Assembly: GCF_037042905.1 (NCBI RefSeq)
Contig: NC_087245.1
Coordinates: 29,574,001-29,638,000, forward strand
Origin: Lytechinus pictus
Taxonomy: Eukaryota
Direction: 5' to 3'
Length of the DNA stretch: 64,000 nt
Made by a program: the position numbers and the translations under genes. Below, piece after piece: positions 1 through 64,000 of this stretch; positions within the stretch are counted from its first letter, which is position 1, and every line of letters begins with the position of its first letter. Under the pieces are notes generated by a model. The model was not told where the DNA came from, ran no database searches, and saw only the letters and a list, made by a program, of their open reading frames with translations.

Positions 1-329
1 AATTTTTCAAGATGGCATCTGGCGGCCATCTTGGATTTGACCTGAAGATGACCTTATAATGCAAAAATAATAATATAAATCGATTCTACACAACCCTTAA
101 CCCCTAAACTGAGTTATTGCTCATCATTTTGGGACAAGGGGTTCAAAACTTAGGTTTTCAAGATTGCATGTGGCGACCATTTTGGATTTATGCAAATTAG
201 CAAAATTGCCCAAAGTTGCCGTTTGGGCAACCAAGCTGAATTTGTTCTAGGACCCCATACGAACATGAATCAAGAAAAAAACTTCATCGGAAAGAACATT
301 TCTAGGTTCGGAAAATGTCAAATCGACTA
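1..329. mobile_element. Truncated end of an interspersed repeat with CAAGATGGC/GCCATCTTG motifs (Helentron/HINE-like)
   Basis: Two copies of a ttttcaagatggc...gccat(c/t)ttggattt unit (about 4-38 and 155-190). Such units are typical of satellite-bearing Helentron derivatives. The left end lies outside the window. Confidence 0.4.
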
Positions 330-482
330 TTATGACGTATATTGTTGGTGTGCAGATCATTTCAGAAAATTGACACGCGAGCCGATGCAGCGTGTAAACG
401 CGGTGCAAGATAAACCTAAAAGCCGATTCTGCATCAGCTTTTGGTTCTGAACCAAAAGCCAATCACATGTAAACACGGTATT
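330..482. mobile_element. End of a TIR MITE
   Basis: CpG-rich segment ending catgtaaacacgg, with repeated tgtaaac motifs and an internal palindrome gcttttggttctgaaccaaaagc. Confidence 0.35.
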
Positions 483-2859
483 AGTGAGCCGACAGCTACA
501 TGTACTTTTCAGCTGCTAGCTATTTATGAGCTTGCAGCACACTTAAAATAATTTCTGAATGGATAGTCAAATTTATAAATGTACTTTCAAGCCTTTTCTC
601 TTGAAATCACTGCTCACTGCAATAATATTACTTTTTAAACTTTTTCATGTTATTTTGGCAAGATGAACAAAGGATTATGTCAGAAATTGTAGATGAAACG
701 GAACCTCCCAATCACATCCTTACAACTTGACAAGCCAAATCATATTTCTTTATGATGAAAGTTTTCAAATACCGTTTATGTTTTCTCTGTTTTGTATGTG
801 GGACATCACAGTTTGCAGTGGTTCAAAGTTAGTATTGCAAGCATGATAAGCGGAAGTCAGACTGGACAGTGCAAGGAAACTAGCTATTTCCGCTCCAACT
901 GCCAAACCAATAGCAAAAACGAAATAGAAAACAAATCCAACTAATTCTCCTAACGGTTCTCACAAATCCATATATTCCTCCTCCCCCATATTCACTCTCA
1001 TCAAATACATTGCACGTCTTTGTTCTATCAAAGCGATACCTCCTTAATTAGTTCTATTTACATGTATAAATAAAACAACCATGCAGAATTACTGTGTAAG
1101 CATACTTATAAAAGGAAATGCACACTTCCTTCTTATGTATTCCGTTAAGTACAAAAATTACAAATTAACATCAAAAAGGAAATCCGGAAGTGACAACTCA
1201 ATGATTGAAAACCATCACAACAGAGATAATTGAAAATTTACAGCCCACTGAAAACTAAAATAAAAAACCTATCCACTTGAAGGCCTACAGTGTATCTACT
1301 GGCAAGTCAATTATTTACATAAATTTTGCCACTCTCCATACAGGGAGATTTAGTGGATAACCTCATGCTGCATGTTGGCTATATGAAGTATTATGAATAA
1401 TCTTTTTTTGTAAGAAATTTATCTTTTTTGTAAGAAATGCTTTTTTTAACAACTGTATTAAATTGTGATTTTTTTATCAGAAAAAAAGATGTACACTACA
1501 TGTAATAAAACAACACAATAACAAGTACTGCATCACATTCATGTCTATACATGTAGGCTATATATATGTGCATGGATGTACATGTAATAACAAGTTTCTA
1601 AAATTTTCAAGATTTTTTTTTTCTTGAGCACAATATTATTACTTCCCATCAGTGTTATATATCTCCTGCCTGGCAGTGCAGAGACAAATACTTATAGGCT
1701 TCCTGGGATTGAAACATATCTGAGGAAGTTCGTTCGCGGCTATGGATGAAAGTTAGCTATTTCCTTCTTTCTGTCTTAAGGGAATGTTTTTATTATGACC
1801 AACTGGTCATGCTAACTCACACAGCACACAAACAATTTTTTCTGCAGTTGGCTTCTTTTTTTATACAGTATACATAGAGATGATAGAGTAGTTTAAGAAC
1901 AAACTGTATCATTGGTTTATAAATTATCTTTTTTTTTACAATTTTACAAATTACAAATTTTTAGATATACATGTATATACACTGGGTACATGTATGCATG
2001 TATAATTGTTCTCCATGTATGGAAATCAATTTTGTTTTATTTTTAAATTCGGCCATTAAAAAGTAACCATTGTTTACCTTTTCAATAATTTAAGATTACA
2101 CTAGAAGATGCTTACAATTATTCTTAAGTACCGGTAATAAGGAGGACTTTCTTCCCCACTTTAAGGCCGATATGGCATAATGATTAAACAGTACAAAATA
2201 ATGAGAAAACATTATCTTCACTGATTTGGAATTATTTGTTAAAAAAGGAATTGTCAGATAACCTGCAATTCCCACATGTGCCTGGGCAAATTGTGCAAAC
2301 TTTTTTTTTTATAAAGATCATTCATTTTTATTGATTTGATGTTGAAATATTACAAGGGACCTATTCATAAGAAAATGTTTGTCCATTCAGACAGAGCAAA
2401 GAATTAGTTCAAAGCAGGCTGTATTACAGTGTGAAAAACCCCAATGGCACATTCACACATCATACTCTGCTTAGTGTTGAATTTAGAGAGTTTGGAACAC
2501 AATTAAAATCGTAAAAACACACATTGAATATTTTCCTGTTTACCAAAATTGCATGATTTTGTAACAATACAATTTGCTTTTTATGCAAAAAGGACTAACA
2601 ATCAAGCTGTGATTGACATGGAGCCAAAATATGAGACTGACTCACAAAATTCTGTGATGCTTAGCTGTGGTTGTTTCTGCATGTCTTTTATACGGGTCTC
2701 ATATACTCCATATATACATGTGTATTATTCAGCTGCCACTACACTTCAGTACAGAGAAGTGAGTGGCAGGCCATTCATTCGTTGAACACATAGGTACTAT
2801 CACACACAGCCATATGACCCATCTTCTAACGCTTCACCCCCCCCCCCCCCAAATAAAAA

Positions 2860-3017
2860 GATCTGAAAAAAGCTGAAGAGTGTTGAAAAAGTCTGAAATA
2901 GAAAGAGCTCCCATACTTTTTGTACAGAGGAAAGCCAAAAATAAGCTGAAATTAAGCTGAAAATCAAAAAAAAAAAAAAATCTGAAATCAGATAAAAATC
3001 TGAACTCTCACACCCCT
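2860..3017. mobile_element. Right half of an hAT-type MITE
   Basis: Repeated (a/t)(g/t)ctgaaa subterminal motifs ending in cacacccctg (CAG...CTG terminus). Confidence 0.4.
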
Positions 3018-3044
3018 GGATGACAGTTATATTACATCACTGAT

Positions 3045-3310
3045 GGGAGGTTTAACCTCTAACTTGGACTTTGAACCACAAGGTCAGAGATTCAAATCCC
3101 ACTGCAGTACCAGTAAGCATTCCTGAGGATAGGCCTTTATCTACATTTGCCACCCTCCATCCAGGTGTAGTAAATGGGTACCTGGGAGGAAGAAATTCCT
3201 TGAATGCTTGAGCGCCTAATCGCAGTAAAAAGCTGGGGAATAGTTACATGTACACAGCCCATCAAATTAAGCGCTATGGTGCAATCCTATCATTATAAGG
3301 AGCAATAAAC
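3045..3310 (+). mobile_element. tRNA-derived SINE, degenerate
   Basis: B-box-like gattcaaatccc, central core ccatccaggtgtagtaaatgggtacc shared with the copies at 32150, 33122 and 38905, and an aagcgcta tail. Confidence 0.7.
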
Positions 3311-4424
3311 AAGATTACTCATACTTCATAAAAGTGAAAGATTATGCCAAACCTATATTTCACATTATCATGTTTGTTTTATTTTCAAGTGTTGCATCAC
3401 ATTTAATCAAAACAAAGGGGGTGGTTGGCACTTGGCAATTCAGTATTTGAAATTAGACAAAGAAAAACATTGATTGTTGCTTTACACTTTTACAGGAAAT
3501 TTGCATCTCACTGGTCTGCAATGGCAATACAAACTTATACTTCATCCCCCCCCCCCCTCCATAAAAAAATAAAATTTATTAAATTTATTAAAAAAAATAA
3601 TAAATCAATGAATACATAAATAAAATAAATACAATGAATCAGAAGATATTTACAAGTACCTCTTGTTCATAACAATATTCAGTTCTGATTCACAATCACC
3701 TTGAAATGACGATAAAATACATATTATTCCCTTCTTTCCCCTCTTCAAAACAAAATAGTTGAGATTACAATGAGCAGTAATGACCATGAAAGAACAATTA
3801 ACGATGACGCGCAAATAGGTAGGATTTATATAGAGCAGAATTACACACTCATAACTACTATCCAGATGGCCTTCACTATCCACACAAATATTCCAAACAA
3901 ATATGTGGTTTTGAAATGTATCATAAAAACAACTTTAACAGGAAGTCACCACACTGCAGAGAGGAAACGAAGAAAAGTTGGCAGCAAACACATATGGATT
4001 GCCTGTATTTTGTTTCACAGAAATATAAGGATGAAAGTAATCAATTTTACCCCTTTTTAGATGATGTTCTTGGTTAATGGTTAAAGTAAATATGATTTGG
4101 TAATAAATGAAACATTGCAGACCTGTGGACTACAGGTACATCAAGGAGATGTACATGTACATCCCCAAAGAGCACATTAAGAATGAACTATTTCAAAGGA
4201 CATATGGTATGAATTGCTTGTATTTATATTTATCATGCATATTAGAAAACACCACAGAAATATACAAGTGGAAAAGATCATGTAACATCAATTACACTAC
4301 ATGTAAGTGAACATAGGATTGGGCACATACAATGTACGTGTACATCATAGTTTGTGATGATGCGCTTCAACACATACCATTTCTGAAAAAATAAATTTTG
4401 TCAGATTTTCTTTATCAACTTTAA

Positions 4425-5016
4425 AGGTAAAGTCCACCCCAGCAAAATGTTGATATGAATAAGTAGAGAAAAATAAAACTAGCATAACACTGATACTTTC
4501 ATCAAAATTGGATGTAAAATAAGAAAGTTATGGCATTTTAAAGTTTCGCTTATTTTTCACAAAACAGTGATATGCACAACTCAATGACATGCAAATGGGT
4601 CAGTTGATGATGTCCACCACAATTTCTTTTGTTTTTTATTGTTTGAATTATACAATATTTCATTTTTTACAGATTTGACCATAGGGACCGACTTGACTGA
4701 ACCATATACGCATTATACAATCCTAATTCCACATGTTCAAGGAGGAATTAATCACTGTTTCACTTGACAATGAGGAGAAAATGAGAATATTTCATATAAT
4801 AAAATACAAAAAAAATAGTGAGTGGATGACGTCATCAGTCTATTCATTTGCATACTGACCAGGATGTGCATATAACTGTTTTGTGAAATTAAGCGAAACT
4901 TTAAAATGTCATAACTTTCTTATTTTATATCCGATTTTGATGAATTTTTCAGTGTTATGCTTGTTGGATTTTTCTCATTTTATTCAAATCAATGTTTTTT
5001 GGGGTGGACTTGTGTT
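4425..5016. mobile_element. Kolobok/T2-type MITE with long TIRs
   Basis: TTAA at 4421-4424 and 5017-5020. Termini aggtaaagtccacccc / ggggtggacttgtgtt. Imperfect inverted arms of about 190 bp. Paralogue at 40776. Confidence 0.85.
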
Positions 5017-5456
5017 TTAATAACATACCAGTAACTGAAATAGTTTGTATATGAAAAGGGCACTTACAGCTACATGTGTAGCTGCTTTCCGCAATATAGT
5101 AATGAAAACATCAAAATTACACATGTATGGTTTCCTTTAAACAAGTTTTAATCTCTTAATTTTTTGGCATTTGGTTTTGTTGGTTTTGGTGTTGTGAAGC
5201 TGGGGAGCAAATTTCATAATGCCTATTCAATGCATCTAATGAATGGGAAACGAAAAAGGGGGAATAAATTGTAAATTCTGACTCTCAATTTCTAGAAACC
5301 AATATGAAGCAAATACATGTATTATTGATTAGATTTGTAAAATTGTCATATTACTCCTTTTTATTGCATATTATATGCAAATTACATTGTGAACTGGTGC
5401 TTTAATGTAGTCCATCACTCTCATCTCAATTGGAATCACTTTTAATCCCCACCATC

Positions 5457-5870
5457 GATTTATTTCCAATTCGTCCAATTGCCAACTCGTCTACTACCAT
5501 TTGGTTTATCTTCAGTTCGTCTACTCACCACATGGTCTATATGTACTTTCATTTAGTCTAATGCCATTCCGTCTAATAACCAGTTGGTCCAATAGCCATT
5601 TAGTCCATACCATTTGGTCTACATGTAATTAAACTAAAGTGTTAATTGTGCAAATTGAATGAAAAGAAAATGGGTATTAGACCAACTGAATACTTAATAG
5701 ACGAAATGGTAATAGACGAAATGGTGATTAGACGATATGATTGGACCGAATGGTTATTGGACCAAATGGTTGTTAGACGAAATGCTGATAGGCAGAATGG
5801 CATTAGACTAAATGAAGGTAGACCATGTGGTGAGTGGACGAGTTGGCAGTGGACGCATTGGCAATTTACC
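5457..5870 (+). mobile_element. Foldback-like MITE built from about 15-bp repeats (GG...CC ends, 8-bp TSD family)
   Basis: Left arm of cca(a/t)ttcgtcta-type units, right arm of tagacgaaatgg-type units. Homologous to 25212-25628 and 57479-57883. Flanks ccaccatc / cccccatc. Confidence 0.85.
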
Positions 5871-7105
5871 CCCCCCCCCCATCCCTCCCCCATTTCTATT
5901 CTATGAAATATTGATGCCTTCTTGATTTTTTTTCCTATCATGAGGAAATAATAAATTTATGAGCAGCGAAATTGTATCACATTTCAAAGTGAAGTTCTGA
6001 CACAAGTGTGTGCACTAAAGCAGGATATATGTTTGGCACCAATTATAATCCTCAACATATGACAATTATTTCTCACTTCTCAGGCTTTGAAATAGGAGGG
6101 ACAGTCCTTGCCATTCATTTGGTGACAAGCATTGTCTGAATAGCAGGGAATAATTTTCCTGGTATCGCATCGCAATTAGCTCCATATTCCTTCATGACTG
6201 CTATATTACATGTAGATACAAAGTTTCTTTTGTAAAGCAAGTTTTATCTATGAATTTACAGAACATAGTTAAAAACTTTTCTCTTACAACCAAAAATATG
6301 AATCAAACTAAAGAAGTAAAATTATACCATGGAAGAGTAAGATCAGCTTGACAGAATCATGGCAGAGCCAGGCACATGTATGCTCTTTGCAGTTTTTAGA
6401 GATCTTGCTTGATATGATATTAATACAGGTTTTGTGGCTGATGAATCTGTTCAAATTAGTATTATAAACACATCTTATTTTTAAAGATGGCTGATATGAC
6501 GATGGTTTCAGGATACAAATTGAAGTGAATAGTTAACTCCGATTGAGATGATGATTAAGTTGTTTTTCAAGAGATGCAGGTCTAACATTAACCATGTAAC
6601 ATTGCAAATGTATCAAAGAGTGGGTACTGTAACCGTGGAAAGTGGAAACCTTAATTGAGATTGGCTGCTGAGCACTGCTAACAAGGTAATACAATAATGG
6701 CAAAGTTACTATAGTTTTGTAACTCCTGCTGAAACAGGTCCCGGATGTATAGGCCTAGATATCAATGACACTCAAATTTCATAACCTTGGCATCAAAGTA
6801 ATTTTCATTGGAATGCTAGCAGAAAAAGAAAATCGAATCCTACAACTACAAATTTCCTTTTTAATATGACTTTCTACTTCTTGCAACATACAAGAGTGTA
6901 TACTATGATTCAAATCTGCTTTTACCAAGTTGATAAGTTTCAAAGCAAAACATGATTTATGTGTAAGATTATCAGTGTATATAAAGTGTGTAGACTGATT
7001 CTTGAATGAATCAGAAGATTCATATTTGCTGTGAGGTCACTCCTTTCTAAACATTTGCTCAAATTTTATAAATGTATTACGTTCTTCCAAAGCATCCAGG
7101 GTATC

Positions 7106-7268
7106 CTGGGGAGCGTTTCATGAAAGGACTTGTCGGACGTTTTATCCGACAAGTCCCATTTTATCCGACAGTTACCATAGTTACAGTATCTCTCAGCCAA
7201 TCAACATCAGAGAAAGATGTCAGATCTGACAACTTGTCGGATGAAAATGTTGATGAAACACTCCCCAG
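7106..7268. mobile_element. Short TIR element (163 bp), no evident TSD
   Basis: TIR ctggggagcgtttcat / atgaaacactccccag, with internal ttgtcgga/tccgacaa inverted motifs. Confidence 0.8.
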
Positions 7269-7418
7269 AACTACACAAGTTTCCCAGAATTTAACTCTAC
7301 TGCCACAATGGAGTTGACCTCTACTCAGAAACTGGGAAATAATAACTCGGTACCTTGGTTCTGACACCCTCACAAAACAAGATGATGCATCTTGCATTGT
7401 ACAAGAACCCCCCCCCCC

Positions 7419-7452
<34 letters not shown>

Positions 7453-7597
7453 TTTTTCCTTGAAAATCTGAAAAAACATTTTGTATATAATCTGCATGAG
7501 CTGATCTGCTCACCACCCCACCCCATTCCTTCAAAAATCAAATCAATAAAATGTCCATATAAAGAGTTTTCATACCCACTCAATTGCAGAAAAAAAC

Positions 7598-8080
7598 CTA
7601 GTATTTTCTGATAAGGAATTCTACTTACATCGGAAATATCAGATATTGTTTAATTGTTATATATTTTTTAAACATATTTATGTTAATATTGTTCCCTCCA
7701 GATTGGGCTACACTGTTAATGAAAGAATACTAAATAATTACTCAAATAGAAGCCTTCAGACCGAGTGGATAATACAAGAACTTGTTCAGGCCTCAAAATA
7801 TGAACCAGAACCAAAGTTTTGATGGAGTACACGTAGCAACCTAAATGGCCTACAAGGGCCAAGCGTACACACTGGATTGGACAAATTTCCATAAGTTGCT
7901 TTCACACTACAAGAAAACCCACAACTTTGGACAAATGCCTGATAAAATTTTCGCAATTTTGAAAATTATTATAATAACTCGCAGGATTTTCTTTTTCCAG
8001 GATATAGACTCACTTGAAAACTGAGAAACCTGGTATTCTTTGATTGATAAAAAAGTCTACCACTATCAGAGAATACCAGG
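7598..8080. mobile_element. Degenerate members of the ttcagaccg Harbinger-like MITE family
   Basis: Segments ttcagaccg, tttcacact..aa and gtattttctgat..g..atcag match the elements at 27514, 46570 and 50284. Confidence 0.45.
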
Positions 8081-8795
8081 CCCCAACATATGAGAAGTCA
8101 CGACAAACAAACTCAATTGTGATTGATCTGAAATTGCTTATAGGGCTGAGTCAAAACGTTTCAAACACTGTTCAAATGACTGTTAAAAGCAAAAACATTT
8201 ACTAATTTGGCCAGATAGATTTATAGATCTAGGGCCATGGATTTAAAGATCTATGCAAAATAAGAAATATAAGCAACTTTTGGTGAAGGTTTTTTTTACA
8301 TCATAAAACGATCTTTCAGAGTCAAGGAAGAGGTGAATATTTTTCATTTTCTTGATAGTTTTCAACTAAATCTGAGTATGGAAAATAGATGGCAATTTCA
8401 TGGATTTAAAGATGCAAAATATAAAATTTAGCACCTTTTGTGGGGAAGGTTCTCTTTTTTTACCCTCTCTGGTTAACAAACCGCCTGTTTATCAATTGCG
8501 TTTAAACATTTTTCAAAATAAACGTGATGACTCGGGCCTAATTAATTTAAGAGATATGAACTTCATCAATCCCACATTGATTTTTGTTTGAATCTATCGC
8601 AACTCTCTACAACACGGTGCCCTGGTATCCCCAAAGTGAAGATCCCTGCCAGTTATCAGATACTTAAATTTCAAAATTACGAGGCCATTTCCAGGATTTA
8701 TTCAAGAATACCTTCAGGTACAGGCTTTAAATATATACAAGAGCTGGCTCATGGCCGTGCCGATAGGAATGCATAGATCATAATGGAATACTCAC

Positions 8796-8912
8796 CAATT
8801 TATTCTGGCCACAACATAGTGAAAACGAGGGATGCACTCAGCTTCCCCGATTATACAACAGGACTCCGGACTCCACTCACGGCAATCTGGGGTTATGGAA
8901 AAGAATCTAGGA
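8796..8912 (-). other. Candidate exon (117 nt; alternative acceptors give 111 or 91 nt)
   Basis: Minus strand acceptors ttcctcag| (AG at 8913-8914), cctag| and ccccag|. Donor TG|GTGAGTAT at 8795. One open frame (PRFFSITPDCREWSPESCCIIGEAECIPRFHYVVARINW), but no recognisable protein. Confidence 0.45.
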
Positions 8913-8914
8913 CT

Positions 8915-9647
8915 GAGGAAAAAGAAGTGTGGGATGGAGACAAGAAGGGGGATGGGAGAGGAGGGGGTTGGAAGAGACAAGGGGAGGAATATCGGAGGCA
9001 AGGGCAAAGGATCGATGGGAGACGTATTGGTGAAAAGGAATAGAAGATGAGGTACAGGACAGGAAATACAAAGAGAGAGAGAGGAAATGTGAGATGGGGA
9101 ATAGGAGGCAGTAGAAGATGGGATGAAGAAACAAGGTGATGATGAGGATGGGAGGGGGGCAAGACGAATAAGGATGGACAGATGAACAAATGGAAAAGAC
9201 AGAGGATGAAAAAATATGGTGATGGGTGAGAAAAGAACAATTAGGACATGAGGAAAGGAAAGATGATAGGATAGGAGAAGGTGGGAAAGAGATGCCAATG
9301 GAAGGGAGGAAGGAACATGGGAAGAAATGAGAAAAATAGTAGTGGCAATAGGATGGAAGAATTGGAAAAACAAATTTAAAAAGAGGAAAGAGACAGGGGG
9401 TGGGTAATGGAGGGTGAAGAATAGCAATGTCGAAGGGAATAACAAAAAAAAAGAAAAGAAAAATTGAAGAGTTTGCAAAGGAATTTTAGATGGAAAGAGT
9501 GGGGGCAGTTATTATGTAAAGTGTGGGGGTTTGGGGGTATTTTGTTGGTTAGGTGGGATTAGTTTGGAGGGTTAAAGAAAGGTAAAAGAAAGAAGGGAAG
9601 CAAAAAACACGAAATAGATTAATATCAAGATCCAATTGCATATTACA
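8915..9647 (-). repeat. Non-periodic purine-rich (+) / pyrimidine-rich (-) tract with no AG on the minus strand
   Basis: No CT dinucleotide on the plus strand between 8915 and 9647. This tract produces the spurious F/S/L/P-rich ORFs in the track. Confidence 0.9.
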
Positions 9648-10065
9648 CTAAAACATGATAAAGAATCCCAAGCTTCGACCCTTGATGAATTCAATACCAT
9701 TCCTGGCCTTGACATCTAACTGCTGCAGCAACACTCAAGTCAAGAGCTAGCTGCATACACTACTGGCACAGGGCAAACAAATCCCAAATAACTCACAATG
9801 TAGGAGGCCTTGCAAAGTCAGATTCCCCCTCAAAGTCCAAAACATACTATATATTACCCTGCAATCATGCAATATAACAAGAACTCTAGTGCACATAATC
9901 ATGATTATAAATGATTGTTCCACTTGCAGCACTGGGCTGTATCATTTCAACACACAGATAAACCCAAAGATAAAAAAGATTAATAGATATGAGCATGGAA
10001 ATGGATATGTAGCGTCAAGCACAGCACTATATACTACCAGCTGAACAGCGAGAATATATGCTTAC

Positions 10066-10330
10066 AGTATATTCACAATATATCTTCCAAGTTGAAAACA
10101 TAGACTTGAGCTGAGAATTATTCCTTGAGAGTCCACACTGCTTGCAGTGAAACGGTAACAACAGATTAGGCAGGATAATTCCACATTAAGAGCATGTTCT
10201 ATAGAAATGCAGTACTGAAGAAGTGCTGTCCGTGAAGGAGTCAATTATTTTTTTAATAGGGACCGAAAAGAACAAGCCACCTCCACAGCAATAGTGTGTT
10301 GTAAATGATAGGCAATGTATACACACAACA
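10066..10330 (-). other. Candidate upstream (first or 5'UTR) exon; 5' boundary uncertain
   Basis: Donor ACT|GTAAGC at 10065. Short ATG frame MFSTWKIYCEYT (10101-10066). Unique, repeat-free sequence. Confidence 0.3.
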
Positions 10331-10820
10331 CGGCTGGGCTGAAGGAGCACGGTTTTCTGGCTGTGCTGGCTGAGCTGGGCTGGCAAACGCTCAATTCTAT
10401 GAACGCTTCCCCTATATGAGTGTACAGCACGGCGTAAACACAAAAAGAGCATAGCATAATGTCTGCTTATGCTGTGTGTGTTGGTGTGTGTGTGAGGAGG
10501 CGCTGTGTGTTCTTATGTTGGCCATAGTTCGGGGGCAATAGAACTCCCTGTGTTAGATTTATTTAGTGTGTGTGCCCTGTATTTTCTTGGCCTACTCAAT
10601 ATGGGGTAGCCAGCCAGCCAGCCAGCCATGCACGCTTCGATAAGCTTGCTCGGGTTCTGCTGCAATGCCAATCCTCACTTTGCGGGCACAACAGTTCTGT
10701 TTCGAACCTTGTACATCTGTAATGTCATGGATTCTGGTTCCCCCATAAACGTGTTTGAACATGGGGAGCCAGCAAGAGAGAGATAAAAACATTCTTGGCC
10801 GTTTCACTCACTCACCCTGT
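10330..10820. promoter_or_regulatory. GC-elevated unique island, possible promoter or enhancer
   Basis: Repeat-free with higher GC and CpG, (GT)n and (GCCA)n runs, and a Fox-type GTAAACA at 10434. Adjacent to the candidate exon. Confidence 0.3.
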
Positions 10821-11033
10821 CCCTGGTAATGAGTAATGGGTCAACCGGTTCTCAGTGTTTCTAATTAGAAACATCCACAAAATAAATCTAGAATGACACA
10901 GACATCACACCATAAACTTAGTTATACTATAAATTCAATAGCAGTTGGTCAATAATTTGAACAGTAAGTCATAAATCTTGCCTGTCTGTCAGGATCAAAC
11001 CAGAGAATATCTAATATGGTCTCAAAATTCTAA

Positions 11034-11346
11034 GGCCCATATTCTGAAGTCGGGTTTAACTTAAACTCTGGTTTTAAAGTGTGGTTTAAGTATGGATAGC
11101 CAATTGTTACATAAATCACTAACAGTAGAGATATCATATTTCAGCTCATTTGGCTCTTAAATCATTCATAATTGTCTAGGAAGTATAAATAGATGATTGT
11201 CTTCACTATCGATGAATCAGGAAAGAGCACAGTAAACATAAGAAACATACAACTTTAAATACAAATGTTGACACTTTTGGCTTCCCATAATTTTAGCAGA
11301 GAGTTTGACTATGGTCTAAGTTAAACCTGACTTTAGAATATGGGCC
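11034..11346. mobile_element. TIR MITE (ggcccatattctgaag family)
   Basis: TIR of about 33 bp: ggcccatattctgaagtcgggtttaacttaaac / gtctaagttaaacctgactttagaatatgggcc. Degenerate copies at 42108 and about 47510-47760. Confidence 0.85.
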
Positions 11347-11380
11347 AAAGGGTCTCTATCTGTGTTTCTGCAACTTACAG

Positions 11381-11975
11381 AGGTCCAGGCTAAAAATAAT
11401 TATACCTAAATTAGATAGAGAATAATTAATCAAGCAAAACACAAAAAAACTATCAAAATCTGATAACAAATTACAAACTTTTTAATGTCAAAATTTAGCA
11501 AGTTTGTGAAAACAGTTACCGGTATGTGCATGCATGTCTTCATGAATATTCATTAGATTGGCTGATGATGTCTAGTCCCCACTTTTCATTATCTTTTGTT
11601 ATTACATGAAATCGTAATCATTTCATATTTTCATACAGGTGTGTATGAGCTCCGCTGTAACAAAGTAGTCATCTAATTTTGTTCTTTCTTATTTCTTGGA
11701 CAAAATTTGAATTAGCATAATTTCATCTAATAAAATGCAAAAAAAAAGTAAAAGGGGATTTAACATCATCAGCTTGCTCATTGCATATATTCAAGAATAC
11801 CTGCACAGAAACCAAATTAGTGCAAAACTTCAACATTTCATAACTTTGTTATTCCTTGTCTGATTTTGATGAAATTTTATTGATAAAGTGTTTGTTTTGT
11901 TGTTGGTTTTTTGTATGAATTTTTCTTTATCTGTTCAAATCATATTATTTTCAGCCTGGAGATCTGGACCACTTA
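11381..11975. mobile_element. Older Kolobok/T2-type MITE related to 4425-5016
   Basis: Ends gtccaggctaaaaataat / attattttcagcctgga. Internal catcaaaat, aaaacagtta and ataacttt motifs are collinear with the 4425 element. Confidence 0.6.
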
Positions 11976-14458
11976 AAAACAAATTTCCCCAAAACAAAAT
12001 CACATATTTCTCGAAATTCATTGGTATTCCTTGGAATTTTCCATTTTTTTACCGTTTAAAATAAATTCGGACAATGATGCAGCTAGCCGGAAGTAGGCCT
12101 ATAAATGCATAAATTGTTGACCAGAAATAAAGCAATTCAAGACCTCTTTCATTGTCCAATCAGTTCCTAAACTTGTGATAAAATTAATAATGCAAGCATT
12201 AAAGCGCAAGATAATATTGGGCAACATATATTGAGGCAATTATTCTAGAAATATGAAACTTTTTACTTTCAAATATCATTTGGAATTTTCGAATTTCCCT
12301 TAATTACCTGGTATTTTAATCTTCCTGAAAATTACAGAGAAAAGGTCGAGATTTCCCAGTATTTGGGTTATTTCCTGGACAGTAGAGACATTGAACTCTG
12401 TTGAACAAAATGTGAAATAGTTGAAATATATTTTAATGATTCATTGTTCATCGCACCTTTCTGGGAAAATAAAAATGTTTGAGGGCAGAAGAGAACTGAA
12501 CGACATCTTACAGAATATGGGTTTATCAAAAATAAATGAATATAGCATGATATCTCGTAGATGCCTGTAACTAGGAGATACAAGTAGCATGCTTCATGTA
12601 CATTTTCTTTTATTCACACAAAGAAATTAGTTTTTGTAATATATTTCAAAGACCTCCATCCGAGTTATATTTAAGTATAATGCAAGTGCAAGGCAAGTCA
12701 AACGCAAGTCAGGGATGCATGTTAACTGGTTAGTTGTGAATCTTCTTGTATTCTTTGAATATTTGTTGTGTAATCCCATTCACAGAATACCTACTCACTA
12801 GCTAATCCTATTCAAATATCAATGATTAGTGCTTACACCTATTGCAAAACACCTTTATTGTGCTATACAGAGAGTAGGAGATGATCTCTTAATAAACTCA
12901 TAATACAAGGGTGAAGAAGATATTTTTTAATATTTTGTCACAGATTAAAAGCATCAGAAACAATCACTATTTAATATTGTCAATATTACTTGGAAAACCA
13001 AGATTCTGTCTGATTATTTTTTTTCCCAATAAATGCAATTCCATAATAAACAAGATTCTTAAAAACTACATTAAAAATTGTGGTAAAAAATGAAAGGAAT
13101 AGATTCTGAAATAATGGAAATTGACACTATATTGTTTTTACAGTGCGCCAGCCCAGCAGCACTGCTGGCCAAAATCAGAATATGAACAAATGGACAACCT
13201 CCGAGTCATACTCTTAATAATGTCACAAAATATTTCTACTATTATCTCTGACAAAATTTGCATGATAATTATTACTCTAAAGTGAAGTGCCATGCTGCCC
13301 ATTCACTTCACTAAAAAAAACACTAAAGCTAATGAAAAACAATCATGAGCCTGCAAGACCTCATAATTTTATGAGTTTTAATATTTGCACTTGCCCTGAA
13401 TGTAGCTAAAATAAATAATTACTTGAACATGAATGCACTACAACTATTTTTGGCACAAGGTCTACATTAATGATCAAGATTCTGCCTATTCCTTCGATAA
13501 TTAATCATAACTTTTTCTAGGAGGAACAACCATAGTAGACAATTCTTATTCTTGATATTGTGAGCAACTGTCAACCATTCTTCACTATAGGCTAATGTGC
13601 CAATAGAATACTGGCAACAAGACACAAAAAGGGGCGCCTTTGAGCATTATCATCTCAACCAAAAGGAAAAGTGGCGAACAAAAAGGAAGATATAGGTCGG
13701 CTCCACGAAGCTTAACCAAAGCACGTTCAAAAAAGTTAGTGAACCTGTGTAAGTTTGCCAGTATGACAATCAACACAGACTGTACAAAAGAGAAGCAAAC
13801 TTGGCAACAGTTTGATATTGGCAACGCTGAACAGATATACAATTGACAAATGCAGACAATGATTATGAATAATATTCAAAATTTCAGCTCTTTCATCTTC
13901 CTTTCTTTATGCGGCTTCAATCTGCCTGCAACACTAGCTTGCGGTTGAAAAGAATATGTTTTTGGAGTATTTGCAAAGCCTAAATCTTCTTGATCAGATT
14001 TTAAAATAAAGACCTCCTATTTCAATGAAGTGAGTAATTGACTAGCGTGAACAGTGAGCAGGGATGTGAGAGACTGACTATTGGTCCTCTGGTTGCTTAC
14101 CTACAAGCATTCATGCTTTCTTGGCACCAGGGTTAGCCTTTACACAAGTCTCTGCGTCTGCTATAACGTGTATATCAGAAACAGAGCGACTAATAAAACA
14201 AGACTACGGTAATCACTAAAAACCCTAGTGAACCGAGAAAAACCAAGGAGCCTGGCTCGGATGTCTTATGTAACAATCACAGTGAGCCAGACTGGTTTGG
14301 GTGATTCGCCGTTTTTTCGCCGTTTTTTCTCCCTTTTTTCTCCCTTTTTCCCAACAGAAAAACGGCTAGAAAACGGCTAAAAAACGGCGACAAAAAAAGT
14401 GTACCGACTATGGAAAGCTAACTGTATGCAACAATGATTTTTATCAGAATAAAATAGT

Positions 14459-14700
14459 GAATACCTCCCTTCGAGAAAACGGCTACAAAACGGCTAATAA
14501 AGGGCGAATACCTCCATTGTGGGAAACGGCTACAAAACGGCTAATAAATGGCGAATACCTTTCTTGTGGAAAACGGCTACAAAACGGCTAATAAAGGGCG
14601 AATATCTCCCTTGTGGAAAACGGCTACAAAATGACTAATATAAGGGTGAATACCCCCATCGGTAAAAAAGCCTTCAAAACTGCTAATAAATGACGAAAGG
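14459..14700 (+). repeat. 47-bp tandem repeat, about 5 copies (subterminal array)
   Basis: Unit gaatacctcccttgtggaaaacggctacaaaacggctaataaagggc. Confidence 0.85.
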
Positions 14701-15518
14701 CACAAAAAAGTAATAAAACTAGTAATAAATAGGACTTAACAAGTAAAAATCAGCAAATAATGTTGTACCACACAAGCTGGTGAGTGCATGTACTTGAGAC
14801 AACTTGGAATAACATTCATACTATCGTAATGTATGGTAGTGGATAATACCGAACAATCTTAAGTTTTTTCAATCATATCAAACCTTTTCTTAAAATTCAT
14901 CAAAATTCCACCATAAAGTAATCACAAATACCTACTAAAAATAAGAATTTTAAAATGGCTGAAATCAATTGGCCTATATCTGAAAAAAAAATTCTCAGCT
15001 TCCGATTTCGCCCCTCTTCGCGTGTGAAATCTTTTGTCACTTGTGGTTCGTATACCAAACACATGTTTTCTGCTGTCATAAGAGAATTAACAAAAATCTA
15101 TAATTAATTCATTTTCACCGTATTTTGTTATGTTTAGAAAATTGATACTTCATAAATATGATTTATTTTCATCATTTTTTCTTTTGGAAAGATGCTGCAA
15201 TGTGCTAAATGTATTAAATTATACTGTACTGTATTATTTTCTTTATCTTGCCACTTGTTACGATCGTTTGCGTTTGCGAAGTGGGAATGGCCGCACCCTT
15301 TCGAGAAAACCAGGATAGCTTTTCTCGAAAGGGTGGGATGAGGGAAGGGAGTCAAATAAACACACCTTCTCGGGACAACCAGGGGAGCTTTTCACGAAAG
15401 GCTGTGTTTAATAGTTTTCTGAGCCAGTTGTTTCTATGAAAATTATTCATCAAATAATAACAACAACATAATATTAATATAGGCGATTGGTAGAAATGCA
15501 CATATGGGGGGGGGGGGC

Positions 15519-15725
15519 CTGTTACACCCATAAATGTGAAAATCGCTCACAAATGTAATAACACTTTACCCACAAATGTAACAACGTCCAAAAATGTAAT
15601 AACACTTTACCCACAAATGTAATAATTTAACCCACAAATGTATTAATGCACTTTACCCACAAATGTTATAATTTTTGATCGCCCACAAATGTAATAATGA
15701 CTTTACCCAAAAATGTAATAAATTT
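15519..15725 (+). repeat. cccacaaatgtaataa minisatellite, probably the left arm of a truncated TGT-terminal element
   Basis: Starts tgttacaccc, followed by about 8 imperfect 20-26-bp units. No matching inverted arm found. Confidence 0.7.
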
Positions 15726-16620
15726 GAAGGGATTTGATCCGTTCTAAACTAAAATCTATAGTAATACGTTGATAAAGCACAAAAGTGCACAAAAGTCTTT
15801 TTCCAGACCCGGTTGTTTCAAAAAGTATAATAGTCCAAAGTCTTTTTTCCAGACCCAGTTGTTTCAGAAATTATAATATAAGTCTAGTCTTATTTCCAGA
15901 ACCGGGTCTGGAAAAAATTATTTGTCCTTTTTATATCATAATTCTTAAAAAGAAAATTTCCTCCTTCTTTATACATTTACACACATAATATGTTTATCAA
16001 GAAAAAAAATAATTATGTTATCGTCATCATCATCACGGCCGCCATCAAAATCATTACCACCACCATCATTCTCGTCCTCTTCTTCCTCTTTATCCCCCTT
16101 CATTATCACCACTATCATTATTTAATTACATCACAAATACACTATCATCCTCGATTATCATTCCGTTTTAACAAACGCTGACTATTGTAGTAGGTCCGTG
16201 ATTGGACAATGTGGTTTGGGGGATTCATCCGGGTTGAAGAAACACAACGAGAGATCACAAGTGATCATTGCGTAACTTAAATTGAAACAGATTCTTCTTA
16301 TTGTTAGGTGTTCACTGCAATCTTCACACCTTCCATTGTTCACAAAACGTGCGAGACGGTGTAATTAATTGACCCCAGTGAAGTCGCAACAGCTAGGGCA
16401 TTCACTCCAAAGCTTCTGTTATACATTTTAAAAGTTATCTTTCCTATAAAACGAAGTAGCTCAAGTGCATTGGGGTCTTTAACACTATAAAACACAGTTT
16501 TGACCAATATACCAACGAGATCGAACCAGCTCATGACATCATGGAGGCTGATGTATGCCTCCCCAAGAATTAAAGTATATCGAAGTGGTTTGTTGGATAC
16601 TACTTAGGCCTACATGACCA

Positions 16621-16752
16621 ATGGCCCAGTCACATTTCCCTTACGGCGGGTCAAACACATCCGTTAAGACTTTTTTGTACCATCTAAACATTAATAAAAC
16701 GGCTGTTTTCGACTCGCCATACGCCGCGGTAGGGGAAATGTGACTGCAGCAT
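16621..16752. mobile_element. Small TIR MITE nested in the CMC element
   Basis: TIR cagtcacatttccc / gggaaatgtgactg. Confidence 0.7.
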
Positions 16753-16789
16753 CAGGAACATGAAAAGTGCCTTTCGCATTATCATGCGA

Positions 16790-17130
16790 GAGTGAAAGCA
16801 AGAAAAGAATGAAAGAAAGGAAGAAATATGGAATGACAGAAAGAATGAAAAGAGAAGAGGAGAGGAAGGGAACCAAAAAATATAAGGAAAGAAAGAAGAA
16901 AGGAAATAAAAGGAAAGTAAGAAAAGGAAGGAAGGGAAGAAAAAAAATGAACAGAGAGAGAGAAAGGATCAGGAAAGAAAGCTAGGAAAGATTTGAAATA
17001 AGATAGAACAAAAAAAAGCAAGCAGGAAGGATAGAAGAAAGGATGAAGAAAAAAGAAAGAAAAGAAAGAAAATGAACGAAAGAAAGCAATAAAGAAAGAA
17101 ATGAAGAAAGGATTAAAGAGGAAAAAAATT
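16790..17130. repeat. (AAAG/AAGG)n-like low-complexity tract
   Basis: Degenerate purine microsatellite. Source of the K/R/E-rich pseudo-ORF. Confidence 0.85.
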
Positions 17131-18449
17131 AACCTTCAAGCAAACAAAACAAATGTAATCATCTAACAAAAAATCTTACAGATATTTGTCTTTTTTATGA
17201 TATATTTAAAAATTGTTAGAAAACTAAAATGTTTTAGAAACAAATAAAATTTGAAGGTGAAACATTGTCAAACTTTAATAAAATGAACATCGCGGCATCA
17301 CACCATCTCTATCTCTATTTGTCTTGTCTTATTGTTATCGGTGCGAACACGAAAAAGACTCATTTTCACTCAAAACAAAAGCTGAAACAACTAGATCGAT
17401 CTAGTAATGAAAACTCGATAACTTGCTTCTACGACTACATCACCAAATCATTAATCTGAGGATCCATATATGTTTAAATTTCCTGCCGATTTTGTGATTA
17501 TTTTGTTGGAAAAACTGTTAATCATGTGAGATTGTTCACTTTGATTCAGAGTTTGCAAATCTCCTCCGATCATGCAAGCCTGCCACACACCACACAGGCA
17601 GGCAGGCCAAGCCACGTGCGGCAGCTGGTACATGTACACTGTATGCTAACTTTGCGTGTGTGTGTGTCTGTGTGTAGATCCCAGAAAATCACGGAAAATG
17701 ACTTGCAGTTTGAATTGATCTGAGTTATTTTTTAACTTTGTTTTTTTTCTCTCTCTCTCTTCTGTATTTTTGCGTGAAATATGGGAGAACTTTGTAAACT
17801 TTAAGCATAATTACTTAATAGCGATTTGCATGAAAAAAATTACGATACAATTTTGTAGATTACTTCCCTGACAACCTGCGTGCCAATATTCGGCGGGAGA
17901 AATTTTGCATTTTTTTAGTAAATAGGGCAAATTTAAGCTCTTTAACTACATTCGACTTTGAATGATTTATTGTTCTCCATCATAAAAGACCACAAATAGT
18001 AGAGGGGGATTTGATATTATGCCCCCCTTTCCAAAAAGTGAGGGACACGTCCCCCTCGGGTTCCCGCCCATGAAGAAGGGAAAATAAGAGTAAAGAATAA
18101 AGTATTCAAAGAAGTTTCAATCCAATTCAATTACATTTTATTTTCATCTGATTGACATTTTATCAAATTCCACATGAAATATAAAAAATGTTGAAATAAA
18201 ACAATTATATGTAAATAAGATTTATGAAAGAAGGCGTAACCCCCCCCCCCCCGAAAGTAAAATAAAAATTGTTTACATGAATGAAATGAGAATTATTATT
18301 AAATATTACCCATGAAAACTAGAGCTTATTTCCAAAAGGAGTTCTTCAGAAAATCTGAAGTTGGCAGAAAAATTGCAAATATATATTCTACGTCTTCTAG
18401 TCACTTTTTCTCAATGCATATCACACATTTTCACATTTCTTTTTGCCAT

Positions 18450-18840
18450 TTTATGCAATGCACTTCGTACTACCCATTCGCCCTTTTCTTTTTTTTCTAA
18501 CTTTTTTGCTGTTTCATGCTCTCACCTCTTACTACTCAGCTGCCCTTTTCTCTCCGTTGTCCCGCCACTTTCTCTCCCTTTCATGCAATGCACTCCCTGG
18601 GACCCATTCACAATTTCCTCTCCGTTTATGCACTGCACGCCTTATACCCATTCGCCCTTTTGTCTCCGTTTTCTCGCCCTTTTTTCTCCGTTTTATGCAA
18701 CGCGCGCCTTACTACCCATTCGCCCTTTTGTCTCCGTTTTCTCGCCCTTTTCTCTCCGTTTATTAGCCGTTTTCTTTCAGTATCTTCACTCCTCTAACAG
18801 GATCCTCGTCCTTATCATTCGCCGTTTTCTCGCCGTTTTC
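18450..18840 (+). repeat. Tandem subterminal repeats (about 60 bp) of the CMC element
   Basis: Recurring atgca..gc..ctta(c)tacccattcgccctttt(g)tctccgttttctcgccc. Confidence 0.7.
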
Positions 18841-20213
18841 ATGGGGAAATCAATAGCTCCGCTAATATTAAACAATCATGGCACTCCATAATAATTCAAG
18901 ATTTATGTAAGAAACCTAATGTAGCCGTTTTTTGGCCGTTTTTTCTCCAAAAATTCTCCCTTTCTTCGCCCTTTTCTAGCCGTTTTCAAAACGGCGAAAA
19001 AACTGCAACTTTGAATTTCCCATAGGTTATAACACACAAAACGGCGAAAAAAGGGCGAAAAAACTGCAGTGGCTCACTGTGAATAATTCCCACCTTGAAC
19101 CCTCTACCAGAGAGGTAGAAGCCAATTGGTGGAGGTATCACTCGCATCAATGAACCCGCAGTCAGAAGGGAATATACTGGTCTAATGACGTCACCAGCTT
19201 TGACAATGCGGATTGGCTCATCGGCATGCTCATGAATAATTCATACCTTCACGTCTCCTCCAGAATCCTATTGCGCGTTCACCAGGGTGTCACTAGTCGT
19301 GTCTAAGCCATTACTTCACAACGAATAAAGACAAATCACAAGGCCTTGTGAAAATGCTACAATCGGGTAAAATAACCACCAAAACCCTGAGTAGTAAGAC
19401 ATTTTCTCTTAAAATATACATATACATATATTCATATATAAATCAGAATAATGCTTACTGAGTCACAGAATCTGTGGAGAAAGAATAGGCCTATATTATA
19501 CAGCACAGCCTACCCCTAAACCGGATAAAATCATATGCAAGTTTCATAAATTTGCTTGGTCCAAATTTTTATAATTTACAAGTAGACTCTAGGCCTATTT
19601 AATAACAATTAACAGATATGCCTATTTACGAATATTGGAATACCATTGCATTAGGCACAATCAATCTCTTTCTTTTTTTAGGGGGTAGGGGCATTGCATA
19701 TCAGGAAAGTAAAAATGCAGAATTTCCTAACTGAAAATGCCCTCTTTATTCAGCAACTACTGCAAAAGTCATTTACTGTATGCCCAGATATGAATATGAC
19801 CCGAAATACTCAATGTACATGTACATGTTGAATTGCAAAGAAAACTTGCAGTTCCATACACTCTGGGGTTAATTTGAGATGCCAAAGCAAGGAAAACCTT
19901 ATGGAATGTACACAAAGGCTTACAACACCATGACCTCCCCCATCCATACTATGCAGGACTATGTACACAATCCTGCACAACAGCTGTTGTGGTGGCGAAA
20001 ACTAGGCTAACACTATTCAGATGACTGTAAAACCCCCTCCTGATACCCGCTAGTCTATGACCTGCGAGCGTTTTTATTTTCCCCTTTTTTTCAGGGGGGG
20101 GGGGGGGGGTCGTTGTTTTTTTCAAGATTGGGACCGAAGCATGAATTTGAAAACAGGGCTAATAGTGACCTACATGTAGTACAGCTGATCTCAAACTTGC
20201 TAGACATTCTACA

Positions 20214-20325
20214 TGAAAGTGCCTACAATTTGATTATATTCAGTTACAATGATGGAATGGATTTTATTGAAAGTGCCTACAATTTGATTATATTCAGTTA
20301 CAATGATGGAATGGATTTTATTGAA
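20214..20325 (+). repeat. Perfect 54-bp tandem duplication
   Basis: gaaagtgcctacaatttgattatattcagttacaatgatggaatggattttatt at 20215 and 20269. Confidence 0.95.
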
Positions 20326-20400
20326 CTGGTTGAAAATTAACTTGAAATCGCTGAAGGTGATTAATATCCACAATCAAACAACCAACTACAATAGTCTCAT

Positions 20401-21129
20401 CGGGGGGGGGGGGGTCACTCACCACATATTGTGCTACCCACGCGCGTCCACGCACTTAAAAAATGGACCCTAAATGGTGTAAACCCCACGCAAACCTGGT
20501 CCAACAAAAACACACCCTAAATGGCGCAAACAGGGTAAAAAATCTACCCTAAATGGCGTACACGAGTAAACAAATATACCCTAAATGGCGTAACCCCCGC
20601 ATAAAAAATATAGGCCTACCCTAAATGGCGTTACATTCCACCACTACAGACAGTGCCATACCAACATGGCCGTATGCAGGAGGCAGTTGCCCCCCCCAAA
20701 AAAAAAAAAAAAAAAAAATTGAAAACTTACATATTTTACTGGAAAAATTTCACAAAATTCACCAAAAGTATGCAAGAAATCTTTCAATTCCACTTTAAAG
20801 AGAGTAAAAGCGCCCCTATGACAAGCTTGGTCGCTTCGCTCCCTCGCTTTTGAGTTAAAAAAAAAAAACTTACGCGTGCTGGCCCCCAGCGAAAAATTTC
20901 TGTGTACAGCCATGCATGCCAATAATGTGTAATTGAATGTATACAGTATATAAATACAAGTTTAGTACCCTAAACGTCGAAAACAGCACTTGAAGCTGAA
21001 GAACACCTTCTTTTAGAAAAACGCAGACGAAGTTGAAGGGCTGAAAACAGACCCTTTTCGATGCTTTTTGTGGAAGCACGTGCGTCTTACATGATATGGC
21101 GAGTGACCTCCCCCCCCCCCCCCCCCCGG
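20401..21129. mobile_element. Poly-G/poly-C-ended MITE (MULE-like)
   Basis: Ends C(G)n-tcactc / gagtgac..(C)n-GG. TSD agtctcat at 20393-20400 and 21130-21137. Five internal accctaaatgg repeats. Confidence 0.85.
20665..20914. mobile_element. hAT-type MITE nested in the poly-G element
   Basis: TIR catggccgtatgcag / ctgtgtacagccatg. 8-bp TSD cataccaa / catgccaa. Confidence 0.8.
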
Positions 21130-21799
21130 AGTCTCATGTACAAAACAGGTGTAAAAGAAATTAACATATTTTCCTGATTTATTGCCTTTAATGGCAACAA
21201 AGTCTTTCATGTCTTCCCTCCAAGACCAATGATTGTACCATCTCTCTAATTAGCATTGGGCAAGAACTGAGAAAGTAATTTGCTCAGCTGGATATTTCCT
21301 TGATTTTTTCACTGATTTACTCCCATATTTATACCATGGTCATGTATGTACCTTTGATTATCTCCTATTTTTTTTAAATCATGGTCTGTTTTGTAACTAA
21401 GTTTACAGTTGTCTATTTGTTTAATGCAATCTATATTTGATGGATTTTTTTTGTGGACTTTATTTCTATGTTTTAGACCTCATGAAAATCGAATTCAAAA
21501 TATCTAACAAATAAATATTTAATATAAACTTGAGAACAAACCGTCTTCCTCAGAGTCCTATCAAATGCTGGAACAAAAGAGAAGCGCCTTGAATATCAAT
21601 GTCACAACTTGTACGTACAGCTTTGACATCAAGCTTTTGACAACAAGAATTCTATTTCCAATCTCTGACATGGCTTGCTGTGCATTGTTATGTAAACTGC
21701 CTCTGCCGCAATGACCCGAATCGAACAAGAAGTTGATACTGTACAACCAATCATGATAATTATGACAATGGGTGAAGTTATTTCGCATCACGTTGGTGC

Positions 21800-21990
21800 T
21801 AGTCTGCAAGCAGACTCAAATCTGACACTCACAAAATTACCCCATGTCTAGAGTGAAGACTAAACTCCAAACTCCACGTCTGTGACAAATAAGAAGCAGC
21901 CACAACACATCAGTAAAACCTAGTCTCACTACTTCAGACTCTGCAATATGCATAATATGAAACCAAAGGTCTGTGCCAGCAGACTACAGT
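21800..21990 (+). repeat. Left arm of a diverged inverted repeat (two TAGTCT...AGACTA modules)
   Basis: Reverse-complement similarity to 22945-23140. Confidence 0.7.
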
Positions 21991-22944
21991 AGTGCCAAGG
22001 CCTTAATTACAGGTAGGCCTAAACATCAGATTCTTTGAGCCATGCAAAATGATGTATGAATAATCGTTCTCCAGGCAGACTTGCAAGCGCAGAACAAATA
22101 AACCCTGTTGGAAAAATAAAAACCCATTCATCGATCATGACAAAAACACTGGTTATTGGAAAAACAGAATAACAGAAATCAATTTTGGTTCAGAGAAATT
22201 CAAAATTTTAGGGATCAAAGTGTAACATGAAGAATTAGCATAAAAACTTGTTTTGCAGAAACCAATAGAGAGAGAGGGAGAAACAAAATCACCAAATACA
22301 ATCATTTTTAAATTCTAAAATGATTTTGTTGACAGGCATTGGTATTAAAAGATAAACTCTTGTAGTACTGTTAACAACAGAAAATAAAATCTTATAATTC
22401 AACATAACTTACACACAATAATCTAAAAAAAATGATAAATAGATAACTGCCAAACAATTTTTCAGCAATATTTATGAATACAGAGTAATGAGCAAATGAA
22501 GATCAGAAAAAATGAGAAATGACTGAAAAATGCCAGTCTATTTATAAATGGTCCTACATGTTGATTCCTGTGTTAGCTACACCTTGATAAACATGTGGTA
22601 ATAAAATGAACATACTTCAAGAAAGCCTGAATTATTTGTTCAGTTCTAAATATTAAAGCATTCTGGCATATCATTAACACTTTAGGATTGCTTCCAATCA
22701 TTTCCTATCGAAAATAATTTTCTATACCAAAACAAACTTATTTTAAACAAAATATTTTTTTCCAAGTAGGATATGATGAAAGAACTAATATTTCATTTTT
22801 CAAATTTTACAAACTTGAGAAATACCCTATCATTTTTTAATGAATATTTCATCTAGCGGCAGCACCCACTATGCAATACCCCACTATCTGAGTTTGATAC
22901 ACAAATGCCAAATATTCATCTATTCTGCATGGATAGGGCCTACG

Positions 22945-23140
22945 GCTAGTCTGCGGGCACAGACCATTGGTTTTTTTGCATAGTGCATATTAAATACAGA
23001 GTCTAAAGTAGTGAGACTACTTTCATTCGTGTACTGTGGCTGGGTATTCAACACACACATAGGGTTTGAAGTGTAGTCTCGACCCTAGACACGGTGCTAT
23101 TTGTCAAAATTTTGAATTTAAGTCTACACATGCAGACTGG
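22945..23140 (-). repeat. Right arm of the diverged inverted repeat
   Basis: For example tagtctgcgggcacagacc...gagtctaaagtagtgagacta matches the reverse complement of 21921-21986. Confidence 0.7.
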
Positions 23141-24046
23141 TCTATGGCTGGCAGAGGCCAGCGTGTGCAATACAATGTGTGAAAAGTGCCGCATAGCACC
23201 ACCCCCTGGTTTCCCCCGCACTATAACGCAACAATCGAATACGTGTGCTTGCTATCCAAACTAGGACTCATTATACATCCCTCTCTTTGCATAGCCTGTT
23301 TGACATTCACATCTGGCTTGGGAAATATTACACATGAAGAGAATATTAATTGTCCATAAAATACTCTGCTGGATGATGAGCTATCACTATTTCACATCTC
23401 AATCAAACACGTCTGTACATTTGCTTTGATCATGCTCATTCTTAGTACCATTATACTCCCCTCTCCCCAACTATTTTCTGTACAAACATATTCTGTTTTA
23501 AATCAAAACCGATATAATTAGCATCTTATATCAGATTTTCAAAACCCTGGGTACAAAAAACCTGAAAATCAATATAATTCAGAATTCTGGCTTGATTTTA
23601 ACAGTGAACATTTATGTGAGCCTACTCCAGACCTCGCTGGCTCTTCCGAAAAAGTGAAATGGCACAATGGAACCCAAAAGTTAATTGCCGAGTAAGGTGT
23701 AGGCCCTAATGACTTTGTTTCAAGTGCGGTATCATAGGTTGGCCCTGTTACCTTTAAAGCACAATTTCTTCTGATGGCAATACTCACCAGTCATTACTAT
23801 TAAAGAAGATGAAATTCACAAATATCTCACTGGCATTTCAGCTCCCGCCCACCTGTTTCTATATATAGCAAACAGAGACTACAGTACCACTCTACCACTT
23901 TTTCAAAATAGTTCCCACTCCTGAAATTCATAACCAGTAGTCACCTTTTAATATTCCACCCACTCATGAATATACACAACAAGGCAATCAATGGGCTATT
24001 TGGTCACTGCTGGTCGATGGAAAGTAAAATATTACTCTTTTTATAT

Positions 24047-25000
24047 GCTTTTCACACTGTACTTTGAGGCTGTTCTCACTACGTTCCTAAAACTAGTTTA
24101 CTGGAAACTAGTTTAGTGGAAACTAGTTTAACGCGTAGTGAGAACGGTCGAAGCGGTCTTGGAAGCGATCTTCCAAACCAGTTTGGAAAACCACCTCGCG
24201 ATGTAGTTTTCAAGATCGCTTTGCCTCGTTAAACTGGTTTTAGCGTAAGTGAGGACACAACCGTTCTTCGGGAAGCGATCTTCGCACATTTTGAGCGTGC
24301 TACTCCACATGACAGGTGTAGAATGCCTATGTGTCACCCCACTGAGAGCGTTTCCATAGCAACAAGAGCGCTTTACGTGAAGTGATTTTAAAACCACTTT
24401 CGTGTGATCAAGTGGGAACGCTAGCAAAGCGATCTTCCAAAGCGGTTTCCTGAATCGGTTTCCAGTAAACTAGTTTTAGAAAGCGTAATGAGAACGGCCT
24501 CTTTTTTTCCTTAACCCCAGGAAATTGGTGGGGCTAAGGGGGGGCCTTAGCCCCACCAATTTCCCGGGGTTAAGCCTAGCCCACTTCGTTTTCACACTAC
24601 GTTTTAGCAAAGTGGGCTAGCACGGTAAATAGTATGGTACTATCTGGCCCTGCAAAAAAGCAGGGTTAGCCGGCTTATTGTGGTGCTAGCACCACAATTG
24701 CGGTGCTAAGAGATGCAGTGTGAAACGAAACTGGGCTAAGGAAAAGTGGGGCTAAGCAATAGCCAATCAGAGAAGTCGAAATTGCACGTTTATCACGCTC
24801 TGTATGGTAAAATCATCAATATTCATGAGCTGTGGGATAATCCGGGGTTAAGACGTTAACCCTGGCCAAGCAGATAGTATGGAGTTAAGAAAGACAGTGT
24901 GAATCCAAAAAAAAGATAGTATGGGGTTAAGGATAGTCCGGGGTTAAGGATAGTCCGGGGTTAAGGATAGTATGGGGTTAAGGAAATGCAATGTGAAAAG
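24047..25000. mobile_element. Harbinger-like MITE with ggggttaag repeats, interrupted by a nested element
   Basis: Ends cttttcacactg...ttccttaacccc / ggggttaaggaaatgcaatgtgaaaag. Internal hairpin 24511-24574. 17-bp repeats gatagt(at/cc)ggggttaag. Partial copy at 50924. Confidence 0.75.
24067..24500. mobile_element. Harbinger-like MITE, young and CpG-rich
   Basis: TIR aggctgttctcactacg..ctaaaactagtttactggaaac / gtttccagtaaactagttttag..cgtaatgagaacggcct. Confidence 0.85.
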
Positions 25001-25211
25001 TTTCATAACCCCATACTTTCCTTAACCCCAGACTATCCTAACCCCATATTTTTCATTCAAACCATCTTTCTTAACCCCACACTAATTGCTTAGCCAGGTT
25101 TAAAGACCCAGACCGGACCCAAAAGTGAAATTGACAAATTATATACCAATCAAAGGCTTTAACTACTTAACACAGAAATGCAAGCTAGCCCGGAGACAAA
25201 AGTGTGGAAAT

Positions 25212-25628
25212 GGTAAATTGCCAATTCATCCACTGTCAATTCGTCCATTCACCGCATGGTCTACCTTCATTTAATCTAAAACCATTCCGTCCATCAGCAT
25301 TTCGTCTACCAACCATTTGGTCCAATGACCATTTGGTCCAATCTTCAATTCGTCTAATCACCAGTTTGTCTATGATCATTGGGAGTAACCAGTTTTGTCT
25401 CATATTCGTTTTATTTTCATTCACTTTGCCCTATCAAAACTTAGTCTTATTAGACCAAATGGTAAATGGCCTAAATGGCTATTGGACCAACTGGTTATTA
25501 GATGAAATAGTGAGTGGACAAAATGGCAATTAGACCATGTGGATATTGGACAAACTGATGGTAGATCAAATCATAGTAGACCAGTTGGCAATTGGACGAA
25601 TTGGCATTGGACCAAATGAAAATAAACA
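25212..25628 (-). mobile_element. Foldback-like MITE, reverse copy
   Basis: Perfect 8-bp TSD gtggaaat at 25204-25211 and 25629-25636. Homologous to the 5457 and 57479 copies. Confidence 0.9.
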
Positions 25629-25980
25629 GTGGAAATTATAGTAAAACATGAAGTCAATTTTCACTTAAATGAGTTTGCACTGTCATATCAAAGATACGAC
25701 AGTTCAAATGACAGCCAACGATATGTCTGAACCCGATATAATTGAATACCAAAATGTTCTTTCAAGTAATTTCAATATTATAAAATAATTAATCCTTGAA
25801 AATTAAGTTGCTCACACCACAAAAATCACTCATTAAATGTCAAAGTAAATGCCTGATAGTTGCTTCCATCAAAAACTTAAAAAATGAAACTCAAAAAAAT
25901 CGATAAAGATTATTTCTGAACAATCACTTTTATTAATAATTGTTCCATCCCACGCATCCCTCCTCCACTTTCCAAGTCTT

Positions 25981-26190
25981 CAGTGTAAAACCGACACCAG
26001 TTGGTTTCCCTTTTTCGAGGACCACACCCGCAAGGTGTAAAAATTACACCCTAAATATCAAACATTACGCCAAAATGAGAAAAAGTTACAACCAAGGGTG
26101 TTGTAATAACACCTATACATGTAGGTGTTGAACAAGCACAATGGATTTAACACCAGACTAAAATACGGTGTGGTCATCTGTAATTAATAC
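25981..26190. mobile_element. Fragment of an EnSpm-like MITE with acacc/ggtgt repeats
   Basis: Many acacc and ggtgt motifs in both orientations. Ends not resolved. Confidence 0.35.
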
Positions 26191-27513
26191 TAATTTTCAT
26201 TACATGTGTATGCGCAATACAAGATTTTAAATTTCAGCATTCGTCACAATATCTCCTCTGCATTTATGCGGCTTCAGACGCTCTGCCTCATCATCATTCA
26301 TGACGACACGGGGGAGTACATGCGCCAACGCACTCTATTAAGCTCTTTCCACTGTTGCTACTGCCAGTAAATCATCAATTCAAATATTGCAGACGGTTCT
26401 GAAAATGTGAGGGTTCATGCTATGGTGGCAAAGCCAAAGCGCTCATTATTCTTCAACCTTTTGGGGACGTATGCCAGAGGTCTTAAAATACATGTAAACC
26501 CAACTTCTTCTCATTTCCATATTGAACTCCCTTTTTGTCAGAATTTTGTCAAAAATTATTAATCAAAATAAATATGTAATAAATGAAAATCAATAACAAA
26601 TATATAAATTAAGATTATCAATCCTATATGCACAGGTCGATCAAGTTTGAAGCTGATTCTTGATATCCCTCACATGGTTCTGAAACTATCACAAGAAAAA
26701 ACGGGACACATAAAATGAACAGACGGCTTTCAATATGGCATAACACAAAGCAAAATCCTAAAACAAAATCAAACACATTGACTGAAATATACACTGTACA
26801 TGCATCATTTGTGTTTAGCTTTCTACTCTTCCTGTATCTTTTATTCAATAGAATGACCTTGTTTGCTGCAACATTTATTTTTTAATAACTACTTTTAATA
26901 TTCACATGCAATAAGGAATTTGTAAGTACTGATTGTTTAATAATTGTTTGCTTTCTACTTTTCTAGCTTTGTTTAATTTGTTTTAGACAACTGTAACAGA
27001 TTCAGAACAGAAACATCTATATCACTTTTGATATGTAGGTCACCTTTTCAACTTATTATTTCCAATAACAGATACTGAGATCTGAATAAACTTACAGAAT
27101 CTAGTAAAATTCACAAATGAAAGCAATTTTAAGAAAATACATGAAATTAAACTTAATTTGGAGACATACATACATGTATATATATATATATTAAACCAAA
27201 ACATCAACTTCTTGCAATTCAAACTTGATATATTTTCTATGCAGCACATGTATTTTGTAAATAGCATAATGATGAATGAAATTGAAGGAATGGTGTCTGA
27301 AACTGTAGACTCATGAGCTACGTGCTCATATTGGCAAGATCAAGGTCTTCATGATAAACTTTGCTCTCTACATGGCCAATGTACAAATTCACAGTAGTAG
27401 AATTGAATTCCACTGCATTGACATGAATGACAACATTACAGTATGCCACCCGCTTTCTCCTTCCACAAAATCAAGGCTTAGGCCTTCATTTCAACTCGCC
27501 TTTTATCATCACT

Positions 27514-27995
27514 AGGTGGTTTCAGACCGCCTCGAAGTTCGTCAGTTCCAGGTATTTTCTGATCGGGAAGTTTACCCCGATCAGAAAATACCAGGTAAAT
27601 AAATATTTGAAAGCAAATTACGCTTAATCTCCCCGAAAGAAAATACCTACAATAAAGTAGGTACTTGTCAAAATTATGAGAACTTTCGCGGGGATTTTTC
27701 CAAGGTCACAGGTATTTTGGCAGTGTGAAAGCAATTTCCGGGAACTTTTAGCCCAGCGTGTAGTTGAGCGCGGCGCCGTGGGTGGCTGATGAGCTAGTGA
27801 TTTTGAATCTCGCGCTTTGCTTGCTTATCAGACCATACTGCGCATGCTTGTCGTAACTTCAGGAACTTATTCCGAAGGGTATGTTTCGAGGTGGTGTGAA
27901 TGCAGGAATGATTAATGGGTATTTTTTGGCCTATATAAGTTCTCGTAATTTACATAACTGGGGATTCTCATGATAGAGGCGGTTTGAAACCACCT
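27514..27995. mobile_element. Harbinger-like MITE (ttcagaccg family)
   Basis: 20-bp TIR aggtggtttcagaccgcctc / gaggcggtttgaaaccacct. Internal hairpin ggtattttctgatcggg..cccgatcagaaaatacc. Confidence 0.85.
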
Positions 27996-28300
27996 TTATT
28001 GGTCTCTATGGTTTTTGTAAAGGTGTATGAGGTTTAATTAAGGACACAATTATACATGGACACAGTAAAATTAATAGCAGATCAACCATTCCAAGTTTTT
28101 ATAACATCTCTATAGCTATGATCTTTGTACTTCAAACCAACAATCTGTGTACTTTGGTAAACAAATTTTTATGATTTTAAAGTCAAATTTCCCTTTATCT
28201 CATCTGATGTAAATTACAAGCAATACTCGAATGACAGTTAAAGATAAATGCAGGTTGTGGTAATGATCTCTAAATGAGTTCAAACACAATCCAATATTAA

Positions 28301-28638
28301 CAGTGGCAGATCCAAGGGGGGGGGACACAGCCAGCCCGTGCCCCCCCCCCCCCCTTTGAGAGCCACAATCAAAATTTGTAATGTAGAAATACAGATTAAC
28401 CCAAGTATGCCCCCCCCCCTTTGAAAGTGAGAACCTTTTTTTTCTCCACAGACGAAATAACCTTAAATCTGAGGTGAAAAACTTTTTTTTTCTTTTCTTT
28501 TTTTTTTGCATGTAAAATTTTCTGCGGACGAAATGACCTTCAATTTAAGTGAAAACCTTTTTCTTTTTTTTTTGCTTGTCAAATTTTCAGCAGGAAAATG
28601 TGCCCCCCCCCCCTTTTGGAAAATCCTGAATCCCCCTG
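28301..28638. mobile_element. hAT-type MITE
   Basis: Ends cagtggcagatccaag / cctgaatccccctg. 8-bp TSD aatattaa / aaaattaa. Confidence 0.8.
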
Positions 28639-28644
28639 AAAATT

Positions 28645-28989
28645 AATGACCACCCAACTGTTTGAATGTATAAATAAAAAAAATGTTGCCAAGTGCCTCT
28701 TATAGGAAAAAATGTATAATTGCTGAGAAACGAAAAAATAAGCAATAATTCAATAAAATGTCGGGTATTTTTCCCAGCAATATCAACACACTATCGCACA
28801 TATACATTTTTGTGTAAGTAATCATCAGAATTATCGGTTTTCATAGAAGATTTCATGATTTTACAAAGACAAGTCTATTTCAATGTACCAGATCTAGATC
28901 TATGATAATATGGTGGCAAATTAACCTTGATTTTTAAAGACTTTCTCATGAAACAATTCTTCACTTCGACTACTTTCTTTTACCTTTAA
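28645..28989. mobile_element. Probable Kolobok-type fragment
   Basis: Ends in acctTTAA. The other end is degenerate. Confidence 0.3.
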
Positions 28990-29100
28990 GATCATCTAAT
29001 TGTATCATCTAATAAATACCAATCTAGCTATCATGGTATGGTATGATTACATTGTGCAACTCAACCAGCTTATTAGCCAAAGGACTTGCGTACCATCTAA

Positions 29101-29503
29101 AGGCCACCGCACATTTTATAATGGGTCTGAAACTGGATTTTGTCATAAATCGTTTTAACATTTTATGCCAAATATTGAGACATGGAATATCTTACTGTGC
29201 AAAGTTCTAAATCCTCATACTTACATGTACATGAATGTTCAAACCCGTGACTATCCTACCTTCCTGAATAGAATAGGAGTGAATTCAATATTTAATCGTA
29301 ATGACACAGCAATCGTGCGTTTCAGCTACAGTTCAAAACCAAATTGGCCCCAAATCCAAAGGCTTACAATGCACAAATTTTGATAAAAGTAATCCATAAC
29401 AGTTTTGAAACTCAAATAAAAAGATTCTATTCATTCAAAATGAGCAAAGTGCAATTTGTTGTAAAATTGGATCTTAGACCAGTTGTAAGGTGTGCTGTAG
29501 GCT
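29101..29503. mobile_element. Harbinger-like MITE, degenerate
   Basis: Imperfect TIR aggccaccgcacattttataatgggtc / gaccagttgtaaggtgtgctgtaggct with TAA/TTA flanks. Confidence 0.6.
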
Positions 29504-32149
29504 TAATTTGCAATATTACAAAAGTGTTGGGGTCATTGGATGCTTTTTCAGCCGTTAAAATTCATGTTTAGCATATTTCAGCCATTAGAGTATCTATCAT
29601 CCTCTCTCTTGGTGATGTTTTTATCTTTGTTCAAATAGCCCTTTGAGCACTTATTTCAAAAATTGAGTAATTGGATATCAGAAAGCTACTTGGTATTAAA
29701 GGTTATATCACACATTTTCAGTCCATTCTTGCTTGAGAAGAGGTTATATATTAACAAGTAAAAATATACAGATATTTACTATGATCAGGTAATTAAATAA
29801 TTAATGGAAAATTGGGAAATTTTTCCAATCAAACAAAATGTATCTTTAAGTTTAATAGAAATACCCTTATTATATCATAATATTTTAGAGCACACACATA
29901 CTGTACATACATTATCTAACAATGAATTCAAAAGTGACATGTATGCACTTTCGGGGGGGGGGGTCACAAAAACAAGGATACCCTTCTTTTTCAAAATATT
30001 TTTTTGTCAATGCCTTCATAAAAAAAACATAAAAGTCATGTTTTTCCTTTGTAAAGTTATCAATCAGAAAAGGTGTAAAGGAACATTATAGCAATTTACT
30101 ACTCCATATTCCATTTTGTTTATACGTTAGTGGAAGGTAAACGCATTGACTATTGCAGGGATGTACATGTAAAGGTAATCAATGTGAATGTAAATGTCAT
30201 TTGAAAAACTGAATACATAAATTTTTACAAAATTTGCCACAATTTTAACGATATAACATTCTAAAGCACAGAATCTGAACTTTTTTTGTAATTAAAATCA
30301 AATCCACTGCAATGCTTAAAACCACATATTTTCTAAATATCTTTATTTTTTACATAAGAACAACGCAGTATTCACTACTTAATTTTTTTTCACATGTACT
30401 CATCAAGAATATCTTGTATTCAAGATTTCCTTTCAACAACTGTTGTGGTTAATTGAAATATTTAAAAGCCTGAAAATCCCATGAATTTCCCACTTTCAAG
30501 TTTCAACAACAGTAACTGTTACAGCTAGATAAAAAAAAAGACAAAGAAACCCAGAGAGAACAGAGCCAGAAAAAACAAACACTCATTCATATTCTAGTTT
30601 CACTTTTCCTTTTCGATTCATTAAGTGCTTGATCCGTGCCTTGCTAAAACTCCACATTGACAATGCATTGATATAATGCCACCTGCATCTTTGTAAAGTA
30701 TGCTGGTTTCTGTAATAATTAAGTGTAATAATTCATATCCTTGTTTCCCTACACAAATCAGGTAGTGCTCCATGATGTACATGTACTTGTGTAAAAGCAA
30801 CTGCAGAAGTGAAGTTCCTGAACATGCATTTGGGTGCAACTCAATTACATTTATCAGTCTCAGTATTACAAAAAGAGAGACAGAATCGCAGTTAACATTT
30901 CAGTCTCCTATTCACATAATTCATTAGAAATTTAAGAAATAATCTTTGTGAAGAAGAAAATAGGTATATAATTACATAAGCCTACCAAAAATTAATGTGC
31001 CCTACATCAATATAAACCAATAAAAGATCATTTGCGAAAGTGTCACAAACTTCACCCTGGTAGCAATTTCTAAACTTTTTTTTTAGAAAATTACATGGGA
31101 CCATGGTGCCCCGAAAGTAAATTACCATCATAAACATATCAGAACGAATCAATGCAATAATTTTTAATACTGTATTTTACCAATGGGAGGTGTTTCTGCT
31201 GTAACAATATTATTCCTGAAGAGAGACAATTTGAAACCCCTTATTTTCTTTCCTTTCCCCAAAACTACATGTATCCCTCTCCTAGCAACAGTGAAATATG
31301 ATATACTGAATTTTACAACTATTGGTTTAATTTTTTTTTTTGGGGGGGGGGGCAGTCAGTGAATACATATCCACCCTATCAAGCATCAGAGGGGCAAACA
31401 CAGGAGTAATTAGTAAGACTCCGGTAATTCATCTTAATCCTACTATCATATGGAACACACCAAATATTCCCTGGGTTACTGATATTTCTTTCCCATCAAT
31501 ATAAACCGACAGATGTTTTGGGAGAGGCCCATTTCACAAGAAAGTCGGACACACCTCCTTAATATCACTCCTTTGCGGACAGAAAACTGTGAAGCTTTTG
31601 GATTCACTCCTGAAGATGCATTTAACAACTGTCCTTAGAATGACCTGCCGCCGTATCAGGAGATAATGACTTCTAGATTATTAGGTGACCTATCATAAAG
31701 CCATTAATCTGAGCAGCGAGGTGAGAGGGGTACTTCACACCTACTGTGACAGGCTATCAGGATATGAGGAGTCATCTGTAGAATGATGTGGGAGCAGCAT
31801 CCCTCTAACCCCACTTTCCTTTAAACTCCATATTTCCTAACTCCCACAAATTTTCTGGTATATACCTTAACATAAACAGAAGCTGCTCCGTTATCCTTAT
31901 GTGGTACCACAGTCAATATCATAAACAAATTACAGTGATTTATTCTATTATGTCACAATAAACTAAATTAGGGCAATTTATGCACCCCCAAGAAGTAGTG
32001 TTTACGGCCCGGCCTATCTCTACACACAGACCACACAGGCTTCGCACAGTTCGGTCAAGGCGGTACGCATATTATTAAGTGCCAAATATACGGTAATTGT
32101 GAGGAGCGCTTTTCCTATGAAAGGAATTGATATGGTTATAAAAGTTCAA

Positions 32150-32325
32150 AACCTTGCCACTTTCCATCCAGGTGTTAAATGGGTACCTGGTACGAAGCAA
32201 ATGCCTACATGTATGCCAAGCAATTGAGTCTTAAAACTCTTGTTGGAAAGCTCCCCAAGGAGTGGAGAAAGTGCATACATGCGTGAGCATGCCAGGATCG
32301 GGGTAATGACCGGGGTAATAATAAC
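32150..32325 (+). mobile_element. SINE fragment (central core)
   Basis: ccatccaggtgttaaatgggtacctgg core and ccggggtaataata. Confidence 0.55.
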
Positions 32326-33121
32326 TACATGTACATGTACATCATTTATATGCAGAAATGCAAAGTATGAAGAGCTATTGTATTAATAAACTGCTTGTCC
32401 ATGTAGAAAGTGCAGTAAAACAAAAGTGGTAAAGAACTAAAATGAAGATCTTTGTCACACCAGACAAAACTTTGATTTCATCGTGAGTGGAAAATTAATG
32501 GCCACTCAGATGTTGGAACTATGGGTGATCTGTCACTACTAAACTTCTGATTGCGCTATCCATAGTGAGTGGCGACAACGTCTGAAGGGGGTGGCAATGT
32601 CCATCACATAACACAAGCAGAAAAGCTCATCAATTCACACGATGTGAAAACATACATGTACAGTCTGGCATGATGAAATCTCTAACATTAAATAATCCCC
32701 TCCTTTGTGGTAGTCTCATGATTCATGACCGTTTCATACTTGGTAGTGCATTGAAGGATTCCTCTACATTTACATCTTATGAAGATAGCAATACAAAAGA
32801 CATGCAATTATATTTCCAGGAGAAAAAAGGAAGTTTCTAAGGAACAGAGAGAAATGGGACAAGGCCCCTGTGTACCACCCCCCCCCCCCCCCTGGAAGGG
32901 GACCTAGATATTGAAAGCTAAAATTGTGGGGAAATTTTGATCATTCTAATATCTCTGGAACATGTACATGTAACATAAAACATATTCAGGAACCCACAGC
33001 AGACCTAAAATTAAGATATTTTAATAAAGAACCTTACTTTATAGTATTTCTGAAAGTTGATATTTCCTTAATAATAATGACAATGTTATGAAGCCTCTAG
33101 AGACAAATAAAAGAAGACTGA

Positions 33122-33415
33122 TAAATAATAATAATAATATAGGATTTGTATAGCGCACGTATCCACCTTGCTATACAATGTAGGTGCTCAAGGCGCTCTT
33201 ATATTACCCCGGCGAAGCTAGTCTACCGATTCCGGTGCGCACAGCTTTTTGAGGACTTACATGTACTTCCTGCCGGTACCCAGTTACCTCACCTGGGTTG
33301 AGTGCAGCACAATGTGGGTAAATTTCTTGCTGAAGGAAAACACGCCATGGCTTGGAATCGAACCTACGTCCTTCAGATGGAAAGACGAGAGTCTTAACCA
33401 CAACGCCCCCACGAC
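33122..33415 (-). mobile_element. Full-length tRNA-derived SINE with L2-type tail
   Basis: Minus strand: A-box-like tgtggttaag, B-box ggttcgattcc, core cccaggtgaggtaactgggtacc, tail gcgctatacaaat followed by (ATT)n. Confidence 0.85.
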
Positions 33416-34519
33416 TGATCACTTAATATTCAAAAATCCTTCTATAAAATCAACTACATGTACACCTGCTCCAGATAAGCATACAGGAGAAATCAACATA
33501 AAGGTACATAAATTTAAAGGTGTACTACTGCAAGATTGTTTTTAACATTATTTGTGAATATTCAGAAAGAAACATTTGTAAATTGAACTATAGTACATGC
33601 CCAGGTGGAGGTAAGCTTATACCAATCGATGAATACAACTTGAACTCAATTTGTACTTTCTTTTATTATTAATATCACTATTTTTCACAACTGTGCTGTA
33701 GGGACAGGGGAAGCTAAATGATCAATGCATTGAAGTTTTAATTAGCTATTTAAAACTGGTGCAGTCGATATGTTTATATCCTCCTCATGTTTCATTATTC
33801 TGTAGATTGCAGATCAGCAATCATCAAAAACAAGAGAAAATCTTTATTTCATGATTATTATTTTTACTGCAGCAAAAAAAGAGGGAAAATCTCTCAAGAA
33901 TATTAACAAAAATCCTGCCCCTCCCCAGACCCTCCCCCCACCCCTCTCTCTCTCTTTCTTCTTCACTTCCTCTCTCCCTCTCTCCATTTGTCTCCAACCA
34001 TACTCGCAGCCTGCAAATCTCACAATATATTTAGGAAGAAAATATTTTATACTGAAGATGCAGCGAAGGTGAGCTCTATTTACACTTACAATATTATCGA
34101 TGCAAGGTAATTGAAATGAATAATTCATCTTCACTCTGTACTGACTGGACTTGTCATTACCACAAAGTTTGACAAACAGTGAATATTGGTAATGAGAATA
34201 GAGATTCTGTCTCTATTCTATTTATGTAGATTTTCTGCTATAATGAAAGCCATAATGTTTTCCAGGCATTTACATGTATTTGAATTTTGATCAAGAGGCA
34301 TGCATTTGAATCTACATGTAGCTCGAAAATTCAGGTCTTGAATTTGAAGAATTCTTTCCAAAAATCTTTTTTGTCTGTGGGGAAGAAAAGGCCTTTGTGA
34401 ATTCACAAGTCTCAATAAGAATTAATAACTCAAAAGGTTTGCCTATTTTCTTTTCATTTTTATATCATTTATCCAAATGAATGAATAACAAAACCTCCAT
34501 TGAAAGCAAAGATTTGTTG

Positions 34520-34980
34520 GTTCATACACACGCCCACACACACACACCGAGAGCCTTTCCATGAAAATAGCATTCTCAGGCAGGCCTTATGAAAGCCATC
34601 GGTGATAATAGAAATTCCTGCTTGGCAGCGCTCGCTCCCCATCAGCAAGTAATTGGCAGGCCTTATGGTACCGCAAGGTATGCCCCCGTTATCCCCGTCA
34701 CCCCCGTTAGCCCGTCACCCTGCAATAAAGCCAGGCAGGCAAGGCAAGGCAAGGCATTCATCTACTTCGCATTCTCTCCCCCTTCCAAAAGCCGAGAATG
34801 CCAATGATGCCTTTGCAATATTAAATATGGCAGGCATGTACTTTGTGCAGCGACTCATCTTTTGCCGGGGCCCCCGCGTGTTTGTCGGGCACTGTCTACA
34901 TCAATTTACCCGTTACACAAGAGAAGGGAGGAAAAAATGAGAGAGGAATTCCAAAGAGGGGTGTCTGAATAGAGGAGATT
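34520..34980. promoter_or_regulatory. GC/CpG-rich unique island, enhancer-like
   Basis: Repeat-free. Duplicated ggcaggccttatg, several TEAD-like (gcattc/gaatgc/aattcc) motifs and ccgt(t/c)a repeats. Confidence 0.35.
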
Positions 34981-35635
34981 GAAAATGGCTAAATAATGTA
35001 TGAGGATGCATTTTCCCTGTGCTGTTGCACATCTCAAACAAAATATGTATGTTCGGGATTGAAATCCAGAGATCTAAAGCTCAAAACGTACTGCTGTTCA
35101 TCCATTGTCTAATGCATCATCAGATATCTGCATATAAAGATACTAGTAATATCTGTGTCACAAAAATTCAAGCAATCAGTATATAAATACACTGGTGATG
35201 CATTTGAAGATTATCATCTGCATTTGAAGATTATCATCGACATTTACAAATTATACAGTGGAATATTGATTCAGAATGATAGAGTTATCTCCCTGAAGTG
35301 AAATATTCAAAGGTCGAAAGGAAACCTGGCTCCATCCACTCATTAATTTGGATATAAAGAAAGGAAAAAGAACCAAACAAAATTGGTACCTATACCTGCG
35401 TGAAAAAATACACAAAGCCCCCTAACAGCATTTGGAGTATAAAATGAAAGTCAGGAGAAAGACCACTAATACCAAATTTTCCGCCGTTATGTTGTATTAC
35501 CTTGTGGTACAGCTTGATGGGCAGTCGCTAGTTGTACCTCACATGGATCTGCATGGAAAGGAAAGAAGACCAAATAAAAAAATCACTGCACACATGTCAT
35601 AAATACACCAAAACCCACTGAAGAACATGAAAAAT

Positions 35636-35890
35636 CCTGGGGAAGGGGCACTCAGCTATAAAGTTGTATGCACGCACAACTAAAGGATTTTATACACATG
35701 ACACCCCCAGTCACATAATTAAATTGGCTAATAATAACCTATTCATATATTTTTATAATTATGTTTAATCATACATCCCCCTTAATCTGGGAATTTTATC
35801 TCACATGAGCAGCCATACCAATATGGGATAAGGGATACCTTTACGAAATTGGATGCACTCTGGCAACATACAAGTACTCCTCCCCCCGCC
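35636..35890. mobile_element. Degenerate poly-G-ended MITE
   Basis: Start cctggggaaggggcactcag resembles the terminus of the 43504 element. End aagtactcctccccc. Confidence 0.4.
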
Positions 35891-38800
35891 TCCTTTCTTT
35901 GAAAATACATACTTTTTAAAATTTTGCACATATTTTGGCACCGACTGCACCCGCATCTTCATCGAAATTATAATAAATGAACCCACCAGTATTTAGTTAT
36001 TCTGCCATGGTCAAATGCAGCTTTTGTTAATAGGCGTGACCTTCAAGTGCACAAAAAATCAATTACTGTGTAGAGGATTGCATATCAATCCAAATCACCA
36101 CTCCATGCACCTTGTGAATATGTTCTCAGTAAAATCACCTTTATTTCAATACAGTAATCTAAAATACCGCAGCAATATTTCATTTCAAAGATGTACTTCC
36201 AATTCAATTTGTCAATAATAATGAAGTCCACCTGCAGAGTATATTAGATACTTGAACATTGTAACTGTATCAGAGTCTGAACTTGGAGACTAGATCTGCA
36301 AAGCTCCAAGAGGGATAGCTATAACATGGAAGAGTCCTGAATTCATACTGACTCGCGTTCACTGTCAAGTGAACGTAAATGAGTAATCTGCATTTCTACC
36401 ATGCAATTTTCAGCCCAAAGCTGTTAATACAGTGAAACGTTGGCTACAAGACAGAACTATGAAGGGGGGAAATATATCTAGGTTATCTGGAGAGTAGTGC
36501 AATTCGCATAGGAAATACATGGGGCTAGAAGGAGTGGATATCTTGCAAACGCTTTTCCGTTACTCCAGCCAGAAGATTCTTTCCGAAATGGAACAGGGGC
36601 CCTTCCTCAGTGAAATACCGGGCTGATTGCTTGAAGGAAAAATTTGATTTTGAAAAGGCTTGATCCGGGGGCTTGATATTTACCATCTCGCATAAAGTAC
36701 TCTCATCAGATGTCTATATTCTATTGAAATCAATAAACAACAAATCAATAACATATACAGACCTATAAATCAGTTTCCACAATTCAAAAGCCTTTGATTG
36801 TACTGTCTTTCTGTTACATTGATCTTGCTACTTTTTTTTCGAAATCTATTAATTTAATGATCAAATCTCTTTTATATAAGATAAATTTTAGATTGAGGTA
36901 TTTTGCAAACTCTGATATAATTACATAAATTTTGATTGTGAAGTGGACATTGAAATATGGCTACAAATATTGAACAATTCAAAACTGCTTTTGTACAAAA
37001 AAAGAAAATCTCATGCAAAATTCATGATAAATATGATGTCAATCATATTCTTGATCAATCAGAGTAACAGATTCTGAACATATATATGCAAACAGATATT
37101 GAATATCATAACAGTGTCAATCGATATCATTAGAGTACCGTACCAGGTGTTATCTTAATACAAAGGGAAAGACAAGCCAGTTCTATTGCACAGCTCATGT
37201 GAATGTGTGAAGTAAAATATTTATTTAATTTAACCCAATCTTTATTTTTTAGTTTTGTATTAAAATCCCACAAAAGTGCATGCTACTTTTCACATTCATT
37301 ACTAAATTATATGAATTTGTGTGCCCTAAAATGATTAGGGTCAATGATGTGTAGGATAAAAATGAAAATGCATTTTATAAGAGTTTACATAAAATTTATT
37401 TGCATATTGTCGTTTTGTTTGTAAACATGTACCTTCTCAAGCATGGAAAGGGCTGGAAATTGTTTAGCTTTCCAAATGCAATCACTAAATTAGTAAATTT
37501 GCAAGTACTCAAAAGGGCCATTTTGAAAAAATATTTACACACAACCAAAAGAGGGTGCTAGATGACAAAATTAAAATTCTAACCGCTAAAAAAATAATGA
37601 CTACTACACTTTTTTTTTCATAGACTACATACTTGAATATAGGCCTAATTCACTGACCCTGGTGATGGTAATGGGCAACTCTTTTGATTGCAGCATCAGT
37701 CTAACTTTAATTGTAAAGATAATTTCAAGACCATTTTTCAAACATATCTGCAAGAGCTTTCATCTCAACAGTGCCAATTAGCTGAGAGACATTGCACGAG
37801 AGTGTGAAGTGTGACAAAATGAATAACATATGGAGATAATAGAATTGAAATAGAAATGTGTCCATGGTATCACTTCAGTGCCTCCTATATGCAAGGTCCT
37901 TACAAGCATTTCTGGCATCCAAACTAATGTTCCAATTAGGGGCATACTTTCTTGGGACGGACATTCTTGGGGTACAAGAGGTAATAATATATAGAAAAGC
38001 AGAAATAAATTGGTGAGTTCAATCTCAAAAAGTGTGACGTCCAAGTTTTTATTCCAGAGAAAACAGGATGAGAAATAAGAGAAATGTGATATTATTCTCC
38101 ATCCACTTCAAAAAATGGGAATTTGAGGTGTAACCTGATATCTATAAATATACTTATAAGGTTCAATTTTTTTTCTTTGATATTTCTAGTCTTTTTAACC
38201 TATACATGTACAGCAAGTAGCAACTGCACAATGCTATGTTGTTAGTGTGTTTGCCTCGTATTTTTTTATTGTTTTGTTTGTTAAGCTTTATTTTGTTAAT
38301 ATTGCCTTTTGTTACAATAACTCTGATCTGTTTTAATAAGTTGTAAATATTGTAATTTTACCTTATGATTTGATTATTTGATATTAAAAACATACAAATA
38401 AAAAAAAGAAATGTGATATTATTAGAAGATAAGTTTTTTTCACTATAAAAACTTTGAAAATGAGGAAAGAATGTGGACTGGTTCCCATATTCCAAAATAA
38501 AATAAAAAGTTAACATAATGCATGGATGATAAATTTCCTGCATGGACTGCAATGTGAAGTGATATCAAGTTTCAGACAGCTGTTTTCTTTCCTATCAAGA
38601 ATCAAATCAAAACCTTCATACATGTATTATGTCAGTCCATGATTCTATTAAAATGAGTGAACTGAATACAATCTAACATGAATTTGCATGTTTTATGGAT
38701 GCTCGATTTCACATGCTCAAATTTAAGTGAGTTTTAAATAACAAGAGCTGTTTTGATTTTTAATCATATTTAGAAATGCTTCGAGAAAAAAGCACCAAAA

Positions 38801-38904
38801 GAATTCACCTAGTATAATCTCATCATCTCTATTCCATTAAATTAATTGCCAAGTTAAACTCCATACAGATTAGCGGTATTCAAAATGAAAGTTCTGGCAA
38901 TATA

Positions 38905-39185
38905 GAGGGGGCATCATGGTCTACAGGTTCTGACTCTATGTCTTTCAATCATGAGAGTGTCATGGGTTCAAATCATAGCCTGTTTTTACCTTCAGCAAGA
39001 AATTTACCAACAATGTGTTACACTAGACCCAGGTGAGGTAAATGGGTACCCAGTATGATTGATTTTTTTAATACAAACATGTAGTGCTTGAAACAGCAGA
39101 TCAAGCTAAAACCAGGATAATGATGTGCCTCGAAAGAGAGAGATGGCACTGTATAAATGCATGTTGTTTTAACATTGTTATTATG
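38905..39185 (+). mobile_element. tRNA-derived SINE
   Basis: B-box gggttcaaatc and ccttcagcaagaaatttacc...cccaggtgaggtaaatgggtacc, collinear with the 33122 copy. Confidence 0.8.
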
Positions 39186-40775
39186 GCGAGTAGGGTATTG
39201 GTTCTTTTTAAATTGTGAAACAAAAAAGAAATAATAAAATTGCCTATAAAATGAATACTATTTTTCTTCAGATATACAAATGGCATTAGATTTTGAGAGT
39301 TTATACTTTGATAAACTTTCATTGATGCCCAACATTGATGCATACTACTACTTCTTTGACTATAATGGAAAGCAAGAAATCGGAACAAGCTAGCGGTGGG
39401 GGAATACAAAGGGACATTCCTCTGATTTTAACGTGACCCAGATACATGGATTAAGTGAGATGACGAAGATGGGAAGTTAACCCCCCTCTGACAAGGCCTC
39501 AAAGGGCATTCACACTTCTCAAAATATCGCAAAATCCAAATTCAGTAAAAGATATTTGTTATAACACAATTTTTGTTTTCATTTTTTCTTTTTTTTTGGG
39601 GGGGGGAAGGAGGGGGAATACCGTTTTCAAATTTACTGATCCACCATTCTCCTCATCTAGAATTCAGTAGATAGTGATTTTCTTGGACATGATATTTCTT
39701 CTTGAAATTTAGATACCCCTGCCAAGTGACTTAATGGAATCTTTTCTTCAACATGTTTTTACTCACTTACGCATGAATAAGTGAGCCAAAAATACTCACT
39801 CAAAAGCATCACTAGCAGTGTTCTTTGAAACAAAAGATGCTTGGCATTCATGCAAGCTTTACATTCAAATTCAAATTGCATTCATGACACAACAGGAGTA
39901 TGTCATTTTAAGAATGTGTGCTCTACATTGTATTATTTTGTTATTTGTTGATTTTTCACTGTTTTCACAACAACCTAAAATAGTCCCATAGATTTCTATT
40001 CACAATTAGATTTTGTGTACTTATGAAATATGTACAAATTGTAAACGTAGAACAAAATCCAGTTGAAAAAAGGGCCACATAATAAAAAACAATCAATCAA
40101 AACAGAATATATCCTGGTACCCATTTCATTGAAGAAGCTTTTATCCATCAATGAAATTGTACTGAAATGAATGTATAATACTGTATGAAAGCACAATTAC
40201 ATGTGCACTGTAGATGCTGCAAAAATAATAATGAATTTAGCTATACAAATATAGACAATGTATGTTGAAACCAGTTTAATATGTCTACATGCTATAATGT
40301 AATAATGCAGTCTTTTATCAAATCATATTCTATAGAATGTCTTGATTTAACACACATGTAGGCAGGCAACGGATGAAAGGCTGTATAAACGGAGCCCTGT
40401 TAATGAATCAGACTTTTTTTAAATATCCCTCAAAACAAGGTTCCACAAATGAATAATGAACAGTGAAGTAAAGAAATTGAGAAGCCATAATATATATTTC
40501 ATTGGCTTCCTCGCACAGCCAATATAATTTCAGAACTCCCCCACCCAATTTACGTCAAGTACATTTGAACTAGTTTCAACTTGTATATTTGAGACCTGTA
40601 AACACAAAAATTGTATCTATCTGTATAATTTTATTTAAAATGTACATGTACTTCATTTCTCACATTTTTTTAACTTTTGCTACATGTATTTAATGAAGAT
40701 AGCCTATAGCTGTGTATATTGATAGTTATGCATGGCTTGACATGGTTATAGAGAGCCATATGAAATGCTTATTTA

Positions 40776-41343
40776 AGGTCAAATCCACCCCAAAAATGTT
40801 GATTGGAATCAATAGAGAGAGAAAAAAAAAGCATGATGCTGAAAATTTCATCAAAATCACATGTAAAATAAGAACATTAAGACATCTTTTTATCACAAAA
40901 TAGTTTGCATAACTCAGTGATATGCAAGTAAGAGAGTCAATCAAGTCCCTCAATATTTCTTTTGTTTTTTAATGATACAATATTTCAATATTTGACAATA
41001 ATGACCGACTTGACTGAACCACAAAATGTTAAAACAATTATAATTCCACATGTTCAGGAAGGAATAAAACTTTCTTCCACATGACAATGAGAAAATCATT
41101 ATATTTTATACATACTATTATACATAATGAAATACAAAAGGAATAGTGAGTAGGAGATATCATCAGTCCCCTCATTTGCATACTGACCAAGATGTGCATA
41201 TATTTTGTGAAATTAAGCAAAACTTTGAAAAGACATCTTTCTTATTTTTAAATCTGATATTTTGACGATATTTTCAGTGTTATGCTTGTTTGATTTTTCT
41301 CTTTTTATTCAAATCAACTTTTTGTTGGGGTGGATTTTTCCTT
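40776..41343. mobile_element. Kolobok/T2-type MITE, paralogue of 4425-5016
   Basis: Ends aggtcaaatccacccc / ggggtggatttttcct. Internal accgacttgactgaacca is shared with the 4425 copy. Confidence 0.85.
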
Positions 41344-42107
41344 CAAAAATCTTTCCCTGATAAATTGATATTGGAACAAAGAGTGACTGCACAGACTGTT
41401 ATCATTAGAAAAATCAAATTGGAAAAATAAATAAATATATATATATATATAAAATTATGACGACGACAACGACGCTGATAATGATGATGATAATCTCCTG
41501 CAGACTCAAGTCACATACATTTAAAGCATGGAGAAAGTTATACAAAACCGACCAAGTCAAAAAATATGAAATATCCTTCCCAAAATTTGCACGGACTTAA
41601 AAAAGAGCTAGAGAGACCAACAAGAGAGAGAGCCAGTGGTGATATCTAGGTTATTGGTTCATGTGTACACAGGTCAGGCAGCAGCAGCAGCGAATCACCT
41701 TTCAGAACAGGGGGGGGGGGGGGTATGACTAGTCTCCTAATAGAGACTTTATTCATTATTAATTGAGAGACGGGCATGCCCATAAGTCACTCGCCATACT
41801 ACAAATGATATGCATTTCACAGGTAAAACTGGAACACATACATCACGGTTGAATGCAAGTTTGAAGTTACACTGTAACACACTGCTGTTCCTTTTCCATA
41901 ATGCAATAGATAAATAGTGTAAAAAGGAAATGATCACTTCCATCAAAACACTTTTTGTACAGTTGCATGCAGAATTATGACATCCCTTGGTATAATGGAT
42001 ATTTTTTTAAAGAACAAGTTTTGGTTCCTTATGGATACTCGCCATGTACTTGACCGGTTCCCCCACACAAAGACAGAATGCACAGTCTGGTCACAGCGAT
42101 ATGCATT

Positions 42108-42412
42108 GGCCCATATTCTGAACTAGAGTTTTAAGTTGAACTCTGATCTTTAACTAGCCCATTGTGACGCTGGTCTTTAATAGTACTTACTTTAAGACAT
42201 TCAATATCTCAGCAAATTCCGTGCTCAATTCATTCAGAACTATCTAGGAGAAAATGACTGAAATGTTTTTCTTCACCATTAAAACATTGGAAAGAATACA
42301 GTAATCATAACAAAAACAGATTAACAGAAATTTTGACATTTTTGCTTTCCCATAATTTCAGCAGAGTTTAATAGCATATGGGCTAATAAAATAGACTCTA
42401 GAATATGGACCA
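42108..42412. mobile_element. Degenerate copy of the ggcccatattctgaa MITE
   Basis: Ends ggcccatattctgaa / ctagaatatggacc. Internal ttcccataattt.agcagagttt matches 11283-11308. Confidence 0.65.
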
Positions 42413-43503
42413 TGGTATTTAATCTAAAGAAATCATGAGCACTTAAGCAGCATGTTTGCCTGTGAAGAAACAAAATGAGAAAAATTTGCATGAATGTATT
42501 TGGCTGTTCAACTGAACATATTTCCAGAAGAAATAAAAAATGGTGGAACACAATATCAAAACAGCATAATAAAAAAAAAATAGCTGAAAAACAGACAGAC
42601 ATCAGCATTAAAGCAAAAGCCAGGGTATAATATCAAATTCCTTGGGAAGCGTATAGAGACACTATGCACTATACAAAAACTTATTATCTTGCAAAGACTT
42701 ACACAAACAATGTTTGCAGCCACTGCATCATGGAGCATGAATCAAAGAGAAAGGGAAAATCCCTTTTGAGAATAATTTATAATCAAGTTACCTATTCCAT
42801 TCCAAATACACCTGCTTTATAGACTCTCAGATTTTTACTTGGGAATAATATTTAAGCATCATCAATTCTGGTATCTCTATCATGAAAAAATGAGATATTT
42901 TTACAAAATGTAACATTGCTGTTTTTCTTTTAAAAGTAACAAGTACTTTAATATGCTATTGTATAGCCTTTCTCCATCTTGTGTCATGAAATAATACAGA
43001 TGCAGTTGTGGATTTCATCGTTTTCCTGTCAAGCACATTCATCTACAGTGTATGTTTATTAGTGGTGCCACAGAAATAACTAGGTTTTGAGGACATGCAT
43101 ATATGTACACTGCCAGGAGAACTGGGTGTTGGAATATTACAAATACAGACCTTGCCAAACAATGCCAAATATATTGAAATAGGTGATTCTGAAAGGGGGG
43201 AGAAATGGGGCTGACACCAAGAAAAAGAGAGCAAAAGTGCATTATGAAAAAAGGGGGCATGATCTGAACTATTTTCAGCTTGTGCAAGCTGGCCCTGCAA
43301 ATACATGTACAGAAGGCTGGATTCAGAGAAATAGAGGAATAGGTGCAAAGTGGGTTGAACGTCCGATGCATACTCCAGCAAATTCACTAAAAGTTCATTA
43401 TCCAAATTTCTTTTTTCATCCTGTTACTGGTCTGGAATAGATAGACTGCCAGCATCTTTGAGAAATTGATATCATATTTAGCATGGAATTCTTGGAATTG
43501 AAT

Positions 43504-43983
43504 CCGGGGGGGGGGGGGGGTACTCGACCAAAAAAGTAGTAGGTATGTGCCGCGGGTGAGACAAAAAACGGGGGACTTGGAGCGGGCCTATTGTAAAAAG
43601 GAGGGTTTCGGAACTACAAATGTTTGTGAAAACGAGGGTCCTTGGAACGGGTCGCCTGCGTGTAAGTGCGTATGCATCCCTATGGAACGGGCATACGTGC
43701 ATGCAGCTAGCCCGACAGCACGGGCGCCGGTGCACTAGCGCAGATGCGATGGTCGGACAGTGCTCTACGGCCACTTTTCACCATAATTGCGGCTCATTTT
43801 AGCAGATTGATCAAAGATCAAACGGAAAATATGCGAAGCTTTGGAGCGGATTTCTTTCTTCTTTTTTCTCGATAAGAAGAAAATGCTATGCTTTGGAACT
43901 GAAATTTGAGTGTAAAAATGGGGGTCCCCTCCGCGGCACATACCCACCATGCATTATATACTGAGTGCCCCCCCCCCCCCAGG
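43504..43983. mobile_element. Poly-G/poly-C-ended MITE (MULE-like)
   Basis: Ends cc(G)n-tactc..ggtatgtgccgcgg / ccgcggcacatacc..gagtg(C)n. Flanking duplication gaattgaa. Internal ttggagcgg/ggaac repeats. Confidence 0.85.
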
Positions 43984-44412
43984 GAATTGAAGTCACATTA
44001 TTCTCTTCAGGAACATTCTAACACAAAGAATTCATGATGAGCTTACCATCCAACAAAAAAAAAACAGATAAATCTTATAACAAAATTTCCAAAGGGACAA
44101 GTACATAATGTAAGCTCCATTTTTGTAGAGCATGAAAGGTTACATGTATATTGAACGCAGTTGGATTTTATCTAGAGTGCTTTCAATTTTGAAATAAAAA
44201 TCAGTTACAACAAAGCAATGATCTTTCAAATACTCTTTGAGTTCCATCTCTTTGTGTTTAATATCATTTTTAATAGTGTATTTCACACTGAATTGGGTAT
44301 TAAATCCAACCACATATTTTTCAAATACACCTTTATTAAAAGCCTCCCATTTAATTTTGTATGTAGCCCAACAAGCGGTGATACATTTGAGGAATTAATT
44401 CCTACTAGATAC

Positions 44413-45753
44413 TAGAGCTGTTATTGTTAAGAAAATTCTCTGTCGATATATCGCTAAAAATATCCCGGGGGGGGGGGGGGCAGTCAAATGTATTACTGTA
44501 CACACGCGTGGCCAAATTATTTCCAAACACCCCCTAAACGAGTTTTTCTCTGTGTGCAAAATAACCCCCCAAACAAGTTTTTTGTGAGCTTCATTAACAC
44601 ATTTTGGCCCCTAAACAAGTTTTTGTCTTCTTGCTAACAATATATTTAAATATAGACAAAACTATATATGGGTATTGCATACCCCCAGTGCCGTTAAAAT
44701 ACCACAATCAGGAAGAACCTGAACACTTCATAAACGAGGGAAAAGTCCAGGAGAAAAAGCTTTGGAAAAAAAAACATACCCTAAATACGTTTGACCCCGT
44801 GATTGACCATTGACCAGTCTTTCTAAACTACCCTTATTTTTTAAAATCGGTGTTTTTGATACCCTTAACGAGTGCATGCGCAGCCCACGTCCAAAACTGA
44901 AAAAACACCCCTTTAAACGCTTTTGGGGGGGGTCATGCATGTGGACAGCAATATATTTGACTGGCACCCCCCTCCCCCGGGAAAATATCTTACCAATATT
45001 GATAACTAGCGACAATTAACATAATCAATACACATTTATTATGCATTATAGCAATGTCACATACTCGCGTTGGTCAAAATTTGTATCTGCTACTGTACCA
45101 AAAACGCTTTAAAATCTGCGTTCATCGGAGGTAAATGATTACATAACATCTTTTTACAAAAATATAGCATAAATCCATACTCACCTTTCAAGTTACTAGC
45201 ATTATCTTAGGGTTGGATTAAGTTTTATCAATAATTTGGGGGCTTTTTGGGCATCGTTCTGAGCAGTCAACGTCTTACGCTTATCCGCTATTTTGATATC
45301 GTGCTGTACATCTTCGAACGTAGAGGGTAGCAACACATGGCCGTGTGCTCCCTTCTACTTCGGTTGGTACTTCGCTAAAATTGAACTTGCACTTGTGAAT
45401 TTATTCGATATGAAGTAGAGTGCAGTCACGATGTTTGAATTGTCATGAATTTGGCGAAGTGGGGATGAGATCGTGTTTTGTGGCTAGTAAATATTCATAT
45501 TTTGTTGAGATTTTGGAGTAATTCCTGTTGCTGTTCTGTGCATTTTGAGGAAAAATATGTTTTTTTCATTTTCCATTTGAAAAGCCACTTTCAAAAGGCT
45601 GTTTCCGTGAAATCGTGGAAAATCACTGTCATGTCCCTACATAATAGCGGGTATTATCAACAACAAGAAAAAGGTTATCGATATCGCTAAGTGGCAAAAA
45701 ACAAGCTATTATCGACAAGACTAGCGATAAAGAGGCTATCAATAACAGCACTA
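44413..45753. mobile_element. Non-autonomous hAT element
   Basis: TIR tagagctgttattg / caataacagcacta. Perfect 8-bp TSD ctagatac at 44405-44412 and 45754-45761. Confidence 0.9.
44464..44981. mobile_element. Poly-G-ended MITE nested in the hAT element
   Basis: Ends ccc(G)n-cagtcaaat / atttgactgg..cccggg. Flanking duplication aaaatat. Internal ccc(c)taaac repeats. Confidence 0.85.
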
Positions 45754-45894
45754 CTAGATACCTATTTACCTCATTAAGTTGAGTGTACAGCAGGGAAACA
45801 AAATGAATACATTGCAGTGAATGGGGATTCTTCTGTGTCTCTTTTCTTAATTTCCAGGGCCCTTTTGAGCATTTTGGGGGCGATGTCACCCCAA

Positions 45895-46020
45895 GCCCCT
45901 GTGCAATTCATTCCCTGATCTACAGCACAATGTGGACCACTTTCTTGATGAAGAAAACTATACCATGGCTGGGATCTGAAAGCCACGACCTTCTGATTGA
46001 AATTCCAGAGTCAGGAACAC
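45895..46020 (-). mobile_element. Degenerate SINE fragment
   Basis: cagcacaatgtgg..tttcttg.tgaag.aaa..ccatggct.gga matches 33305-33360. Confidence 0.55.
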
Positions 46021-46569
46021 TTCCATAATTTTTGAATGAATGGATTATGAATTTCAGATTTTGATCCTAAACATTTATCTTAGAGTGTACTTTTAATTTC
46101 TAACCAAGTTACCATAAAAATGAAAATCTTCATTTAGCAATAGAAACACATAAAGGGAACTCCATCCAATCTGAATGGACGGTGCGAATGCTCCATCTCT
46201 AAAAAAAAAAGATGAATAATTCTATTTTCTAATGAAAGGCAATTCCTCAATATACAGTAATTATTGTATGCAGTACAGTCAAGGATGTGCATCCCTTACA
46301 AGATTAAAAACATCATTTTTCTTTATCCACCTGTTACTTCTACAGAAAAAGATGATAGAACTTTTTTTTAAATTGTTATTTCTGCAATGTGAATGGATTT
46401 AATCTCTACGGGAATAGGATACTTTTGCATTTTTGAAATGTCATTGTATTGCTGCAAAGCACAGCAATATGCACATGTAATATTCATTTCTCAAGATGCC
46501 ATATTGTAAGCTTTTCATTTTTTCTCAGGGACATATTCCATGGATTCTGTATCATGCATAGTTAACAGG

Positions 46570-47195
46570 AGGCATATTCAGACCGACCCTATCACCAGAA
46601 TACCTGTAAATTTACAAAATTGTTCTATGCTCAGAATACTAAATAATTATTGCCTGCATTAGTAGAGACTTTCAGGATAAGTTTTTGAAGTTATTGTACA
46701 TGTGTAGTATGTTTAAGTAGCAGACAAAATTCAAAATGGCTAGCTCAGCAGCTCCACAGCACCCACTCCCAAAATACTCGCTCCATTATTATAATTTGCT
46801 TTCACACTGCCAAAATACCCACAACCCTGGAAAATCCCAGAGAAAGTTTTCATAATTTTGAGTCTTTTCTACCCTTATCTACTATTATATCACAAGTGCC
46901 ACAGAACGGGGGGGGGGGGGGGGGGGGGGAGGAGGAGGACAGATAGGCTTTAGCCCCCTTGTCAGCGTGCATGGTTAAAACCCCTCCCCCACATTCAAGC
47001 TCAGCCCCTCCCACTATCAAAGCCATTCCACGGCCCCTGTTTTACTGTTTTTTTTTTCTTTTTACAAATATTTTAAGTATTTTCACAATGGAAAAAATAC
47101 CAAGTATTTTCTGATTGGGGTAGATCAAGGTGAATTTCTTAATCAGAAAATACTGGGTATATATGCTCAAAATTCAAGTCAGTCTGAATACACCT
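46570..47195. mobile_element. Harbinger-like MITE (ttcagaccg family) with a G-rich hAT-type insert at about 46892-47039
   Basis: Ends aggcatattcagaccgac / gtcagtctgaatacacct. The insert ends ttccacggcccctg. Confidence 0.7.
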
Positions 47196-47925
47196 ATTGA
47201 GGTGGGAACACCGAGCATGTTCCAAATGACATTGAAAACTCATTTCAAATCATGACTTTGATCGGTAGGACTATCAGTGGAGGAATTGTCCTCTCAGATA
47301 AATACCATTCCATGGGGGATTTGAGAAAAGACAAGAAGCTTCGAATAAACCTTTGAAATTGCTACTTACATGTAAATCCCACCCTGAAGACAATCAGAAG
47401 TCTCGAGATAATTAATATCTGCAAGGAAAATAAAAGAAAAATGCACTGTACTTCAGCAGGAGACCACTATCGTATGATAGGTTATGGCTGCATTGCTGTA
47501 TCTGGCCAGTAGTCTGAAATCCAGTTAAAACTTCTTAGGCCATGGTCTAACTCTGTGCAAAAATTATGGGGAGCAAAATATTTACTGTGCCTTTTCCATA
47601 TGCCTTGATTGTGAATAAAAATTATGTTCAAATACAATTGTGAATAATTCAATGCAAATAGGGGATTGTGTTAAAGAGATTTGTGTCATAATTGGCACTC
47701 CATAACCACAACTTCATACACCAGAGTTTAAATTAAACCCAATTTAAGAATACAGGCTCGTGTTTAAAAGTTGTGAAAAAAAAGCCCAAAAAATATTTTA
47801 CAAAAGAAAATGAGTTAATTATAATAAATTCTGGGAATGAATACAATTCACTAGATTAAGAGTGAATTTCACTTGTTAAGTGAATTTCAAACTTTTAACA
47901 AGTGAAATTTGTTTGAACATTTGTT

Positions 47926-48063
47926 CAGGGTCCCGTATCACAAAGGTTAGCAATCAATCGTACGCTTGATTTTCACCATTAATTGTACATTGTAGTCAAT
48001 GCAATCAATCATAGAAAAATCTTCTACGATCATTGCTATTAAAGCTTTGTATTATGGGCCCGG
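47926..48063. mobile_element. Short TIR element inside a gtgaa(a/t)ttcac-repeat element
   Basis: Ends gggtcccgtatcacaaag / ctttgtattatgggcccg. Confidence 0.7.
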
Positions 48064-50283
48064 GTCATTATGTTCACTCTAAAGTCACTACAAATTGAGT
48101 GATCCTTGATGTCACTCAATAGGGGAGTGAAAAGCAGGTGAAAATTCACTCTTTTTCTTCTTTGAAAAACTAGATACTCCCCATACTCTCAAAATCCAAA
48201 GCCAAAATCATTTAAAAAAACCTTTATTGCCTTTTGAATGACTTTCAAAATAAGATAAAATAGTCAAGGCAGTTTGTCAAAAAAAAAAAAAAAGACCTGC
48301 TTTATCCATCCAATGAAAATAAAAAAAGTATTATTGTCCAGATGAAGGGGCTACCTGACCCCTAACATGAAAAATCCTTCACACATTTTCTTGTTCTATA
48401 AAGAAAGGAATAATAATATACTATTCTTAAGATTAGGATTTTCCTCGCTACTTGTCTGAAAGATAATCTGGTGGCTGTAGAGTCCGAAACTATGATCTGC
48501 GTAATATGATAACACCCTTCTGTTTCATGACAATATGAGTAGGTGTGAATGGAGCTTGTATCCCATCATATCGCCTTCCCACAATGCTTTTCACCTATTC
48601 TTTACTAATGACCTTACCCGCCCCTCATATTGTAGTAATCTTCTTTCATGAAAGCAAAGGGGTCAATGACCAAGAGATGGAGAAAGGACTTGGCCTTGTG
48701 ATCTTCAAACTCAAAGGGAAAAGGTCGAAGGGAAAGGTCAAATATGAGAAGAGCAAGAGGTGAGATTTCTACTACATGTACTTCAGTTTTAAACACAACC
48801 CAATGAAAATATAATTGAAAATACATGTGCAATTCTTTTCACACATTTAAAATAGAAAGCCCATCCTGAAATACTGACATTGGAGTGTAACAAAGCAGAA
48901 AATGAGAGAAAGAGGAATATCCAAAACCAAAAATGTTGGAAAATGAGGCACTTGTTATTTAATTTAGGTTATTTACTCTGGACTAATTCACAAACAGTCC
49001 TATGGATTTATTTTCAAATTGTAACTGATTGTAACTGATTTAAATTGATTTTTTTTTTAGCTTTAAACTAAAATCCACAAGGTCTAAATCTAAGTTTACG
49101 ATACATGTATATCTACAAAGTGAATGGGAGGAGAGTTCAAACAACACTTCAAAGCAAAGAGACATATTAAAGTTTTTTAATTTGATTAATAATATCATCC
49201 GCATTCATCCCAAACGTCGTATCAATCAATTTTGGTCAAAAAACCTATTTTGAGATTCTGTTCATAACTAAATTTCTCGGCAGAAATTTATTTCAGTTTC
49301 TGAGATATGAGACGATTTCCACAGCGATGCCATACAAATTGTTGATAAAATGCGCAAATCCCTTTGGAAACGTGTACTGTAGCAAAGTAAACAACAGCTG
49401 CGTGCACTTAATATGCAAATGAGCAGTCTGCCAAACCGTCATATCGGCACTGCATTGACTTTGCACGTGAAAAAACGATACGACATTTCGGCTGACCACG
49501 CACATTAAAATCGCGGTCAGGGTTGTTGTATCCCCTATGGCGTTTTTGTACAGGGTAATTTAAACCGCTCAAACTGGAATTTCAAGCATGTACATGTAGC
49601 TCTTTTGCGATATTTTCTCTGATCCTTGGTTTTGTGTCAAAATAAAGATACCAATGTCAAGCAATTGTCTTGGTCTTTCCAACCAAGTATTTTTCTAGGA
49701 ATAAATATGTTGTAAAGCTGGGGAACTAAGTATGAATATGGTATGAATCTTCTGAAATGGTTTTGCACCGGTTCGGATGACCGCCAACGATATCTTTACA
49801 CTTTCCATTTTTTATTCTTAATCATGACATATTAGATATTTCATCTGAGTCAAACTCAGAGGGGTCACTCATAAGGATAAATCAGCAAATGAAAACTATC
49901 TGAAAGACCTACTGTATTTGTGTTTTATGTCGGCATTCTGACATCAATTTTGTGGATGATGGACATGGAAGAAGAATGTGAGCAATGTGATTTGTGATTC
50001 ATGTTCGTGGTTCCAGCTTCAAAAAATCAGTTACCCTCAGTAAATATGTAGAACCAAGGATGGATCCAGACAGGATATCTCATCAAGAAAGAGTTTTAAG
50101 ATGAAGACTACAGTAGATCATCAAGGTGAGCTTCTGGTAAGTTGTGTTGTTTAGAGTAGAGACAGGTAGAGGGATAAAAGATTGTTTGAGGGGGTCTCTA
50201 GAAAGTCCTTCTACCTGTCATCAAGTTCACACCAACCCTTAGGATCAAGATCTAGTACACCATGATCTGACCCACCCGCACTC

Positions 50284-50819
50284 AGCATATTCAGACCATG
50301 GACTTGTAGGTCCATGTTTAGACCGACCCGATCATTGGAATACCCATGAATTTACAACTTGTTCAGGCTTTAATAAAATACGAGATAATTATTTTCTGCA
50401 TTCATACTACCAGAAGCAAACCCTATCAGGTGAAGTTCTTGAAGTGACAAACATGCACAGTCTGGTCTGATTAGCAGGTGAGGACCGGAGCTAGTTTAGC
50501 AATACGTGGCGCCTACCCCCAACTGGCAGGTGGGACAACAAATTTCACATTATTTTTCTTTCACATTGCGAAAATACCTACGAACTTGAAAAATCCCTAC
50601 ACAAGTTCTTGTCATATAAAAATAAGGCCTATCTACATGTACTATTTATCGGTTATTTTTAGGGAACACTACATTGACTACAAGTGTTTTGCTTTCATGT
50701 TGTCAACAAAAAATACCTGGTGTTTTTTGGGGGGGTCAGGGTAAATCAGGGTAATTTTCCCAATCAAAGCATACATATACCTAGCATTTTTTAACTTCAA
50801 GTCGGTCTGAACACACCTT
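50284..50819. mobile_element. Harbinger-like MITE (ttcagaccg family)
   Basis: Ends agcatattcagac..cgaccc / gtcggtctgaacacacct. Collinear with the 46570 copy. Confidence 0.7.
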
Positions 50820-50923
50820 CAAGCTCATTCTCCATCAGCCCAAGTTTGATCAATCATGAGATCCTAGCCTGGACCCAGTACACCTTAGCGATTGTGGCCC
50901 TGATTCTACAATTGATTATTGTG

Positions 50924-51280
50924 TTTTTTTCCTTAACCCCAGGAAATTGGTGTGGCTAAGGGGGGTCTTAGCCCCCCCCCCCCCCCATTTCCTGGGGTTA
51001 AGCTTAGCCCACATCACTTTCACACTACGATTTAGCAAAGTGGGCTAGCACGGAATATAGTACGGTACTATCTGGCCCTGCAAAAAAGCAGGGTTAGCCG
51101 GCTTATTGTGGTGCTAAGAGATGCAGTGTGAAACGAAACTGGGCTAAGGAAAAGTGGGGCTAAGCATTAGCTAATCACAGAAGTCGAAATCGCACATTAA
51201 TCACGCTCTGTATGGTAAGATCAGTAATATTCAAGAGCTGTGTGATGGTCCGGGGTTAAAGCGTTAACCCCGGCTAAGCA
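50924..51280 (+). mobile_element. Partial copy of the ggggttaag MITE
   Basis: High identity to 24502-24872. Confidence 0.85.
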
Positions 51281-52190
51281 AGTTTATATTGTTGTGTTTT
51301 ATTGCTTTTATTGCCCCCCCCCCAACGAATAAAAATCATACAAACAAAAAGTACACACACAAAATAATTCATGAGAGCCATTTCTCAATTTGAAGAGCCA
51401 TTTCTTAAGATGCCTGAGCCATTTTTATAATTTACAAAAGAGAAAATATCATTTGTATCAGTTTGACACATTTTTTATTGGTCATGTCGGACCAGCAAAT
51501 CTGGCTATTTCTGAAAAGTTACTGGTCCGACAGCAATTGTGATTTAATGTTTTTTAAACCAACAATGCTTCCAAAAAGAGACTTTGTTTTGAATCTCTTT
51601 TTACCAATAATAATCAACCAACAAATAAGTTGGCATAAACATAAACCTTGGTTAAATCATAATTGAGTGCTAAATGAATTTTAATTTTTGTTTAACAATA
51701 GCTGATCAAGAACGTTGAGTTGGTCAAACAAACTTCAGTGCACACACAATATGGAAGCTGAGCTGCCAATTGTGTATGATTATGTGACTCATATTTTGGT
51801 TGCAATAATTGGCAGGAGAAATCATCATGCACAAGCCAATGATTTGGCATGTATGACAATTTGCATACTTTACGCCTTGAGGTTCATGTAGAACTACGAT
51901 GCAAAAGATAAAACATTGAGCTCAATACATCAGTGATATCCCAATAACCTTTCAGTAAAACCACATCTAAAATGAAGATTTCAAACCACATCAGGACCCA
52001 CTGCTGATTTCTCCTGATTCTATGAAGTCAGATGTTCTCTACCCCGACGACCCTCAATACATGCTTGTTTCTGGGATGTGTTCACATTTGTTTGCCTATC
52101 CGTGTTAGGGATGAAACCCCTTCTGGGACTGAGATGGTTTTAGATAGTATATTTGATTATAATTATACGCAAAAAGTCTGTTCCAAGTTT

Positions 52191-52857
52191 AACAAGTGGA
52201 ACGCCTCTGGCAGTCTCGTCTGCATTACGCAATTCGATATAGCAGCAGACTTGAAGACAGCTATTGAATAATAATTCTCAAAAGTAGACATTCATATGAT
52301 AATAAAATATCATGTCCATTGCCCCAAAATGATCTTTGACCATGATCATGTGATCTAAGATGTGCAAAACAAGCATTTATACTTGATTACCCTTATGTCT
52401 TTGTTTCATGAACTAGATCCATAACCTTAAAGTTATGATGCCAATTCAACAAATACCCCAACAGGACCAAAATTCATTGACCCTAAATGACCTTTGACCT
52501 TGGTCATGTGACCTGAAACTTGCACAGGATGTTCAGTGATACTTGATTATTTTTACGTCCAAGATTTATGAACTAGCTCCATAAAAAATTAAAGTTATGA
52601 TGGAAATTCAACAAATACCCCTACCATGCCCAAAGTTCATTGACCCTATTAATGAACTTTGACCTTTATAGTCATGTGACATGATACTTCATTACCCTTA
52701 TGTGTAAGTTTCATGAACTAGGTCCATATACTTTAAAGTTATGATGCCATTTCAAAAACATAACCTTAGGTTAAGATTTGATTTTAACGCCCGCACTGCC
52801 GTCGGAAAAGGCGGCGCCTATTATAGTCTCACTCTGCTATGCAGGCGAGACAAAAAC
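52191..52857 (-). mobile_element. Helentron-associated element (HINE/DINE-1-like) with about 160-bp internal tandem repeats
   Basis: Boundary aacaag. The motif gtctcg(t/c)ctgca occurs near both ends in inverted orientation. Terminal hairpin gtctcactctgc..gcaggcgagac followed by A5. About three tgacctttgacc..catgtgac units. Confidence 0.8.
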
Positions 52858-53338
52858 TTGAAAGCAATGCTGTTTCAGTATATAAGATGGGTTGTATGAG
52901 AGAAGGCTTCTGATTGGTCAATTGCCCTCTTTTTGCAATTACGTAATCCAGTATATGGCCACGATTGTGACATACACCAGCAATTTCTGCACGGTAGCTT
53001 GTGTACAAAACCTCATCTGCGATATTTTTTCATTTCAATAAACATTTGCTATTTTGTTGTACAACACCTTGGAATTTAGCGAAAATGTGAGTTTTTCCCT
53101 AACATGATTAATCTATGAAAAAGGAACAAAAAATATTGAAAGCAAATAGCAAAATCCCACAAGTGCAAATGAAATCTAGGGCAGCTGTCATGTGCAGCTA
53201 GCCAGCAGGCCACAGCAGTATTACACCTTCATTTTTTACTGAGCGCAATGAATTGAATCGTATTGTGACGTCACCTCCTAAAGCCATGCAACGGTCAGAT
53301 AAATGTTGATACAATTACAAGTCAGAAGTGTCCCAATC

Positions 53339-53532
53339 TTATATAACACATAGTATGCTAATTGTTGTTCAATATACAATATCATTCGCATACATAAATT
53401 TCAAATTTCTCTTGTGCATTTATATTTGAACTCGGCCTGCGGCCTCGTTGAAATGTAACACACACAAGAAATTTGAAATCTATGGACACTCATGGTATAT
53501 TGAACTCCTTAGCATGCACTAGATGTTTATAT
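53339..53532. mobile_element. Palindromic Crypton-like non-autonomous element
   Basis: Imperfect inverted arms of about 85 bp (ttcaaatttct.ttgtg / cacaagaaatttgaa; gttcaatatac / gtatattgaac) around the centre ctcggcctgcggcctcg. Confidence 0.65.
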
Positions 53533-53865
53533 GTACATGTACATGTACATGTAAGTCTTAATATTGCCTTATTGGGAGTTTTTAAAAGTTTGTACTGGAG
53601 AATATGATCCCTAATTGCAGGAAATTGTGACATTTGTAGAGAGTAAAGGTCCTCTGTCTACTCATCTATTTGAGGTCTTTATTTGGATTGATAGTTGGCA
53701 TTTCAATTGCACGATTCGCATTGCACAATTCGCATTGTGCCAAGTGGAAGGGCTCATGGACATATATCATGTACTACTGAAGCCCAGTTCTGAGCCTTCA
53801 TGGAAAAAGGCTTCATATATTCCAAGAACATCACAAATCGTTGTCAGTGCAAGAATGCCCTTACC

Positions 53866-54417
53866 CAGTCAGTCCGCAAGCCCCTGTGTTAATGAGCAAA
53901 TGAGCAAGATTTATCAAGTTCTCTCATGGCTGAATTCATGTCCCTGCAAAATCTCGTGAATTGTGAGACTTTCTTTCTCAAAGAATTTAACCACTTTTTC
54001 CTTGAGTAATATTGATTATTTTTGTACCATGGGCAAGAATAAATGTTACTCTTTTATATTGGTCATTTCTTTTTTATGAAATATTTTGATAAATAAGTGA
54101 ATTTTTTACCTGAAAAGATGCATCAAACAGAATTTTCTTCCTCTGTTTTCACTTGCAAATTGTGCAACATTTTGTGTTTTAGGCACCAACATTATTTATA
54201 TTATCAGAAAGCTCAAACTCTATACTTTCTTACAATGTCACTCTTGATATGTGGCATCTCTTAGATGGGTCAGCAGCAGCGTGGCCAGTGAAAAAAATCA
54301 AATTATGCCAGAGAAGCAGCGAAATTATGCTAAATCACGAAAAATTATGCCAAACCGTTTTGGACCCTAGGATTTTCCACAGGGGGGGGCAAAACCGTCC
54401 GCCAAAAAAATTTGACA

Positions 54418-54452
<35 letters not shown>

Positions 54453-55435
54453 AAAAAAAGGTCTTCAATCACAAATAAAGGATTTCGTACCAGAAGATAA
54501 ATAATTGACAAGCAAAAAAAAAAAAAAAAAAAAAGGTCTTCAATCTTCAAATAGATCAAATATGCTAAATATGCTATTTTTATGCAAGATTCTTTGCTTA
54601 AAACAGCCTGATTATGCCCCAAATTATGCTGAAAGGGTCGAAATTATGCCAGAAAAAAAGTATAATTATGCCAGAATTATGCCGGCATAATGAATTATGC
54701 TGAAAGGGTCGAAATTATGCCAGAAAGCATAATTATGCCAGTTCTGGCAACGTTGGTCAGCAGCCAGCTTTTTCCATCAAGATGCAAGACGAGATTTCTG
54801 AAATTTCTGAGTAACATAAAATCCAGAGTTCTGATTGGCTGAATACTGTTTTCAAAACAAACAGGCGTGGGTAATTTGAAAAGATTACCACATGGTGAGT
54901 GTGACCTTGCAGAGGCCCCGTGTGGGGAACATCGGAATTTGCGTGGGTGTGTGGTCTCTATGACCAATCAGAGCGCAGTATTCTTGTTTTGGAGCTGCAA
55001 AATGTACTTGGCCTATGAAAAGCTGGCTGCTGACCCATCTAAAATACATCTTCTTATAAAAATTATATCATATTAAAGCTTAGATCTTCAGCTTTATCAT
55101 GATCTAAAAATCATTTGTGCCCAAACAGAAATTAAGTGTGAAAACAACAACTTTTGTTGCATGAAAAAAAATATTTTGTTTCATGTTTTAGATCAAAAGT
55201 TTTTCCTATATTACAACATTCTTTTAAAAATCCAAACACATGACCTGAAAGAATTATTCTTCTTCTTTACAAAGATACCAAAAACATGAAATTTGGTCAA
55301 TATTTAGAGCAGCAATGGCCGAATAAAAAGAGGTGTTTTGGTTCGCACCAAGCTCATTAACTATGCAAAAACCCTCTAGTCATGAATATCACTTGGATAA
55401 AAGAAGCTACTTTTTCAGGGCTTGCGGACTGACTG
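53866..55435. mobile_element. TIR element with a 4-bp TSD, superfamily unassigned
   Basis: TIR cagtcagtccgcaagccc / gggcttgcggactgactg. Flanks tacc at 53862-53865 and 55436-55439. Confidence 0.8.
54277..54755. mobile_element. hAT-type MITE with aattatgc repeats, nested
   Basis: TIR cagcgtggccag / ctggcaacgttg. Perfect 8-bp TSD gtcagcag at 54269-54276 and 54756-54763. Confidence 0.9.
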
Positions 55436-57478
55436 TACCACCACACTTTCGCTCATCGCATGCACACAAAAAAGTTAATGGCACACATACATGTACAGGC
55501 ATTGCATAAGGATGTTTTTTCACCGATGGTGTTTGCGAAAATGTTCTGCTATGGGCGTTCTTGCACCAACATGACAAAATGTGTGTATTCTTCTTCCATG
55601 AAATAAAGTTATTCATAATAACCGCACAGACAATGTTGGACCTACTTATCCAGAATTCATTTCCTATATCTGAAAGTATGAAAATGGACAAGAATTCCAA
55701 GGATATTGTCTTTTAGCCATGCTTCTAAATGGCAAATCCTTGGGACGGGTTCACGCCATATGCCATAAACTGGAGACACTCAGTTTTCTGTTTTATAAAT
55801 TTCCCATTTATAATGATAAAGCAATTTTAAAATGAGAAAATCTTAGAAAAAATAAGTTTCCATGCAGATAAAGCTAAAGCTACTAGTATGTAAACATGGC
55901 GAACAGGTTTGAGGAGTACGGTACATGTATATTTTTCACTTTTGCAGTTTTGATTTATTAGATTTTTATTTGATTTTCAAGATTTTTCTCTGCATTTTGG
56001 TCTGGAAAATTGTGTTTCCTGAGGAATTCTGTGAATTCTGTTCTCCTGAGATCTGTGAAAGTTGTCTGTTATCCGTGTCACAAAAAGACTGGGAACTCTA
56101 TCAACCATAGGTCAGGTCACAGATCTTAATCATTTATAAAACCCTAGGAAAGAAATTTTATTTCAAAAAAAGCCTCAGTTCAGACTTGGACTACAAAAGT
56201 GGTTCGCTTTCTGGAATTATCATAGCAATATATCAACATAGCTCTCATGAACAAATTCATAAAACAGAAGCTGGGATTGACTACCTTGGCATTCATCACC
56301 AAAATTTGTAGGTCATCAGGTACATGTATTTAGTACTATCATCAATTTGATAACAATTTGTACATGTATGTGTTTTTGTCTTTCTGGTTGTGCTCATGTG
56401 TCGTGAGTACACCAACCCCTCCCCCTTAACCTCCCCCCACCCACTTCAATCTTTTAATCACAGACTTAATGTTCTAAAAAAACTAAAACAAAGAAGAGCT
56501 GTATGAACACATTGCACTGTAAACTGACACTGATAAAAGTTGAACAGCAGGAATTGCAGCAACAGCAGGATATCATGCCAAATGGTTTGCGAGTCATTAC
56601 TACTCAGGGTCCATCCGACGTACGAACACAATGACTAAAACCCTATTAAAGGGCCTGCAACATCAGGCTAGGCGAGTACAATAACTTCGCATAAATCTGT
56701 GTAATATTCCTAGATGCATTCGCCCCATGCACAAACACAGAATACTTGGGCACTTCCTGTGATATATAGCGCTTTGGTCTAAATCTATTATGTATCGTTG
56801 TCACGGTCAAATTCATATACGTACTGTAGTCATATGTAAAACTAACTTTGCACTACTAGACAGTATCAGTGAATCATTAGTCTATAAAGTCATAGGAGGA
56901 GTCTATTATGTACATGCAATAAGGCCTATTTGTTTTGTTTTTCATTGGGCTGCACTCTATCAAAATTTATCTTTTTTAGGGGGGGGGTGGAAGGGTGGAA
57001 GGCTGGAAGGGGCAAGGCTACACGAAGCATGGTCGCCTGCATCTGCGGCTAGTTGGCACTTTTGAGAATACATCCCTACATATTTTTAACATATAGTTAT
57101 GACACCCAATATGCACTACCTGAAAATTCTGAGACACCCTGTACAAATAGTTCACTAAATAAATTTCAAATCAAGATGGCGCTGTTTATCTTATCGCAGA
57201 ATAGGATGCATAATGTGAGAAAACGAGAAGGGATGCGAATCGAATGCTGCTCGAGTTCTCCTAGATGGAAGGCTCAAATAATTCACCTTTTTTCTCATCA
57301 GGTCAACCTTTCATGGATTGGAATAAACAGCATCGACAAGTTCATGAAAGGGGTATTAATGTGCCTTCAAAAAGATACATGTACATGTATACATGTACAT
57401 GCAGAGCTTTATATCACAAACACAGCAGCATGACCCCAAAGAGTCACCTCACTATATCATGTGTGTGGTCTGTGCAGG

Positions 57479-57883
57479 GGTTTATTTCCAATTCGTCTAA
57501 TGCCAATTCGTCCAATTGCCTTGGAACTCGTCTACTACCATTTGGTCTATCATCAGTTCTTCTACTCGCCGCATGGTCTACTTTCATATAGTCTAATGCC
57601 ATTCCGTCTAATAACCAGTTGGTCCAATAGCTATTTCCTCAATATACCATTTGGTCTAATTAAACTAAAAGTTAAATGTGCAAAATGAATGAAAAGAAAA
57701 TGGGTATTAGACCAACTGGTTATTAAACGAAATGGTAATAGACGAAATAGTGATTAGACATAGTGATGATTGGACCAAATGGTTGTTAGACAAAATGTTG
57801 ATGGATGGAATGGCATTAGACTAAATGAAGGTAGACCATGTGGTGAGTGGACGAGTTGGCAGTGGACGAATTGGCAATTTACC
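57479..57883 (+). mobile_element. Foldback-like MITE, third copy
   Basis: Ends GGtttatttcc...ggcaatttaCC. 8-bp TSD tgtgcagg / tgtgcatg. Confidence 0.9.
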
Positions 57884-58275
57884 TGTGCATGAACGTCCCT
57901 GGTCTGTGCATCCCAACATTTACATACATGTACACATGTACTCACAAAGTATTGTTTACCAATAACCTCAATCGTACAGATTGTGAACTTAACAAAATAG
58001 AGTACATGATTTCATCTGTAATTTGCCACCCCTATGTAGTTATATATTAGAAATATGGCTTCTCATATGACATCAGCTGCACACATTCTAAAATCTCTGT
58101 CATTACAAAATAACACATATTAATAAGTCCTACAATTTTCAAATGCATCTGTCACCTTTGACATTGTGACCCAAAAGCTATTCTAAATCTGACTTGGGAT
58201 GAAGTCCAATGCCAAGGCCTGCAAAATGTGGTCTCAAGAAATTTAAAGAATGGAATATCCTGTCTTGGGCATTTA

Positions 58276-59104
58276 GGGTGCGTTTATCCGCCACTTTTTT
58301 ACCCTAGAATCATGATTTGAATCATGATTCAAATCATGATTCTGCAGAATCACGATTGCGTTTAGTCGAAATTGAATATAATCATGATTAGAATCACAAA
58401 CATGAAACACGAAAAAAGGGGTGTTTGGAAAGACGTTTCTGCAGAATCACGTACGAAAATGTTCGAATAAACGATATCGTGATTACAATCATGATTATAT
58501 GACCTCACTGTTGTGTCGGGCTACTTTCGGTTTGACTATTGCCAAGCTCAAGGCGCTCTATATGCTCATTGTATGTACATGACTATGAATTCATTTCTTG
58601 TCATGTTCAAGTTCTGTGTTGGTCATCGCATCGTCCACTACTTTTCATTTTTTGGTCATGTCTTCAACTTCAAGTTCTAGTAAATGAATTAACTGGACAG
58701 ACAATGATCTCAGTTGTTGTTGAGTATACAGTATCAATATCAAATTGGATCTACGCTGAAATGGGGCTGAAATTCACTTCCGAACACCATTTTGGATAAA
58801 CTAACAAGATGAATAGAAGCATATGGACCCTTTATGATAGAAGTAAACAAAATGAGGTATAGACTGAATTCTGATGGAAGCAAAAGAATTTTCGAGAGCC
58901 GAAACACGTGCGAAAAACTTCCTCTGTCAAACTGCGCACTAGTGATGCGCACTGGATTGGCCCGAATCTGAGGAGAAACAGCATTGGAATGAAGGTCGTC
59001 TAAACGCTGATTCTGTGATATTGTGATTCATGTTTGTGTTTTGAATCATGATTCAAATCATGATTCAAATCATGATTCTGGCTTGAGGTCGCATAAACGC
59101 AGCC
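58276..59104. mobile_element. PIF/Harbinger non-autonomous element
   Basis: TIR gggtgcgtttatccg / cgcataaacgcagcc with a TTA TSD on both sides. Palindromic aatcatgatt subterminal arrays. Confidence 0.9.
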
Positions 59105-60419
59105 TTAGTCATTTTCATATTAGAAGGTGCACAATGTGGAACTGATAACCATAATTCCATATCTCTTTCTTGTTTTCCTTTCTCAACTATTAAAATGGTA
59201 GACAAGCTTTATAAAGGTCTGATATCACACCCTACCCTACTACTAGTTGGGGGCAGCACTAGTGCAATGATTGTCAGCTAGACTTATTGCCAGAAACATG
59301 GATGGTTGTGCAATGGTAAATTCAGGTTCTGAAGGTTTTGGCCTTGGCGCAATGTATCTGCATGATTGAAGGAGTCACGTACATCGAGCTGGCGCACTGC
59401 ACCGCCACACAAGAACTTTTCTTGGGTACGTCACACTCATATCCAAACATTACACCTTCAGTGTGTAAGCGTATTACGCTTCATTGCATCACTATGAAAA
59501 ACATAATAAGTGATTTATTCAGAAAAAAGGTTGGAAAGAATGGGTTGCAAACAAGGTAATGCAAATTGCAGCTTTAGAAATCATTCAACGGGATCATAAT
59601 ATCGACCCTACTTTCTACAGTGTACGTCATTTTATGCGTCTCTCTCCATTAAAAAATGAAAAATTTGCACTCTCAAGTACTATTTGTCTTTTCCTGCATC
59701 TATCTCTATCCCCACTCTCTATTCTTCCAGATTTGGAAATTGATATATCTATGTACATGTATTGCCAAACGAGGTATGTGGAACAATGAATTTATTGAAT
59801 ATTCGAGGTGAAATCAGTCATTGGCATTGGGTGATATTGGGTGATAACTGAGATTGATGTAACTTCAGCACATGTACAGTATCTAGATAATCAGCACGAT
59901 TCAGGCTTTTTTGTATCAAAAGTAGATATATATAAAAGTAATAAATACATTGGTCAACTTTTGATGAACATCCATAAAAGAATAAGACAGTTTTGAATGT
60001 TCAATGTTTTTTTAATTTTGTGACGTCATAAGCGAGCACCTGAGCAACTCCCCCACATATATTTCATAAATTCTCATTTTTCTATTTTTATTGTAAAATG
60101 GGGTATGAAATAATTTGTCAGATGATACATCCACAGCACAAATAAAGCCCTTTAAATTTTTTTGAGAAAAAGGCTTTTTGTTCATTTATCCTTTGTCTTA
60201 ACAGCTTGCTTGTGCACCAATACATGTAGGTCAGTATTTTGAGATTTCCCTCTTGAATGCCATGATTGAACAGTTTCAAGAGAAGGTTGTCAAAACTGTC
60301 AAACAAAAACAAAAAAAGTGGACATTTACCCTCTTTTCCTGTAACCCGACTATTAAAATAGCCTACTATATTCTAAATCAGACCAACTCATTCATGAATT
60401 TGAGAATCACATGTGACAA

Positions 60420-60840
60420 GTGTTCATGTGTATGAAGCAGGAAGAATAGAAAAGGGCAGCTACCCTTGGTAACTTAGTTCAACGCACTGCCCTTTCTCAA
60501 ACGGCTGCACTTTTGGAGGCCATTGTCTACTCTGTTGGTCAATTCAGCAGTGGATGGAAAGGGGAGCGAGAACAGAAAAGCGGCAGAGAGCAGGGGCACA
60601 GGAGAATGAGCGCAGCCCTCAAAAGATGTGTGCACACGTCTTCTGAATGTATATTTGCCTTCATTCTGTGGTAATATGCAGATGTCGCTGTAAACAAGAG
60701 AGGGAGGGAGGGAGGGATGTGGCCGGCAGCAGAGCTGATATTCAAAGCTTGGCAACAAGAACAATTGGTAAGCAAGGCAGGAGAAAAAGTGCAAGTATTT
60801 ATTGGCAATATAAGATGATCCCAGGCTTCTCCTGACAAGA
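60420..60840. promoter_or_regulatory. GC-elevated unique island, enhancer-like
   Basis: Repeat-free. Sox-type (ccattgt, aacaat), Fox-type (gtaaaca) and TCF-type (ttcaaag) motifs, and (GGGA)n. Confidence 0.3.
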
Positions 60841-61846
60841 TGATATATATGTCAATGAACACCTACACCTATCCTACTCGCACTTCAATGCAGGCCTGCA
60901 TGTATGCATGTATGCATGGATGGGCCAAACAAAATATTATGAGCCCACGAATATACCCACCAGGAAAGAAGTCCCCATCCCTTGCCAAAACACTATTCAA
61001 TCAATTGGTTATAAAATTGAACTGAAACAATAGATTTAACCAACAAAAGCATGAACAATGAAAAAGTTTTTTTTTTAATGAATGAATAAATAAAATCACA
61101 AATAAATATCAAACAAAATATCAATAACCGATGTACAATAAAATGAAGAAATTAATAATAATCAAATCAATCAATTAATCTTAAATTTAAAAGTAAATGA
61201 ATGCATAAAAATTGTAGAAATATAAATTAAATAGATATTGAAAAAAAAATTCAAATTCATTTGATATTTCTGAAAAAAAAATTGAATACTGAATTCGGAT
61301 TTAAATTCATATTTTCAGTGTAGGCCTGCATATGTACAGGCCCTCCCCCCAAAAATTAAAGTTGTTTATAGGCCTAATTTGTATAATTATCATAATACAT
61401 TATAAAGCACAGAGCCATGTACAATTTAATCATGCTGCACAATACACTCTCTTTTATCATCTATCTCAAAAAGCAAATGGATTTTGCTCCATGCAAGCTA
61501 CCAATATTTGGAACACTGTCCATTTCTTAGCACATGATGCCCATGCATGATGATGAACGGCACTGCGCTCAGGCAACAAATCGAAAATGGTAAAGGTCAT
61601 GAGAGAAACTGTGCTGGGGAGGAGAGGGAGAGAGAGTGAGTAGTAACACCATCCCATGGAAATGCCAGGACTTGCTTTATAACATCATTATGTATGAGTG
61701 TACTAACATTACCAATGGACTCTGCCAGGAGATCAGTGGTTGGCATGGAAACCCAAATTGATGTGTATCCCATTCATCGGGATAGTCTGCTCAATCCAGA
61801 CATCAAGTTGAGTAATCAAACTTTTACTGGAAATCATTGTCATGCC

Positions 61847-62426
61847 CCCGTGGGGGCCACTTCCATTGACGAGTGGATACCATGCGCGACCATGGGGTCT
61901 CGGAAAGCACCCTAAACACGTATTTTCCATATTCTGAAAATGCACCCCTTAACAAGTATTGGCGTCTGAAACCCTACCCTTAACAAGTATTGGGAACAAA
62001 ATGATACTCTTAATTGGCAAGTATTCCCTGAAATGAACCCCTAAACAAGTACAGGAATATTTTATTATTATGTCACGGGTCCTTCGGTCGTTGGTTTTAC
62101 CTTTACACATCATTTGGTTTAGTACGACCCCACCTTCCACACCTCGTGCAAATCGGACTCTAAACACGTAGTGTTGGGGCAAAAAGGACATCCTTTATAA
62201 AACATTTTAATTTTGTTTTATCATCCCCGCAAATTTGACCCTAAACACGTAACTTTCCTAGCGAAATAGATACCCTTTTTACATTATTTTTGTGTTTTTG
62301 AAACCCTTATCACGTTACGTACGTAACGTGCCCTGTCTTAAAAAAGACATCCTTTTTACATGTTTTTTGGGTCGCGCATGGTATCCACTCGTCAATGTAA
62401 GTGGCCCCCCCCCCCCCCCCCCCGGG
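61847..62426. mobile_element. Poly-G/poly-C-ended MITE, young
   Basis: Near-perfect inner TIR ggccacttccattgacgagtggataccatgcgcgacc. 8-bp TSD gtcatgcc at 61839-61846 and 62427-62434. Internal accc(c)t(a/t)aaca(c/a)gta repeats. Confidence 0.9.
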
Positions 62427-63110
62427 GTCATGCCACAAACATGATATCGCAAAACAAAATTGGTATATATATATATATCAAAACAAACTAGAGGTATACA
62501 TGAAAAAATTTGTTTTTGCAAAATAAAATAAAATAAATTTGAAACAATATTTAGATTTGTTTTTTGCCCCCCCCCCCCACCTCCAAAGGAAAAAAAATCA
62601 GATTCCAAATATATGAAGAGAAATTAGTGGTCCTATTTATGAAACTGTCCACTACAGTATTTAAATATCCATGAAAAAAAAAATCTTTTCATATTCGCCT
62701 GGAACAATTTGACAATCATAATACCGATTTCATATCTGTGCAATGGGTAGGCCTGGGACTTTCAGGTATTTTTGTCTTTGGGTACCCGTGGTAATTTTCG
62801 GGCGGGTACCCGAAAATCATGTCACATGAAATATTGACTGGTAGAAAAAACCCATAAGTGACATCATCCAGCCACTGCGTCGCAAGCCAATTTATGAATG
62901 AAAATATAGTATAAAGCATGCGCAGTGCAAGCCTCCCGTGCCCCACGCAGTATTCCATTGAAACAAGTCTGCAATACTCCGTCCCCTTGTACCAAAATAT
63001 ACCTAGAATTCCACTTTCCTATATTTCATATGAATTATGAAAGGTATTCTCGGAGGATCTGTTTTCTCACTGATACCACACAGGTAAGCCAATTTTGATT
63101 ACTTTTTGTT

Positions 63111-63643
63111 TTTCCGTCAAAATCTTACGAAGTAGCGTCGATATTACATCGTGTTCGTGAGTTTGTAGAATCTATCGATACCTGTACATGCTTAAAGTCA
63201 ATTGATTTCCGGGTTTCGGAGCATCGAATGCCCCAGCCAATCACGATTGTGTTACCATTTTCGGTTTATGATGAACTGGAAATGGTAACACGAACGTGAT
63301 AGGCTGGCGCTTCGTATGCTCAAGCTGCAAAAGAAACATGGCGACGATTGAACAATCTCAGTCACATCATCACTTTCCATCAAAATCTTACGAACTAGCG
63401 TCGATATTACATCCTGTTCGTGAGTTTGTAGAATCTATTGATACCTGTACATGCTTTAATAAAGTCAATTGATTTCCGGGTTTCGGAGCATCGAATGCGC
63501 CAGCCAATCACAATTGTGTTACCATTTTCGGTTTATGATGAACTGGAAATGGTAAACACGAACGTGATAGGCTGGCGCTTCGTATGCTCAAGCTGCAAAA
63601 GAAACATGGCGACGATTGAACAATCTCAGTCACATCATCACTT
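63111..63643 (+). repeat. Tandem duplication of about 263 bp inside the hAT element
   Basis: tcaaaatcttacgaa.tagcgtcgat...cagtcacatcatcact occurs twice, nearly identical. Confidence 0.95.
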
Positions 63644-63716
63644 AAAAACTTGTATATCTATGGATATTTCGAGGGTAATTGGTGAGATTCAAAATGTGAC
63701 TTGTGTACTTTTGTGA
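63438..63716 (+). pseudogene. Possible decayed BED zinc-finger remnant of the hAT transposase
   Basis: Translation ...PFSVY...FVCSSCKRNMAT...HHHLKTC has a CxxC...HL spacing like zf-BED and lies inside an hAT element. Confidence 0.4.
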
Positions 63717-64000
63717 GGAGTTACAATCATGTCTTACACTAAGCATTACAAATCAAATACATATACCTGGTAAGCAATTTTTGGGTATCGGGTATTGATT
63801 TTTCTACCCGGGTACCCGAGGCTTCCAGGTGGGACCCAGGTACCCGGGTTTTAGTCTTAGCCCTAGCAATGGGGGAAAATAACTAATATTTTTCTCTAAT
63901 TTTTCTGCTTAATATCAGGATGAACGTCCCCTTAACATATGATTTTGAAAATTATCTATAAAAAAAAATTCTGTGCTAATGAAATAATCAAAGCCACAAT

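Follow-up and report, generated by a model that had tools for sequence, protein, structure and literature searches.

An eight-base word recurring at TA sites of a sea-urchin genome: probable excision scars of Tc1-type transposons

A single eight-base palindrome, TACATGTA, is scattered through a 64-kb stretch of sea-urchin DNA (hereafter the window, G000:C1:29574001-29638000), and each copy is probably the scar of a Tc1-type DNA transposon that, after insertion at a TA, was excised again in the germline. Insertion would duplicate the TA. At excision, the transposase would cut the non-transferred strand at a point two bases in from each element end, leaving each flank with a two-base 3' overhang (in top-strand terms, CA on the left and TG on the right). 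Such overhangs could not pair with one another, and end joining that filled them in and ligated them would yield TA-CA-TG-TA, a net gain of CATGTA. The first-pass annotation of this DNA had proposed Tc1/mariner excision scars, a reading now supported by insertion at TA, the constancy of the word, a symmetric target motif and a resident Tc1 family with CA...TG ends. We infer two-base-stagger excision as the origin of the scars, as we do the element family responsible. Positions below are those of the window, and features are unstranded unless a strand is given.

The 56 matches to TACATGTA in the window compare with a mean of 1.49 (maximum 5) in dinucleotide-shuffled sequence and with 3.6 expected from an order-3 Markov model of the window, or 2.1 when the scars are collapsed, in good agreement with the ~50 copies against ~2 expected that had been claimed before. 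Among non-homopolymer 8-mers of the window, it is the most frequent. The matches represent 51 independent loci, with tandem arrays at three of them, and their 25-base flanks show no kinship between sites within the window; the copies therefore do not form a repeat family. Counting against a background over the whole 811.7-Mb genome, a check proposed in the first-pass annotation, gave 224,046 copies (0.276 per kb, so that the window is 3.2 times denser than the genome average) versus 29,568 for TATGCATA, a TA-bounded palindrome of equal base composition. This is an excess of ~7.6-fold, or ~190,000-200,000 copies. Runs of C or G are frequent in the window as well (CCCCCCCC 95 times and GGGGGGGG 73 times, against <1 expected from dinucleotide content), some of them variable-length runs within the 4.8-kb element described below.

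Comparison of repeat copies indicates how the word arises. At the originally flagged site (5620-5627), which lies in a foldback-type repeat copy, direct reading gives ggtcTA-CATGTA-attaaac (5616-5633), while the paralogue near 57653 lacks the six bases and reads ggtcTA-attaaac. The empty 21-mer of this site, CATTTGGTCTAATTAAACTAA, has 116 matches genome-wide, and of all genome copies in which the flagged TA has gained 1-8 bases, CATGTA was found in the window's own and in no other. The same foldback-type copy holds a decayed scar, TATATGTA, with one C-to-T change (5538-5545): positions 5534-5550 read ggtcTA-TATGTA-ctttc and the paralogue near 57575 reads ggtcTA-ctttc. The third example that had been offered did not hold, as 50631 and 46877 are not paralogues; they have ~11 bases in common (tatcTActatt) and gave no blastn alignment.

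A larger sample comes from a high-copy SINE-like repeat (about 33127-33415), in which a scar lies at 33258-33265 and the family consensus, recovered from read clipping, is empty. The empty 22-mer at this TA occurs in 646 copies genome-wide. Ten copies carry 1-8 extra bases there, which in five are exactly CATGTA, and these five filled copies are spread over five chromosomes. One of the ten insertions is CCGGTA, creating TACCGGTA, a word also present in the window at 2129 and 11517; this and other small insertions at TA, such as TATA, look like footprints too. Site 32206, queried genome-wide with the window's own flanks, matched in the window alone, because divergence from the family consensus has altered those flanks. 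As to the repeats themselves, a first look gave at least 3,697 candidates for the SINE-like family of 33127-33415, and very high-copy short repeats occupy 33127-33415, 32128-32311 and 29184-29367, with summed contig depths from thousands to millions.

In these families, empty paralogues have TA where filled ones have TACATGTA, and the proportions of empty to filled copies (116:1 and 646:5) mark the long form as derived. The alignments thus bear out the earlier claim of insertion rather than substitution on three counts: a six-base length difference, empty consensus forms and filled copies that are private. As read from these copies, the six bases are an insertion at a pre-existing TA, and neither a substitution nor a retained ancestral allele. 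The inserted word is constant whatever its flanks.

A young 4.8-kb interspersed element (14278-19082) serves as a clock. A copy on a different chromosome (C13:21550104) matches it at 100% identity and dozens more do so at 85-99%, and older copies carry ~500 extra bases at element position 17804. Approximately 107 kb of copies (loci L001-L030) were aligned. Private TA-to-TACATGTA insertions occur in L002 (two) and L004 (one), L026 has a private CATGTA insertion in 8-base form, and L027 has a CCTGTA variant. L002 is 98.4% identical to the window's copy, yet it has gained two private scars, with two further scars in its 1.5-kb flank; activity at this locus has therefore been very recent. Of 14 distinct six-base indel entries in the family, four are CATGTA (one L002 event being aligned twice, which leaves three independent events), one is CCTGTA and two are GGCCTA rows that record one single event, while the bulk of the remainder look like tandem duplications. 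The TACATGTA at 17629-17636 is a consensus feature of the family and does not count as an event of its own: of the 22 copies spanning this position, 21 have it and the other (L014) has a one-base variant. Three large insertions in copies of this element were considered as possible Tc1 elements caught at a scar site, and none of the three qualified: one is of Harbinger type with a TTA duplication, another has ATATGG... inverted ends, and the third adjoins a TAGGCCTA site and does not lie inside it. The non-autonomous element of Harbinger/PIF type found in one copy of the 4.8-kb element (L033, G000:C15:22009600-22010400) is 465 bp long; its inverted ends read GAGGCCGTTCTCA..., and it is flanked by a duplicated TTA.

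The scars are not distributed indifferently among TA sites. Empty sites reconstructed at all 51 loci were set against the other 4,758 TA sites of the window. A at -3 (equivalently T at +3) is found in 60% of scar half-sites versus 32% at all TA sites (p = 3e-8); at -2, T reaches 42%; and at -1 the composition is 30% A, 33% G, 20% C and 17% T, with G raised and T lowered (p = 6.5e-5). The resulting motif, A-N-R-TA-Y-N-T, is symmetric around the TA. Symmetry of this kind is typical of transposase integration, in which the enzyme engages both strands. At 50 further sites, the first of 100 listed from the start of C1, a tally by hand agreed, with A at -3 in 30 and T at +3 in 28. A neighbouring TA of the SINE-like repeat, flanked by C at both -3 and +3, was empty in 629 copies and held small insertions in eight (three of them TATA, the plain TA duplication), none being CATGTA. 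This 0 of 637, against 5 of 656 at the favourable TA, lies in the predicted direction and is of marginal significance.

Besides CATG between TAs, the first-pass annotation had listed other footprints, and these fared differently. In the window the CATG form is strongly enriched, TACWGTA is mildly so (27 versus 7-10 expected; 165,416 genome-wide), and TATGTA and TACATA show no enrichment. Within the window, TACWGTA does not follow the patches of TACATGTA. The 9-mers TACANTGTA are not enriched genome-wide (58,741 versus 47,576 for the control), and the middle base of the first 100 has no G/C bias. A stagger of two bases would keep two element bases on each side, and the 7.6-fold enrichment of TACATGTA beside the lack of any for TACANTGTA is what such a stagger would predict. 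Pattern tests of this kind need intact flanks and see insertions, not deletions, at excision sites; among the insertions visible with intact flanks, one complete product dominates.

The state of decay of the word gives a measure of age. Its one-mismatch derivatives number 69 in the window versus 35-46 expected, an excess 0.4-0.6 times that of the intact words, where a constant, long-running process would give ~1.14. The scars are therefore young on average, and if made in a single pulse would date to roughly 6% divergence. If an eight-base word decays neutrally, and sites are assumed to change at 5e-9 to 1e-8 substitutions per generation, ~0.28 scars per kb would call for scar-forming hops at a rate of only about 0.01 per gamete in each generation, a plausible figure.

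The genome does encode an autonomous Tc1 transposase. A profile search with DDE_3 (PF13358) gave at least 150 near-identical genome matches over the cut-off, mostly with an open 364-amino-acid frame. They define a young family of 1.9 kb with inverted ends of ~198 bp and copies 99.4-99.7% alike, bounded as TA-CACTACTC...GAGTAGTG-TA (in short, TA-CACTAC...GTAGTG-TA) and with 444 exact ends genome-wide. Its copies (L034-L053, e.g. L036:448-2349) often stand as head-to-head pairs or truncated twins. The expectation that CA...TG families of Tc1/mariner type would be found was thus borne out: this family is resident, apparently active and flanked by a TA duplication, and its terminal bases are those of the scar centre, a correspondence that speaks for compatibility only. 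The family also resembles the scars in favouring A at -3. However, its sites are nearly always A-TA-T: among 100 ends tallied by hand, A stood at -1 in 91, and -3 was A in 68 and T in 32, with nothing else. At the scars, A stands at -1 in 30% and G is as frequent as A. Given a target stricter than the scar motif, the CACTAC family is therefore probably not the main donor, and is at most a minor one. As claimed from the start, the window itself holds no intact source element; a search for TA-CA...TG-TA elements there returned none, its sole matches being artefacts created by the scars themselves.

Within the window the scars fall in sharply different patches. Two stretches are dense in TACATGTA, 497-6214 (13 copies in 5.7 kb) and 26116-60228 (40 copies in 34 kb). 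Between them, 6215-26115 makes up 31% of the window and contains only three of the 56 copies (binomial p = 2.5e-6 for the depletion), and counts per 2-kb bin are over-dispersed (variance/mean 2.1). Patchiness is likewise seen at the start of C1, where density ranges from ~0.1 to ~2 per kb over tens of kb. A second word, TAGGCCTA, equivalent to GGCCTA added at a TA, occurs nine times in the window versus ~0.5 expected (at 6750, 12094, 16605, 19486, 19590, 20611, 22014, 37640 and 61369), and seven of the nine lie in the TACATGTA-poor stretch (binomial p = 0.005 for the excess; Fisher p = 5.7e-6 for the two words together). One of these, at 16605-16612, marks a young subfamily of the 4.8-kb element, 14 older copies being without the six bases. 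Genome-wide, 48,105 copies of TAGGCCTA were counted with a flank filter that passes ~68%, which scales to ~70,000. The two words have the same palindromic build, TA-xy-y'x'-TA, with centres CATG and GGCC, and occupy different patches; TAGGCCTA, which is enriched roughly tenfold, appears to have been left by a second type of element, with GG...CC ends.

Since an insertion of equal size is enriched exactly where TACATGTA is rare, selection against six-base insertions does not account for the border. CpG observed/expected, taken as a proxy for methylation, was rejected as a candidate along with G+C content and TA density, none of which correlated with scar density (Spearman about 0). A search of the window's six largest ORFs against Pfam gave no match. 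Of the sampled words of 6300-14200, ~5-7% occur in sequencing runs of both organism codes that were presumed to be RNA. This suggests a conserved expressed exon in that stretch; a candidate is the 228-amino-acid minus-strand frame at 8792-9478, for which Pfam gave no match.

The tandem arrays previously reported in the window are present. A double scar, TA(CATGTA)2, lies at 32326-32339; TA(CATGTA)3 lies at 53534-53553 with a decayed unit (tatatg) just before it; and two short arrays, TACATGTACATGTA followed by TACATGTACATG, adjoin one another at 57376-57397. Such TA(CATGTA)n forms could come from slippage, or from a new insertion into one of the two TAs of a scar already present, each providing one good half-site. 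Were sites re-used uniformly, ~0.6 double events would be expected, a figure that the motif raises somewhat; three loci are observed.

Several explanations other than excision deserve weighing. That assembly or sequencing error makes the word is barely conceivable: nothing specific speaks for it beyond the word being a short palindrome, and an artefact would fit poorly with a target-site preference, a patchy distribution or the presence of the 17629 word in copies of a transposed element. In addition, the scar at 30778 is crossed by contigs from other sequencing runs, independent and from two organisms, whose gap totals are too small for a six-base deletion. One contig (X8 record 17, ~99.5% identical to the window) aligns 882 of its own bases to 875 window bases with nine gap letters, eight inserted and one deleted. 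The other (X2 record 2, ~92% identical and of a different organism code) aligns 284 to 287 with seven gap letters, two inserted and five deleted. Independent data thus contain the 30778 scar, and a related species probably has it too, although the X2 contig may be a paralogue. Origin by point substitution, for instance through CpG decay of TACGCGTA, which could in principle produce TACATGTA, is very improbable when filled and empty copies differ by six bases in length and not by base changes. We judge just as poorly the converse, an ancestral long allele with six-base deletions elsewhere; the TA..TA direct repeat could mediate such deletions, but the empty form is the family consensus at both sites counted above and the filled forms are private to single copies. 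Slippage of a hexamer, or tandem duplication of a CATGTA-like stretch followed by microsatellite expansion, would account for the arrays at 32326, 53534 and 57376, and at ~10 of the 51 loci atg stands directly before the scar, with cat directly after it at several, where duplication would give the same sequence. Most empty sites, however, have no CATG homology (e.g. GGAATTA/CTTCC, GGTCTA/ATTAAAC and GCGAATA/TCTCC), and decayed units would not place A at -3 so far above T at -2 and G at -1, all of which makes slippage an improbable source of the scars.

Closest to the excision reading is a TA-specific process that is not selfish, in which a domesticated transposase, or a repair or other enzyme activity, adds CATGTA within chromatin domains. 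It would suit the sharply different patches and the mismatch between the scar motif and the only active Tc1 family characterised; moreover, no scarred site turned up that is occupied by an element in another copy or allele, so that excision itself is deduced rather than observed. Nevertheless we regard it as unlikely, as the symmetric motif is typical of transposase integration and two centres, CATG and GGCC, in different patches fit two transposon families. We know of no alternative enzyme that adds CATGTA at TA.

Returning to excision, the mechanism is the known footprint of Tc1/Tc3, and the differences lie in scale, in the dominance of one product and in patches specific to each class of scar. 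In Caenorhabditis elegans, Tc1 and Tc3 likewise target and duplicate TA, end in CA...TG and leave the donor flanks with a 3' overhang of two bases (PMC4490562). Both overhangs filled and joined give TACATGTA. The overhangs left by Tc1 excision are non-complementary, and breaks in worm germ cells are mended mostly by polymerase-theta end joining, with 26 kinds of footprint in 103 revertants (PMC4490562). Where worm footprints are many, one is dominant among the visible insertions in the sea urchin, fixed ~200,000 times, and a single dominant product needs a different repair bias. Sleeping Beauty and mariner elements belong to the same superfamily, duplicate the TA and leave scars by end joining of transposon-derived overhangs, but they cut three bases in and leave TA-CAG-TA or TA-CTG-TA, a gain of five bases (PMC7827188), and TACWGTA is only mildly enriched here. 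The nearest parallel in the searchable literature is rice, where footprints of mariner/Stowaway TA elements are likewise a genome-wide source of small indels (PMC4423477). The rice data, however, comprise hundreds of transposon polymorphisms (insertions plus excisions) with varied and complex excision outcomes (PMC4423477), whereas one 8-mer is the top non-homopolymer 8-mer of the sea-urchin window. The same literature contained no link of TACATGTA to Tc1 footprints and no report of such scars in sea urchins. What looks new is that the scars are young on average and that very few copies of TACATGTA lie between 6.2 and 26.1 kb, the stretch in which TAGGCCTA clusters.

An element that moves by cut and paste normally leaves hardly a trace at the site it has left, and repeat annotation therefore greatly underestimates past activity. 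Scars of the kind described here would make the hops countable, as each seems to leave the same eight-letter word, ~190,000-200,000 of them above background. Dates could be drawn from the proportion of intact words to decayed ones and from dated repeat copies that carry scars, and the hops could be mapped as fields that differ between the two scar classes. The scars are also a previously unannotated source of small indels, amounting to half of the 1-8 base insertions at one favourable TA. Thousands of them could serve as low-homoplasy markers when populations or species are compared, and they show directly which repair route double-strand breaks take in the germline of an echinoderm. A single Tc1-like lineage with two-base cleavage may have made ~200,000 recent germline hops, with a GG...CC lineage beside it and each confined to sharply bounded fields, a scenario that we put forward tentatively, as possible rather than probable. 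If it is true, the bounds of the fields could be set by family-specific targeting of chromatin or transcription units, or by very short-range hopping, and the scars would be a readable map of the landing places permitted to each family. Echinoderm germ cells would then mend such breaks by fill-in and ligation, and not by the polymerase-theta route of worms.

Follow-up and report, generated by a model that had tools for sequence, protein, structure and literature searches.

On the minus strand of a 64,000-nt stretch of the Lytechinus pictus genome (the window, which is the whole of the DNA analysed here), a 733-nt zone lacking the dinucleotide AG terminates exactly at the acceptor of a 117-nt exon that is supported by RNA reads. 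The reality of the exon, the strand of its RNA and the way in which the zone runs exactly up to the acceptor make a mechanistic tie between the pyrimidine-rich tract that fills this zone and the exon very likely. We lean, if modestly, toward the explanation that the branch point of this intron is distant (>100 nt) and that the tract acts as an oversized polypyrimidine tract, or AG-exclusion zone, for this real exon.

A 117-nt exon and its transcript

The exon and its splice signals are the following (a slash marks a splice boundary).

8796 to 8912, minus strand: internal, non-coding exon of 117 nt, seen as a stranded island of depth in run X21 and covered also in X24, X1 and X20
8913 to 8914, minus strand: acceptor AG (ttctttttcctcAG/T), the first AG past the tract, in the context ttcctcAG
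8790 to 8795, minus strand: donor GTGAGT (TTG/GTGAGTAT), with which the lower coverage edge agrees within ~5 nt
8908-8907 and 8888-8887, minus strand: two AGs inside the exon, possible alternative acceptors

RNA reads from four runs were mapped over positions 6300-12299: X21, a stranded, rRNA-depleted total RNA library with 151-nt reads; X24, which is unstranded and carries a second organism label; X1; and X20. In X21, the depth was 16-20 at the five listed positions from 8826 to 8884. The bin 8700-8899 contained 1978 letters (~104 nt x 19) and the bin 8900-9099 contained 264 letters (~13 nt x 20), the latter matching an exon start at 8912; together, the bin sums match an island at 8796-8912 to within ~5 nt. 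Given that this island (117 nt) is shorter than the reads (151 nt) and that its flanks are nearly devoid of reads, the reads must be spliced at both sides. In X20, the depth was 82.8 on the exon vs. 3.9 on a 1200-nt contig (8885-10095) that crosses the entire tract, which is the pattern expected for an exon and its pre-mRNA. Neither 8795/8796 nor 8912/8913 appeared among the joints listed, a list dominated by the high-copy repeats at 7105-7268 and 11034-11500, and we infer the splice junctions of the exon from depth.

The splice signals cctcAG/ and /GTGAGT stand at the limits of the island on the minus strand only, and every X21 pair over the locus had its first mate on the plus strand. A first mate on the plus strand indicates, in most stranded libraries, RNA from the minus strand; the exon RNA is most likely of that origin. 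The exon is real, with limits 8796-8912. These results agree with the original prediction of a minus-strand exon that would follow the first AG (ttcctcag, 8913) and end at a donor 117 nt further on: the AG occupies 8914-8913, the donor starts at 8795 and the stranded X21 island fits 8796-8912. In X24, the depth falls from ~20 at 8855 to 5 at 8884, and there is almost none past 8900, so the third AG (8888-8887) may be the acceptor in this organism, or divergence may clip the reads.

Upstream of the tract lies a second transcribed block.

10066 to 10698, minus strand: transcribed block E1, ending ATACT/GTAAGC; the X1 and X20 contigs both stop at 10066

E1 is single copy in the genome, and the X20 intron contig shares exactly 30 nt with it, the overlap that a branch in a 31-mer assembly graph would leave. 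E1 was covered in X1, X20 and X24 and was absent from X21, which does show the 117-nt exon, and in X20 the exon was far deeper than E1. On these data the main upstream exon lies elsewhere and E1 is at best an alternative; it is probably an alternative upstream or first exon, or the promoter region, of the same non-coding transcript. All ORFs of E1 stop before its donor and none crosses its 3' end. A search with three of these ORFs for encoding contigs that would reveal spliced transcripts found none on record. E1 also contains a (GGCT)n run near 10615-10635, and its G+C content is raised (0.45-0.51).

The exon had been proposed as open and frame-preserving. One of its three frames is indeed open, and the same frame stays open through the stop-poor pyrimidine tract. 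The exon differs by ~2.6% from each run, however, and all five variants found in the runs (8826, 8836, 8843, 8855 and 8884) are non-synonymous in the sole open frame: two change Cys to Arg (at CpG/TpG sites), one Glu to Asp and one Arg to His, and one, A>T at 8855, turns TGT into a TGA stop in 16 of 16 X21 reads. When the 38-aa frame was searched with phmmer against 1.84 billion representatives, no true homologue appeared; the only match, a bacterial repeat protein (GWSPEVV...GEATY repeats), was judged spurious. The 238-aa ORF of the tract, also judged spurious, had no match when searched for orthologous DNA. Pfam found no domain in 20 open stretches around the locus, Rfam had no match in the whole 64-kb window, and blastn and tblastn of the exon against this window returned the exon itself alone.

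The stop in X21, the non-synonymous variants and the absence of a homologue rule out a protein-coding cassette exon. The suggestion that the exon is of the mutually exclusive type also fails, as the 64-kb window contains no similar partner exon. Taken together with the early ends of the ORFs and the absence of a Pfam domain, these results lead to an exon that looks like part of an lncRNA or an untranslated region (5'UTR), and it is without sign of constraint. At 8836 and 8884 the assembly reads TG on the minus strand and all four runs read CG; these are CpG-to-TpG changes private to the assembled haplotype.

The AG-free zone and its genomic background

The zone and the tract that it contains are as follows.

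8915 to 9647, minus strand: AG-free zone of 733 nt, flanked by AG 9649-9648 and by the acceptor AG 8914-8913
8915 to 9612, minus strand: C/U-rich, non-periodic tract, ~80% pyrimidine (42% U, 38% C), single copy in the genome

The base counts of the zone (T309, C267, A119, G38) lead to 6.2 AG expected by composition vs. 0 observed, much as originally noted (no AG from 9647 to 8915, ~6 predicted). On the plus strand the zone corresponds to a CT gap of 735, and no gap of any of the 16 dinucleotides in the 64-kb window is longer; the runner-up AG or CT gap is 236. The 5' edge of the zone is sharp, with 27 AGs in the 418 nt that separate the GTAAGC donor (10065) from it. The zone begins 35 nt ahead of the C/U-rich tract, and the two are almost coextensive. 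TRF reports just three tiny tandem arrays in the tract, and a genome search found the tract once; these results rule out a tandem or repeat origin and confirm that the C/U-rich stretch is non-periodic, as had been stated.

Shuffling the zone inside 25-, 50-, 100- or 733-nt blocks, with local composition kept, gave a probability of 0.0005-0.0014 that no AG would occur. The other purine pairs were at the expected level in these shuffles (GA 5, AA 28, GG 2), so that AG in particular is missing and purine pairs as a whole are not in short supply. The direct contrast of AG with GA in the zone (0 vs. 5), which is the least assumption-laden comparison, gives a binomial p of 0.03. A 418-nt run without GA is also present inside the tract and is attributable to composition alone. 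Divided at -328 and -636, the zone has three parts in which 2.15 (next to the acceptor), 2.26 (in the middle) and 1.78 AGs (farthest upstream) are expected, and each of these sub-zones is unremarkable when considered singly. Across the tract, the X20 contig carries 42 substitutions and 25 gap letters, a difference of 3.5%, and its three listed deletions generate no AG. We computed that ~6% of random substitutions in the tract would generate an AG; ~1.5 AG would be expected even over the full contig.

The background consisted of 200 kb of other genome sequence and the 64-kb window, 264 kb in all from a genome of 812 Mb. Two control tracts in the window are given here.

16714-17197, minus strand: control pyrimidine-rich tract, ~480-500 nt, AG 7 vs. 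5.6 expected
18372-18869, plus strand: control pyrimidine-rich tract, ~480-500 nt, AG 6 vs. 8.7 expected

In the 20 other pyrimidine-rich tracts of the 264 kb, pooled, AG occurred 94 times vs. 95.5 expected and GA 106 times, and none of the 20 was AG-poor. A general AG poverty of pyrimidine-rich tracts in this genome is thus rejected. Four tracts of at least 450 nt per 264 kb extrapolate to ~12,000 genome-wide, so that about a dozen without AG would be expected by chance. The statistics are suggestive as to selective maintenance of the AG-free state (~0.001 per tract), but many tracts were scanned.

Long AG- or CT-free gaps in L020 and L014 were rejected as comparable cases because they are (GAT/GGT)n microsatellites. 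These are degenerate arrays of 450-560 nt (L020:7100-7660, L020:8050-8570 and L014:9340-9800). L020 carries two of them inside 1.5 kb, and each array is preceded by the same ~35-nt leader (…GGTACTAGTAGATAAGGTTTTGGTGATG…), which suggests a repeated element bearing the array.

Branch-point candidates and the explanations weighed

Two groups of candidate branch points were considered, with distances given from the acceptor. The first three motifs form the cluster at 9548 to 9576 and lie where the original prediction had placed them.

9576-9571, minus strand: TTTAAC (A 9572, -659)
9563-9558, minus strand: ACTAAT (A 9559, -646)
9553-9548, minus strand: CCTAAC (A 9549, -636)
9240 to 9246, minus strand: TCCTAAT (A 9241, -328), with the U-rich run tgttcttttctc directly after it

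The branch point usually lies in a window of 18-40 nt. The zone contains 21 yUnAy motifs, 15-18 of these from -118 to -604; the nearest is 118 nt upstream of the acceptor and none is closer, which argues for an unusually distant branch point. Judged by sequence, TCCTAAT at -328 and its U-rich run are the best candidate for a classical pair of branch point and pyrimidine tract within the zone. In the distal cluster, CCTAAC and ACTAAT match CURAY and are set back 75-100 nt from the 5' end of the zone; the sequence after the cluster is A/C-rich rather than U-rich. If AGs were purged only downstream of the branch point, the leftover chance would be ~0.17 for the distal cluster vs. ~0.018 for -328, so that the cluster would account for more of the AG-free length, an argument that presupposes selection. 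The X21 depth in the tract was zero, and no 'goes back' joint was there among the joints listed. The tract contains 24 UCUU and 4 CUCUCU motifs of the PTB type, and its UCUU density is not above that of the AG-containing tract at 16714-17197. We regard use of the predicted site in the 9549-9572 cluster, considered alone, as rather unlikely, and it is slightly less likely still that a branch point there, ~640-660 nt from the acceptor, goes together with the locus being one of a class of sea-urchin intronic AG-exclusion zones of 0.5-1 kb.

On the explanation that we favour, the tract would be the 3' end of an intron in a non-coding-looking transcript (lncRNA or 5'UTR) of the minus strand. U2 would pair with a branch point at least 118 nt upstream, possibly at -328 or at -636 to -659, and the second splicing step would take the first downstream AG, 8914-8913, as the tract holds no other. 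Splicing constraint, rather than luck, would then be behind the missing AG. Given that the exon bears no sign of constraint, it is not obvious where selection strong enough to hold 733 nt free of AG would come from, and an AG newly arising in the tract would just extend a non-coding exon.

The same facts can be accounted for by chance followed by exonisation, which keeps the question of selection a serious contest, although we judge that reading somewhat unlikely overall. It holds that a neutral, purine-poor, low-complexity tract lacks AG by luck and that nothing maintains this state; a long pyrimidine run followed by AG makes a strong acceptor, GTGAGT happens to stand 117 nt on, and a passing non-coding transcript includes the piece between them, with the branch point perhaps at an A close to the acceptor that does not fit the consensus, or at any A of the tract. 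Consistent with this, the non-coding exon has changed at the pace of the sequence around it (the X20 intron contig is 3.5% different), the zone starts only 35 nt before a tract with which it almost coincides, the AG-vs-GA contrast reaches no further than p = 0.03 in a tract that also has a 418-nt GA-free run, and a 1-in-1000 tract is bound to appear when many windows are scanned. About half of the AG-free zones of at least 100 nt were estimated to be chance, with other purine dinucleotides as the control (Gooding et al. 2006, PMC1431707). Chance must nevertheless produce an event of P ~0.001 per tract while GA, AA and GG stay normal and 0 of 20 other tracts are AG-poor, and it must do so in a transcribed intron, in the sense orientation and right before a used exon, from which yUnAy is absent for 118 nt upstream.

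Two further explanations are less probable. The original prediction combined a branch point at 9549-9572 (636-659 nt upstream) with a coding cassette that preserves the frame and is either PTB-regulated or mutually exclusive, and this combination is now quite unlikely. The fit of CCTAAC and ACTAAT to CURAY, their position 75-100 nt from the 5' end of the zone, as is usual for distant branch points, the greater AG-free length that a distal site would explain if AGs were purged only downstream of it (leftover ~0.17 vs. ~0.018) and the 24 UCUU and 4 CUCUCU motifs speak for it; but coding fails on the X21 stop, the non-synonymous variants and the missing homologue, the 64-kb window has no similar exon, the sequence past the cluster is rich in A and C and not in U, the UCUU density is no greater than in the AG-containing tract 16714-17197, and 640 nt exceeds the ~400-nt maximum cited (PMC1431707). 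Very improbable is a reading in which the tract has nothing to do with the exon and the island is no spliced exon of a transcript that crosses the tract, but comes, for example, from a separate small transcript or a mapping artefact. X21 has the exon and not E1, and the joints listed include none at 8795/8796 or 8912/8913, as such a reading would have it; against it, the island edges agree with AG/ and /GTGAGT within ~5 nt, 151-nt reads lie on a 117-nt island, the locus is single copy with reads that differ at 0-2 other positions, and the X20 contig 8885-10095 crosses the tract into the exon at a pre-mRNA-like depth.

Comparison with known distant branch points

In the survey of Gooding et al. 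2006 (PMC1431707), AG-exclusion zones mark branch points up to ~400 nt upstream, and exons with such zones of 100-400 nt were described, the distant branch points usually lying near the 5' end of the zone. PTB exon 11, with its 381-nt zone and its branch point at -351, was validated there, alpha-tropomyosin exon 3 has its branch point at -175, and an AG inserted into an AG-exclusion zone becomes an acceptor (PMC1431707). The present locus is like those exons in having a long AG-free, pyrimidine-rich stretch that ends at a used acceptor, which is the first AG, and in having putative branch-point motifs near the 5' end of the zone, here followed by A/C-rich sequence. In terms of that class, at least 100 AG-free nt directly upstream of a used acceptor are matched by 733 nt, the use of the acceptor being read from stranded RNA depth, and AG depletion beyond base composition is matched by 0 AG vs. 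6.2 expected (P ~0.001) with GA, AA and GG as expected, the direct AG-vs-GA contrast giving only p = 0.03. The locus differs in that its zone is about twice the longest zones cited (up to 400 nt), in that it belongs to an echinoderm and in that its exon is non-coding.

Taggart et al. 2017 (PMC5378181) mapped vertebrate distal branch sites from lariat reads and showed them to be conserved, to bind U2AF2 and to occur together with skipped exons. Those sites lie more than 100 nt upstream, with extended AG-free 3' intron ends and conditionally skipped exons, and the AG-free 3' intron end is what the present locus has in common with them. They differ in being lariat-mapped and conserved from human to zebrafish, within conserved intron sequence, whereas here the branch point is predicted and the exon looks unconstrained.

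Pyrimidine-rich intron sequence is known to be exonised, for example at the antisense poly-U tracts of Alu elements in primates, where the new exon is usually non-coding or minor. Under the reading by chance and exonisation, the present case would be like Alu exonisation in that a pre-existing pyrimidine run gives a strong acceptor and a chance downstream donor completes the exon. It is unlike it in that the tract is single-copy, low-complexity DNA and no transposon, and it is far longer than the Alu poly-U.

Use of a branch point several hundred nt upstream, if true, would extend the distance over which the first AG is known to be selected after branching to about twice its present value, and the locus would bring into the echinoderms a feature whose study has so far been in vertebrates. 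A branch point in the 9549-9572 cluster would mean that second-step AG scanning operates over far longer distances than documented. If chance and exonisation are the answer instead, the locus would show a long pyrimidine run creating a new non-coding exon, and it would be a warning against inferring selection from AG-free zones after many purine-poor tracts have been scanned. Under either reading, this is a concrete locus with RNA support.

The mapped region and the window also contained other repeated sequences. The high-copy repeats at 7105-7268 and 11034-11500 were covered to depths as high as tens of thousands, in all four runs and on both strands. They end sharply, and their flanks are unlike one another (loose ends at 7105-7108, 7266-7268 and 11034). 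Joints of the 'opposite strands' kind at 11103/11252-11255 suggest an inverted-repeat (MITE-like) element. Homopolymer pairs, poly-T/poly-G on the translated strand (F runs and then G runs in six-frame translations), recur at several sites, among them 7401-7459, ~2850-2900, 20700-20800, 28300-28500, 54400-54600 and 62400-62500, and are probably the tails of a dispersed repeat family.
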